64,000 nucleotides of DNA, from assembly GCF_963921235.1 (NCBI RefSeq), contig NC_086097.1, forward strand, positions 76,758,001-76,822,000. The letters run 5' to 3'. Both the position numbers and the translations under genes were made by a program. This document shows positions 1 to 64,000 of this stretch, piece after piece. The number at the start of each line of letters is the position of its first letter. The stretch's first letter is position 1. The DNA comes from Mobula hypostoma (Eukaryota). The notes beneath the pieces are model-generated. The model was given only the letters and a program-made list of their open reading frames with translations. It did no database searches and had not been told where the DNA came from.

Positions 1-75
1 CACTCCTCAGGTCCCAGTGGTGCCGGATTAGTGAGGGTCCAGCACCATCGCGGTTTCCAGAGCCAGTCTATACTT

Positions 76-500
76 TACCTGTTAAATCTTGTGCATTGAA
101 ATAAATGCAGTTTAATCAAGTATTCCTTTCCCTGTCTACACTGTGTTTCTGACTATCTTGGTTTTTAAACTATTCCCCGGATTTGTTTCTGCTCAAAATC
201 CTCCCTCAGCCCAGCCAGTGTAAACTTTCCCATGTACACTAGCAAATTCCCTGCAAGGATATTGGTCCCTCTCTGGTTCAAGTGCAACCTGTCCCTCTTG
301 TACAGGTTGCCTCTACCCCAGAAGTGATCACAGTGGTTCCAGAACTTGAATCTCAGCCCGCTACACCAGCTCCTCAGCCACCAATTTTCTGGCCTATCTT
401 TCTATTTCTGACCCTACTAGCACATGACACTAGGATTAATATGAAGATCATTACCCTTGAGATCCTTCTTACCTAATACCCTATACTCACTCTGTAGAAC
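76..500 (-). mobile_element. CR1-type LINE fragment (ORF1 esterase region)
   Basis: Homologous to 21920-22390; minus strand gives decayed F.F..H...FWGR..LYKRD.LHLNQRGTNIL. Confidence 0.7.
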
Positions 501-1168
501 TTGTACCACCAATGTTGTTCACCCCTTGTTATCAGGGAAAGTGAATCTTCCAGGCAGGCAATCGCTTTTCTGTAATTGTATAGAACAATCAACATGTCTG
601 ACTCTATAGAGATCCTGGGTTTTGATGTGATAGATGTAGCCACAGCTGTGAGTCTGACCTTGAATCCTAGACTGCACTCATAATGCAATCACTTTGAAAC
701 TACTGCATTTTTACTTGTAGCCTAAATTTTGACTATCCTAGCAAAGCATTGCAGTAGAATGAACAGTGTTTGAGGCAGATTCATTAAAGCAGATGATACA
801 ACTTGACGAAAATGCTCTGCTAGAACCATTAATTGGAAATATGCATGGCTCAAGGCCTTCTCTGCTTACTAAGGTAATGTAACCCAAATGCATTTCCCTA
901 ATGAAATGCAAGTCAAGCCCTTGATATTCAGCGCGGTGGAGTGGAGAGAAGTTAGATACAGAGGATGCTGATGCTGGTTGGTGCCTCACGTTACAAGAGA
1001 AACCCAAGGCATATTTGAATCTTAAACCTGAAAACCCACCACCTCACTTCCTGGGGCAAGTTGGAAATTGCTCATCCGGAACAATACGGTGATAGTTATT
1101 TGGAATGTGTAACTCTTCTACGTTCTATTCCATACTATTCAGATCATGTCATGCATTGCTCTGCCTAG

Positions 1169-1302
1169 GTGCTGGACGTGCTGTGCTCTCTTTGTGTGTG
1201 CAATGGTGTTGCTATACGAGCTAATCAGAATCTGATATGTGACAATCTGCTCCCTCATCGTGATTTACTTCTGCAAACTCGCATAGTTAACAGGGTAACA
1301 AG
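1169..1302 (+). CDS. RYR3: Ryanodine receptor exon 1 of 19 in window (134 bp; end of N-terminal solenoid)
   Basis: cctag|GTG...ACAAG|gtaatg. Encodes [44 protein letters not shown](S); [13 protein letters not shown] is the RYR3-type motif. Not in ORF track. Confidence 0.93.
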
Positions 1303-2140
1303 GTAATGTAGACATTTCTATTTTAAAAAAGGAAATAATGCATATAATTTTGTTTGTACTTTTCCACTTACCAGGAGCATTCAACTTCATAGATGAGTTT
1401 GAATAATAACAGACCTAGAATTTTTCACAATGTTGTTTTCACTCCATGGTGTGTACCAATGCAAAATAGACATTTTATGCATATTCAATCTGTTTGCCTT
1501 ATGGCTTGGATATTTGGCTTTAGTGAGGACTAGTGAATCCTATCATGTTTGTGTCAATTTTTGCAACATCTTTCTGAATCTACCACTGGATTGCTTGTTT
1601 TCAATCTATATTTCTCTGCAGTAAGTGTCATATTTCAGTGATTTGAGCTAAGGAAAAAATGAAGAACCTAAATTTTAAATAAATGAAAAAAAGGTACAGT
1701 ATTTTCCCAGAATTAATTCAGATGACATAACTGAGACAGATATTAACTTAGATCATACTAGTTTTTCTTCTGATTGGAGAATAGTCAGACTGTGAACAGA
1801 TCTCCTTCCTTTCTGCATTAAAAGGGAAGATCAAGGTGAAATTCCAAGGTTGTACCATTTCCAGAACTCTGTGGAGCTCTTAGTTGCTGAGAGGAATATG
1901 TATCCAATCACCAGGCCACCCTATTTCCATTGGACATACTAGGTTAACATTTCCCCATGATAATTCAGAAATAAGTCAGAGATAAACGCTGGCCTTTTTG
2001 AAATGTGCCTTAAATAAAATCTTGGACAGAAGATCAAATTTGTAGTTTAAATTTGCATATTCTACATCAGATTGTAAAAATCCTTTAACCAAATGCAGTA
2101 CTGTTTGTCATTCTAAAGTGCCTGTTTATATGTTTTGCAG

Positions 2141-2382
2141 CATAAGGCCCAACATATTCTTGGGAACGAGTGAAGGATCAGCACAGTACAAGAAATGGTA
2201 TTATGAGCTGGTTGTCGATCAGATCAATCACTTTTTAACTCCAGATCCTATTCACCTGCGTGTTGGCTGGGCATCTGCGAAGGGTTACGCTCCCTATCCT
2301 GGAGGTGGAGAAGGATGGGGAGGAAATGGAGTGGGAGATGATCTTTATTCTTATGGATTTGACGGACTTCATTTATGGTCAG
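2141..2382 (+). CDS. RYR3: RYR exon 2 in window (242 bp; SPRY1)
   Basis: ttgcag|C...TCAG|gttggt; [26 protein letters not shown]...[15 protein letters not shown]. Confidence 0.95.
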
Positions 2383-3282
2383 GTTGGTAGCTGCACAGTG
2401 ATATCGAGCTAAATAATAATTTAATTATCATAATTTCTATTATTTCATTCTATTTTGCATTTTAGTAAAAATTATTAATTCATAATTCAGTTGTGATCAT
2501 TGTATTCAGATTTTTTAATAAACATTAATGTCTTTGATACCTTTCTTCTGTACTTTGTGTTTGATAAATTCTTTGTACATAAGTGTAATTTGCAACATGT
2601 TTGGAAATTATGCAAAGGAATATTGGTCCCTTATTTACAAAGCCAGAGGGAATCACAAACTTCATCTTGTCCAGGAGGTGGCTGAAATCTAGAAAAGGAA
2701 TGTCGTAGAATTCTTCCCTTTTCAAAATTGCCCATCACAGGGAATTTTATTATTTTGACTTTGGATGAGTCACATGGGGACCAGAGCTACACATGCAATT
2801 GGTTTTCATTTAGAACAAAAAGCAAACATGCAGAGGTGATATGGTAGGATAATCTCCCAGAACACGAAGTATATTGATGTTTTATGAATTTTAAGCACAA
2901 ACGTAACGGCAGATGATTAAATACAGCGCAAAAGTTATACTAGAGTTAACTTCAGTAGTTTAGTTTGTAGAAAAGTGGTTCAATTGAATTACGTATTTTT
3001 GCAAGGGGACCACATCTTAAATGATAAGAGTATCACTAAATATTCAAATATCTGTATTAGACAACCAAAACAAACCCTCTTTAAACAATATACTGAGGCA
3101 TGAATATTCTGAATATTGACTGACAGAAAAGTATGCCTTTGATCATGTTTGTTGTGCTAAATGGCAAACGAGCTAGTCCAGAACTTTCTGCTGTTGAGTG
3201 TTTCCATGTCGGCCAATTAACATGGTTCTGTTGTTCGTACAAATGACTAATGCATCCAAAAATGTTTCATGATAATCTAAAC

Positions 3283-4176
3283 CACAAAGATTTTGCAGAT
3301 GCTGGAAATCCACAGTAACACACACACAATACTGGAAGAACTCACCAAGTCAGGCTATAGGCAGCATCAGTGGAGGGGAATAAACTGTTGACATTTTGGC
3401 TAACATCCCTCACCAAGTCTGGAAATGCCAGAATAAGAAGGAGGAGGGAGTGTACAAGTACAAGCTGGCAGGTGATAGGTAAGACCAGGAGAGTGGGGTG
3501 CAAAGTAAGAAGCTTGGAGGTGATAGTTGGAAGAGGTAAAGGGGTGAAGAAGAAATCTAGTAGGAGGTGACATTTGACCATGAAAAAAGAGAAGGAGGTG
3601 GGTAATCAGAGGGAGATGATGGGCAGGTGAGGAGAAGGGGTGAAAGGGTAACCAGAATGGGGAATGGGGAGTGGGCAAAGAGAAGCATCAGTAATGGCTG
3701 AAAGTTAAGGGAATTGATGTTTATACCATAATTTTGGAGGCTACCCAGACAGATTATGAGGCAGTTAGTCCTGACGAAGGGTCTAGGCCTGAAACGTCGA
3801 CTGCGCTTCTTCCTATAGATGCTGCCTGGCCTGCTGCGTTCACCAGCAACTTTGATGTATGTTGCCAGATTATGAAGTGTTCGTCCTCGGCTGGTTTTGG
3901 TTGGAGGAGCAACACCTCCTTCTTCTTTAGCCCTTTACCTTTTCTGCCTATCACCTCCCAGTTTCTTACTTTATACCCGTCCCCACCCACCATGCTCCTC
4001 ACTTAGTGTCACCTATCATTTTCCAGCTTATACTGCTTCACCACCCCCCCCCCCCCACCACCTTACTCAGGCTATTGGCCCCCAATGAAGGGTCTTGGCT
4101 TGAAACATCGACTGTTTGTTCCCCTTCATACGATGCTGCCTGGCCTGCTGAGTTCCCCCAGCAATTTGTGTGTTTC
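3283..4176. mobile_element. Penelope-like element remnant: two pseudo-LTRs in inverted orientation, plus a nested ~106-bp insert (3760-3865)
   Basis: gcagatgctggaaat...cacacaa..ctgg terminal motif on the left and its complement on the right. The nested insert is flanked by cagattatga (3750-3759 / 3866-3875). Confidence 0.75.
3767..3802 (+). ncRNA. Minimal type I hammerhead ribozyme motif (PLE-type), intact core
   Basis: AGUC-CUGACGA-AGGGUCUAGGCCU-GAAA-CGUC-GACU: stem I AGUC/GACU, palindromic ACGU helix III. Confidence 0.7.
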
Positions 4177-5011
4177 ATGTAATGTTTGTTTCCAAGTCTT
4201 ATTCCTTAGAATGCTCCTTGCTGTAAGCATTTAGCCTGTGGTCTTTGCAGGTGATATTGTCTGTTTGATTACTGCTGGTAATTCCATATGAAATAGTTCA
4301 TGAGGAGTGATTGTCACTTGTGTTAATAACTACTATATCTCACACTTTTATATTTACTTGATTACTGCTGTTTCTTCCAAATAATTATTATTGCTCTTCC
4401 TAAATCAGAGGGGCATACGCAGAAGAGGTTGTTGACTTGCACACTCTCCTTAGAATTCAGTGGAGTAAGTGCAAGATGAGAAACAAGTTTCAAATGGCCT
4501 GAGAGCTCTGCTAAGAAATGTTAATGGTTGCCAGAGAGCATTGGTTTGTTGCTCTCAAAAGACATGTGCAGTGAAACACTATTGGAAGTCTGGCTGACAC
4601 ATGAGCTGTATTATTCTGCTTTGACAACATGAAAACAATTTAGAACAACTGGCTTAAATAAAATTACAGATACTGGAAATCTGAGATAACAGAAAATGCT
4701 GGAAACACTCATCAGGCTGCACCTGTGGAAGGGAAAGACATTCAATATTTTATCCTCATGACTTTTCCTCAGAGCAGGTGTTCTTTGGGGGGGGGGAGAG
4801 AGAGAGACAGAGACTGACTCTGACTCTGACTCTTTGGCCCAGAGAGTCCATTTTGACAATAAGCACCCATTTAACTGATACTACACTAACTCTGTTTTAT
4901 TTCTCACACATTCCCATCAGCTTTCCCCTACTCAACTGCCTTTCTGAGACAGCATCACTTGTAGATACTACTGATGGTGGGGAGGGATGTGGGCAGACTC
5001 CACTACTCTCT

Positions 5012-6090
5012 GAAGTCTTTTGCATTCCTGTGCTTCCAAATTGCCCTACCAAACCATGATGCAACCATTCAAGGTACTTCCAACAATACACTTATGGAAG
5101 TTTGTTAGAGTGTCCAGTGACAAGCCAAACCCCCTCAACCTCCTGAGAAACAAAGACGCTGGCATGCCATCCAGATTGCACCTATGTGTTAGGCCAAGGA
5201 CAGGTTATCTGATAAGTTAACACCCATGAATTTAAAGGTGCTGACCCTCCCCATTGTTGGTCCCCAGTGTACACTGGCACACCGTCACCCTCTTAACCCT
5301 TGCTGAATTCAACAACCACCTCCTTAGTTGAATGAGAGGTTGTTGTTGAAGCACCACTTAGCCAGGTGTCCTACATGTAGACCCCTTGTCTAGGGGGAGC
5401 AGCCTTCGGCCCCGCCAAACTGGGTAATCAAGTTTGTGTGGATGCTGTGCGATGTACCCCACCCTGCCAAATCGCAGACAATACACCATATGCGATTAAA
5501 TGATTACACTTTATAGATCTTACTGGAACTATGTAATTAATAGAGATAAAATATAAAAGGTGCCAAACTTATCAAAGTTCAACCATTTCGTGCACAACCG
5601 TTGGAGCTCAAGTGACGGGGTCCTCTTTCCACCATTCGATCCCCTCCGACCCCCTCGACCCGCCGCCTGGGACCAACTACGGTGGTCAACCAGACGCTCC
5701 ACATGAGTCTGTCTTCGTCTCCTCTCCTCGACGAAGACCCTGGGCCTCGGGCTCCCGCTTGGTGTCCGTCCTATCACCCAGCTTAAGGCATTGCAACTCC
5801 TCACTCAGTCCCCATCCGCCTTCTGCACCAAAACCCCGTGAAACAATAGCTTACAGACACACAAGAAAGAATAACATCTATCCCAATTGATTCGTTTGCT
5901 CTCTTATCAATAATATAACCCAAACAAGCAGAGTGAGAGAGAGGACTCCTTACATCGCAGTTATTATTACAGAAAAACCATTTTAATTATAACATAACAA
6001 AGAAGCCATTTTGTTAGCCTTTGCAGTAACATAAAAGAAGAAACCCCTTACATATATATCTCGATAAGCTGACTCACAACCACCTGAGAC
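5012..6090 (-). mobile_element. Rex1/Babar LINE RT fragment interrupted by a solo LTR
   Basis: Same sequence family as 32600-33120; it resumes after 6052. Confidence 0.65.
5376..6052. mobile_element. Solo LTR (677 bp)
   Basis: TGTAG...TTACA termini, flanks taca/tata (4-bp TSD with one mismatch), CpG-rich interior, splits a Rex fragment. Confidence 0.7.
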
Positions 6091-6092
6091 TT

Positions 6093-6750
6093 ATAGAACA
6101 TAGAGGAGTACAACACAGCAACTGACCTTTCAACCCACAATGTTGTGCCGAACCAATTAAATGAGTAATCAAATTAACAACTAATCCCTTCTGCCTGCAT
6201 AATGTACATATTCTTCCATTTCCCTCACATCCATTTGCCTATCTAAATGGCACTCAGAAATCACTAATGGATCCACTTCTACCACCAATCCAAGCAGTGC
6301 ATTCCAGCACCCACCACTCTCTTGAGTTCTGCAGCCCCTTAGGGAAACAGTTCGATTAAGTTCACGTGGGGGAGGGCGAGAATCTGTTTGCCTTTCTAAA
6401 TTGGAGTGGATCAGTTACAAGCAGCGGTTGGACAACTAACTTTGGAATGTTTTTTCCAGAGTTTAAATGAGATATGGGAGGGGGGATTTTTTACAGAGAG
6501 AGAGAGCGAGAGAGAGAGAGAGAGCGACAGATAGACAGACAGACAGAAAGGTGCCCAGAATGCACTGCCAGGGGAATTGGTCGAACAAGGTACAAAAGCA
6601 ATGTTTAAGAAGCATTTAGACAGAACAGACTGGGAATGCCAGGATATACACCATGTGCAGGCAAATGGGATTTGTTAGAATGGCATTATGACTGGTGCAG
6701 AAATGAAAGACTGAAGGACCTATTCGTATGTTGTACTGTTCTTTGTCTTA
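6093..6750. mobile_element. Two CR1 3'-end fragments (minus 6093-6325; plus ~6380-6750) with a (GA)n/(GACA)n microsatellite at 6495-6546
   Basis: atagaacatag tail motif and gagtggtgggtgc-tggaa 3' core. Confidence 0.65.
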
Positions 6751-6909
6751 TAAATGTAAATAGTACAAGACTGCACTTAATCTTCCTTAATCCATTGCTC
6801 TCAGCCCAACTCTAATGAAAATTACATGTTCATGTCGACAAGATAAAAGTTGCTGATACTCCATTCTCAATACTTTGACATGAGCGTTGTTTATTTTCCC
6901 ATCTGATAG

Positions 6910-7102
6910 GTCGAGTGGCCAGGGCTGTAGCATCACCAAATCAACACATACTGAACTCCGATGACGTAGTTAGTTGTTGCCTGGATTTAGGTGTACCTAG
7001 CATTTCCTTCCGCATCAATGGACAACCAGTACAAGGAATGTTTGAGAGTTTCAACACCGATGGCCTGTTCTTCCCGGTGGTCAGCTTTTCTGCAGGTGCC
7101 AA
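6910..7102 (+). CDS. RYR3: RYR exon 3 in window (193 bp; SPRY1)
   Basis: gatag|GT...GCCAA|gtaagt; [14 protein letters not shown]...[24 protein letters not shown]...[11 protein letters not shown]. Confidence 0.95.
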
Positions 7103-8237
7103 GTAAGTTTATTGTCTCTTCCACGCCATGATATTTCATTTTGACTCTGATATTGCTCTGTTTTAGTCAATCCTTTGAAACTTAAGGATATAAAGTAAAT
7201 TGTTTGTAAGTAGATAAATTGTGCAATGTCCAGGCCCAGCAAATATCCACTTCAAAGTTTATACTTATACAATTTTCAAACTGAGTGTTATGTGGTAGAA
7301 TTGGAGAAATGTTTAAGTTAGTACAGAGTATCCTGATTTCTTCATGTAGCACCACTAAAAATACATTCAAAAATCATTTATGTATCACATTCCTGATTCT
7401 CTCAGATTGAAGATGTTTATCTTCTTACTTTAAAATTAAGTGAACAATATGACTGCAGTTTTTAATAGTCTCTATGTACTGTAAAACAATGTCAGTGGAT
7501 ACACAATTTTAAAGGCAAGTTGCATTTGAACTGCTTACTGTCATGTATATATACAGGTATTTTCTTTTGGTGGCATGTGGGGAAGTATGCAGTTCAAGAG
7601 AAAGTAAGATGCTATCTTATTGCATCTCCTCTAATTTCCGTGGCACGTACAGATGGCACATGCAGTACTGAATTACTGTACAGACTGTCCCACTTTACTG
7701 GAGGAGAGGTTAAGGAAAATCATTGGGCATGAGCCCTAATCCAAAATGCCGTGTTGATTGCAAGGTCAATGAGAATCAGGGGATGGTCAAAAAGGCACCA
7801 TGGCAGCAGTTGAAAAACTGATATTCTCTCAGTCCAGCAGTTCTACTCTTCACAAAGAGAAAGCAAAGAATCAATTTGTTATGTTCTGTCACTTTCACAA
7901 CCTTCTTCAGGCCATAGCGATTACCCTGATTCTGCTTCAATCGCACGCAGTGCAGGGTTCTACCAGGAAGGGCCTGTGTTAGCTAGGTAGCCAGACCATG
8001 TATGTAGTTATGGAGGGAATAATGGCGCCAACAGCAAGCATACTGCACACTTATAGTGACTCTACGTACCTGTGACCAAAATGAGAGGGCAGAAAGGATG
8101 ATGAGATGGGAAGAAGAAAGCATTGGGCCAGACCCCAGCATGATTTTTTTCTTTAGCACCGATGAAAGGAATTACATATGGCTGGTTAAATTTGAGAGAC
8201 TGCATTGCAGTTTAACTTACTTTCTTTTTCTTTCAAG

Positions 8238-8454
8238 AGTACGTTTTTTGATTGGTGGTCAGCATGGAGATTTTAGATTTTTGCCTCCTCCTGGATATGC
8301 ACCCTGCTATGAAGCACTACTGCCAAAGGAAAAGATGAGATTAGAGCCAATTAAAGAATACAAAAGAGATCATAATGGTGTTCGAGATTTAATAGGAACT
8401 CCAGGTCATCTTTCCCAGGCCTCCTTCATCCCCAAGCCAGTAGATACCAGCCAG
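8238..8454 (+). CDS. RYR3: RYR exon 4 in window (217 bp)
   Basis: ttcaag|A...CCAG|gtactt; VRFLIGGQHGDFRFLPPPGYAPCYEALLPKEKMRLEPIKEYKRD...FIPKPVDTSQ. Confidence 0.95.
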
Positions 8455-9609
8455 GTACTTTTAAATCTCTTGAAATGCAATACGGTAAATAAATTTTTAC
8501 AATGTTATGTAGTTCAGCAAGTGTGTGTGTGTGTGTTTGTGTGTGATTTATACAAACGTTTGTAAAATAATGATAACAATGTGACAGTTTTATTCATACT
8601 TGGGATGTAAATTTCAGTGGCAATAGCAGCATTAACTGTTCATTCCAAATTGCTCTTGATTTAAAGAGCCGTAAAAAGACAACCACACTGGTGAGCCTAG
8701 AATCCACACATACAGTAAGTTAATTAGAACAGAGACTGCCACTCCTGATAGCTGTACACAAACCAGATAGGGCTTTTTTTTACAATAAAGTATTTTCATG
8801 GCTATTATTACTGTTGAGCAATTTTATAACTATAGGTAAACTATATTCACATTCCAGATTTATCCTGCAGCAACAAGGATGCTCTGCAATTTTTCCCTAA
8901 TGTGGAACATGTTTACAAAACAATTTTATTACCAAAGCTGCAGATTGCAGTATATCCAGATCTCCATAATGGATAACACATGATCCATTCATTGTTCACA
9001 TAAAAAATAATTGCACAAATAAAGAACCAGAGTCTTTTCTGACTTCTTATGAAAAATCTGAACAACTTTTTGATAGGTAACAATAACAGAAATGATTTTT
9101 AATTATCTCTTCATCATTAACTTCCCTAAATGTTGGATAGGATTTGAATTAATAGGTAGAGATCAGTGATCTAGAACTCTAGAAATCAGTGCAGCAATAA
9201 CTACTGTATTGTGATTCAGTTAAAAACGTAATGTGAACATGATAAAACTATGTAAACCTTTTCCATTTTAGTCTGCCACATATTTGTTTTGCGAATCTCT
9301 CAGCAAACATTTATGATGTATGTTGAATAATTTATTACTTCTTAAAGAATAATTTCTGGTGGTACAGCTTCAATTGTAACTTCTATTTTTTTTTATCATT
9401 TTTAAATCATAATTTAGTGATCCTACTGGAGTTTAGTAAACACTTAAGGTGAGAAGTTAATTTTGAAGCACTGACCATTAACCTTTATAAATTTATTTTA
9501 GCTGCACTTTTTTTTTCAGAACTCTTTAATTTCCACCTCCTCCTCAAATATTAATTAATGCTGAAGTTATATTCTTAAAGAAAAATTTGAATTAAATTGA
9601 ATTGTGAAA

Positions 9610-10405
9610 TTAAATTGACTTCTTACATCCTTCACATACATGAGAAGTAAAAAAATCTTTACGTTACATCTCCGTCTGAATGTGCAATGTGCAATTTATA
9701 GTAATTTGTAATAAATAGTATGGACAGCAGAACAGTCAATATAGCATAGAAATACAATTGTGTCAGTGTGAATTAATCAGTCTGATAGCCTGGTGGAAGA
9801 AGCTCTCCCGGAACCTGTTGGTCCTGGCTATTATGCTGCAGTACCGTTTCCCGGATGCTAGCAGCTGGAAGAGTATGTAGTTGGGGTGACTTGGGTCTCC
9901 AATGATCTTTCGGGCCCTTTTTACACACCTGTCACTGTAAGTATCCTGAATAGTGGGAATTTCACACCCACAGATGTGCTGGGCTGTCCGCACCACTCTC
10001 TGCAGAGTCCTATGATAAAGAGAAGTACAGTTTCCTTACCAGGCAGTGATACAGCCAGACAGGATGTTCTCAATTGTGCCCCTGTAAAAGTCCTTAAGAT
10101 TTGGGGATTCATGCCAAACTTCTTCAACCATCTGGGGTGAAAAAGGCGCTGTTGTGCTGTTTTCACCACACAGCCAGTATGTACAGACCACCAGGTCCAC
10201 GGTGATGTGTATACCGAGTAACTGAAAGCTATTCTTCTTCTCAACCCCAGATCCATTGATGCAATAGAGGTCAGCCTGTCTCCATTCCTCCTGTAGTGTA
10301 AACCAGCTCCTTTGTTTTTGCGACATTGAGGGAGAGGTTGTTTCCTTGACACCACTGTGTCAGGGTGATGACTTCTTCTCTGTAGGTTGCCTCGTTATTA
10401 TTTGT
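9610..10405 (-). mobile_element. Rex1/Babar LINE 3' fragment
   Basis: ORF pieces FYRGTIENILSGCITAW and ARKIIGDPSHP...LLASGKRY...FFHQAIRLIN. Confidence 0.8.
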
Positions 10406-10466
10406 TGTGATAGTTCATGTTTATTATTTTTAAATGACATTGCAATCAATTACTTCTTAAATTCAG

Positions 10467-10571
10467 ATTGTTTTACCTTCACACCTTGAGAAAGTCCAGA
10501 ACAAGCTAGCTGAAAACATTCATGAACTTTGGGCGACAAACAAAATTGAACTTGGTTGGACATATGGGAAG
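10467..10571 (+). CDS. RYR3: RYR exon 5 in window (105 bp; RyR repeat 1)
   Basis: ttcag|ATT...AAG|gtaagg; [35 protein letters not shown]. Not in ORF track. Confidence 0.95.
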
Positions 10572-11399
10572 GTAAGGAAGTGACGCGACTGGGATAACTT
10601 GATGCATTAATCCTCCGACGAGATATCTGTCAGAATGATATGTTGCTGGATAGTAAAGGAATTAAGGAATATGGGGACGATGCTGGAAAATGGTGCTGAA
10701 GTAGAAGAACAAATAATAATTTTATTGAATTCCATTAGCCAGAAGGCTTTCTCTTACTTTTGTGTCCCATGTTGAATGTTCTAAATCATCCCTTTCCCTT
10801 CCCATAGTATCTAACAGTATTTATGATTAACTTTACTATTGCTTAAAATAAATAAATCAATTATTAGCTGCTGGGGAAATACAGTATCCCAAAATGTTTT
10901 CCTGGCCAACACAAGTAACAGAGGATGCTACCAATGTAATATTAGTGAGCTTTCTCAATCACAGGGACTTCACATGATCTGTTAATATAGTGAGTTAACT
11001 GCTTACTGTGTATGCCTGAGTTGCTGTCAGTGAAGTATATTGTAAACAATATGGAGAAATTGGCTTTTGAGAAGGTAGATTGCCAAAGGCATGTTTGTTT
11101 TTTTCTCTCTCTCTCTCTCTGGCACTACTTTCAGGAAAAAAAAAGGTGTTGTGAAAAGTTACTTTCAAAGTCAGTTTTAATGAAAATGCTGGAAATGTTT
11201 AGTAACTGACCCTGCAGCCAGAATTGAAGATTTTCACTATAAACTAGAGCAGAGGTGCTGCCTCACAACCCCTATGACTCTAGTTTCAGTGAACCATGTA
11301 GTTGTATCCAAGATTCCACTGTTATACAACACTTCCCAGGGCATTGCCATTTGCTCTGAAATTCCCACCTGGATTTGACATTGAAACATGCGTCATTTG

Positions 11400-11660
11400 C
11401 ATCAGTTCAAATCAGCAAGGATTATGCTGCGTTGCTTGTAGGCGTTGTCACGCTTCCAGCACCAACATAGCATGCTAACCCTCTCTAACCTTAAACCGTA
11501 TGCCTTTGAAATGTGGGAAGAAACCAGAGCATCCGGAGGAAATCCACGCGGTTTATAGGGGGAAACGTACAAACTCCTTACAGTGGTGGGAATCAAACCC
11601 CAATCTTACAGCTGACTGCTGTAAAGTGTTTCACTAGCTGCTACTTTACCATGTTGCCAA
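11400..11660 (-). mobile_element. V-SINE / HE1-like SINE (further copies ~13095-13350 +, ~15495-15710 +, ~45600-45860 +, ~55260-55500 -)
   Basis: V-domain-like gaagaaaccagagcatccggaggaaatccacgcg...acgtacaaactcc. Confidence 0.7.
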
Positions 11661-11664
11661 AATT

Positions 11665-12720
11665 GTTGACATGGATGACAAATAACGATGGCCTCAGTAC
11701 CAACCTCTAGTCAGAAGCAGACCATTAGTCATGGGCCTCCACTCTCTTCACTCCAGTCCTTATTTATCATATTACAACCTTCACATTTCCTCACCACAAT
11801 TGCAACATTTCAGCCTAGCTCCTGCCTCACATTTCCCATATTCAAGTTCCCCAGTGCATCTTCCATATCTTTGTTTTCTCCTTCAGACTGCCGCAATATG
11901 CCCGAATTTCTGACATTTAAAGCATCTTAAAGGTGGTGGTATATATATTCTGACCTCATAACACGTATACCCTAAGTAAACTTTAGTCGGCAATCTCTCT
12001 TCATCAAAGTTGATCATAACCGATAAACTATCACACTTTTTCCCATTTCTTGTAACTTTCAAACATTTGGCCTCAATAATTTTTGCTCCTTTTATGTTCT
12101 GTTTAATCTCATCCATAGTAACTTTTGTTGGCATTCCAAAATAACTCCTCTAGTCCACTTCCTATTGTTGGGTATTGAGCATTGTGCTTTTTTGCCATCT
12201 ATTTTATTTAATCTAATCACTTTGCCTTGTTGAGCACTATCCCAACAAATCACTAATTGCGATCCATTTAGCAAAGTCTTTGCTCTTTTGACTTCGCCTA
12301 TAAGTTTGTTGATTATCTTCGTCAAATGAATCAGGTTCCATTCACCAAAAGACACTACATCTTCGCACAGTGTTATAATTGCTTTAATCTCATCTTCTTT
12401 CCGTTGTTTTGCTATCCTGTTTTATTTGTCTCCTGACTCCTGAGAGTTTGACATCTCATACCTCTGTTTCCTTTCCTCACTCTCTTCACTCCATTCCTCC
12501 ATCTCAAACTCACTTTCACTATCCGTCGACCTGTTCATCCTACAGGACATTTTCTTCATCATCTCAGCAGTTGCAACCTCCATGCTCTTTTCCAACTCCA
12601 CATTTCTGTCCTAACCACCAGCCAGCCACTCAACTCAACCTCCCAGCCTGGCCCAGTTCAGCACAGCAGTTCGACTCACTCAGCCCACCAGTTCTGGCAC
12701 ATTCTTCCACAGCCCCTTTG
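11665..12720 (-). mobile_element. I/Nimb-like LINE ORF1 (gag-like, zinc knuckles), frameshifted
   Basis: YIPPPLRCFKCQKFGHIAAV*, then degenerate GRCTGE.EYGKC and KCCNCGE knuckles. Confidence 0.7.
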
Positions 12721-14449
12721 GGGTTTGTTCCCAACAACCTACCTCAATCAATCTTTGAAAGCTCCTGAATACATTTAATTTCAGCACCATCTAAGTACTT
12801 AACAGTATTGTAGTGCTAATTTATGGTAAGAAAGTTAAAATCACCTACTATGGCAACTCAATTATTTTTGCAACTCTCCACAATCTTCTCGAATTCCTGT
12901 TGACTATTAGGGAACCTTTAGTTTCAGCTCAAAACCAATGTGATCGACCCCTTCTTATTTCTCTTTTCTATCCTTAAAGCCTCATTAGATGATCCTACAG
13001 TAATTTTATCTCTGTCTACTGTCTACTGTTCCTTTAATCAAACATGCATCTCTCCCTCCTCTCTTTCCTTTACCTCTATCCCACCTGGTGTTGTCAGTGT
13101 AGAGTTTGCACTTTCTCCCTGTGACCACATAGGTGCTCTAGTTCCAACCTATTGTACATCCTCTAGACATGCTGATTGGTCAGTTAATTGACCAGTGTAA
13201 ACTCAGTCGAGTGAGATGGATGGTAGAATTTGGAGAGAGTTGCCGGGAATGTGGGGAGAATAAACGGAGATTGGCGTTGACTTGTGTTTGATGGTCTGTG
13301 TGGACTCTATACGCTGAAAGTCCTGTTTCTCTGCTTTACAATTCCATGACTGTGATATCTGCAATGGTGTATTCTGTCTCAAAATTATTTTGTAGTCTAA
13401 TTTCTAACTGGGAAAGAGAAAACAAAAAGCTAATTTCTTTCCTGCTGTTTAAAAAAAGAACAAATCTGGGTTTAAAATTAATTCAATTCATCAGGGCCCA
13501 TACATTTAGCAGCAATAGAAGAACACATCAATTAAAGCAACATAATCTACCTCCTATCATGTTGCATTAAATGACAACGTATTGTTTACTAGCCTTTAAG
13601 TGATAGTAAAAATAGGTGGACATTAAATATCATTGGCATATCATACCCAAGTCCAAAGTAACAGAGGTCAGCTACACCACAGCCATTTTATTTTATTTTC
13701 TAATCTAATATATGCAGTATTATTTCTGTCTGAAACTCAACCATAGCAAGATTAAGTATAAAGTAAGGCCTGTTCATTGAAATTGGAAAGGGGCTTGCTC
13801 TTGATCTATCCCAGCCATGAAGTTTCTAATGAAGCATACTCTTGTGAAAACCTTGTGGAGGAGTTTTATAATTGATGTGAAAAGCAGTCTGGTAATTCAT
13901 TAATGCCAGAGGTTACAATTTGTGCATGACGCATTGGGGATTGAACCGATGTCGGAACTGATCCCCGTTTCATCACTCTGAACCATCTCATTTGTGGTAT
14001 TTTAATGAAAATTAAATATTTTAATTACTCTTTTATATTTCATGGTAGCACTCACATGTAATAACATTGCCAAGTATACACAGTTATAAAAAAATAAATT
14101 ATTGGCAGGGAAATATTTAAGGTTGGAAGCTACCCAGATAGAATATGAAGTGTTGTTCCTCCAACCTGAGCTTTGCCTCATGGTGGTAGCAGACATGTTG
14201 GTATGGGAATGTTCAGTCGAACTGAAGTAGGGGGCCACTGTGAGATCCTGCCTGACACTTATTGTTGTTTGTGTCCAAGTACATCAGCTTCAGGTGATGG
14301 CAAACACAGAACTAATTTTAAAAATTATCCACACCACTCAACCGTTGCCTTTGTGAGCATGATATCTCACTAGCTATCTATTTTTGATGTAAAGTTGTTG
14401 TACTACTTGCATGACTAGATTCAAACAAAATCTTCACAAAAATAGCATT

Positions 14450-15392
14450 AAGATGTGCAGCATCTATGTAAAAGAGTAAACAGTCAATGTTTCAGGCTAA
14501 GACCCTTCATTGGGACTGGAGAAAAACCATGAGAAGTCAGAGTAAGAAGGTGGGGGAGGGGAGGAAGAAATACAAGGTAGTAGGTGATAGGTGAAACTGG
14601 AAGGGAGGAGGGGTGAAATAAAGAGATGGCAAGTCGTTTGGTGAAAGAGATAAAGGGCTGGAGAAGGGGGAATCTGATACAGGAAGACAGAAAGCCATGG
14701 AGGAAATGAAAGGTGGAGGAGCTCCAGAGGGAGGTGATAGGTAGGTAGGGAGATGAGGTGAGAGAGAGAAGTGGGAATGTGGAACAGTGAAGGAGGAGGC
14801 TGGCACTACCGGAAGTTCAATAAATCAATGTTCATGCCATCAGGTTGGAGGCTACCCAAATAGAATATAAGGTGTTGCTCCTCCAACCTGAGTGTGACCT
14901 CATTGCAGCCGTAGAGGAGGTCATGGGCTGACATGTCGGAATGGGAATGGGAAGTAGAATTAAAATGAGTGGCCACTGGGAGATCCTGCTTTTTCTGGCG
15001 AGTGAAGCATAGGCTAAGTGGTCTCTAGATCTATGTTGGGTCTCACTGATATACAAGAGGCCATACCAGGAGCACTGGATACAGTAGATGACCCAACAGA
15101 CACACAGGTGAAGTGTCGCCTCATTTGGAAGGACTGTCTGGAGCTTGAAACAAATGGACAAGGGAGTCGCATAGAGAGATTCTTGTGGAAAGCAGAAAGT
15201 TGGGGGTGGGGTGGGAATGATGTGCTTCATTGTGGGGTCCCATTGGAAACTTTTTCTCCAGTCCTGATGAAGGGTCTCGGCCCAAAACGTCGACTCTTTA
15301 CTCTTTTCCATAGATGCTGCCTGGCCTGCTGAGTTCCTCCAGCATTTTATGTGTGTTGCTTGGATTTCCAGCATCTGCAGATTTTCTCTTGT
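14450..15392 (-). mobile_element. Penelope-like element 3' part (GIY-YIG remnant) with inverted terminal pseudo-LTR (~15250-15392)
   Basis: VIYCIQCSWYGLLYISETQHRSRDHL is a decayed GIY-YIG endonuclease; hammerhead remnants at both ends. Confidence 0.8.
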
Positions 15393-15991
15393 TAATAAAT
15401 TAACTAATCCCATTTTGAACTTTTTTTTACCTAATCTTCCCCTTAACCGATTCTAACTTTACCCTTGAACTAAGGGACAGCATGCTAACGTATTAGTTAG
15501 TATAACTCTATTACAGCACCAGTGATGCAGCTTCAGTTCCACTGCTGTCTGTAAGGAGTTTGTATCTTCTCCCTGTGACCGCTTCCTCTGAGTGTTCCAG
15601 TCTCCCCCTACCTTCCAAAGATGTATGGTTTGGTAGGTTAATTGTAATTGGGCAGTGGGGACTTGCTGGGCCAGAAGGGGCTGGTACTGTGCTGAGTCTC
15701 GAAATAAAATATCCCTTCTTTTCCTTACTTGATACCTGGCCTATACTGGCTTTGTTAGTGGTTGCACTATACATTGTGTGCATTTATCAGAATATGATTA
15801 CTTAAGAAAGTACAAAGTTGATTTATCTATACATTCACATCCCAGATCCATTCACTCCATTGCTGCAAGCTTCTCACATTTCCAGCAACTTGCCAATCAA
15901 GAAAAATGTGACCATTATCAAAGAAGGATTCATTGGAACAACTAATAATTCATTAATTTATTCACCAATGACTGCCTTGTTTCTTCTTCAG

Positions 15992-16095
15992 GTACGTGAT
16001 GACAATAAGAGACAGCACCCTTGTTTGGTGGATTTTGATAAGCTACCCGAACAAGAGAGAAACTATAATTTACAAATGTCCCTTGAAACCTTAAA
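15992..16095 (+). CDS. RYR3: RYR exon 6 in window (104 bp)
   Basis: ttcag|GTA...TTAAA|gtaagt; [34 protein letters not shown](K). Confidence 0.95.
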
Positions 16096-16214
16096 GTAAG
16101 TTTAAAATGTTGTTCAATATGTAAGATAAAAAGCTATTAATTACTGTATATCAATTTGCCTTGTGTTTGCATTTAGTTGATGAATTTACAGTGTTTATTG
16201 CAATGCCTTTACAG

Positions 16215-16298
16215 GACCCTCCTGGCTTTAGGTTGTCATGTTGTTCATATTAAACCAAAAGCAGAAGAATATTTACAAAGAATGAAACTTCCCAAAAA
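16215..16298 (+). CDS. RYR3: RYR exon 7 in window (84 bp), after a 119-bp intron
   Basis: tacag|G...AAAAA|gtaagt; TLLALGCHVVHIKPKAEEYLQRMKLPK(N). Confidence 0.93.
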
Positions 16299-17786
16299 GT
16301 AAGTTTATTACAGTCATGAGAATGTTACCGAGAGGTGTTTTGTTTTAAAGAGACTAGCACAGGTTTTTCAACATCTACTTTTTATTTTTCATAAAACTAT
16401 TCATGTTTACCATCTGGACTAAAAAATGCATGTGAATTGTGCTAGCTTTCAGGATCACAGAAGTTTTGTTAAGGATTTCAAGTTAATCTGAATGAATGTT
16501 TTTGCAAAATATGACTAGGTGGAGATGTGTAAGACAAGTTGCAGGTTCTAATTATTTTTGAAGTCACGTGATCATAATTGTTTTCTGTTGAGTTTATAGT
16601 CTTTGCTGAGAAGTAAATAGATCTAGAGGTGCAATGCATTGAAGCTAATGTAGTCTTTTCCCATTGTATTTTCATGGAAATATCAGCTTTGGGTTATATA
16701 GCATGTATGCTTCTTTATCTCCACCTCAAATACCACGGAGGTTGAAATTCCTGAGCTCCAGCTGGGGTTGGGGATGCTGGGAGTTACTAGAAAACAAGAT
16801 CACTGTAACCTTAGTCCTGGAATATTGGACAGAGCCTAATTGCATATTGCTCCTTAAACTGTCAGGCTTTGCATCCCAGTCAAAAAGGAGCTATCAAAGT
16901 TGTCAGCTCTCTTCCTCTTTCCCTTCGTCCTCAATGTAGCAGGTTGCCTTTCTCTGAGTGGTCTCTGCTCATTTTCCCAGCCGTGCTGTATTCCAGAAAT
17001 AGTCTACTTGTGCACCCTTATCTAGCATCTACTGGTTTATGCAAAAACATTGCTTGAAATCAGCAAACCATTCATGAGCGTGTCACACCACTTGCTGTCA
17101 GCTTTTGCAAGTTAAAAATCATAGTGGAAAGCTAACAATAGAAATCATCCCATCAGCTGGAGCAAGTCATGCATTAGTTAGCATTGGTGAGGATTCTGTT
17201 GCTGTTACAATGTGTGTTTAGTATTGTAAAGTTAAAATTATCAGGTGGTTCAATGGAATCCACAGTGGCAGTGCTGGGATCAGATCAGTACCACAGACTA
17301 AGGATGCCTTGATCTGCTTGCTCTGCAATCACCCAGGCAACAATGTTCACTGTGTGTACACTGCTGTCTTTACTAACATAGCCTCCAGTGAAGTTTGCTG
17401 TGGAGGTGTGCACGTGTGTGGACATTTGCCACGGATGACACTTTGGTTTCTGGAATGCCTGAGTAATGATCACTGGTAAGCCCAATTCCAGGCACAGAAA
17501 TTTTTCAGAGAATATTCTTTTTTAGATTTCCTTTAAGTCCAGAAGGGTCTGGTGAGTAACACTGAATCAGGGCCATTGAGGTGCTCTGGCAGTAGGACAC
17601 TCCTGTCTCAGCCCAGCAAGTGACCAAATATTCTGCACTTTGGGACAGAGTCAGTGCTACTGTGAAAATGTGTACATGAGTCTGGTTTGTGCCCTGGTAT
17701 TGTATCCTGTAAGAATTTCAGAGTCATTGTCTCCTTGAGATGATTACTTTTGGGAGAGATTACTCTGAAATGATATTGATGGTGAG

Positions 17787-18470
17787 ATACATCCTAGGAT
17801 GCGCTGGGACACATCATCAGTGATGTACCCTGGGGGTCATTAGGTGTTTCAGGTCTTCCAACGTCAGACACCCTCGCCCAGGTGACCCAACCAAGGTTGA
17901 TCAGGCCCTGGCTTGAGTCCCAGCAGTATTGGTCCACAGGTGGCATCTCTTGATCCATAGTTATCTGGAGGCTCGCTCAGCACCCTCTGTAACGGTCCTG
18001 ATGGCTCTTTTCTTTGCAGCCCCCAAAATGCCAGGGAGAGAGCAGGTTCTGCAGAATGAGTAGACAGAAAAACCTCTACACCTTACCTCCATAGGCTCAC
18101 TTTGTACCCTCCACCCCTGTCTCTGGCACTGCCCTACCAGCTTCTGGTATTTGGCTTTCTTACATTCAATCACCTCCTCAATCTGGTCTTCCCAAGGCGC
18201 TGTCAGTTCTACCATGACCACCTGCTCGTTGAACTGATGATGATGGAATGAAGTCAGGGAACTTCAATGCTTGCCAAGATTGACTTTCAATTGCCAGTCA
18301 GATGCTGTGGCGAGCAAGCCTTCTGGTGGTGTGGGTTGAAGTGGTGTTTGGTCTCCAGCTTTGACAAAGGCAGTGGGCTTTCTTGGTTGGAGGAGGTGCC
18401 CCCTGTTGTTAATGGCTGAGGAGATACTTTCTGCCACTGCCTTCAGCTCCTGGTCATGGTGTCCTCCAAG
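17787..18470 (-). mobile_element. HERO/R2-superfamily non-LTR retrotransposon 3' fragment (restriction-like endonuclease plus 3' UTR)
   Basis: HDQELKAVAESI...FVKAGD...LLATASDWQLKV, then MVELTAPWEDQIEEVIECKKAKYQKLV...GWRVQSEPMEVRCRGF (ELTxPWE / KxxKY motifs). Confidence 0.8.
17805..17873 (-). ncRNA. Candidate non-circularly permuted hammerhead ribozyme
   Basis: GGGUGUC^UGACGU-UGGAA-GACCU-GAAACACCU-AAUGACCCCCAGGGU-ACAUCA-CUGAUGA-U-GUGUC-CCA; all three stems can pair. Confidence 0.55.
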
Positions 18471-18524
18471 CCACCTTATACTATATTGAATTGAAAAGCG
18501 GGCTCCATTTCATTATGCACCACA

Positions 18525-21500
18525 GTAAGACAGTACAGTATGGATACGGGCTCTTTATCCCCATGAATCCATGTCAAATATGATACCACCCACCTAGTCC
18601 AAATCGACCCATATCCCTCTGAACCCTGCCTCTGTGACTACCTAACTAAATGCTTCTTAAATTTGTATCTTCCTCAGTCATTCCTCTGGCAGCTCATTCC
18701 GTGCATTCACCATCCTCTGTGTGGAAAATCTTGCCCCTCAAATCCCTTTCAAACTTTTCCCTCTCATCCTGAAATGATGCCCCTAGATTTGGGCTCACCT
18801 ACCATGGATAAAAGAATGTTTTCATCTGCCTTTTCCATGCCCCTGGATGATTTTATAAACCTCTATAACATCACCCCCCACTCTGCTGTGCTCCAAGCAA
18901 TGCAGATCTGGCTTGGACAACCTCTCCCTATAATTCAGACCCTCTAATCCAGGTAGCATTCTCGTAAATCTTTTCTACACTCATTAAAATTTAACCACAT
19001 ATTTGTATAACAGGAAGAATAAAACTGCACACGGTTCTCTAAGTAGGGCCTCACCAATGATTTGTACAACCACAATATGCAGTAATATCCCAACTCTTCT
19101 CTGTGCCCTGATTGTTGAAAGCCAGCATGCTAAACACCTTTTTTAACCACTTTATCTATGTGATGCTACTTTCAATGAATTCTGCACCTGTACTTCCAAG
19201 GTCTCGTTATTCCATTACATTCCCTAGTGCCCTACCATTCACAGTATAATTCTGCCTATGGTTTGACTTCCCAAAATGCATTGTCTCCCACTTATAGAGT
19301 TATAGAATCATAGAAAAATACAGTACAGAAACATCAGACCATCTACTCCATGCCAAACCATTTAAATGGCCGACTCCTAATGACCTGCACCGGACCATAG
19401 CCCTCCATATCCCTACCATCTATGTACCTATCCAAACTTATTTTAGACTTTGAAATCGAGCTTGCGCACACCACCTGTGCTGGCAGCTCGTTTCACACTT
19501 TCACAACCCTCTGAGTGAAGAAGTTTCCCTTTGTGTTCCTCTTAATCTTTTCACCTTTCACCCTTAACCCATGACCTCCCACCCAACCTCAGTGGAAATA
19601 CCTGCTCGCATTTATCATTAATGAATTCCATTTGCCACTCCTCGGCTCACTTCCTTAACTAAGCAAGATCCCGCTTTAATCTGCAATAACCTTCTTCACA
19701 AACAACACCTCTAACTTCATGTCATCCACAAACTTACTGATCAAGCCTTGTGCACCTGCATTCAAATAATTTATATAAGTAATGAATAACAAGGATCCCA
19801 AAATCATCCGCTATAGCACACCACCAGTTGTAGGCTTCTGTTCCAACAAACAACCTTCAACCACCATCTGCTGCTTTCTATCTCCAAGTCAGTTTTGAAT
19901 CCACCTTACTAGCTCTCCCTGGACACCATGGGATCTAACCCTCTAGACAAGCCTACCATGTTGAAAGCCTTGCTGAAATTAAATAGACAGCATCCACAGC
20001 CTTACCCACATCTACTTCTTTGGTTACTTATCCATAATTCTCTATAAGATTTATCAGACACAACTTTCCACACACAAAGCCATGCTGATTTCTCCCCATC
20101 AGACCCTGGTTATCCTAATTCCCTTAGAATTCCTTCCAGTAACTTCCCCTCTACTGACGTCAGACTAGCAATTCTGTTGCTTGTTTTTGGTACCCTTCTT
20201 AAACAGTGGAACAACATTAGCTACCTTCCAGTGTTTGAGAACTTCACCAGTAATAATGATGAAGCAAGTATAGAGGGCAATGGAAAATAGAAAAATGAAG
20301 GGCTATGGGTAACCCTAGGTAATTTCTAGAGTAAGTATATGTTTGGCACAGCATTGTGGGCCGAAAGGCCTGTATTGTGCTGTAGGTTTTCTATGTTTCT
20401 ACGCTCTATAACTCCACAAGGGTCTCTACAATTTCCTCTCTTGCCTCTAGTAAGGATGCAGCTGCTCAAGTCCAGAGAATGTATCCACTTTAATGCAGTG
20501 CAAGGCTGAAAATATCTCCCTGGGAATGTGATTGTTCTTCAAAACATCTCTACCTGTTTCCCTTATCCCTTGAGCGACCACGCTTTTCTCCTCAGTAAAC
20601 AGCAAGGAGAAATATTTGTTATAAGTCCCACCCATCTCCAGCAGCTCAAGATATAGGCAGCACTGCTGATCTTAAGGGAATCTACTCTTCGCTTTGTCAC
20701 TCTTTTACTCTTAATAAACTCGTGTTCTAGAACCGCCTGGGATTTTCCTTAAAACTACCTGCCAGATCTTCTCTTTGCCGTCTCTTTTTCCTCTTAAGAG
20801 TATTCTTTATTTTCATAGTTATCAAGGCATTCACTCATCCCAACCTCCTGCACCCAATGTATGCTTACTTCTTTTTCTTGATCAGAGCCTCAGTGTCTCA
20901 TTTCAGCCAAGGTTCCCTAGACCTGCCAGGTTTACCCTTCCACCTAACAGGAAAAGCTATTCCTGGACTCTCGATATCACACTCGTAAAAGCCCCCAATT
21001 GTCATTCGTTCCTTTCACTTCAAACAGGCTCACCCAATTGATCTTGCTAGATGCTGACTAATTTCACCAAAATAAGCCCTGCTCCAGTTTAGTACTCTAA
21101 GCTTTGAACCTGTCCTACCATTTTCCATCACTATCTTAAAACTAATAGAATTGTGGTCACAAGAGCAAAAGTGCTCCCTGACTGTCTCATTTGTTATCTG
21201 GCCTGGCCTGTCTTATTGCTGTTTATTTACAGTATATTTGCATTTGCCCAGTTTGTTGTTCATCAGTTCTGTTTACAGTTACTGTTCCATAGATTTCCTA
21301 AGTATGCCCACAGGAAAAAAAATCTCAGAGTTGTATGTGGTGACGTATATGCATCTGATAATAAATTTTATTTGAACTTTGAACTTTTTGTTCCTTAAGA
21401 GAAGGTCCATCACTGCAGCCTCCAGTGTACGGCCCTCTGTATATTGACTCAGGAAACTTCCCCAAATACATTTCAGAGATTGTACCCCATCCTGATCCCT

Positions 21501-22680
21501 AACACTTTGGATAGTCCAGTCAAAACTGGGAAAATTATAATCTCCCATTAATACAACCCTATTATTGTTGCAACTATGAACAACTTTTCTTTACACCTGC
21601 AGGTTAAATTCCCACTGTCTATAATACAGACAAACTAGAGTGACTATCCCCTTGTTTCTAAGTTCTACCCATATGATCTCACTGATATGATATGATCCCA
21701 TATGATATAATCCTCAAGAATGTCATGTCTAGGTACTGCTATTACTTCCTCCCTTATCAAAAAGGAAACACCCACTTCTCGGTTACCTGTACCTCTGTCA
21801 TGCCTGTAGCATCTGTATCCTGGAATACTGAGTTGCCAGCCCTGCCCTTCTCTTAGCCATGCTTACATTATGTCTATAACATCAGTCATTTGAGCTAATC
21901 CGAGCTCTGAGTTCATCTGCCGTACCTGTTCAACCCCATGTATTGAAATAAATGCAGTTTGACTGTATATTCCTTTCCCTGCTTTCACTGTTCACTGGCT
22001 ATCCTGATCACTAAACTTGCTTTCACTGGGTACTGCTTTATCTCATGATGTGTCCCTGTCCCTTTCTATGCTCTCTCCCACCAACTAGTTTAAATCCTCC
22101 CATGCAGACTAAAAAAATTCCCTACCAAGGTATTGGTCACTCTCTGGTTCAGTTGTAAGCTGTCCCTTTTGTACAGGTCGCTGCTACCCCAGAAGAAATG
22201 CTAATGGTCATAGAACCTGAATCACCACTCCCTGCACTGTTTTTTGAGCTGTGAATTCATCTGGCTTACATTTCCATTTCTGACCTCACTAGCTTGTGGC
22301 ATTGAATAGAATCCAGAGATCACTATCTTTGAAGTATTGCTTCTTAACTTCTTTATCTAACTCCCTAAACTCATCCTGCAGAACCTCATCCCTTGATATC
22401 TGCCTATGTCATCTGTACGAAGACATATTGCCCTCCCATTCGAAAACTTTCTGCAGTCACTCAAAGATATCCTTAATCCTAGCACCCAGGGAACAACACT
22501 CTATCATGTCATCCCTTCTGCATCCACAGAATATCCTGTCTGTCCTCACTCACTATCAAGCCTCCTATCACTATTACTGTGAGCCACAGACCTGGTCTCA
22601 ATGCCAGAGACTGAGCTATGCTATTAGCCTCTGAAAGAACAACCCCATCAACAATATTCAGAAAGGTAGTTTTGGATACC
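18525..22680 (-). mobile_element. Long degraded CR1 LINE (ORF1 esterase, endonuclease, RT, 3' end) with nested CR1 tails (~19290-19615, ~20270-20405) and a Rex tail (~21195-21387)
   Basis: MGDYNFPSFDW...FLSQYTEGRT...MDLLL (endonuclease); NKYFSLLFTEE; esterase motif near 22100-22340. Confidence 0.8.
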
Positions 22681-23173
22681 AAAGATGTGTCTTTTGAACG
22701 AAATCTTAGACTTAAACTGCCTTGGACTGAATCTGCCTGAGCTTAAAGGAATCTTTATGGAACAGCAAGTATATCTTTTCCACTTTGGGTAGGAGTTTGT
22801 GGACTTTTGACTGATTAAGATCAATTAGTTAGCTTCTGCTTGCTTATGATGTTGTTCATAGTAAGTATTCCTTGATGCTTAAAACTAGAGGAAACAGCAA
22901 AGGATTTGTATTGTCTTTTTAAAAAATAAATCAACATGTAATTAATTTGGAACTGTAATTACTCCAACATGTTTCAACTGTAAAATAGAGAGATTAACAA
23001 GTTTCCACTTTTCTTTTGACAATGAGTATGTTTACATTTATGGAAAATTTGACTTTTAAACTTCTATGTTTTTCTTTTAGAGACTAATTGATTCAACGCT
23101 GATGATTTTAAAGTATTGTATTTTGCATTTCAACCTGTGATCTTATTCATCATTTATTTTAATTGCATTTTAG

Positions 23174-23333
23174 TTACATGATGTCAAACGGCTACAAGCC
23201 TGCCCCACTGGACCTTTCGGATGTCAAACTACACACAGCCCAGGAAGTATTGGTTGACAAGCTGGCAGAAAATGCACATAATGTCTGGGCTAAAGACAGA
23301 ATCAGGCAAGGGTGGACTTACGGCATCCAACAG
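23174..23333 (+). CDS. RYR3: RYR exon 8 in window (160 bp; RyR repeat 2)
   Basis: tttag|T...CAG|gtgact; [19 protein letters not shown]...[24 protein letters not shown]. Confidence 0.95.
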
Positions 23334-24396
23334 GTGACTGAGATTTGTAATAATTGGAATTATGGACATATGTTCCATGGCCACATAATAGCAAACTATG
23401 CTATAAAATCATTTTGAAAAGCAGACAACTTTATTTCACATCAATTACTTATTCCCCTTGTGGAATATGTTTATGCTGGCAAATGCAAGGCGTAAAGCTG
23501 AACTGAGAACAGATAATACAGGGAGTGGTTTGGACCTAATATTCATCCTGTGCTTTTACTTTAAATTCTGGACAATATTTTAAACTTCTTTAAAGTATTC
23601 TGATATGTTGCAGGTTAGTTATATTGTGTATTTAGTGTATATTAGTGTAATACAATAAAGCTTCTTTGTTGTAACTTGTATTGCCTGAAAATGTTTTAAA
23701 TGGCCATCTTGATGTTCAGCTAAGTTTACAGTTGATTAGCCCACCTGAAGTTCAGCTAACCTTTCATTTCATCAGCCTTTTGGAAGCTCTCCTGACCTTG
23801 CATTTGATTCAAAGCGAAAAACAAGAGCTGGAGAAATTCAGCAGGTCATTCAGCATCTGTGGAGGAAAATAGACAGTCAGCATTCATTTCGGATGGAGAC
23901 CTTTCATTTGGATTGAAAGAGTAGAGAAAGATAGCAGTTTTGGTCTTGGCTAATTATTGTCACAGTTGTAACAAGATACAATGAAAAGATTATCTTACAT
24001 TTTGTTTATACAGATCAAAATCATTACACAGTGCATTAAGGCAAAACAACAACAATACAGAATAAAATGTAAAAGCTACAGAGAAAGTATAGTGCTGGTA
24101 AACAATAAAGTGCAAGAACATAACGAGGTAGATTCTGAGGTCAGGGGTTCATTTAATTGTACAAGAGGTCCGTTTAAAAGTCTGCTAACAGTGGAATAGT
24201 AGCTGTCCTTGAGCCTGATGGTACATGCTTTCAGGCTTTCAAAAGTGTTTCCAGCACTTTCTGTTTTTATTGACTTCAGTCATTAGCTTTGTGTGAACAC
24301 ATGCATTCTCGTTGAATTTAAACTGCAAATGCAGGGCAAACACCTAAAATTAGAACCCAGAGCATATATGATGACATTAACTGTCACGTTCTACAG

Positions 24397-24544
24397 GATA
24401 TCAAGAACAAAAGAAACCCTCGACTGGTGCCGTATAGTCTTCTTGATGAACGAACTAAAAAATCAAATAGAGACAGTTTACGTGAAGCAATTCGCACTTT
24501 AATTGGTTATGGTTACAACATTGAGCCGTCCGACCAGGAAGTTG
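24397..24544 (+). CDS. RYR3: RYR exon 9 in window (148 bp)
   Basis: tacag|GAT...GTTG|gtgagt; [49 protein letters not shown]. Confidence 0.95.
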
Positions 24545-24747
24545 GTGAGTACAGCAATTACTAATCAATTCATTCATTTGCTAAGATCAAATTAAAATAC
24601 TGTGAAAGCATAAGGTATGACAGTCACGGAAAAAACAGCTAATAAAGTCGCTCCATTGATGTATGTGGTAAGGCATGCCTGGAGAAGGTAATTGTTGTCT
24701 CTGTTGGATAAAGTCTATCGAAATCAATACACAATGCATTGAGATAG

Positions 24748-25721
24748 ATGCAAACACGAGGAAATCTGCAGATGCTGGAATTTCAAGCAACACACATACA
24801 AGTTGCTGGTGAACGCAGCAGGCCAGGCAGCATCTATAGGAAGAAATACAGTCGACGTTTCGGGCTGAGACCCTTCGTCAGGACTAACTGAAAGAAGAGC
24901 TAGTAAGAGATTTGAAAGTGGGAGGGGGAGGGGGAGATCCAAAATGATAGGAGAAGACAGGAGGGGGAGGGATGGAGCCAAGAGCTGGACAGTTGATTGG
25001 CAAAATAACGGATGAGGTACGAGGGGGAGGTGGGGCATTAGCAGAAGTTTGAGAAGTCAATGTTCATACCATCAGGTTGGAGGCTACCCAGACGGAATAT
25101 AAGGTGTTGTTCCTCCAATCCTGTCTGCCAGAGTAAGCAGGATCTCCCAGTGGCCACACATTTTAATTCCACATCCCATTCCCGTTCTGATATGTCTATC
25201 CATGGCCTCCTCTACTGTAAAGATGAAGCCACATGATGAAAGATGAAAGGTTGGAGGAACAACACCTTATATTCCATCTGAGTAGCCTCCAACCTGATGG
25301 CATGAACGTTGACTTCTCAAACTTCCGCTAATGCCCCACCTCCCCCTCGTACCCCATCCGTTATTTCTTTATATACACACTTTCTTTTTCTCTCTCTCTC
25401 CTTCATCTCCCTCTGTCCCTCTCACTATATCCCTTGCCCGACCTCTGGGCTTCCCCCCTCCCCCTTTTCTTTCTCCCTAGGCCTCCTGTCCCATGATCCT
25501 CTCATCTCTTTTGCCAATCATCTGTCCAGCCCTTGGCTCCATCTCTCCCCCTCCTGTCTTCTCCTATCATTTCGGATCTCCCCCTCCCACTTTCAAATCT
25601 CTTACGAGCTCTTCTTTCAGTTAGTCCTGACAAAAGGTCTCGGCTGGAAACATTGACTCTACCTCTTCCTAGGGATGCTGCCTGGCCTGCTGCGTTCACC
25701 AGCAACTCTTATGTATGTTGC
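24748..25721. mobile_element. Young Penelope-like insertion with inverted pseudo-LTRs
   Basis: TSD tgcattgagatag (24735-24747) / tgcattgaaatag (25719-25731); arms are reverse complements. Confidence 0.8.
24850..24885 (-). ncRNA. Minimal type I hammerhead ribozyme motif (PLE-type), intact core
   Basis: Minus strand AGUC-CUGACGA-AGGGUCUCAGCCC-GAAA-CGUC-GACU. Confidence 0.75.
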
Positions 25722-25789
25722 ATTGAAATAGGACAAGGTAAAAGAAGAACAATGCGGAACACCATGTAAAAGCTACAGAGAAAGTTCCC

Positions 25790-26370
25790 TGGGATGTTGT
25801 GTTGAAGTTGTCTCAGACGCTGGTGAGGCCTAATTTGGAGTATCGTGTGCAGATTTGCTCACCTACCTATAGGAAAGATGTAAATAAGATTGGAAGAGTG
25901 CTGAGAAAATTTACAAGGATGTTGTCAGGACTGAAGGACGTGAGTTATAGGGAAAGATTGAATAAGGTTGGGACTTCATTCCTTGGAACATAGAAGATTG
26001 AATGGAGATTTGACAGAGGTATACAACATTATGAGGGGTATAGATAGGGCAAATACAAACAGGCTTCTTCCACTGAGGTTGGGTAGAGATCATGGGTTAA
26101 GGGTGAAAGGTGAAATGTTTAAGGGGAACATGAGGGGAAACTTCTTCTCTCAGAGTTTGTGAGAGTGTGGAACGAGCCGCCAGCACAGGTGTTGCATGTA
26201 AGCTCGATTTCAATGTTTAGGAGAAGTTTGGATAGGTACATGGATGCCTGGGGTACTGAGGGCTGTGGTCTGGGTGTAGGTTGATGAAACTAAGAAGGTT
26301 AATGATTCAGTATGGACTAGATGGGCTGAAGGACCTGTTTCTGTGCTGTGGTGTTTATTAATTATATGAC
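25790..26370 (+). mobile_element. CR1 LINE 3' fragment
   Basis: LVRPNLEYRVQICSPTYRKD; LHSLEHRRLNGDLTEVYNIMRG. Confidence 0.85.
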
Positions 26371-26859
26371 TATGAAATCCATTTCTCTTGATGTTCCACT
26401 TTGCTCATTGTTTGGCAGAAGTCATGGTCAGTTGTTTCTTTGGGTAATTTTTTCTGTACCTGCAGCAGCAAATTTATACAGGAAGTTTGCCAGCCAACAT
26501 GCACAACGGATTTTTCATTTTTCTCAAGTAAGTAGATGAATGGAAACATACAGAATAACATTCATTTCCAGAAAACAATCAAGTTAAATGTTATTTTGGG
26601 AGGTGCGAGTTGTAACTTCTTTTCTGTTTTATATTTGTTTTGATGTTTTTTTTTACTTATGATGCATTTTCTGCGGCTTTTTATTCAAGCTAAATATAAA
26701 TAGCACATAATAACCATTATTCTGACAAGCCATGATGAAATGTACCATCTTAACTGTTGACATTGCAATTAAAACATCAGAAATGACCGAGAAAATTACT
26801 ATCACTGATTTACTTGATGATAGTGTAAGACCTTGAACTAGTGCTGCATCTATAAAGAT

Positions 26860-27510
26860 ATTTTACAGATCCTGCTGGAAATCCAGAGCAACCCAAAATG
26901 CTGAAGGAACTCAGCAAATCAGGTAGCATCCATGGAAATGAATAAACAGTCGACGGTTCCGGCTGAGACTTTGCATTGGGACTAGAAAGGAAGGGAAAGA
27001 AGCCAGAATAAGAAAGTGGGGGAGAGGAACGAAGACAAGCTAGAAGGTGACAGGTGAAGCCAGGTGGTGTTGTGGGAAGGGGAATGAAATAAGAAGCCAG
27101 ATGATAGGTGGAAAAGGTAAAGGACTGGAGAAGAAGGAATCCTACAGGAGAGGAGAGTAGACCATGGGAGAAAGGGAAGGAGGAGGGGCACCAGGAGGTG
27201 GTGATAGGCATTTGAGGAGAAGAGAAGATGTAGGAGGGGGGCTAAAGTGGGGAATTGAAGGAGAGGGAAGCAGGAGGTGGACAAGTTACTGGAATTTGGA
27301 GAAATTGATGTTTATGCCTTCAGGTTGGATGCTACCCAGATGGAATATGAAGTGTTGTTACTCCAACACCTGATGAGAGTGGCCTCATCGTGGCAGTAGA
27401 TGAGGCCATGGGCTGACATGTCAGAATGCGAATGGGGATTGGGATTAAAATGATTGGCTACTGGGAAATCCTGCCTTTAGAAGACTGAGTGTAGATGTTC
27501 AACAAACGAA
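26860..27510 (-). mobile_element. Penelope-like pseudo-LTR fragment (similar remnants at ~4655-4760, 23810-23940, 36520-36670, 44845-45170, 48375-48645)
   Basis: Same terminal motif and purine-rich body as 14450 and 24750. Confidence 0.75.
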
Positions 27511-28524
27511 CTTTCTCACACTCATTCTACCTCATAAATTAAAATGTGAATTAGAGTGCCCATTGTTTATTCAATTATTATTACTAAACAAAGGTGTCGG
27601 ACTATTGAGTTTATGTACTATAGTTGTTATACAGAGCACAAACTCAACCTGGATTGCAAAAATCTGGCACTGCTTACTTATCTATGAATTCTCCAAAGGC
27701 CTATGTGACATGCTGCTCTCATAGTTGTGAAGTTGCTCGTACAGTCCATCACTGCTTCTCTGCCGGTCATACCGTTATGAATGTTATTGCAATAACCAGG
27801 CAGCTTTCCAAATCATAATATGTACAACTTGGCTGATACTTCACTGTCACTGAACTTTATTCCAATGCAACAATGAATTATAATCAATAAAATATAGTGT
27901 CAGTCATTATCAATTCTCAGTTCTATTTCTTTGAAGTTATGAGGATCAGAATCAGTTCTAGAATGTTAAACATACCAGCAATAAAGAGATTCTGATTTCA
28001 CTAACAGATTTTATATTGTTTTATGATCATATTCCATGTATTCTTAAGAGGAGCTAACCAATTGGAAAGCCTGTCATCTTGATTGTTTGTGCTTGCTGTT
28101 GTACTACTTCTGATGTAAGGTAGCTAGATGTAAGTTACTGCTCAGATCTTGGTGACTTGATCTTCCCACTCAGAGATGCTCCTGGTAGTCTCCCTGTGCT
28201 CAGACTTGCATGGTCCAGATTGGATGGGCAGTCATGTGGGACTGAAATAACCCAGCCTCAAGTGGCACAAACTTGGCACTGGCAGCATAGTAAGAATGTG
28301 CTACTCTTGAAACTCCTTGAGAGTCTTTGACAATTAGATATGTGTTGGCCCTGTCTCTACCAGCTACCTGAATCACAATGAGTAAGATATAAGTAAAGAT
28401 AAATAAAATTGAAGCTGTTTTCTTTTCATTTGTAATTATAAACAAATAATGTCTGCAATACTTGTAAATAAAAATATTAAATGAATACAAATATTATTAT
28501 GGCAATTACAGAATGGTGGGCTGG

Positions 28525-30232
28525 AAGTACTCAATGAATATTTTACTTCAGTATTCAGTATGGAAAAGGGTCTTGGTGATTGCAGTGATAACTTGCAGCG
28601 GACTAAAAAGCTTGAGCATGTAGATATTAAGAAAGAGGATGTGCTGGAGATTTTGGAAAGCATCAAGTTGGATAAGTTGCTGGGACAGGATGAGATGTAC
28701 CCCAGACTACTGTGGGAAGTGGGGAGGAGATTGCTGAGCCTCTAGTGATGATCTTTGCATCATCAATGGGGATGGGAGAGGTTCCGGAGGATTGGAGGGT
28801 TGAGGATGTTGTTCCCTTATTCAAGAAAGGGAGTAGAGATAGCCCAGGAAATTATAGACAAGTGAGTTTTCTTCAGTGGTTGGTAAGTTGATGGAGAAGA
28901 TCCTGAGAGGCAGGATTTATGAATATTTGGAGAGGTATAATATGATTAGGAATAGTCAGCATGGCTTTGTTAAGGGCAGGTCATGCCTTACGAGCCTGAT
29001 TGAATTTTTTGAGGATATGACTAAACACATTGATGAAGGAAGAGCAGTAGATGTAGTGTATATGGATTTCAGCAAGGCATTTGATAAGGTACCCCATGCA
29101 AGGCTTATTGAGTAAGTAAAAAGGTATGGGATCCAAGGAGACATTGCTTTGTCGATCCAGAACTGGCTTGCCCACAGAAGGCAAGGAGTGGTTGTAGATG
29201 GGTCATATTCTGCATGGATGTCGTTGACCAGTGGTGTGCCTCAGGGATCTGTTCTGAGACCCTTATTCTTTGCGATTTTTATAGATGACCTGGATGAGAA
29301 AGTGGAGGGATGGGTTAGTAAGTTTGCTGATGACATCAAGGTTGGGGGTGTTGTGGATAGTGTTGAGGGCTGTCAGAAGTTTACAGTGGGACATTGATAG
29401 GATGCAAAACTGGGATGAGAAGTGGCAGATGGAGTTCAACCAAGGGAAGTGTGAAGTGGTTCCTTTTGGTAGGTCAAATATGATGACAGAATGTAGTATT
29501 AATGGTAAGACTCTTGGCAGTGTGGAGGATCAGGGGGATCTTGGGGTCCAAGTCCATAGGACGCTCAAAGCAGCTGCACAGGTTGACTCTGTGGTTAAGA
29601 AGACCTACGGTGTATTGGCCTTCATCAATCGTGGAATTGTATTTAGGAGCCGAGAAGTAATATTGCAGCTATATAGGACCCTGGTCAGACCCCACCTGGA
29701 GTACTGTGTACAGTTCTGGTCGCCTCACTACAGAAAGGATATGGAAACCATAGAAAGGGTGCAGAGGAGATTTACGAGGATGTTGCCTGGATTGGGGAGC
29801 ATGCCTTATGAAAACAGGTTGAGTGAACTCGGCCTTTTCTCCTTGGAACAACGGAGGATGAGAGGTGACCTGATAGAGATGTATAAGATGATGAGAGGCA
29901 TTGATTGTGTGGATAGTCAGAGGCTTATTTCCAGGGCTGAAATGGCTGCCACAAGAGGGCACAGGTTCAAGGTGCTTGGGAGTAGGTACAGAGGAGATGT
30001 CAGGGGTAAGTTTTTTACTCAGACAGTGGTGAGTGCGTGGAATGGGCTGCCGGCAAAGGTAGTGGAGGTGGATACGATAGGGTCTTTTAAAAGACTTTTG
30101 GATAGGTACATGGAGCTTAGAAAAATAGAGGGCTCTAGGTAAGCCTAGTAATTTCCATGGTAAGGACATGTTTGGCACAACTTTGTGGGCCAAAGGTCCT
30201 ATATTGTGCTGTAGGTTTTCTATGTTTCTATA
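28525..30232 (+). mobile_element. CR1 LINE ORF2 reverse transcriptase, 5'-truncated, with 3' tail
   Basis: QHGFVKGRSCLTSLIEFFE, DVVYMDFSKAFDKVPH, SGVPQGSVL, KFADD; tail tttctatgtttcta; several stops and frameshifts. Confidence 0.92.
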
Positions 30233-30339
30233 TCAATGGTCAAGAAATTATTGGAGAAATTTCTTAGCAATAAGATTTACTCACATTTAGAAAACCATCT
30301 CCTTTCAGGGATAGTTAATATGGCTAATAGTTAATAGTT

Positions 30340-31265
30340 AATATGAGAAAACACACCCTTGTCTAACGCCTCTCTTGATTTTTGTAAACTGACTCACTTC
30401 TCCATCTATTCTTACAAGGGCAGTTTGTTCCCAGTACAGATTTCTGATTAGGCGGAGGTCTTTCGAATCTAGATCTAGAATTTTCTGGAATATTTCAAAT
30501 AACTTATTGTGCTTCACTTTATCAAATACTTTTGTGTAGTCGATAAAACAAACAAATCTTTTTGCACTTGAATAGCTCGTTCTGATAGTATCCTTAACAT
30601 CAATATTGTGTTTCTTGTACCTTTGTCTTTCACAAAACCACATTGTTCTTTCCCTATTTCAGCTTGTATCTTACATTTAGCTCTTGTCATCAAAATTCTT
30701 AGAAGTACCTTGGTGATATGACTCATTAAACTTATGGTCCTATGTAATTCACATTCTATTGCTCCAGGTTTCTTAGGAAGAGTGATAAATACTGAATTTT
30801 TTTTTTCAACTCTTCTGGTATTATTCCAGTCTCATAAATGTCATTGATTAAATCAGTAAGTTTTTCAATTCCATAATCTTCAAGGGTGATAATTTGTTCT
30901 ATTACTAATTCATCAGGACCTGCTGCCTTTCCTTTCTTCATCCTATTTATTGCATTATGAACTTCAGATTTTAAAATACTTGGACCTTCAACGTTTTTCT
31001 TCATTTCTAGTTTTTTGCCTCGATCGTCTTCAAACAATTCCTGAATAATCTCATCTTTTTCCATGATAATGGTACCGTCTCTTGCTTTCAAACATCCACC
31101 TGAAGAACAGAGGAGCTTTTTACTAGTGATATTCTTGATTTGTTGATGTAACCTTTTTGGATCAGAATGTATGGTGATATCCAAAAAGGAGGAGAATCCT
31201 AGCTGCAGGCTGAGAATAAACGGGGAAGACATAAAACAAGTACACAACTTTTGCTACTTCGGATT
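30340..31265 (-). mobile_element. RTE/BovB-clade LINE fragment with an inverted piece (31163-31263 on +)
   Basis: KAAGPDEL, SLMSHITKVLLRIL, FIDYTKVFDKVKH, GVRQGCVFS on minus; ECMVISKK...LRINGEDIKQVHNFCYFG on plus. Confidence 0.8.
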
Positions 31266-32164
31266 CATATATTGACTTCAATCATCATCGGGGTAAAAAG
31301 GCAGATTATCTTCCCTGGAGGTTATTAGTGAAGAAAGTTGTTTTATTATAGCAACCTGGTAATTTTACGCTTATTCTTACTGAGACTAGGTTACTGACTA
31401 AAATTCCAAGTTTACTTCATGACTTGAATTTAAGTTCACCAGCAGCTGCGGTAAGATTTGAGCTCATGTTTTCATCAAAGGTCCGGAACTTTGATTTTTA
31501 ATCCGTTGACATTACCACCATTACCATTCTACCTCAATTTTCGAAGAACATCATTTTCCTTTGCCTTCTAATCTTTTGCCCGACAATCTGCTTGGAAATC
31601 ATTGAGTATCAGATCATGTTCTGGATCTAGCTTCCACGAGAAGGTCAGCAGCCAAGCAACCTGGCCAAAACAGCCTTCTGAATTTATCAGTAAGCTTGGA
31701 GTTTTAACTCTAATGATATCAGCAGCTAAGTCTCTTGCCAACTGTGACTAAATGGCAAAGTACTGGCATTTCCAATCACTATCCAGCCTATTGTGCCTCT
31801 CTAAACCAAGACTCTGGCTACTTTGAAGCCCTAGGAAATCCAGGCCAGTGCAAATATCCCACTCTTCACTTCCTGTCTGCTGTATGTAAGCAGAAATATT
31901 CTTGGGATTTTAAGGCAGCAGAAAATGAAGATGATATGAGACTGTATAAAATGGTCAAAACAAGCACTGAAGCCAACTATTTTAGTCACTGTGAAAATCA
32001 CTTCCCTGGCACTAATTCACAGCTGTTTGTAAAATTATCTTAAAATCACTTCTTCCACAAATAATTGGGACAAACAAAGAATGGTAAAGAATAGATTAAA
32101 TTATTTGGAGGCTCTATTGCCATTTATCATTAAAGAGAAAAGAAGAATAGAAATAGCCAAATAT

Positions 32165-35100
32165 AAACTTCAAAGTTCATACTAAATTTATTATCAAAAA
32201 ACATATTGTATCTGTCACCATATACTACCCTGAGATCCATTTTCTTGTGGGCATTCACAGTAGATACAAAGAAACACAAATGAATCAATGAAAGACCACA
32301 CACAAAATGGTCAAAACCAATGTGCAAAAGACAACAAACGGTGTAAATAAATAAATAAATAAATAAACAAGCAATAAATATTGAGAACGTGAGATGAGGA
32401 GCCCTTGAAAATGAGTCCATAGGTTGTGGTAACAGTTCAATGATGGGGTGAGTGAAGTTGAGAGAAGTTAGTCCCTTTGGATCAAGAGCCTGATGGTTAG
32501 GGGTAATAACTGTTCCTGAACCTGGTGGTGTGGTTCCTGAGGCTTCAGTACCTCCTTCATGATGGCAGCAGTGAGGATGGTGAGAGTCCTTGATGATGGA
32601 TGCTGCTTTCCTGTGACAGAGCTCCATACAGATATGCTCATTGGTGGGGAGGAGTTTACCCATGATAGATTGGGCTGTACCTACTACTTTTGTAGGTTTT
32701 TCTGTTCAAGGATATTGGTATTTCCATACCAGGGTGTGATGCAACTAGTCAATAAATTCTTCACCACATATCTATAGAAGTATGTCAAAGTTTTAGATGA
32801 CATGCTGAATCTACACAAACCACTAAGAAAGTAGGGGTGCTGCCATGTCGCCTTTGTAATGGCACTTACATGCTGGTCCCAGGATAGAACCCCTGAAATT
32901 ATAACAGCAAAGAACTTAAAGTTGCTGACCCTCTCCACTTCTGATCCCCTGATAAGGACTGGCTCATGGGCCTCCAGTTTCCTCTCCTGTAGTCAATAAT
33001 TAGCTCCTTGGTCTTTCTGAAATTGAGTGAGAGTTTATTGTTGTGGCACCACTCAGCCAGATTTTCGATCTCCCTCCTATAAGCTGTCTTGTCACCACCT
33101 TTGATTTAGCCAATGACAGTGATGTCACCGGCAACTTAAATATACAGCATTGGAGCTGTACTTAGCCTCACGGTCATGAGTATAAATCTATTAGGGCAGG
33201 GGGCTAGGCACCCAGCCTTGTGGTGCACCTGTGCTAATGCTGATTATGGAGGAGATGTCGTTGCCAATTTAAATTGACTGAGGCCTGCAAGTGAGGAAAT
33301 CAAGGACTGAGTTGCACAAGGAGGTATTGAAGCCAGGTCTTGAAGCTTATTGATTAGTTTTGAGGGGATGATGGTATTGAATACTGAGCTGTAGTCAATG
33401 AAGAGCATCCTGATATATGTATCTTTGCTGTCCAGATGCCCAGAGTTGATTTAAGAGATGACACCTACTGTTGACCTGTTGTTCCAGTAGGCAAATTGGA
33501 GTGGATCCAAATTGCTTTATCAGGCAGGAGTTGATATGTTTCATTACCATCCTCTCAAAGCACTCCATCACAGTGGATGTAAGTGCCACTGGATGATAGT
33601 TATAGAAGTGGGATAACACATTCTTCTTGTGTACTGGTATAACTAAAGCCTGCTTGAAGCAGGTGGGTACCTCAGACTGTCAAAGTGAGAGGTTTAAGAT
33701 TTCAATGAACACTTCAGCGAGTAGATCAGCACAGGATTTTAGTACTCGGCTAGCAACCTGTCTGGGCCAGATGCTTTCTGTGGGTTCACCCTCCTGATAG
33801 ATGCTCCCACATCGGCCTCAGAGGCTGAAATCACAGGGTCCATGTGGCTGTGGAAGGTCATGAAGGTGCCTCCATGTTTTGACAGTCAAGCGAGCATAAA
33901 AGGCATTGAGCTCATCTAGGTGCGAAAACTTGTTGTCACCTACATATCTTGGTTTAACTTGATAACATTTAAGCCCTGCTACAGCTGACGAATATCCTTC
34001 AATGATTCAAATTTGGTCTGGGATTGCCACTTCGCATGTGAGATGACTTTCTGGATGTCATTCCTGGATCGCTTGTATTTTACTAGGTTGCTAGAGCTGA
34101 ACTCTACTGATCTGGCCCTCAACGGATTGTGAATCTCATGGATCATCCAGGGCTCCTGGTTGGAGAAGACTGAATGATTTTGAGGGGAACACACTTACCT
34201 ACAGCTATTTTATAAAGTCCGTGACAACTGTGGCAAATTTGTTTAGATCCTTTGAAGAGTCCTTGAACACAGCCTGGTCCACTGAATCGATACAATGCAA
34301 TAGCTGCTTCTTGGGCTCTGCAATCACTTCTTTGTTGTCCTTACCTCTGGTGTCTTCCTCTTTAGCCTCCACCTGAATGCAGGTAGAAGGACAACCAGAT
34401 GATTAGGTTTCCCACAATATAGTCTAGGGATGGAAAAGTAAGCACTTCTAATTGTAGTATAACAGTGGTCGAGTGTGTTGGGACCCCTGGTGCTGCAGGT
34501 GACATGTTGATGATTATCGGGGAGAGATTTCTTCAAGCAAGCCTGACTGAAGTTCCTGCCAATCATTTGGAAGGCATCTGGGTAGGCTGCTTCTTGTTTG
34601 CTGATCATGTTATTCAATACATCAAGTGCCTGCTTAACATCAGCCTTTGGTGGAATGTAAACTGTGGTTAGGATCATGGAGGAGAAATCTTTAGGTAGGT
34701 AGAATGATATGCACTTAATCATCAGATGTTTCAGGTTGGGGAAACAAGGGTCTGGCAAGCTCACTGTTCGAGCACTATGAAGAGTTTATCATGAAACACA
34801 GACCACCTCCTTTTGCCTTCTCCGAATCAGCAGTCAGGTCCATCCAGTGTATCAAGAAGCCCTTGGGTCTTACTGATGTATATGGTGTGTGTGGGGTGAG
34901 CTATGTGTCCGTAAATACAGCAATCCCTCATTTCCCTCCGATGAAGCAATCTTGCCCTAGGTCCTCAATCTTGTTCTCCAGCAACTGTACATGTGCTAAC
35001 AAGGTACTCTGTAGAGGAAGTTTCATACCCTGGTGTTTTAGTTTGGCTGTGAATCCTCCCCTCCTCTCCTCTTCCAGCCATGGTGATGTACCTTTGTCTG

Positions 35101-35302
35101 CTTAAAGGTTCCATACCTGCATTTCTTAGAGTTAAATCCGTTGAGTCCTTCAGAAGATCGTGAAATTTCTAGTTCATTAAGACAGTTCAAAAGTACATTA
35201 CTTAAAGGGAAATTACAGGCTTCAGATTGCAGTGAGAGTAGTTTAGAAGTTTTGTAAGCTGCCTGTAAAGCATCATAGTGTTTCATCAGTGCCATCTTGA
35301 AA
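32165..35302 (-). mobile_element. Near-full-length degraded Rex1/Babar LINE
   Basis: 5' aagatggc; endonuclease (VYIPP, TRGPNTLDHCY); RT (YHPVALTSTVMECFERMV); tgaactttgaa tail. Confidence 0.85.
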
Positions 35303-35606
35303 AATAAATATTCTGTAAAAAAGAAAATGCAGCCCATCGTTAAAGTTTTTTAACATATTTGAAGAAAGTGAACCTGAAGTACAAAGAATAAAACTGTAAA
35401 ATATTTTAAACCAATATAGTGAAGATGCTGGAAAATAAGTGACAAGAGCAGCAAAATGAGGTGAGGAAAAAGATTCTTTTTCATTGCAGTGAGTGGGTTT
35501 TGGATGCACTTTCAAAGGTGGTAGTGGAGGTAGATTCAAGTACAGTATTTGTATGGGAGTTGGATAAACATCCTAAAAGAAAGAATTTGCAGGTCTCTGA
35601 GGAACA

Positions 35607-36300
35607 TATTAGATTAGATTAGATTAGATTAAATTAGGTTATGAGGACACTCAGTCCTCGCTTATTGTCATTTAGAAATGGATGCATTAAAAAATGATAC
35701 AACATTCCTCCAGAATGATATCACAAGAAAACACAGGACAAACTAAGACTAAAACTTACAAAATCACATAATTATAACATATAGTTACAACAGTGCAAAG
35801 CAATACTATAATTTGATATAGAGCAGACCATGGGCATGGTAAAAAAATGTCTCAAAGTCTTGATAGCCTCATCATCTCATGCAGGCGGCAGAAGGGAGAA
35901 ACTCTCCCTGCCATGAACCTCCAAGCGCCGCAAACTTGCTGATGCAGCACCATTGGAAGCACCCGACCGCAGCAGACTCTGAGTCCGTCCGAAAACTTCG
36001 AGCCTCCGACAAAGCCTCTCTGAGCACCATCCTCTGTCGAGCGCTTCGACCCCACCCCAGCCGCCGAGCAACAAGCAAAGCCGAGGACTTGGGGCTTTCC
36101 CCCTCCGGAGATTCTGAACCACACAGTAGCAGCAGCAGTGAAGCAGGCATTTCAGAAGTTTCACCAGATGTTCCTCCATGCTCTTACGTCCATCTCCATC
36201 AAATCAGGATTGTGCACAGCACCCTACTTGACAAATAACAGACATCCACCACAGGAGTGGCCGCTGCGAGCTGCGTCACGCTGCCATCTTCTCCTCCCTC
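35607..36300 (-). mobile_element. CpG-rich non-coding retroelement with (CTAAT)n tail (non-autonomous, Rex/L2-like ends)
   Basis: Minus strand starts gaagatggcagcg and ends aaatgacaataag...(ctaat)n; no protein motif. Confidence 0.6.
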
Positions 36301-36771
36301 CCATATGGGGGATGAAATGAGATGTACTCCTTATACTTGAACCCAATGTGGATTTGACATACTGAGTGGTGGCCCTGCCTGCTGTAAATGCTCTGATGTT
36401 GTGAAAAGAGAAATGCTGGAAACAATAAGCATCTAAATAACTAGTATGTCGCTCTAAACCAATATAATCCCTGAAGTCAGAAGAATGGCCCACCCACAGC
36501 AAAGAGCAGACATTAAATAGTAAGCAAGAGAAAATCTGCAGATGCTCGAAATTCAAGCAACACACACAAAATGCTGGAGGAACTCAGCAGGCCAGGCATT
36601 GCCTATGGGAAAGAGTACAGTCGATATGTTGGGCTGAGACCCTTCAGCAGGACTGGAGAAAATAAGATGAGTTATTAAATAGTATGTTTGTTTAAAGGAA
36701 CAGGGTCATCAACAGAGAGTATTCTGGAGGACTGGGACAATTTCAGAGCCTTTTAAAATAGTGGAGAGTAA

Positions 36772-37262
36772 AGGCTGATTTATACTTGTGCGTCAATTTG
36801 ACGCCGTAGGTACAGCATCGCTGCGAACCCTACGCAGATCCCTACGCCGTAGCCTGACGTGCACCTCTCCCAAAATGTAACTATGTGTCACAGCAACGCA
36901 GACCGCAACAACTGTGATTGGTCCGCTTGGTAGCATCGCATTTCCTCCTACGCTGCAATAGCTTCCCACTGGCCGACTTAAGGGCAAGGAAGGAACTCTG
37001 GCTGCAGTGCTTTCCATAAAGCTTTACAGACCTCCGAAATTATGGAGGACACATTTCGCTTTTATGAAAAAAGATGCTCACTTTAAACTTGTTTACCCTG
37101 AGAAAGACTACCATGACCATGAAGCCTTTCACGGGCAGGTGTGTGCACATACACGACATGCCCGAATTGCAGAGCGACGCAGACACACCAACGCGCAAGA
37201 ATAAATGCTCGCAACTTGCATAGATTACTGCGTCGAGTTGACACACAAGTATAAATCAGCCT
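36772..37262. mobile_element. PIF/Harbinger-type MITE (491 bp)
   Basis: ~33-bp TIRs aggctgatttatacttgtg(c/t)gtcaa..gacgc; TAA duplication at 36769-36771 and 37263-37265. Confidence 0.85.
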
Positions 37263-38416
37263 TAACAGTTTGTGAATCAGAGATGTCTTCAGATGTACAA
37301 AATGGTCTTCAATCTGAAATGTTAACATCTTTCCACTGAAGCTGTCTGAACCATTGAATTCTTCCAGCATTCTCTGTTTTTGTTTTTCCATCAATGGGAA
37401 GCTGAGAGAAATGAGCAAGAGTTAAAAATAGTGCCAGAGATACCAATGAGACTGAAAGCCAATTAATGCCAAGGATCTGATAACACGCTGTACAGCCAAA
37501 AGTTTTGAAAGAGCTATCTGTACTGATGGTGGATACATTTGTTATCAAATTACAGAATTCCATAGACTCTTGAATAGTTCTCATAGAATGGAAGTATCAA
37601 ATATTATCCCAGTGTTTAAGAAAAGAGGGAGAGCAAATCATTGAACTGAAGACCAGTTAGAGGACGAATATTAGTATCAGGGAAAATGCTAGAATTTACT
37701 ATTTGCCAACTGGATACAGGGCATGGTAAAAAATAATAATTGGGCAGACTCAACATAGGCTCTTGGCATTGTACCTGGCAGGATAAGTAGGTGGAGCCAG
37801 TGGATGTAGTGTAAGTACAGCAGCAATGAGGAAGGCAAAAGTCGCAAGAGGATTTGAGAGCAAGTGTAAAGACATCTTATTGCAATTTTATTGGTTTCTG
37901 ATAAGACCCCCGGAAAATTGTGTGGCAGGTTTTATCTTGCTGCAGAAAAGATGAACATGAAATAGAGAGTGTACAACAATAGTTCACCATATTGCTTCAC
38001 AGAAGCGGTTTTCCCCAATGTTGAGAAAGTAAGAAGGCTGAGCATAAACTGTAAATTCAAGGATTTGTGGATGTTGGAAATCTGAAGTAAGGACATAAAC
38101 TGCCTGAAATACTCAACAGTCAGATAACATCTGTGGAAAGAAGTACAGAATTAAAGTTTGAGATTAATGATCTTTCAGCAGAATTCAGATATTTTCCTGA
38201 GTTTAGAAGAATGAAATGTGATCTCATTAATAATACACAGAATTCCTACAGGATCGACAGAGTGAAAGCATTGATGAAGTATGACTACTGGTTATACTTT
38301 GTCCCATTGGGTCTAAATACCCTTCACTGAATATTTCCTTAAAATGTTTATTTACTTGAAATTTTGTTCTTGCCAGCTACTTAATGTGAAATATTTTGGT
38401 ATTTTTATATTTTAAG

Positions 38417-38622
38417 CTGGTGCAACTGTGGAAAAAGTTACCGTCGATAGACTCCGTTTCTTTCGAGTGGAGGAGACCTTTGCAGTCAAGACGGGAAAGT
38501 GGTACTTTGAATTTGAGGTGGTGACAGCAGGAGAAATGCGTGTTGGATGGGCAAGACCAGCATGCAGACCTGATGTAGAGCTGGGTGCTGACAGAAATGC
38601 CTTTGCTTTTAATGGCTGTAAG
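38417..38622 (+). CDS. RYR3: RYR exon 10 in window (206 bp; SPRY2)
   Basis: ttaag|CT...AAG|gttggt; [58 protein letters not shown] is RYR3-like. Confidence 0.93.
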
Positions 38623-39102
38623 GTTGGTATATCTCCTGATATTACCTATGTTATATTACCTATCAACTTGTTTAAGATCTAAGTTTTGGTTTAGTTTTCA
38701 GATAAATAATGTTTGGAGCAGAATATTCTTCAGCTTAATTCATTTATTGAAGCAGGTTTAAGAATTATTCCCCAGGCATACCCATGCTCTCACAAACTAT
38801 TTACTTACAGTTGTTAGGTTCCATTTTAGAGGCCCAAATTCCAATTCAAACTCTAGTTAAAGTGTTATCCTCCTATCTTCCTTACGGTATTATTGTTTTT
38901 ATTAATGATTGTCGAGGAGTAAATATTCAATTTCCTATTAAAAGGCTTGGATATTAAAGCATAGGTATTTAGCAAGATAAAATTTTGACCTGAAGTACAT
39001 CAAATATTGCCTGTTCAAAGGTTAGATATTGAATCCTAAGTTTTCAGCAAGATAAAATACAAAGACCTAAATTCTCATACAATAAAATAATCTGATGTTT
39101 TA

Positions 39103-39444
39103 CGAGGGGTGATTGATAAGTTCGTGGCCTAAGGTAGAAGGAGATGAGATATTAACTTCAAACTTACTGCATAATCACTCAAAGAGTTGAACTGCATGAA
39201 CATGTAACGAGAGCTGTATCACTCATCTCCTTCTACCTTAGGCCAGAAACATCAATCACCCCTGCTGTGGACCACTTCTAGAGGTCCAAGACGCCGACTT
39301 CTACAAAGAAGGGATCCGTATGCTCCACGACCGCTGGAATAAGTGTGTAAATGTAGGAGGGGACTATGTTGAAAAATAAATGTGCTAGGTTTTCTAAAAT
39401 TGACTACTTTTACCTTAGGCCACGAACTTATCAATCACCCCACG
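39103..39444 (+). mobile_element. Mariner deletion derivative
   Basis: TIR cgaggggtgattgataagttcgtggcctaaggta, TA flanks, transposase C-terminus FYKEGIRMLHDRWNKCVNVGGDYVEK*. Confidence 0.88.
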
Positions 39445-41714
39445 TACTTTAGGGATTGACACTGATTGTCAAGAAGTAACTGTTCAGTTGGCAATTTAAT
39501 GATATACAGATTAAAAAACAGGTTTTCAGCAAGATAAAATCCTGTACTGGAGTACACTGATCTGCAGTTGGCGCTTGCCTGATGAAAAACGTGCTAATGT
39601 TAGCATAATCAAGGGCAATTCCTAGATAGAATTTTAGCAGGCTACTGCTGAGTAATTTAAAATTCATCAGCAAATTTAAAGAGAAAACCTTTCACCAAAA
39701 CTAATTTGCATCTAATCTGAAAAGCCTGGTTAGTAAGTGGTGGCTGAGAGATTTTCATAGAAAGCTTCCAAGAAAACGTTGGTATTTGTTGGGATTTACA
39801 CAGCAAAATTAAGGTTTACTTGAGAAGTAAAAACTTTGCAGTCTGTCCCAGGCACGGCTGCATCATGAGGTGTATATCTATGCAGGTGAGCGCATGCAGC
39901 CAATAATTACAATTAATCATTCTTTAGATGTGGGGAATTACTGCCACTCTGCATGCTTTAAAGCCTTTTCATATTGCACCGTGTGCTCATGCCAGAGCTG
40001 ACGCAATTGCTGTCAACTGTTGCACAGCTGACTAACAGATGTTAATAATATCATCAGTACAGACTGGAATGCCCTGTGACATAAAAGTTAAAGGTATTCA
40101 TGCACAGAATACCCTTTGGCAGAGAAATGCTTCTAATTTAAATGAATTATAAATTATTTGGGCCAAATTCTACACTCTTCCTTTTTAAGAGAAGCTCCTC
40201 CTGAGTCATGTGTAAATCAGGTTCTCTGTGAGTATTGATAGATCGAAACTGTGTGCTTTGGTTTCTTCCTCATTAACACTGAATCCCTTCATTACCTTTT
40301 TGTCAAGAACGACAAGAAGAGTGGAACCTCCTTGGGGAAAAAAAAATTAGCAACATCCATGAGACGAAAAAGCACAAGAAAAATTCCTGAGAAAAATTAT
40401 TTTATCTGTACTCTTTGACATTGTCCAAAGTCTCTCAGCATTCTACTCTTTATCATGGAACATAGCAACCATGGATATCGTATGCAATGATGGTGAATAT
40501 TAAAGAATGTAGTTTTTATCATTTAGAAGAACAAGAGATCCCATTGAACATTACAAAATTCTTGCAGGGTTCAACAAGAAAAATATTTCCTTTGGTTGAA
40601 TAGACCAGAGCCAGAGTTCACAGTGACAGAATAGAGAACAAACCACTTAGGACTGAGCTGAGGAGAGACTGCTTCACACAGGGTGGTGACTCTTTAGAAC
40701 TGTCCACCTTGGAGAGCTGTTGGGCTCAATTATTTAGTTCTTTCAAAACGAGATTAATCTATTTTTGGAAATTGAGAGAAATGGTGCCCAGGTGGAGGAT
40801 CTACCTTGAATTTGATCAATGGCAGAGCAAGTTTTAAAGGGCCAAATCGCCACCTCCTGCTCCTTTTCCTTCATCTCTAGCCTAAATGTATTTAAATGAA
40901 TGTGGGTTCTACAATATTGGTACTGTTCTCCGAACCTGCGGCCAGAAAGACCTGGGTATTCCCACTGGCTGGGTGAAAACTTGTTTATCATTGGGGCAGC
41001 ATTTGTCTACTTCTTCATCAAAATGATTATTGAACTATTACTATAATTGTTTTTCCTCCCTGTTGGCATAGTCATGTGCAACCTGTTCTGTGAGACTCTG
41101 GTGCAATTCTGATTTAATCCTCATTCTGCTTTTTTAATAATGCATCATCAAGTTTGCAATGACAAAAGATGTTGGCTAAAAATCCCAAAGTTAATCATTT
41201 TATTACATCAGACTTTTTATTTCCAACAGTAATTAATGAAATGTGGTGCATAAATTTTAAGGTATTATTCAATACACACGTTTTTCTTAGACTGTTGCCT
41301 GGGGTTGAGGGACAATCTGAGAAGAAGATGTTACAGTATGTTACCAGAGTTGATGATTTGCTTCTACTCCCATTTTATGGGTTCTGAGGAGGCAAATAAA
41401 GCAAGAGGGCACACACCAACACTTTTGTAGTTGAGGCAGGGGATGGTAATGGGCCAGGAGAGTGAATAATTTATGAGTGATCAGTTTCTTTTGCCGAGTA
41501 CACAGGGCCTTGGTGTACATCCAACATTCCCAGCATTAATGCTCTCATTACACTTAGTTATCTGTATTGGGTAGGCTACATCATTTGCATAATAGGCCCC
41601 TCATTCCTGAAACAGATGTGCAAATCTGATTACCAGATTGATGGAAGAAGGGTGAGAGTCATGACTGTGCAGTGATAAACTAAAATTCTTGAGGGTACTG
41701 CTTATCTTTTCCAG

Positions 41715-41889
41715 GCTCAGTTCTGGCACCGAGGCAGTGTTTATTTTGGCCGTACTTGGCAGCCTGGTGATGTGGTCGGATGCATGATTGATATGAATGA
41801 CAAATCAATGATATTCACTCTAAATGGAGAACTTCTCATCACTAACAGTGGCTCAGAACTCGCTTTCACAGATTTTGATGTTGAAGAGG
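41715..41889 (+). CDS. RYR3: RYR exon 11 in window (175 bp; SPRY2)
   Basis: tccag|GCT...GAGG|gtaagt; AQFWHRGSVYFGRTWQPGDVVGCMIDMNDKSMIFTLNGELLITNSGSELAF. Confidence 0.95.
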
Positions 41890-42107
41890 GTAAGTTAACA
41901 TTTACGCTTGGCAATTTCAATTACATGGTAATGAATTCTTCTGTAGCCAACAGGTTGATGGAAATACCTTATGGTTACATATGAGAGATTAAGCAGAATC
42001 AGATACAAAGAGACTTCAGAAGTACATACTGTATGTATGATCGTTGCTGCCATATGTGAAATATGTTATAAAAATAAAAATCATTATAATTAATGTTGAA
42101 TTTCCAT

Positions 42108-42335
42108 CGCACGTGGCCAAGTGGTTAAGGCATTCATCTAGTGATCTGAAGGTCGCTGGTTTGAGCCTCAGCTGCGGCAGCGTGTTTGTGTCCTTGAGCA
42201 AGGCACTTAACCACACACTGCTCTAGTGTCTGTGTGAGGAGTGGCGTCCCACACAAACTTCCAACCTGCGCCTTGTAAGGCATGAAAATGCCCGACGCAG
42301 GCCTTTCATGGTCTGAGTCAACGTTGCCTCCCTTG
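42108..42335 (+). mobile_element. tRNA-derived SINE
   Basis: A box tggccaagtggttaagg, B-box-like ggtttgagcc, then gtgtccttgagcaaggcacttaacc. Confidence 0.75.
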
Positions 42336-43143
42336 TATGCCTGCAAGGGTTTTATTTTAAACCAGAAGTATACCTGTTTCCTGTATTTTTGATAAAATTT
42401 GATTCTCATTGTTAGCAACTCAAATACACCAGAAAATTATTTTCTGGAAAATGACAGTAAGACAATTAAACAAGCCAGAAAATTGAGGCCATTTTTTCCC
42501 TGAATCCACATGACTGAGTGGCTTCATCCTCTTTCTATTCATTCCTCAAAAACCTTCCATAATTTATTAAAATTAATGGCTCTAATCACAGAATTTAAGT
42601 TTGCGAGCCTGCTCGTAGTTATCTCTGCTGAGTGCTCCAGTGAGAATTACTGAATATGTCCTCCTTGTGTGTCGGCTTGTCTCTGACTTCTGTGTTGGTG
42701 CTTCTAATCTCCTGGTCTAATACCAGTCTTGCCACTGAGTACAGCAATGGAGCACTGGTGTAATAGCCTAGGCCCTTATCTCGACACCAGCAGTGGCAGT
42801 GTATGTAGTGGAACCCCACTAATTCAAAAGGATTCGCCAGCCCTGAGTAAACATTATTGCTATGTAACTGCTTGTTTTTCTTTATCACTTTAAGTATATT
42901 ACAATAAAAATAATAGTTCATACACTTCCAGCTATTTTTAAACATCACTGATGATTAGAGTCCATGTCCTGAGACCTGGCCTTCACTCATCTTACACTCT
43001 GCCTCAAAGAAGGCCCTTGGATAAGAAGGATCAGCTTGATTGATCCTCCATATCCAAATCAGTTAATGCAGGAGAATTAAGAATATTTTTAAAAACAAAT
43101 GTAAAATAAGTATCATTCATTTTTCCCTTCCATCTTTTTCTAG

Positions 43144-43352
43144 GTTTAATCCCAATTTGTTGTCTGGGCTTGTCTCAGATAGGTCGAATGAATTTTGGAA
43201 AGGATGCAACCACTTTCAAGTATTATACAATGTGTGGTTTACAGGAGGGTTTTGAACCTTTCTCAGTGAACATGAACCGTGATGTAGCCATGTGGTTCAG
43301 TAAACGTCTACCTCAGTTTGTCCCTGTGCCAAAAGATCACAACCATATTGAG
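43144..43352 (+). CDS. RYR3: RYR exon 12 in window (209 bp)
   Basis: tctag|GT...GAG|gtaagg; LIPICCLGLSQIGRMNFGKDATTFKYYTMCGLQEGFEPFSVNMNRDVAMWFSKRLPQF. Confidence 0.95.
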
Positions 43353-43789
43353 GTAAGGTACAGGGTATTGTTTCTCATGAAATCGTATTCTGATTATATT
43401 ATCTATCTATATATATATATATTCCAAGATCCATCACAATAATCTTGTTTTAAATAAAAAAACATTGGTCACCATAAACAAATGCACAGTTCTAAATAAA
43501 AATTGCACAATCCTTCTGCATTATTCCAATAACCACCAAGGTTTCATGAATTTAAATTGCTCCTTTACCTCAATGCCTGACTATATGGCCTTCCTGTAAC
43601 AACTGCAGTGGTAATTAATCGAACAGTATCTTTTGAAGTGAACAGAACATTATGGAGTCAATTGACTAGAATAATTCAAATATTGCAGATGTTTTGCTTT
43701 TCGTGTTTCAAAATGTTAATTTATGACTACAACTCTTTTTAAATTTCTGAAACCTGAACAGCCTGCAGTATGTTAAGTGGATTTAATGA

Positions 43790-44305
43790 TAATAATAATA
43801 ATAACTTTAGTGATCCCAAATGGGAAATTCTTTCATTACAGCATCAACATTTAAAAACACACTTAGCAGTGTGCAGATTTAACTATTAATAAAGTACAGA
43901 ACAATAATACACCTCATAATAATGTACCAATGTGCAAGAATAATGTATAAAATAATAAAGCAGCGACTGTTGTACTGTGATGTGTTCTCCTGTTGCACAG
44001 AGATGAACTGTTGGATATGCTTATTGCATTTTGTAGGAAAGATTTTCTGTAATGGTCCTTGTAACAGTGGGGCTGAATGAGTCTGTTCGAAAAGGAGCTC
44101 TGCTGTTTATTCGGTAGGTCATGGAGAGGTTGTCCATAATGGATAACTGTTTAATGACCTCTCCATCACTAACTCAAAAGAGCCTGGGTTGTAGCCAAGG
44201 ACGAATCTAGCCTTTTTGATGAGTTTATTTAGTTTTTTTTCATCACCAGCACCGATACTGCTCCCCCAACATAAAGCAGCAAAGAAGACTGCACTCGCTA
44301 CAATA
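43790..44305 (-). mobile_element. Rex/L2-like LINE 3' fragment with (TTA)n tail
   Basis: YENIVASAVFFAALCWGSSIGAGDEKKLNKLIKKA. Confidence 0.75.
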
Positions 44306-44926
44306 TTTTCATAACATTTTTCAATTTTTTGGCTTTTAAGTGCAATTTTAAAAATAGGTAAAATGACATAAATGGTATTATCTATTTCCATTTGTGGTGC
44401 AGTGTTAAGTAATCTGGTAATTGAGAACTTTATAAAGGATTTTAGAATTACCGGTCTGCAGTTTTAATCTATTGTAATAAGGGCAATCAAATTCACAGGT
44501 GCATTATGAGGGGTTTTGTTGCTAGAAATCAGTCCTTATCATGGTTTTCCATTAAAAAATGCAAGTTGAAAAACATATATCTTGTACTTACACTATTTAT
44601 GTAAATCCCATGAGAGCAAATTTTATTCCATAGCTTAAATTTTTGGCAAGTGATTTGTGAGCCCTGTAAAGGCAAATTTCTGTTACCTGAAAATCAGTCA
44701 GTGATGTGGGAATCACCTGTATTATGGGTAAAGGTCAATATAAGGAAATTATCATTTAAGAAAGGTGCAATTTCCTTGAACCTTTTACCTACTGTGGCAT
44801 TGTTTACCTAAATATTAGCTCCTTCCAATTAAATTCCCTAAAAACACAAGAGAATGCTGTAAACTAAAGTAAAAAGAACAAACTGCAGGAGAAACTCATC
44901 AGGTCATACAGCACCTATGAAGGCAA

Positions 44927-45125
44927 GAAGAAGAAGAAAGCCCTTATCTCTGAGTGGAATCATCGGGACACCGTTGTGATGGCGTTTTTTTAGCAGGCTT
45001 TCTTATTTTTACGAGGCTGAGTTGCTAGCTCGACACTCAACCCAGCATGGGTGAAAAGCGTGCAAGGAACTCGGGAGCCTTCACTCCGAAGTCCGGCGCT
45101 GATGCCACTACTCCACCAGCCAGCC
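44927..45125 (-). mobile_element. tRNA-like SINE with (CTT)n tail inserted in a PLE remnant
   Basis: TSD atgaaggcaa (44917-44926) / atgaaagcaa (45126-45135); head ggctggctggtggagtagtggcatcagcgccggacttc. Confidence 0.7.
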
Positions 45126-46019
45126 ATGAAAGCAAAGGGACAATCAAAATTTCAATTTGAGAACCTGTACCTGCTGTTGGGTAGGAAGGTTAACAGGTGT
45201 ACGCAGTAACAGTGGAGAATCTTTGGCCTTTAGGGAGAGCTGGGATATTTCATTAACATCCCCTCTTCCAAATTCTATGACTGACGCCACTTTCTCTTAA
45301 GCCCAGTGGTCCCTTCTCCATACTGCCCTCTAGCCACTTTCCACTTCAAAAACCAGCCGTTCTCCTCTGTCTTCCCTCCCACCAATTTGCTGGAACTTGT
45401 GTTTGTGTCTCAGGCTGCAACCACCCCACCACCCTTGAATTTTTTTTTGTCAAGCAGTCAGCGATGCTGGTTGCTGTCTGTGAATTGCAACAAAAGGGTC
45501 ATGAGTCCAGCAGGACATCTGCTTTCAGGGTCCTGCTGAGCTGTTCACCTTTCTAGCCTGCCCATAATCTCTCCGCAACCTCTACTCCGGCAGCACATTG
45601 GTACCTCCAGAAAGCCAAGTTCAATTCTGTCCTTGGATGTTGTTGAGTGGCATTAGCACATTCTCCCTGTGACCACTTGGGTTTTCCCTGCGAGCTCTTA
45701 TTTCTTCCCAAAGACATGCAGAATGGTAGATTAATAAGTGTGTCGGGAGGAATACAAGGTGGGGCAGCTGATGAGAATGTGGGGAGATTGAAATGGTGAG
45801 TGCATAATAGTTTCTACAGACTCACTGAGCCAAGGATCCTGTTTCTCTACATGATGCTGTCAGAACTCAGGAGATAATATATGGCTCGGTTTATATTTCC
45901 TGACGCCACTGGTATTTGTGTTAATGCAATTCCGAATCTCATTGCATGCCATAAAGTATACAATCTAGTTAATTTATATTAGACTCCTATTAGGTTCCTC
46001 CTCCTTCAGCCCCTTCCTT

Positions 46020-48352
46020 TTCTAAAGTTCAAAGTAAACTTATTTTTCAAAGGTCTAGCTTATGGACCTCTGGTTTCCTTCCCCTGAAGCTAATGATCAG
46101 CTCCTTGGTCTTGTTGACATAAAGTAAGAGTTTGTTGTTATGGCACCACTCAGCCAGATTTTCAATCTCCCTCCTATATGCTGATTCATCAACCGTGTCA
46201 TCAGCAAACTTGAATATGGCATTGGAGCTGTGCTTAGCATCACAGTCATGAGAGTAAAGTGAGTAGAGCAGGGGGCTAAGCACACAGCCTTGTGGTGCCC
46301 CCGTGGCTGTTGGAGATTGTGGAGGAGACGTGGTTGCCAATTCGAACTGGCTGGGGTCTGCAAGTAAGGAAATCGAGGATCCAACTGCACAAGGATGTAT
46401 TGAGGCCAAAGTCCTGAAGCTTATTAATTAGATTTAAGGGGATGATGGTATCAAATTCCAAGCTGTAGTCGATAAAGATCAATCTAATATATGTATTTTT
46501 GCTGTCCAGATGTTCCAGGGTTGAGTGAAGAGCCAGTGAGATGGCATCCACTATTGACCTGTTATTCCTATGGGCAAATTGGAGTCAATCCAAAAAATCA
46601 CTTAGCTGGCAGGAGTTGATATGTTTCATCTCCAATCTCTGAAAACACTTCATCACTATGTATGTAAGTGCTACTGATGACGTCCTTTTTAGGCTCTGGT
46701 GTAGTTAAAGCCTGCTTAAAGCAGGTGGGTACCTCAGACTGCTGAAACAAGAGTTTAAAGAGTCATGGAGATTCCAGCTGGTTGATCGGCACAGATTTTA
46801 AGGACTCGGGCAGGTATCCCATCTGGGCCGGATGCTTTTCATGGATTCACTCTCCTGAAGGCTGCTCACACATTGGCCTCAGAGACTGAAATCACAGGGT
46901 CATCGGGGGCTGTGGGAGTTTGTAATGGCTCCTCCATGTTCTCATGGTCGAAGTGAGCCCAGAATGCATTTTGCTCATCTGGAAGTGAATCCCTGTAGTC
47001 GCCTATGTCTCTTGATTTAACTTTATAAGAAGAGGTGATGGTATTCAAGCCCTGCCACAGCTGGTGAGCATCCTTTGTTGATCCAGTTTTGCCACTTCAC
47101 CGGTGATATGGCTTTCTGGAGATTGTACGTGGACCTCTTGTAACTGTTCTGGTCACTGGACCTGAATGCCTGTGATTTGGCCCTCACAGATTGGAGATCT
47201 CATGGTTCATCCGGGGCTTCTAATTGGGAAAGACCATGAATCATTTTGAAGGGACACAGTCATCCATAACAACCATGGTGTATTTATTCAGATCCACAGA
47301 TGAAGCCTTGAACATGGCCCAGTCCACTATCTCGAAGCCATCCCTTAGCCGATTATCTGCCTCCTGTGACCACGTCTTTGTTGTCCTAACATCTGGAGCT
47401 TTGCTCTGTAGTATCTGCTTGTACGCAGGTAGAAGGACAGCCAAGAGATCTGATTTACTGAAATGTGGTCTGGGCATGGAACAATGGCATTCCTAATCTC
47501 AGTATAACAGTGGTCTAGTGTGTTCAGACCTCTGGTACTATAGGTTATATGCTAGTGGTACTTGGGCAGGGTTTTCTTCAAACAAGCCTGGTTGAAGTCC
47601 CCAACTAATATTTGAAATGTGTCCGGGTGAACTGTTTCTTGTTTGGAGACGGCATTATGCAGTATCTCAAGGGCTTGATTATAGTTGGCCTCTGGAGATA
47701 TACAAACTGCAGTTGGATGATCGAGGAGAACTCCTTTGGGAAATAGAATGGCTGACATCTGGCCATTAGGTATTCAAGGTTGGAGGAATATGGATTCAAC
47801 GAAATTGCCACAACAGAACACCACTGAGAGCTTATCACTAAACACAAACCTCCACCTTTTGCCTTTTCCAAATGAAGAGTTCAATGTATTCTGTAAACTG
47901 AGAAGCCCTCGGGTCTGACTGATGTGTCTGGTGTGCTAGGATAAAGCCATGTCTTGCTCAGACATAGAACACAACAATCTCTTATTTCTCTTTGATACAG
48001 CAATCTTGCCCTCAGGTCCTCAATTTTTGGCTCCAGCAACTGCACATTTGCTAACAAGATGCTGAGTACAGGGGGCTTCATCCCTTTGCTTTTCAGAGTC
48101 ATCCCCTCCTGCCTCACTTCTGGACATTGAGATGAACTTTCATCCACCTAGTGGTGCCGTGCCTGCTTGGTTGATATCGAATTCTTCAGAAAATCGTGAA
48201 ATCTGTTGATCATTATGTTGATTTAAAAGTACATTGCTTGAAGAAAAATTACATACTGCAGATTGCAGTGAGAGTAATCCAAAAGAGCTATATTTAGAAG
48301 TATTGTACATAGCCTGCAGAACGTCACTGTGGTTCACCACTGCCAGCTTCTT
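46020..48352 (-). mobile_element. Second near-full-length Rex1/Babar LINE, internally deleted near its 3' end
   Basis: [52 protein letters not shown]. Confidence 0.85.
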
Positions 48353-48721
48353 AAATCATCCATTTCCAGAATTTTAGTTCATCCTCCTCCCCCACCCACC
48401 CACCCACCCACAACCTTCCTCCTCATCTAGTCCTACCTATCACCTGCCAGCTTGTACTCCTTCCCCCCTTCCCTCCGCCCTCCATCTTATTCTGACCTGC
48501 CCAATTCCTTTCTAAACCTGAAAGGTCTCTACCAAAACATCGACTGTTTATTTCCCTCTATAGATGTTGTCTGACTTGCTGAGTTCCTTCAATATTTATG
48601 TGTGTTACCCAAGATTTTCAGCATCTACAGAATCTCTTCTGTTTATAATTTATATCAATGATCACATTCTGTGTTAGCGTTATAGCCATTATCTTTTAAT
48701 TGTGAATATACTGACTATGCC

Positions 48722-49786
48722 CAGTGGATTCCGGTTAATTGGGACACATTGGGACCAGTACATTTTGGCCCAATTAAGCAGCTGCCCCAATTAGACAAAG
48801 TTTCATGGAAATAGTTTGAAAGATATAAAAATTACAAATTACAGCTCAACTGAGTAGCAAATTATGTTCTTAAATGAAATATAGAACAAATTAGAGCACT
48901 ACCAATACTGTGGTGGTGGTTATCTGTCATATCAGATGATGGCAGTAAATCTGTGTGGGAACGGTTTAAAATGGAAAAGCCATTGCACTGGGACAGTTCC
49001 ACTCTCTCAGCTTCAGTCGTCACACTGGGATCTTCCTTGGTTGCAGTGGATGACCATGACTACTTCAGTACCTCGTCATGCCTTTCACTCTCCATGGAGC
49101 ATTGCAGAACCACCTTCCTGGCTGTTGGATCTCAGCATGGTATTTCATCTCCCCAATATGCCAGAGCCAACTTCGAAATACTACTACAGTACTTTAAAAC
49201 TATCTACTAGTTCCAAATAGTTATCAATGGAGGAATTCATCCAGTGTATGCTGCTGTGTTCTTTTGATTGACTGTAAATTAGCAAAATAGGTGTTTTGAT
49301 ACAATGCTTTTGATGACTGCATCCTCCAAATCTTCATTTTCGATGTAATTTTCAAGATGATTGTCAATACCTCCAAATTCTTCATAATTTCCTCACATGT
49401 TGAAGTAGTGAAATATTTTCATTTTTAGACCCAGCAGTTTCTGGCATCTCCAAGACTGAATACTTGAAACCACTATGAGCAGGGCAGTTCTGAATTGTCT
49501 TCCTGCTTATTTGTTGCCAACTATCAGTGACAAAAATCACTGCTTTTTGAACACAAACACATGCAACTGACCACAGCATAGTATCTAATGGCTACATAAG
49601 TGCACATGACCGATGCTAGTTAGAAATTGTTCGACAACAGTCCCCTAACCCATTTAAGTGGCATAGTGTCCCAAATAAAGGAATCCCGGCTATTTTCTTG
49701 ATCAGTTTTTGTTTTTTAAGAGTTGTCCCAAATAAGCAGCTGCCCCAATGAACTGATGGCCCAATTAACTGGAATTCAGTGCACTG
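48722..49786 (-). mobile_element. Tigger/pogo-like DNA transposon derivative with nested retroelement tail (~48909-49175)
   Basis: TIR cagtggattccggttaattggg / cccaattaactggaattcagtg; remnant AVIFVTDSWQQISRKTIQNC..HSGF. Confidence 0.75.
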
Positions 49787-49889
49787 TATTTTTATAAACT
49801 TCTGAAATGCTGAATACCAATAAAACTTGTGGAGCTTTACAAAGTGCGAAAAATAAATGTCCAACTAAAATTAGAATCTTATTTTCTAG

Positions 49890-50104
49890 GTAACAAGAAT
49901 AGATGGAACTGTAGACAGTCCACCCTGTTTAAAAGTTACCCATAAAACGTTTGGCACTCAGAATTGCATAACTGAAATGACATACTACCGTTTGAGTATG
50001 CCTCTTGAGTTTTATTCAACGTTTAAACATGATAGTATTCCTCATACAACTGATGACAATGGACCTCATACTGCGGATACTTTGTTAGGAAAGACTAAAT
50101 TAAG
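49890..50104 (+). CDS. RYR3: RYR exon 13 in window (215 bp; SPRY3 start and DR2)
   Basis: tctag|GTA...TTAAG|gtcagt; VTRIDGTVDSPPCLKVTHKTFGTQNCITEMTYYRLSMPLEF...GKTKL(R). The 3' boundary is inferred from frame with the next exon. Confidence 0.88.
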
Positions 50105-51119
50105 GTCAGTTTCCTTCATTTATTTGATTATGTTATTTGCTACATGAACAAGTAGGCTTTTGAGTGTATATAAAATGTGTATGCACAGATAATCACAATA
50201 TAGAGCTTGATTGTCAGAGCTTTTAAAGGAAACTTAACTTGTAAAGAAAAGCATGTGTATTCATATTTCATCTTCAGCAGATTTCAAAATATCAACAGTC
50301 AGTGGACTACTTTTAACTCAGATAACCGAAGAGTCTATCAATTTTGCACACACAATAAAATTTCAAAACGCATGAATATATGATCAGATTAACTTCTTGA
50401 AAAAGAAATGTTGTCCAGATTCTTAGAAGGCACATTTATTCTTCTTTTATTAATCCTCCTTAACTTCTATTTAAGTCACTTGAGGAAATCTGCAGTGCAT
50501 ACTTTGCACACCAGCACTAAAATTGAATTTTATCTTAGTCTCCATTCATGCAAATCACCGTCAGGAAACACATTTCAAATTTCAGAAAATACACTTTAAA
50601 AATGCTATCCATGTTTTTGGACTTTCTGTAATGGGATTTGTGCCTGTCATTATCTGGCTTAGAAGCAAAATTCAAGCTGCTGAGTCAAGCTGGCAATCAC
50701 AAATGACCAGTATTGCTCAGGATGCATTTACCTAGTTCTCAGTTTCACTGTAAAGGAATTCCTTAGAAATTAACGTTCAGACTTTCAAATGCATTTTAGA
50801 AGTTAAGGAGCTATTTTTGGGGAATTAAATCAATGGAAGTTTTAATCAAGAGTTTCAGTACACCCATGTTCTTAGATTAACAAATTTTCTGTTCTTTTTG
50901 TTTAGAATTATAATATTACCTCAATTTACTTAACATTGCTAATTTATTTATATTGAAGCACCAATTGTTGCATTTTCTTACAATTTTTTTTTAATTTATG
51001 CACAAATGATTAAGGTGTTCTTTTGAAATAGACACTTGTGCCTTTAATTCTCAGTGGGGAAAATTTTCTACTATTGAAGGACTACTCTCAATTAAAAATA
51101 TTTACTTCTTTACACATAG

Positions 51120-51189
51120 GGGTGCAAGATTGAGCCGTGATGTATCTGGAGACAGAGCTGACCAAGAAATTATTAAAAAATCCTCAATG
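51120..51189 (+). CDS. RYR3: RYR exon 14 in window (70 bp; end of DR2)
   Basis: pyrimidine tract, catag|G...ATG|gtaatg. Encodes (R)GARLSRDVSGDRADQEIIKKSSM and converts phase 2 to phase 0, as the flanking exons require. Resembles the RYR1/RYR2 segment preceding YYY. Confidence 0.8.
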
Positions 51190-51824
51190 GTAATGTGCAA
51201 TCAGCAATGACAAAACTCTGCTTATTCCCATACGTGATTAAAAGCCTCTTAACAAATGTTCAGATAGCGCTTACGGAGACATGAAGTATCTTATCTATGT
51301 ATATATTATTACCTGTACTCAGGTCAAAATACGGTCCACTTTTTAATTTTAAGGTCCTGAGAAAGATATTTGGATCATGACTTTTTAAAAAGATAGACTT
51401 GCTTTTAGAATGAATCTTTTGTGACCTTGGCACTTCATAGAAAGGATGCAGCCTTTAAGCACTTTGTGCTGTTGACACTGTTGCCTTGAATGAAAGGCAT
51501 TGCACACAACAGACATCCACAAAGAGAAATATGACACTAACCAAATCACCTGCTTCATGATGGTGAGGTGAGGGGCTGCAATACCTTTGTAGAAAACTGA
51601 CATGGAATAATTTACATCACCTTGGAAGAAGATGGGGTCTCAGTTTATTCTCTTAAATAAAACAATAATGGCTCAATAATGTAGCTTAATTTCTGAGCCA
51701 AAGATTGGATGAAGTCACATGTGAATCAGAATCAGCTTTATTATCACGAGCATGTGACGTGAAATTTGTTAATTTGTTGACTAACTGGTGTTGAAAGAAT
51801 ACCCAAGCATCCAGTACGGGGATA

Positions 51825-52810
51825 GCCCATAAGACAATAAGATACAGGAGCAGAATTCTGCCATTCGGCTCATTGAGTCTGCTCTGCCTTTCTGATTTAT
51901 TTCTCCCTCTTAACCCCATTCTCCAATCTTTTACACCCTTACCAATCAATAAATTATCAGCTTATGCTTTAAATATACCCAATGACTTGGCCTCCACAGA
52001 CAAGTTTGTGGCAATAAATTCCCCCAGTTCACCATCCTCTGGCTAAAGAAATTACTCCTCATCTCTTTTGTAAAGAAGTGTTTTTTTTATACTGAGGCTG
52101 TGCCCTCTGGACCTAGACACTCCCATTACTGGAAACATCCTCTCCACATACATCCTATCCAGACTTTTCAATATTTGGTAGGTTTCAGTGAGATCCCCCT
52201 CATCCTTCTAACTCCAGTGAATATAGGCCAGAGTCATAAAATGCTCCTTATATTTTAACTCATACATCCCCAGGAGAATTCTTGCAAACCTCCTCTGGAC
52301 CCTTTCCAATGGCAGCACATCCTTAGATTTGGGGCCTGAAACTGCTTACAATACTCTTAATGTGGTTTAATATTCTGGTCCTCTCAAATTAAAGCTAACA
52401 TTGCATTTGCCATCTTTATTTCTGAGTCAATCTGGAAGTTAACCTTTAGGGAATCTTGCATAAAGACTCCTGTACCATACGTAAACTTGGCCATGTCATC
52501 CAAAATATTAACATAAACCTGAACAGTAGCAGACCCAACGCCGGCCCCTGAGGAACACCACTAGCCACTAGCTACCAACCAGAAAAGGCTCCCTTTATTC
52601 TCACTCTTTGCCTCCTGTCAGTTAGCAAACTTCTGACCATGCTAGTTAGTACCTATCCTGTCTTGTTTAGCAGTCCTATGTGTGGCACCTTGTCAAAGGC
52701 CTTCTTAAAAATCCAGGTAAACATTATCCACTGATTCTCCTTTGTCTATTCTGTTCGTCATTTTCTCGAGAAATTCCAGCAGATTTGTCAGTCAAGATCT
52801 CCCCTTAAAG
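51825..52810 (-). mobile_element. CR1 LINE 3' fragment (others at ~12770-13085, 37480-38260, 40520-40870, 54075-54720)
   Basis: CR1 3' tail and RT remnants, e.g. minus DF.KAFDKVPH near 52690. Confidence 0.75.
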
Positions 52811-53164
52811 CCCTATCCACAGCCCTGATTATGTGATTCTCCGGGATCCTGGACCCAGCATGGTTCAGGTGGAGACCGTGTTGTCAGAACAACTCTCTCT
52901 AGCTGTCAATGTCTTCCAAATTCAAACTATTTTGTTTTGATTAAGCATATGTATAAAAATTTTACAAACAATTCTATATTGAAAAAAATCTAGTGTTTTG
53001 CCATTGAGAATAATCACTTCATTGATAAAATCTGTAAGTAATTTTAGGCTATTGTAACCTCAGAAACAATGTTCACACATGCGGTATTACACAAAAAATG
53101 ATTCTTACAATGACTGTTCTTTATAATCATAATAAGGTGTTGCTGTTATCTTTTTGCTGCACAG

Positions 53165-53325
53165 TATTATTATGCAGTGAGAATATTTGCAGGCCAAGAT
53201 CCATCTTTGGTGTGGATTGGCTGGGTAACTCCTGACTACCATTACCACAGCAAGTCGTTTGACTTGAATAAACATCGGACTGTCACTGTTACTCTTGGAG
53301 ATGAGAAAGGCAGAATTCATGAAAG
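53165..53325 (+). CDS. RYR3: RYR exon 15 in window (161 bp; SPRY3)
   Basis: cacag|TAT...GAAAG|gtatgc; [26 protein letters not shown]...[15 protein letters not shown](S). Confidence 0.95.
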
Positions 53326-55688
53326 GTATGCTCTATAGTTTGACAGCTTCATGCAATATATTATGATTATGTTCTTTAATGAAATAAATGATCTGTGATA
53401 ACTTATAGCCTTATCTGCTGTATATGCTGGAAGGTAGAATCTTTAAAACAGAAAATATAAATCCTAAGAAACAGAAGATTTTTCTTTATACTTAAAAAGC
53501 AATGAAAGTGAATTGTACTGTGTTTAAGAAATATTAGATAGCATTGTTTTGGAGCTTTCAGCATCAAAATTGCCTTCCCTGGAGTGGCAATGTGACCGGT
53601 CCCCACCCATTTAAATTTGCTATTTTATTTGACCATGTATTCATCAATTTCTCTGGTCACTGACTGTCTGCTGAGGGAAATTCCCCTTTTTTTCTCTATT
53701 CCCTGTTGATCTCTTACAATTTTTATGCAACAATTTAACCACCCTTCAGCCAAAAATAAAAGCAATCTATCCCTTACCTGGACGTTCTTTCCTCATGGAT
53801 ACAGTTCTCTTCTCTCTGGTACAATCACATCATCAGTTGAGTAGAATTTTATGTAGGACTTCATCCTTGGTCAAACCTGTGCTTTACGTTCTGACATCAA
53901 CCTTCCTGCTGCTGTATTCTGTTCCTCAGCTATTAAAATCAAGTTTCTTGTGTGTTTATAACCACTTTACTTCTTTGTTCTACAGCCTTCAGTGGTCTGT
54001 GCTGCTTGCCCTTTGTTCCTTCATTCAACAACATCCCAGAAGTTTGTGCATCTTGTCCAACATCAAATGGATTCACAGATTCAAAGAATAATCATGGAAT
54101 AGTCAATTCAACCTGTCCATATGCACCAAGATGTCCATTTAAACTAAACCCATTTGTCTGCATTTGATCAATATCCATCCCCATCTAAACCTTGCCCATC
54201 CATCTACCTATCCCAGTGTCTTTTAAACATTGTAATTATATCTGCCTCTTCCACCTCCTCTGACAGCTCATTCCAAATATCCATACCTTCTTTCTGTGTG
54301 GAAAAACTTCCCCCTCAAATACCCATTCAGTCTTTCCCCTCACAGCTTAAACCTGTACTTTCTAGTTTTAGATTCTCCTTTCCTCAGAAAAGGATTATGA
54401 CTTTCTACCCTAACTATGCCCTAATTTTAGAAACCTCTATAACGTCCTCAGCCTTCTTTGCTCCAAGGAAAACAGCCCCAGCCTGTTCAATGTCTCCATG
54501 TAACTCAAGCCCTCCACTCTAGGCAATACCATTGTGAATTGTTTTCTGCACCATTTCCGGCTTAATCCCATCCTTCCTATAATGCAATGACTAGAAGTGT
54601 GCGTGCTACTCTGAGTGCAGTCTGACCAAAGTTTTGTAGAACATGCCAACTCTTACTCAATGCCATAACCCATGAAGGCAAGCATAACAACCCTATGTTC
54701 ATAACCCTATTTGTGTTACTATTTTGTTCAATCAGAATCTGTCACCTTGAAAATCTCCATTAGTCTGCATTCTTTCCTTAATTATCCATTTCCTTTGAAT
54801 GTATTTGTAAAACAGCTTCAGGCTTTCCTTAATTTTACTTTGCCAATTTTATTTACACACTTTCTTTGCTACTGAAATGTACTTTTCCTTTGCTGAATCA
54901 TTACTTGAATGTTTTTCTGCTTGTCAAATATTGTCTTTACAATTTCATTAGCTGTGAATAATAGGAGCAAGTACTTCCATTGTTTCCATCCCTTTCCAAT
55001 ATATCCCATTTGCTCCATTACTGGGACCTTCTCTTGAGCTAGGTATCATTTCTACTCATTTACCTACCTGGGAACAGATCATCAAGTGAAGCATAAAAGT
55101 TATCACTGTCATGCAAGTGAAGCCACAAACACTGAGTAACAATGTCACAATCTACATGGTATGTCCCTTAAAGCCATAGCAGCTCCCCAAACCTCAGGAA
55201 GCAATTGTGATAACTACACCAAAGAAATTCACCAAAACTGGAATGTTTTATTTACTTATTTGAGATACAATACAGAATATGCCCTTCTGGCCCAACCATC
55301 AACCTGACTTATACGCTGGATAATTTACAATGACTAGTTCACCGACTGGTAGGTCTTTGGACTGTGGGAGGAAACAAAAACTCCTGAAGAAAACCAAAGA
55401 AGCACCATGCGTTCCACAGGGAGGCTGTACAGACTCCTTACAGATGTCGTCAGAACTGAACTCTGAACATTACATAGCATTAACCAATGAGCTAACATCT
55501 GGTGACTGCAATTCCATATTGTGCAACATTAATAGTGAATAAGAATTGTAACAACCCATGAGCTATGTATGATGTATTCAAGGGTATTCATCTTTGAAAT
55601 TCCAATGATTCCTGAGGCAAAAAAAATTAAAATAACTGAGAGATCATTCTTTTGTATCAACTTCATCCCAGCCTTTTCTACTGAAATA

Positions 55689-56206
55689 CCTTCAGTGGAA
55701 CTTTATTAGGTACGGGAGGTACCTAATAGGTGGCCACTTCGTGTATGTTCATGGTCTTCTGCTGCTGTAGCCCATCCACTTCAAGTTTTGATGTGTTGTA
55801 CATTGAGAGATACTCTTCTGCACACCACTGTTGTAACACGTAGTTATTTGTGTTACTGTCGCCTTCCTGTCAGCTTGAACCGGTCTGGCCATTCTCCTCT
55901 GACCTCTCTCAATAACAAGGCATTTTTGCTCACAGAACTGCCCTTCTTCTCACACCATTCTCTGTAAACTCTATGGACTGGTGTGTGTGAAAATCCCAGG
56001 ATATGAGCAGTTTCTGAGATGCTCAAACCAGCCCATCTGGCATCAACAATCTGTCCAGTCAAGTCACATTTCTTCCCCCATTTGGTCTGAACAGTGATTG
56101 ACCATCTTGACCATGTCTGCATGCTTTTATGCATTGAGTTGCTGCCACAACTGATTAGATATTTGCATTAATGATTAGGTGCATCTAATAAAGTTTCCAC
56201 TGAGTT
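55689..56206 (-). mobile_element. Tc1-family transposon derivative
   Basis: TIR tcagtggaactttattag / ctaataaagtttccactga, TA flanks; HTH remnant GQIVDARWAGLSISETAHILGFSHTPVHRVYREW. Confidence 0.8.
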
Positions 56207-56323
56207 TAATTGCATGAAAAGTGGCAGTTGCTTAGAGCTCTGTTACTTGACGTGCCTGCTTGCTGGATGATCTTTGTTTTGACTAAGTGCTAATTTTGCT
56301 TGGCTTGTTTGTTTCCTTTGCAG

Positions 56324-56489
56324 TGTCAAGCGCAGCAATTGTTATATGGTTTGGGGAGGAGATCTTCTCAGCAGCTCAAAGGGATCAAGCAGTAGCAGTG
56401 CTGACTTAGTAGTTGGTTGCTTGGTTGATCTCGCAAGCGGCTGGTTAACCTTCACAGCAAATGGAAAGGATCTTAGTATCCGTTACCAG
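56324..56489 (+). CDS. RYR3: RYR exon 16 in window (166 bp; SPRY3)
   Basis: tgcag|T...CAG|gtaaat; VKRSNCYMVWGGD...GCLVDLASGWLTFTANGKDLSIRYQ. Confidence 0.95.
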
Positions 56490-57437
56490 GTAAATGACTT
56501 GTCCAATGCTGTTTTGGGTATGTTGGTTAGCTTACAAAGCTGCAAATGTGTACAGATCTCTATATTCTGCAAACTAAATATATCATACTTAAAGTTTTCT
56601 AAATGTATTTAGGCTTATTAAATTTAATCCCCATAGAAAAAATTATAGGTTGGCATTTAAGAGCAAGAAAGTTTTACTTTGCTCATTTGCATTTAAGCAT
56701 ATGAACATTCTGGCCACGTCAGCTTCATCTCTCTCTCCTAATAGGAGAGCCTGTTGAGAAGTAATGTCAATTTTAAATGCAATTTTAAAAATTGAAATGC
56801 ACAATACTATATATATATATTCAGAAATACTGAACAGCTACAACACTCGAAGAGACCATGCAATCCACTGAGTCCCTGTGGTCCACATTACCTGTGGTCC
56901 TGCAGAGTATTCTCCTGCAATTCTATCCAATTCCCTTACAGAAGTTCAGTTTTTGCTCCCACTACTTAGGCAGAATGGGAGTATCAGGGCTGCATGGTTG
57001 GTGCTTGGTTCTGTTAAAATAACCTGTATCATAATAAAGGTTAAGAGGAAAGCCAAAGGTGTGAATGCCCATAATCACATTAATGCTGTCTATGAAGCAC
57101 AAACCAGACGGTTGAAAAGCTGTTGCTAATTCTGTCCAAATTAATCCTGCTGTAACTCCTTGGTGCACTTCATCCAGTCAGTTTGAGGGTCTAATTATAT
57201 TTCGATAGCCAGGCTGATTAACTATAATCAATCTGAAATGGAACTGGGCTGAGATTATCAAATTACTTTTCACTCCCTAAATTCCACAACTATTTGGTAA
57301 AAGACATTTGCTTACCCTGGGACAGATGAGATATCAGTCAAATGCCCTTGTTGTTTATTTTGAGGATTTCTTTTTGTAAGACCTGAGTGTTAAGAATTCC
57401 AAATAAAACTTTTAAATTGGATGTTTTTGTTTCCTAG

Positions 57438-57524
57438 GTTGAGCCAGGCACAAAGTTGTTTCCTGCTGTTTTCATGCAAGCCACAAGCCCAAATCTATTC
57501 CAGTTTGAACTTGGAAAATTGAAG
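57438..57524 (+). CDS. RYR3: RYR exon 17 in window (87 bp)
   Basis: cctag|GTT...AAG|gtgggt; VEPGTKLFPAVFMQATSPNLFQFELGKLK. Confidence 0.95.
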
Positions 57525-58409
57525 GTGGGTGTTGTAATGTCAATTATTCTGCTTTATAAATAGGTTGTGAAAGATTGGCTGTTGCAATGCATATTGGAAG
57601 GAAAATCCTGAGAATGTTGGTATGGTAAAGTGACTGTTGGAACAATCACTGCCTTCAGCTCAGGGACAGTGCAGTGCCTACCCTTAAACTACAGAGCTCT
57701 GTACTGCTTCTCAATTCAACAGAGAAGTAATGTTGGGCCTACTTTTATTGAATGCATCCCGCTGGGTTTCAAAGGTTCAAAGTGCATTTCTTGTCAAGGT
57801 ATGTATGCAGAATACCACTGGCTGAAGTGGTGTACAGTGAAAGTATACTTTGCCAGAGAGATATGCAAGTGCAAGTGCAGATTTGGCTGTATCGCCTTTC
57901 TTTGGCAAGTTCCAGTACATCTAACTTCGACAATGATTAAAAGCAGCTTCATTTTGGGCTTGGGAGGCATTTTACACAAATGCACCATCTGTTCCAAAGT
58001 GTTCTACAGTGAAACCCCCACCATAGGGCCAGGATGCTTTGTAATTTACCAGATACATACTGAGCACTTTTGTAAAGAGTCGCTATGTTCACCTTCTCCT
58101 GGGATACCGAGGAAGCCATGATGTCATGTTACAGATTCCCTGAGATGTTGGAAATCCCAAAGCATCAGGGGGCCCTAATAGCAGCCACACAGCTTCTGGA
58201 AGTTCTTGTGGCATAACTGCTTCTCTTCCCTTGCATCGTCTAACTCATCCAGTGGATCCTACTTAAAGACTTCGCTTCTATATATGTATTTGCACTTTTG
58301 CTTGCTCACAATGAAAGTGGCTTCTTCAGGCCAGCTAGTTAGCAACCATACATTGTAAAGAGAGGAACTTTTGTTGGAATGACAGATCCAAGAACTAACT
58401 CTAAAAGAG

Positions 58410-58962
58410 TCAAGCAACACACATAAAAAATGCTGGCGAACGCAGCAGGCCAGGCAGCATCTCTAGGAAGAGGTACAGTCGACGTTTCAGGCTGAGACCC
58501 TTTGTCAGGACTAACTGAAGGAAGAGCTAGTAAGAGACTTGAAAGTGGGAGGGGAAGGGGGAGATCCAAAATGATAGGAGAAGACAGGAGGGGGAGGGAT
58601 GGAGCCAAGAGCTGGACAGTTGATTGGCAAAAGGGATATGAGAGGATCATGGGACAGGAGGCCTAGGGAGAAGGAAAGGGAGAGAGGAGCCCAGAGGATG
58701 GGCAAGGAGTATAGTGAGAGGGACAGAGGGAGAAAAAAAAGAGAGAGAAATAAATAAATACATACATACATACATAAATACATACATACATACATACATA
58801 AATAAGGGATGGGGTACGAAGGGGAGGTGGGGCATTAGCGGAATTTAGAGAAGACAAAATATGAGGTGTTGTTCCTCCAACCTGAGTGTGGCTTCATCTT
58901 GACAGTAGAGGAGGCCGTGGATAGACATATCAGAATGGGAATGGGACGTGGAATTAAAATCG
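58410..58962 (-). mobile_element. Young Penelope-like pseudo-LTR with (TACA)n microsatellite (58758-58800)
   Basis: Near-identical to 24787-25004 and complementary to 25320-25721. Confidence 0.8.
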
Positions 58963-59149
58963 TACATCTGAAAGAGTCATATGTGATAATGTTTCATGTC
59001 TTATCAAGCACACGAAGTAGTATTTCGTGTTTTGAGTTCACAGAATGCATGAATGACAACACAATTACATATCATGAAGATCCTTAAGTTTTGACTATCG
59101 ATTACATGGTTATGTTCATACATTGATTTATTGTGAGAGGCCTATTCAT

Positions 59150-59580
59150 ACTTCAGTATCAGAGTCAATTCAGAGTCACTGACTTAAGTCATGACATTTG
59201 TCATTTTGGCAAAGTGTAAGCATAACAAGCTATTATAAATAAATAAATAATGCAGCAGAGGAATAGTGAGGGAGCATTCATGTACCATTCAGAAATCTGA
59301 TAGCAGAGGGGAAGACATTGGTCCGAAAATGTAGAGTGGGTTTCAGGCCTGATGGGAGTAATGAGAAGATGGCATGTCTCTCAGATAGTGAGGGTCCTTC
59401 CTGATGGATGCTGCCTTCTTGGGGCACTGGGTTTTGAAAACGTGGTCAATGGTGGGGAAGCTCGTACCCATGATGGTGCTGGCTGAGTACACAGCCCTCT
59501 GAAGCCCCCTTATGATCCTGTGCATTGGCATCTCCATACCAGGCAGTGATGCAACCAGTCAGAATGCTCCCCACAGTATT
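59150..59580 (-). mobile_element. Rex1/Babar LINE 3' fragment
   Basis: LQRAVYSASTIMGTSFPTI...KKAASIRKDPH. Confidence 0.7.
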
Positions 59581-60644
59581 TTCTAAATGCTTCCCACTAT
59601 ACTTTGTCACCAGATCGTTTGATGACGCTCTTGAGACAGGCAGTGGTTACTTGGTGAAATACTGTAAGTGCAGAACAAAGTCTGACCAAAGCCTGGTAAA
59701 AGTTTGGGTAATTCTGATTTATTTATGTGAGGTGGTCAAATTTATTTAAAATCCTGATGGTTCAGCATCTGGCTCACTTGTTAACCTAAAACATGCAATT
59801 GGAGATTTCCAAATTTTAGGAATACCAACTCTTCAACACGTGCCCAATTATCTGACAGCTGGAGCTGGAAGGTGTTTATTTGTTCAGTGTCAGACTACTG
59901 TTAAACTGATAATCCAGCATCCGACAGAAAGAGATTTCCAGTATCTGGCTCACTCATTCGTCCAGATTGTGAACAGAGGGTCTAAGTGTGTGAACTGGGT
60001 GTGCTGCTGGAGTGCAGCCAGAATTCAGGTCTGAACTGTGAGCTTGCTGTGCATCCTGAATCTGAGTTTGCAGTCTGGAATATCAGAATTCAGGTATGTC
60101 GATCGGTTTGCAGCCAGAGCCAGGGTCCAGAGTACATGTATATTTCCTGCTCTCTTTAAACTTACTGGGCTCACTGGAAAATTATTAGACTCTTGTTTAA
60201 CATATTATAACTGGAATAGGATCAAATAGTTTGAAACCTCTCCTAATCCATCCCCAGCCAAGTCCCAAAGATGTTTTAGTATCAGAATTTTACTGTTTTA
60301 TGAATCTTGCTAGTCCAAGTGAATCATATGCTGAGGTCCTTTTGGTGACTTAAAAATGTCTTGATTAGGAGAGAGACAAACACACTATTAACTTAAAAGC
60401 TGCGTGACCATGGTGTTTAAGAGACTTTTATAATTAGCACAAGAACTTCAGCTTAGAAATATACCAATTGTAATTAACATGTAAACATTTTAAATGTTGG
60501 AAGGTTTATTTAGAAATGTTCTGTTTCTGGGGCTAGTTCATTCTCCTACTTTTTACTTATGAAATGAAAATTAAATAATGGTGGCAGTTTAATTCCATTC
60601 GTATTGCTGTACATTAACAAAACCATTAATATCTTTTGCTAAAG

Positions 60645-60871
60645 AATGCAATGCCTCTGTCTGCGGCTATATTTAAAAGTGAAGAGAAGAATCCCATTCC
60701 ACAGTGCCCTCCTCGACTTGACATACAGATGATCACTCCTGTTCTGTGGAGCAGAATGCCCATTGATTTTCTCACTGTGGAGACAGCAAGGATTAGTGAT
60801 CACCATGGTTGGGTTGTGCAGTGTCTTCAACCGTTGCAGATGATGGTATTGCATATTCCAGAGGAGAATCG
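60645..60871 (+). CDS. RYR3: RYR exon 18 in window (227 bp)
   Basis: ttttgctaaag|AAT...AATCG|gtaggt; [28 protein letters not shown]...LHIPEEN(R). Confidence 0.95.
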
Positions 60872-61103
60872 GTAGGTATACTTTAAACTGTTAAAGTCCC
60901 ATCATACGTGCAGTGCAAATCACAGCTTATTTACATTAACCATTTGTTAGTACCTTGGGAAAGAAGTGCAAAATATTCTATTTGAATACTATTAAGCATT
61001 CTTACATACAGCTCAATTCCTACTGATTCAAAGATACCTTCTTTAAACAGCTACATCCGTTCAACATTCATTTTGCAATAGAAACAAGACAGCACAAATA
61101 TAA

Positions 61104-61263
61104 CCCAACACACACAAAATGCTGGTGGAATGCAGCAGGCCAGGCAGCGTCTATAGGAAGAAGTACAGTCGATGTCTCGGGTTGAGCCTGGCCTGCTGCA
61201 TTCCACCAGCATTTTGTGTGTGTTGCTTGAATTTCCAGCATCTGCAGATTTTCTCGTGTTTGC
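61104..61263. mobile_element. Short PLE terminal insertion with 5' inversion
   Basis: Perfect 40-bp inverted repeat; TSD gcacaaatataa (61092-61103 / 61262-61273). Confidence 0.8.
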
Positions 61264-61802
61264 ACAAATATAATCCATTCACTTAATCTCTCTAATCTAA
61301 TCTCTCTGAAATTCATCAGCTGATTGAAACTGCCCAAAGATCCTATTTTTTTTACTGTCCCATATTTGTTCACAATTAACTGTTTATCTTGGCTATTCAC
61401 ACTATTAACAGCAATCAGAGGCAGTCGGTAATCAATTTGATACACTTTTAATATGATATCAGGAGGTCCACGGCTGCAACATCTTGGTTTGTTCAGATCA
61501 ATAAGGGAGTTATTTCTTAAAGTGGGCAAGTAGTTCTGTAGGGAGGGACTTCTGGATCTTTGTGCTGTGCACAATGGTTTTGACAGTGTTCACCAGCATC
61601 TTCTTTAAACCAAGATGAGAGCTGTAATAGTGTTTTCAGTTTGCTGCATCTTAACGTCCAATTGGATGCAATTTTTCAAAAATGCCACCTTTAAGTATAT
61701 TTTGCTAAAAACACAATACATTTAACGCTGCACTCACTGATAAATTGAGAAATAGTTAAATATCCAAAGGTATTTCATGAAAAGGGTTTTAGATTTGGTC
61801 AA

Positions 61803-61891
61803 TAATTATAAGATGTTTATAAAAACATCTTATAATTAAAAACATTTTATAAAGTGCAATTGAATTAAAAACATTTTATAAAGTGCAATTG
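61803..61891. repeat. 16-bp perfect inverted repeat overlapping a perfect 2x29-bp tandem duplication
   Basis: taattataagatgttt-ataa-aaacatcttataatta; aattaaaaacattttataaagtgcaattg x2. Confidence 0.9.
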
Positions 61892-62513
61892 AGCTGTGAT
61901 TAGAAATGACTATTTTCAGAATTTGACATATAACATAACTGATTTATTTGTGGTCACAGTCTTATTTGCTAGTTACAGACAATGAATTGATAAGAGATGT
62001 TCATTGAATTGATTAAATAATATAGTTACTAATTTGAAGCATTCAAATGAGCTGTTTTGCAAGGAAATTCTTCTATTTTAATTGTTGAATATTTGGGTAA
62101 TTTTCACATTTCATTACCTTTGTGCACTAGACGTCAAAGTGAAAATTAGTAAACTTTACAAAATTAAACTTTACTAAACATTGCATTGTTTAAATTCCAG
62201 TGACTTGGGTAATTCCTTGCTAATTTAATTAATATGATACACAGAGACCCCATAATACCTAGATTTTCATTTAATCCTCAATAGAAGAAGAAGGCCCAAA
62301 ATCACATGTATGTAGGTTTATCCATCTGTAATATAATGTTATAATTATGTATGTTTAGATGTCGTGATTATCTATTGATTTGTAAACTAGGAAAGTCCTT
62401 TACAACCATCTGGAATATTGCACTATTGTCATATTTCTTTAACTCTCATTATTGCCATGCATTTTAGTTTTGCCTGATGAGCCATAATGAGGTATATTTA
62501 TCATATTTTTCAG

Positions 62514-63321
62514 GTCAATAGACATTCTTGAGCTAATTGAAAATCAAGACCTCATGAAGTTCCATTACCATACACTGAAACTGTACTGTGCCTTGTGTGC
62601 CGTGGGCAACAACCGCGTAGCCCATGCACTTTGTAGCCACATCGATCAATCTCAACTATTGTATACAATTGATAATAAATATCTGCCAGGGCTTCTACGC
62701 AGTGGATTCTATGACCTCTTCTTAAGTATGCACCTTGAATCAGCTAAAGAAGCTAGATTAATTATGAACAACGAATTCATTATTCCTGTAACTGATGAAA
62801 CCAGGAGTATAACACTGTTTCCAAAAAATAATCGGACTTATGGACTTCCCGGTGTTGGACTCAGCACCTGTTTGAGACCTCGATTAAACTTTTCATTGCC
62901 ATGTTTTGTTAGCACCAGTGACGATAGACGTCAATACAGCCCGAAGTTGCCATTTAATATTCTTAAGGTCAAAGCAATCGAAATGCTCACAGAGGCTGTA
63001 ACGGGTGGTGGACCACACATTCGAGACCCAGTGGGGGGAAGTGTGGAATTTCAGTTAGTTCCTATTCTCAAGCTGATTAAAACCATGCTGATCATAGGCA
63101 TATTTGATGATAATGATGTCCAAAAAATTCTGCTACTGATTGATTCTGACTTGTTTGGCGAACACCAAGAGGAGAGAGTGGATGAAGATAAAACAGAGAA
63201 AGAGATTGTCACTAAAAATGAAGAGAAGGCTATAGAGGCTGGAGAAGCAGTAACGCAAGTGACTCAACCCGCTTTCAAAGGACTGCTGGAGAAAAGTTTG
63301 CCAGAGTCTGTTAAACTTCAG
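62514..63321 (+). CDS. RYR3: RYR exon 19 in window (808 bp; handle/junctional solenoid with short acidic DR3)
   Basis: ttcag|G...CAG|gtacaa; SIDILEL...DNKYLPGLLRSGFYDL...HIRDPVGGSVEFQ...EEKAIEAGE...LPESVKLQ. No long poly-Glu tract, unlike RYR1. Confidence 0.95.
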
Positions 63322-64000
63322 GTACAATACACCAGTACAATTTCTGCACTGTGTGGCAAACTAATGCATATTTTGTGCTTATTTTTGTTTTAGAGGACCT
63401 GAAAGATTAATGGAAAGCTTAGGGAACAGTGCATTACCCAGGAAATTATAGTGTATGGAGGAACTTACTGTAGAAGTTTGCCCAGAAAATTTGTTTTACA
63501 AATGGAAGAGCTAAATGAACAGATTGAAAACAAATTAATGGCTGTGATCTGCAGCAGTAATGCCAACAGCAACTGTGAAAGTTAGGGAAACACCAATGTG
63601 TGAGGGACTTCCACACTACTCATTCAGGCATCTGCTGGAAGCCTAAAGGTTTGCACATCTGGTCTTGGCACTCCTAATTTTGACTCCTTGTGATCTTCCT
63701 GTCAAGTCCAAAGCCAGAGTGCCCCTTTCTACAACATGCCCTGCATATTTGCTGGGAAATCCTTCAGTGTCACGTATGCACTTGTAGGAGGCTGGAAATT
63801 CAGAGGGTCACCTGATTGGAAAAGTTTCCACATAAAGGGTTAGGAAAACGAATAGTTGTGAGCAGAGAGCAGAATTTGAGAGGCTACACCAGCTAGACAC
63901 TAAGGCAGCCAAAGAAGCAGGCAAAATCTAAATAAAGCTCTGAAGATGTTTGGTATGCATAGTGTCTATTAGCTGGACCTAATTACTGCTGGAAGAGCAA

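What the first reader, a model, noticed from the sequence alone, without database searches (positions are those of the whole stretch)
17805..17873. Non-circularly permuted (pseudoknotted) hammerhead-like ribozyme in the 3' UTR of a HERO-like retrotransposon
Seen: about 90 nt downstream of the RLE ORF stop, the element's sense (minus) strand carries all hammerhead core parts in scrambled order. (a) GGGUGU-C^UGACGU, 17873-17861, putative cleavage after C17867. (b) GACCU-GAA-ACACCU, 17855-17842. (c) ACAUCA-CUGAUGA-U-GUGUCCCA, 17826-17805. Stem III GGGUGU/ACACCU forms 6 bp; stem I UGACGU/ACAUCA forms 5 of 6; stem II GUGUC-CCA pairs with UGG-(AA)-GACCU with one mismatch. The b-c linker folds its own ACCC/GGGU hairpin. 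Established: types I-III hammerheads are circular permutations of order a-c-b, so order a-b-c needs a pseudoknot or trans/dimer assembly. R2-type elements are known mainly for 5' HDV-like ribozymes. Non-circular hammerhead permutations have been reported in nature, but I cannot confirm whether this family was among them. Inference: a self-cleaving or structural 3' module of HERO elements. This copy may be impaired by a C.A mismatch in stem I and U before GAAA.
Basis: partly seen in the sequence, partly recalled or inferred. Interest (0 to 1): 0.8.

Follow-up and report, generated by a model that had tools for sequence, protein, structure and literature searches.

The report
Rewired hammerhead ribozyme in LINE tail
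This stretch is a worn, cut-short copy of the tail of a jumping gene whose relatives in many animals keep an RNA fold holding every core letter of the self-cutting hammerhead ribozyme in an unusual wiring, so the tail is predicted to cut the element's own RNA, which nobody has yet tested.

Summary
They lie in the last 150 nt of an old, 5'-truncated copy (about 17777-18460) of an RT + restriction-like-endonuclease LINE.

The motif is not chance. A bare S-G-C pattern hits this genome 2515 times, against 231 for a reversed control. The hits fall in at least five tail lineages. In these, CUGANGA, GAAA and U-H stay fixed while stems I and III change sequence and keep pairing.

Among 80 metagenome loci encoding relatives of the endonuclease domain, 47 carry the motif downstream on the sense strand, and none on the other strand. 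In 42 distinct motifs position 17 is never G, while position 7 takes all four bases.

The strand after CUGAUGA pairs with a far-upstream strand. Stem II is made with a strand just upstream of the cut-site block. The linker pairs upstream to form a kink-turn-like extension of stem III.

So this is a split-core relative of the type-SGC hammerhead. Full-length heads are almost always preceded by tail sequence. Cleavage is untested, and this copy is decayed. Earlier notes of this scan reported the same motif on other DNA.

The parts
17777..18460 (-). Old, 5'-truncated copy (about 690 bp) of LINE family A: end of the ORF plus the 3' UTR. The 3' end is shared with all other copies.
   Evidence: at least 2614 candidates; 40 scored at 85-88% identity; 30 of 30 fetched copies lose homology at the same 3' point (..CATCA, window 17777). 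Longer copies stop matching the window at about 18460.
17961..17963 (-). Stop codon (TAA) of the ORF fragment that carries the restriction-like-endonuclease-type C-terminal domain.
   Evidence: a relative of the domain is read.
17914..17924 (-). alpha: upstream strand that pairs with the strand directly after CUGAUGA. Pairs 10 of 11 here, 11 of 11 in the family majority.
17889..17913 (-). Hairpin Ph, with loop CCUGAUCAA that holds the palindrome UGAUCA.
17884..17888 (-). beta (GGGUC): the 5' strand of stem II, displaced upstream of the cut-site block.
17877..17883 (-). gamma (ACCUGGG): pairs with the segment just 5' of the stem I 3' strand.
17874..17876 (-). CGA: the unbulged strand of the kink-turn-like bend (N-GA).
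17868..17873 (-). Stem III 5' strand GGGUGU, ending in U16.1.
17867..17867 (-). C17; predicted cleavage 3' of this base.
   Evidence: By analogy with hammerheads. Position 17 is A, C or U, and never G, in 42 of 42 distinct motifs.
17861..17866 (-). Stem I 5' strand UGACGU (family majority UGAUGU).
17856..17860 (-). Linker UGGAA between stem I and stem II (2-6 nt in the five lineages).
17851..17855 (-). beta' (GACCU; majority GACCC): the 3' strand of stem II, ending at position 11.1.
17848..17850 (-). G12 A13 A14.
   Evidence: Invariant in alignments A1 and A3.
17842..17847 (-). Stem III 3' strand ACACCU, starting with A15.1.
17836..17841 (-). AAU-GA-C: the bulged strand of the kink-turn-like bend.
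17827..17835 (-). gamma' (CCCCAGGGU; majority CCCAGGU).
17821..17826 (-). Stem I 3' strand ACAUCA.
17814..17820 (-). CUGAUGA (C3 to A9).
17803..17813 (-). alpha' (UGUGUCCCAGC): starts directly after A9 and pairs with alpha.
17777..17802 (-). Last 26 nt of the element, down to the shared 3' end where copying into DNA must start.

Best explanation
The window holds a decayed copy of a conserved 3'-UTR RNA domain of RT + RLE (HERO-type) LINEs that carries a complete hammerhead core and is predicted to cut the element's RNA after position 17.

Shown: the domain runs, 5' to 3', as alpha - hairpin - beta - gamma - N-GA - stem III 5' strand - H17 - stem I 5' strand - short linker - beta' - GAAA - stem III 3' strand - NNN-GA-N - gamma' - stem I 3' strand - CUGANGA - alpha'. 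Stems I and III, beta/beta', gamma/gamma' and alpha/alpha' all change sequence between lineages and keep pairing. The core letters stay fixed.

Inferred:
- beta/beta' is stem II.
- gamma ties the far ends of stems I and II together and joins stem III through a kink-turn-like bend.
- alpha, the hairpin and beta form a four-way junction that closes a break in the chain between A9 and stem II.
- In active copies the domain likely trims read-through or head-to-tail transcripts to unit length.
- Such RNA would need rejoining (a circle), or incomplete cutting, to serve as template. This would fit the finding that nearly every full-length head is preceded by tail sequence.
For: (1) Letters and coordinates are confirmed.

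(2) Enrichment: 2515 pattern hits against 231 for the control in this genome.

(3) Five lineages in the same genome (A to E) plus an A-like one with CUGAAGA. Within a family, stem I pairs 6 of 6 in all five and alpha pairs 11/11, 11/11, 13/13, 4/5 and 10/10. Cross-family pairings mostly score 1-5 of 6 and 0-7 of 10-11.

(4) Formal count on 12 natural copies: 92.2% of cells paired against 68.5% in shuffles (0 of 500 shuffles reach it). The covariation score is 0.699 against 0.274, and slid partners give 30-46%. All 6 stem I pairs change on both sides.

(5) Other organisms. Of 80 metagenome loci encoding relatives of the C-terminal domain (33-50% identity, one 74% partial match), 47 have the motif on the sense strand and 0 on the antisense strand. 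Shuffles gave 1 hit in 1600 locus-shuffles. Of the 57 loci with at least 250 nt downstream, 40 have the motif; most of the other 17 show mutated versions.

(6) The free positions are the hammerhead's free positions. In 42 distinct motifs N7 is U 23, C 11, A 5, G 3. N17 is A 16, C 15, U 11, G 0, although G was allowed in the scan. U16.1-A15.1 is kept in 46 of 46.

(7) Helices that were not part of the descriptor: a beta complement of 5/5 in 37 of 42 (shuffled-target control 11 of 42), gamma 6/6 in 30 of 42 (control 7), alpha 8/8 in 26 of 40 (control 6).

(8) Nested folding of natural copies recovers alpha in all six sequences folded, and the hairpin, beta or III+gamma in several. The z-scores run from -1.3 to -4.1.

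(9) Heads preceded by tail: B 27 of 30 by BLAST plus 2 short ones read by eye, C 20 of 21, A 14 of 15, A-like 7 of 8. Two units also lie in tandem on one metagenome contig (L298 and L310).
Against: No cleavage assay exists.

Rfam's hammerhead models give no hit even at E up to 10. That is expected for a rewired order, but it means no curated model supports the call.

The chain leaves the core after A9 instead of running into stem II. I found no precedent for this, and it touches the A9/G10.1 region of the core.

A cut at position 17 would separate the ORF from the 89-158 nt that carry the priming end. The element would therefore need rejoining or partial cutting.

Genomic 5' ends do not pile up at the predicted cut. 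Only 3 run-on copies start there (L118, L130, L244). In family C, boundary patterns gave 2 at the site, 2 at -2, 0 at -4, 2 matches from one duplicated locus at -7, and 1 at -10, out of 534 copies.

In families A and B the stem I 3' strand can instead pair locally with UGAUGU or UGAUC, which hides part of the core.

The window copy itself has a stem I mismatch, an alpha mismatch, U at 11.1 and extra bases in gamma'.
Confidence: 0.7

Rival explanations
1. The domain is a conserved, non-catalytic 3'-UTR scaffold that the element's reverse transcriptase binds to start copying at the 3' end, as R2 proteins bind their 3' UTR. Under this reading the likeness to a hammerhead core would be convergent or vestigial.
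For: The domain sits 26-64 nt from the shared 3' end in lineages A-C (and about 100 nt in D), where copying must begin. Cutting there looks harmful to the element. There is no pile-up of 5' ends at the predicted cut. An R2 paper's abstract, seen in a search listing only, speaks of a pseudoknotted RNA bound by the protein.
Against: A protein-binding junction has no reason to copy all 13 fixed hammerhead letters. It also has no reason to leave free exactly N7, and H17 without G, in 42 of 42 motifs. Nor would it need to keep U16.1-A15.1 in 46 of 46. Binding and cutting are not exclusive.
Confidence: 0.2
2. The motif folds: a plain type-SGC hammerhead whose stem II is made by GUGUC(CCA) after CUGAUGA-U and (UGG-AA-)GACCU before GAAA, with a local linker hairpin.
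For: In families A and B the first bases after CUGAUGA-U can pair weakly with the strand before GAAA. In the published type-SGC alignments stem II is indeed made that way (supplement passage).
Against: The pairing has a U.C mismatch and an extra U even in the majority of family A. It is absent in lineages C, D and E. The same segments have better partners that covary: alpha/alpha' with 10-13 bp in A, B, C and E, beta/beta', and gamma/gamma'.
Confidence: 0.05
3. Chance likeness: a CUGAUGA that is part of a small palindrome, lying near a GAAA.
For: ACAUCA-CUGA-UGAUGU is a perfect local hairpin in this copy, and the minimum-energy fold uses it.
Against: The pattern is enriched tenfold over its control. 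It is conserved with covariation in five lineages of this genome and in 47 of 80 loci from other organisms, with 0 of 80 on the other strand.
Confidence: 0.01

Closest known systems
Type-SGC hammerhead ribozymes (HRIMA-1 and variants), Eckert, Friedrich, Weinberg and Weinberg 2023, PMC10085705. I read the abstract, sections 7, 13, 15 and 18, and supplement passages.
   Same: The block order is cut site - GAAA - CUGANGA. A short linker runs from stem I to the strand before GAAA. An extra helix ties the far ends of stems I and II, made by the segment just 5' of the stem I 3' strand and the segment just 3' of the stem II 5' strand. The structure has two pseudoknots.
   Different: There, stem II's 5' strand follows CUGANGA directly (structure line seen). 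Here that strand (beta), with its tie-helix strand (gamma), lies upstream of the cut-site block. The chain is closed to stem III through a kink-turn-like bend. The strand after A9 forms a separate long helix with a far-upstream strand. In effect this is a circular permutation of the SGC topology that splits their 'Block C', which the authors assumed could not be interrupted. Their examples come from metatranscriptomes and metagenomes, whereas these sit in the 3' UTR of an autonomous animal LINE.
Classical hammerhead ribozymes, types I to III.
   Same: The core letters, H17, the free N7, the U16.1-A15.1 pair, and stems I and III flanking the core.
   Different: The order is not a circular permutation of the three strands. 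There is no Rfam hit. Stem II is not continuous with A9.
Hammerheads of Penelope-like elements and animal non-LTR retrozymes (Cervera and de la Pena 2020, PMC7229834, listing and abstract start only; Li, Clavereau and Pollet 2026 preprint, abstract only).
   Same: A hammerhead in a repeated terminal part of a retroelement, with head-to-tail or partial tandem genomic copies. For retrozymes, circular RNA and rolling-circle copying have been proposed.
   Different: Those carry classical type I motifs in Penelope-like or non-autonomous elements. Here the host is an RT + RLE LINE and the wiring is new.
HDV-like ribozymes at the 5' end of R2 and other LINEs (recalled; not read here).
   Same: A self-cutting RNA in an RLE-type LINE that would free unit-length RNA from a longer transcript.
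   Different: A different ribozyme class, placed at the 5' end. Here the cut would lie 89-158 nt before the 3' end.

Membership tests
Hammerhead ribozyme | Core letters C3 U4 G5 A6 N7 G8 A9, G12 A13 A14, and A15.1 paired with U16.1. | tested here: met
   Present in the window and in the majorities of five lineages. Invariant columns appear in alignments A1 and A3. In the metagenome scan these letters were required by the descriptor, so only the G000 lineages test them freely.
Hammerhead ribozyme | Position 17 is any base but G; position 7 is free. | tested here: met
   N17 is A 16, C 15, U 11, G 0 in 42 distinct motifs, with G allowed in the scan. N7 is U 23, C 11, A 5, G 3.
Hammerhead ribozyme | Stems I and III flank the core and covary. 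| tested here: met
   On A3, 99.2% of cells are paired against 64.4% in shuffles, and 7 of 8 pairs change on both sides. The A3 rows were chosen by a descriptor that demands pairing; the control for that is 0 of 80 hits on the antisense strand.
Hammerhead ribozyme | Stem II is continuous with A9 on one strand and G12 on the other. | tested here: not met
   The strand before G12 pairs with beta, upstream of the cut-site block. The strand after A9 pairs with alpha, far upstream.
Hammerhead ribozyme | Match to curated covariance models (Rfam). | tested here: not met
   No hammerhead family hit at E up to 10 in window 10000-30000.
Hammerhead ribozyme | Site-specific self-cleavage after position 17. 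| not testable with these tools
   This needs a bench assay. The genomic footprints were inconclusive.
Type-SGC hammerhead (Eckert et al. 2023) | Blocks in the order S, G, C. | tested here: met
Type-SGC hammerhead (Eckert et al. 2023) | Block C is uninterrupted: stem I 3' strand, CUGANGA, then stem II 5' strand. | tested here: not met
   compared with the structure line of their alignment.
Type-SGC hammerhead (Eckert et al. 2023) | A short linker from stem I to stem II, and a helix tying the other sides of stems I and II. | tested here: met
   The linker is 2-6 nt, and gamma/gamma' takes the place of the tie helix.
HERO clade of RLE non-LTR retrotransposons | Reverse transcriptase plus a C-terminal restriction-like endonuclease; placement by RT phylogeny. 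| tested here: inconclusive
   Homologues of 1000-1150 aa carry RVT_1 and zf-RVT. An RVT_1 fragment in a family B unit scores 25.5 bits, below the cut-off of 29.6. The PD..E..K-like letters of the C-terminal domain were read by eye. There is no Pfam or PDB hit for that domain. No source names it HERO, and no RT tree was built.
Kink-turn | A three-base bulge followed by tandem G.A / A.G between two helices (consensus recalled, not from a call). | tested here: inconclusive
   All five lineages read N-GA on one strand and NNN-GA-N on the other, between stem III and gamma. GA lies 5' of stem III in 33 of 42 motifs and 3' of it in 36 of 42. No structural test was done.

The most novel reading that the evidence does not exclude
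An autonomous LINE clade found from molluscs to vertebrates replicates through a viroid-like step. A hammerhead of a previously undescribed split-core topology, clamped by a kink-turn and a four-way junction, cuts head-to-tail transcripts. The unit-length RNA is rejoined into a circle. The element's reverse transcriptase copies round that circle, leaving the partial head-to-tail copies seen in the genome. A palindromic hairpin loop (UGAUCA or UGGCCA) may pair two such RNAs.
Probability: 0.3. Interest if true: 0.9.

Novelty: new variant of a known kind. Interest (0 to 1): 0.8.

Why it matters
If the domain cuts, three things follow.

- It adds a hammerhead wiring that breaks an assumption used to list all possible permutations, namely that the CUGANGA block cannot be split. 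Searches built on that assumption have therefore missed thousands of copies in animal genomes.
- It would be the first hammerhead tied to an RLE-type LINE. Those elements are otherwise known for HDV-like ribozymes.
- It would offer a testable reason for the odd head-to-tail shape of these elements.

The fold is also a compact natural example of clamping stems I and II by covalent topology rather than by loop contacts. That may be of use in ribozyme design.

Tried and rejected
- **Rfam scan** of window 10000-30000 at E up to 10: three weak, unrelated hits and no ribozyme.
- **Pfam** on the window's two ORF fragments and on family A fragments: nothing.
- **PDB sequence search** with the C-terminal domain: one chance-level hit.
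- **A false lead.** I first took an RT in L032 for the element's own. It belongs to a different, young LINE (96% identity, at least 5526 candidates).
- **Public sequencing runs.** Twenty-four runs hold part of a family B tail, but all are kept as contigs and nearly all are only guessed to be RNA. Laying four of them gave repeat-like depth. It showed no usable starts, ends or joints at the predicted cut. This says nothing for or against cutting or circles.
- **Footprints of a cut in DNA.** Three run-on copies start at the predicted site (L118, L130, L244). Whole-genome boundary patterns in family C gave 2 at the site, against 2, 0, 2 matches from one duplicated locus, and 1 at -2, -4, -7 and -10. 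The result is inconclusive.
- **Alignment limits.** MAFFT alignments did not keep beta, gamma and alpha in register across lineages. The pair-counting tool was therefore used only for stems I, III and, in A1, beta. The other helices were tested by scripts with shuffled-target controls.
- **Covariance model.** None was built, because the seed alignments were not in register.
rejected by the comparison.
- **The search of earlier findings by sequence**: no look-alike found.

Full report
**Observation.** On the minus strand the window reads GGGUGU-C-UGACGU (17873-17861), GACCU-GAA-ACACCU (17855-17842) and ACAUCA-CUGAUGA-U-GUGUCCCA (17826-17805), exactly as reported. The ORF fragment upstream ends at TAA 17963-17961. 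Rfam gives no ribozyme hit here, even at E up to 10.

As a chance test I searched the whole 3.48-Gb genome for GTC N12-18 GAAAC N21-26 CTGATGA. There are 2515 matches, against 231 for the same pattern read backwards. The window's copy is among the listed matches. The control rate is about 0.004 per 64-kb window.

**What the copy is.** The 181 nt around the motif have at least 2614 candidate relatives in the genome. The 40 that were scored are 85-88% identical. Thirty fetched copies all lose homology at the same 3' point (window 17777) and start at different 5' points. This is the signature of a 5'-truncating LINE. The window copy runs from about 18460 to 17777.

The ORF end carries a PD..E..K-like C-terminal domain, which I read by eye. 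Pfam and PDB do not name it. Longer homologues of 1000-1150 aa, with RVT_1 and zf-RVT domains, occur in lancelets, a sea urchin, sturgeon, many teleosts and bivalves. One source calls one of them R2-like; none says HERO. A review-type passage lists HERO as one of five RLE clades. I did not build an RT tree, so the clade name stays untested.

**Other lineages.** The earlier notes of this scan gave three positions in the same contig. I fetched them and found a variant of family A with CUGAAGA, plus two young families: B at 97-98% identity and C at 95%, each with 1400 or more candidates. The pattern listing added D and E. I read majority lines for the tails only.

In all five lineages CUGAUGA, GAAA and U-H are fixed, while the stems differ:
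- Stem I is UGAUGU/ACAUCA, UUGAUC/GAUCAA, GUGGUU/AACCAC, GUGGGC/GCCCAC and CCGGGU/ACCCGG.
- Within a family, stem I pairs 6 of 6 every time. Across families it pairs 1-5 of 6.

On twelve natural copies the pair-counting tool gives 92.2% paired cells, against 68.5% in shuffles (0 of 500 shuffles reach it). The covariation score is 0.699 against 0.274, and slid partners give 30-46%.

- The strand directly after CUGAUGA pairs with a strand 80-100 nt upstream (alpha/alpha'). It pairs 11, 11, 13 and 10 bp in A, B, C and E, and 4 bp in D. The sequence is different in each lineage.
- The strand directly before GAAA pairs with a 5-7 nt strand (beta) just upstream of the cut-site block. The core-side pair is G-C in four of the five lineages, as in the usual 10.1-11.1 pair.
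- The 'linker hairpin' is one strand (gamma') of a helix. Its partner (gamma) lies between beta and stem III.
- Between stem III and gamma both strands read GA, with a three-base bulge on the 3' strand (GAU, GAA, UGU, AAA, GAA). From memory, that is the kink-turn pattern.

Read as a fold, stems I and II are held side by side between two three-way junctions. One is the catalytic core (I, II, III). The other is a distal junction (I, II, gamma). Stem III bends back to gamma. The chain enters and leaves through a four-way junction (core, alpha, hairpin, beta) with no spare bases in A, B, C and E.

Nested folding of natural copies recovers alpha in every case, and the hairpin, beta or III+gamma in several.

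**Other organisms.** I used a profile of the C-terminal domain to fetch 80 metagenome loci encoding relatives at 33-50% identity, plus one 74% partial match.

A descriptor asking only for CUGANGA, GAAA, U16.1, stem I at 5 of 6 or better, and stem III at 4 of 5 or better gave these counts:

| Test | Loci with the motif |
|---|---|
| Sense strand | 47 of 80 |
| Antisense strand | 0 of 80 |
| Shuffled loci | 1 of 1600 |

Of the 57 loci with at least 250 nt after the protein match, 40 have the motif. Most of the other 17 show versions with one or two core changes.

I then dropped identical motifs, one in-ORF hit in L266, and hits that were weak in both stems. Forty-two distinct motifs remain. N7 is U 23, C 11, A 5, G 3. 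N17 is A 16, C 15, U 11 and never G, although G was allowed.

The helices that were not in the descriptor are found far more often than with shuffled targets:

| Helix | Observed | Shuffled-target control |
|---|---|---|
| beta, 5/5 | 37 of 42 | 11 of 42 |
| gamma, 6/6 | 30 of 42 | 7 of 42 |
| alpha, 8/8 | 26 of 40 | 6 of 40 |

On 46 sequences, the part of stems I and III that MAFFT kept in register is 99.2% paired, against 64.4% in shuffles. Seven of 8 pairs change on both sides, and U16.1-A15.1 is invariant. These rows were selected for pairing, so the antisense and shuffle controls are the fair test.

**Genomic shape.** Tails are sometimes followed directly by the element's head: B 2 of 30 and C 3 of 30. 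The reverse holds almost always. Heads are directly preceded by tail sequence in:
- B: 27 of 30 by BLAST, plus 2 short ones read by eye
- C: 20 of 21, including one duplicated locus and the query itself
- A: 14 of 15
- the A-like subfamily: 7 of 8

The lengths of these upstream tails run from about 10 to more than 700 nt. Tandem units about 3.6-3.8 kb apart occur in this genome and on one metagenome contig. So the RNA that is copied nearly always has tail sequence 5' of the head.

Three sources could give this: a circular template, a read-through transcript of tandem copies, or end-to-end template jumping by the RT. The last is known for R2 enzymes (recalled). My data do not separate these.

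**Footprints of cutting.** The predicted cut lies 89 (A), 111 (B), 125 (C), 158 (D) and 92 (E) nt before the 3' end. Three run-on copies start exactly there. However, genome-wide boundary patterns in family C show no excess at the site over nearby positions. Public runs gave contigs only. Cutting in vivo is therefore neither shown nor excluded.

**Literature.** Eckert et al. 2023 define blocks S, G and C and describe types SGC, CSG and GCS, mainly from metatranscriptomes. Their structure line shows stem II's 5' strand directly after CUGAUGA, and a tie helix made by the segments before the stem I 3' strand and after the stem II 5' strand. The fold here has the same tie helix and the same short I-II linker. 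It differs in that beta and gamma are moved to the 5' side, so it is in effect a circular permutation of that topology that splits Block C.

Their main text and supplement hold no mention of kink-turns, Branchiostoma or Danio. 'Retrotransposon' and 'eukaryot' appear only in reference titles and one aside on an unrelated gene. Searches for hammerhead together with RLE LINEs, Hero, type-SGC, kink-turn or circular RNA found no paper describing this. About 1.7 million PMC articles and most subscription journals are outside that library.

**Verdict.** The window's own copy is dead. It is truncated and about 12-15% diverged, with a C.A mismatch in stem I, a mismatch in alpha, U at 11.1 and extra bases in gamma'.

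At the level of the element group, my probabilities are:
- about 0.9 that this is a selected RNA fold with a hammerhead core
- about 0.7 that active copies cut themselves after position 17
- about 0.3 that a circular RNA is the template

Earlier notes of this scan reached similar readings on other DNA. I used them as leads and re-derived the lineages, the helices, the kink-turn pattern and the head-to-tail counts myself.

Noticed in passing
window 17889-17913 (-); L262-L341: The hairpin between alpha and beta often has a palindromic loop. UGAUCA occurs in 13 and UGGCCA in 5 of 42 distinct metagenome motifs, where about 1 is expected by chance. It is also present in families A, C and E. A self-complementary loop could let two RNAs kiss.
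   Followed up: partly
L077-L106, 3' ends (family C): Several copies end in two or more units of (G)TAACAAG before the flank, as if copying started with slippage on a short repeat.
   Followed up: no
L032:2961-3566 (-): A reverse-transcriptase stretch beside a family A copy belongs to a different, very young LINE: 96% identity among the scored copies and at least 5526 candidates.
   Followed up: partly
window 18822-19142 (-): ORF fragments read ..RFTRMLPGLEGLNYRERLSK.. and ..GGDVIEVYKII... From memory, these look like the C-terminal part of a CR1/L2-type LINE lying next to the truncated copy.
   Followed up: no
window 17803-17826 (-): In families A and B the stem I 3' strand can also pair locally with UGAUGU or UGAUC inside and after the core, giving a 5-6 bp hairpin. 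This is a possible off-state and is not seen in C, D or E.
   Followed up: partly
L048:1623-1706: In contigs of two runs the word depth rises about five- to forty-fold over the last ~90 nt of the family B tail. That is not at the predicted cut, which lies 111 nt from the end. It may reflect many very short copies or a derived short element.
   Followed up: no
L113 and L114 (C18:87.25 Mb and 87.29 Mb, opposite strands): The same family C insertion, with the same flank, occurs twice about 41 kb apart in inverted orientation. This points to a segmental duplication.
   Followed up: no
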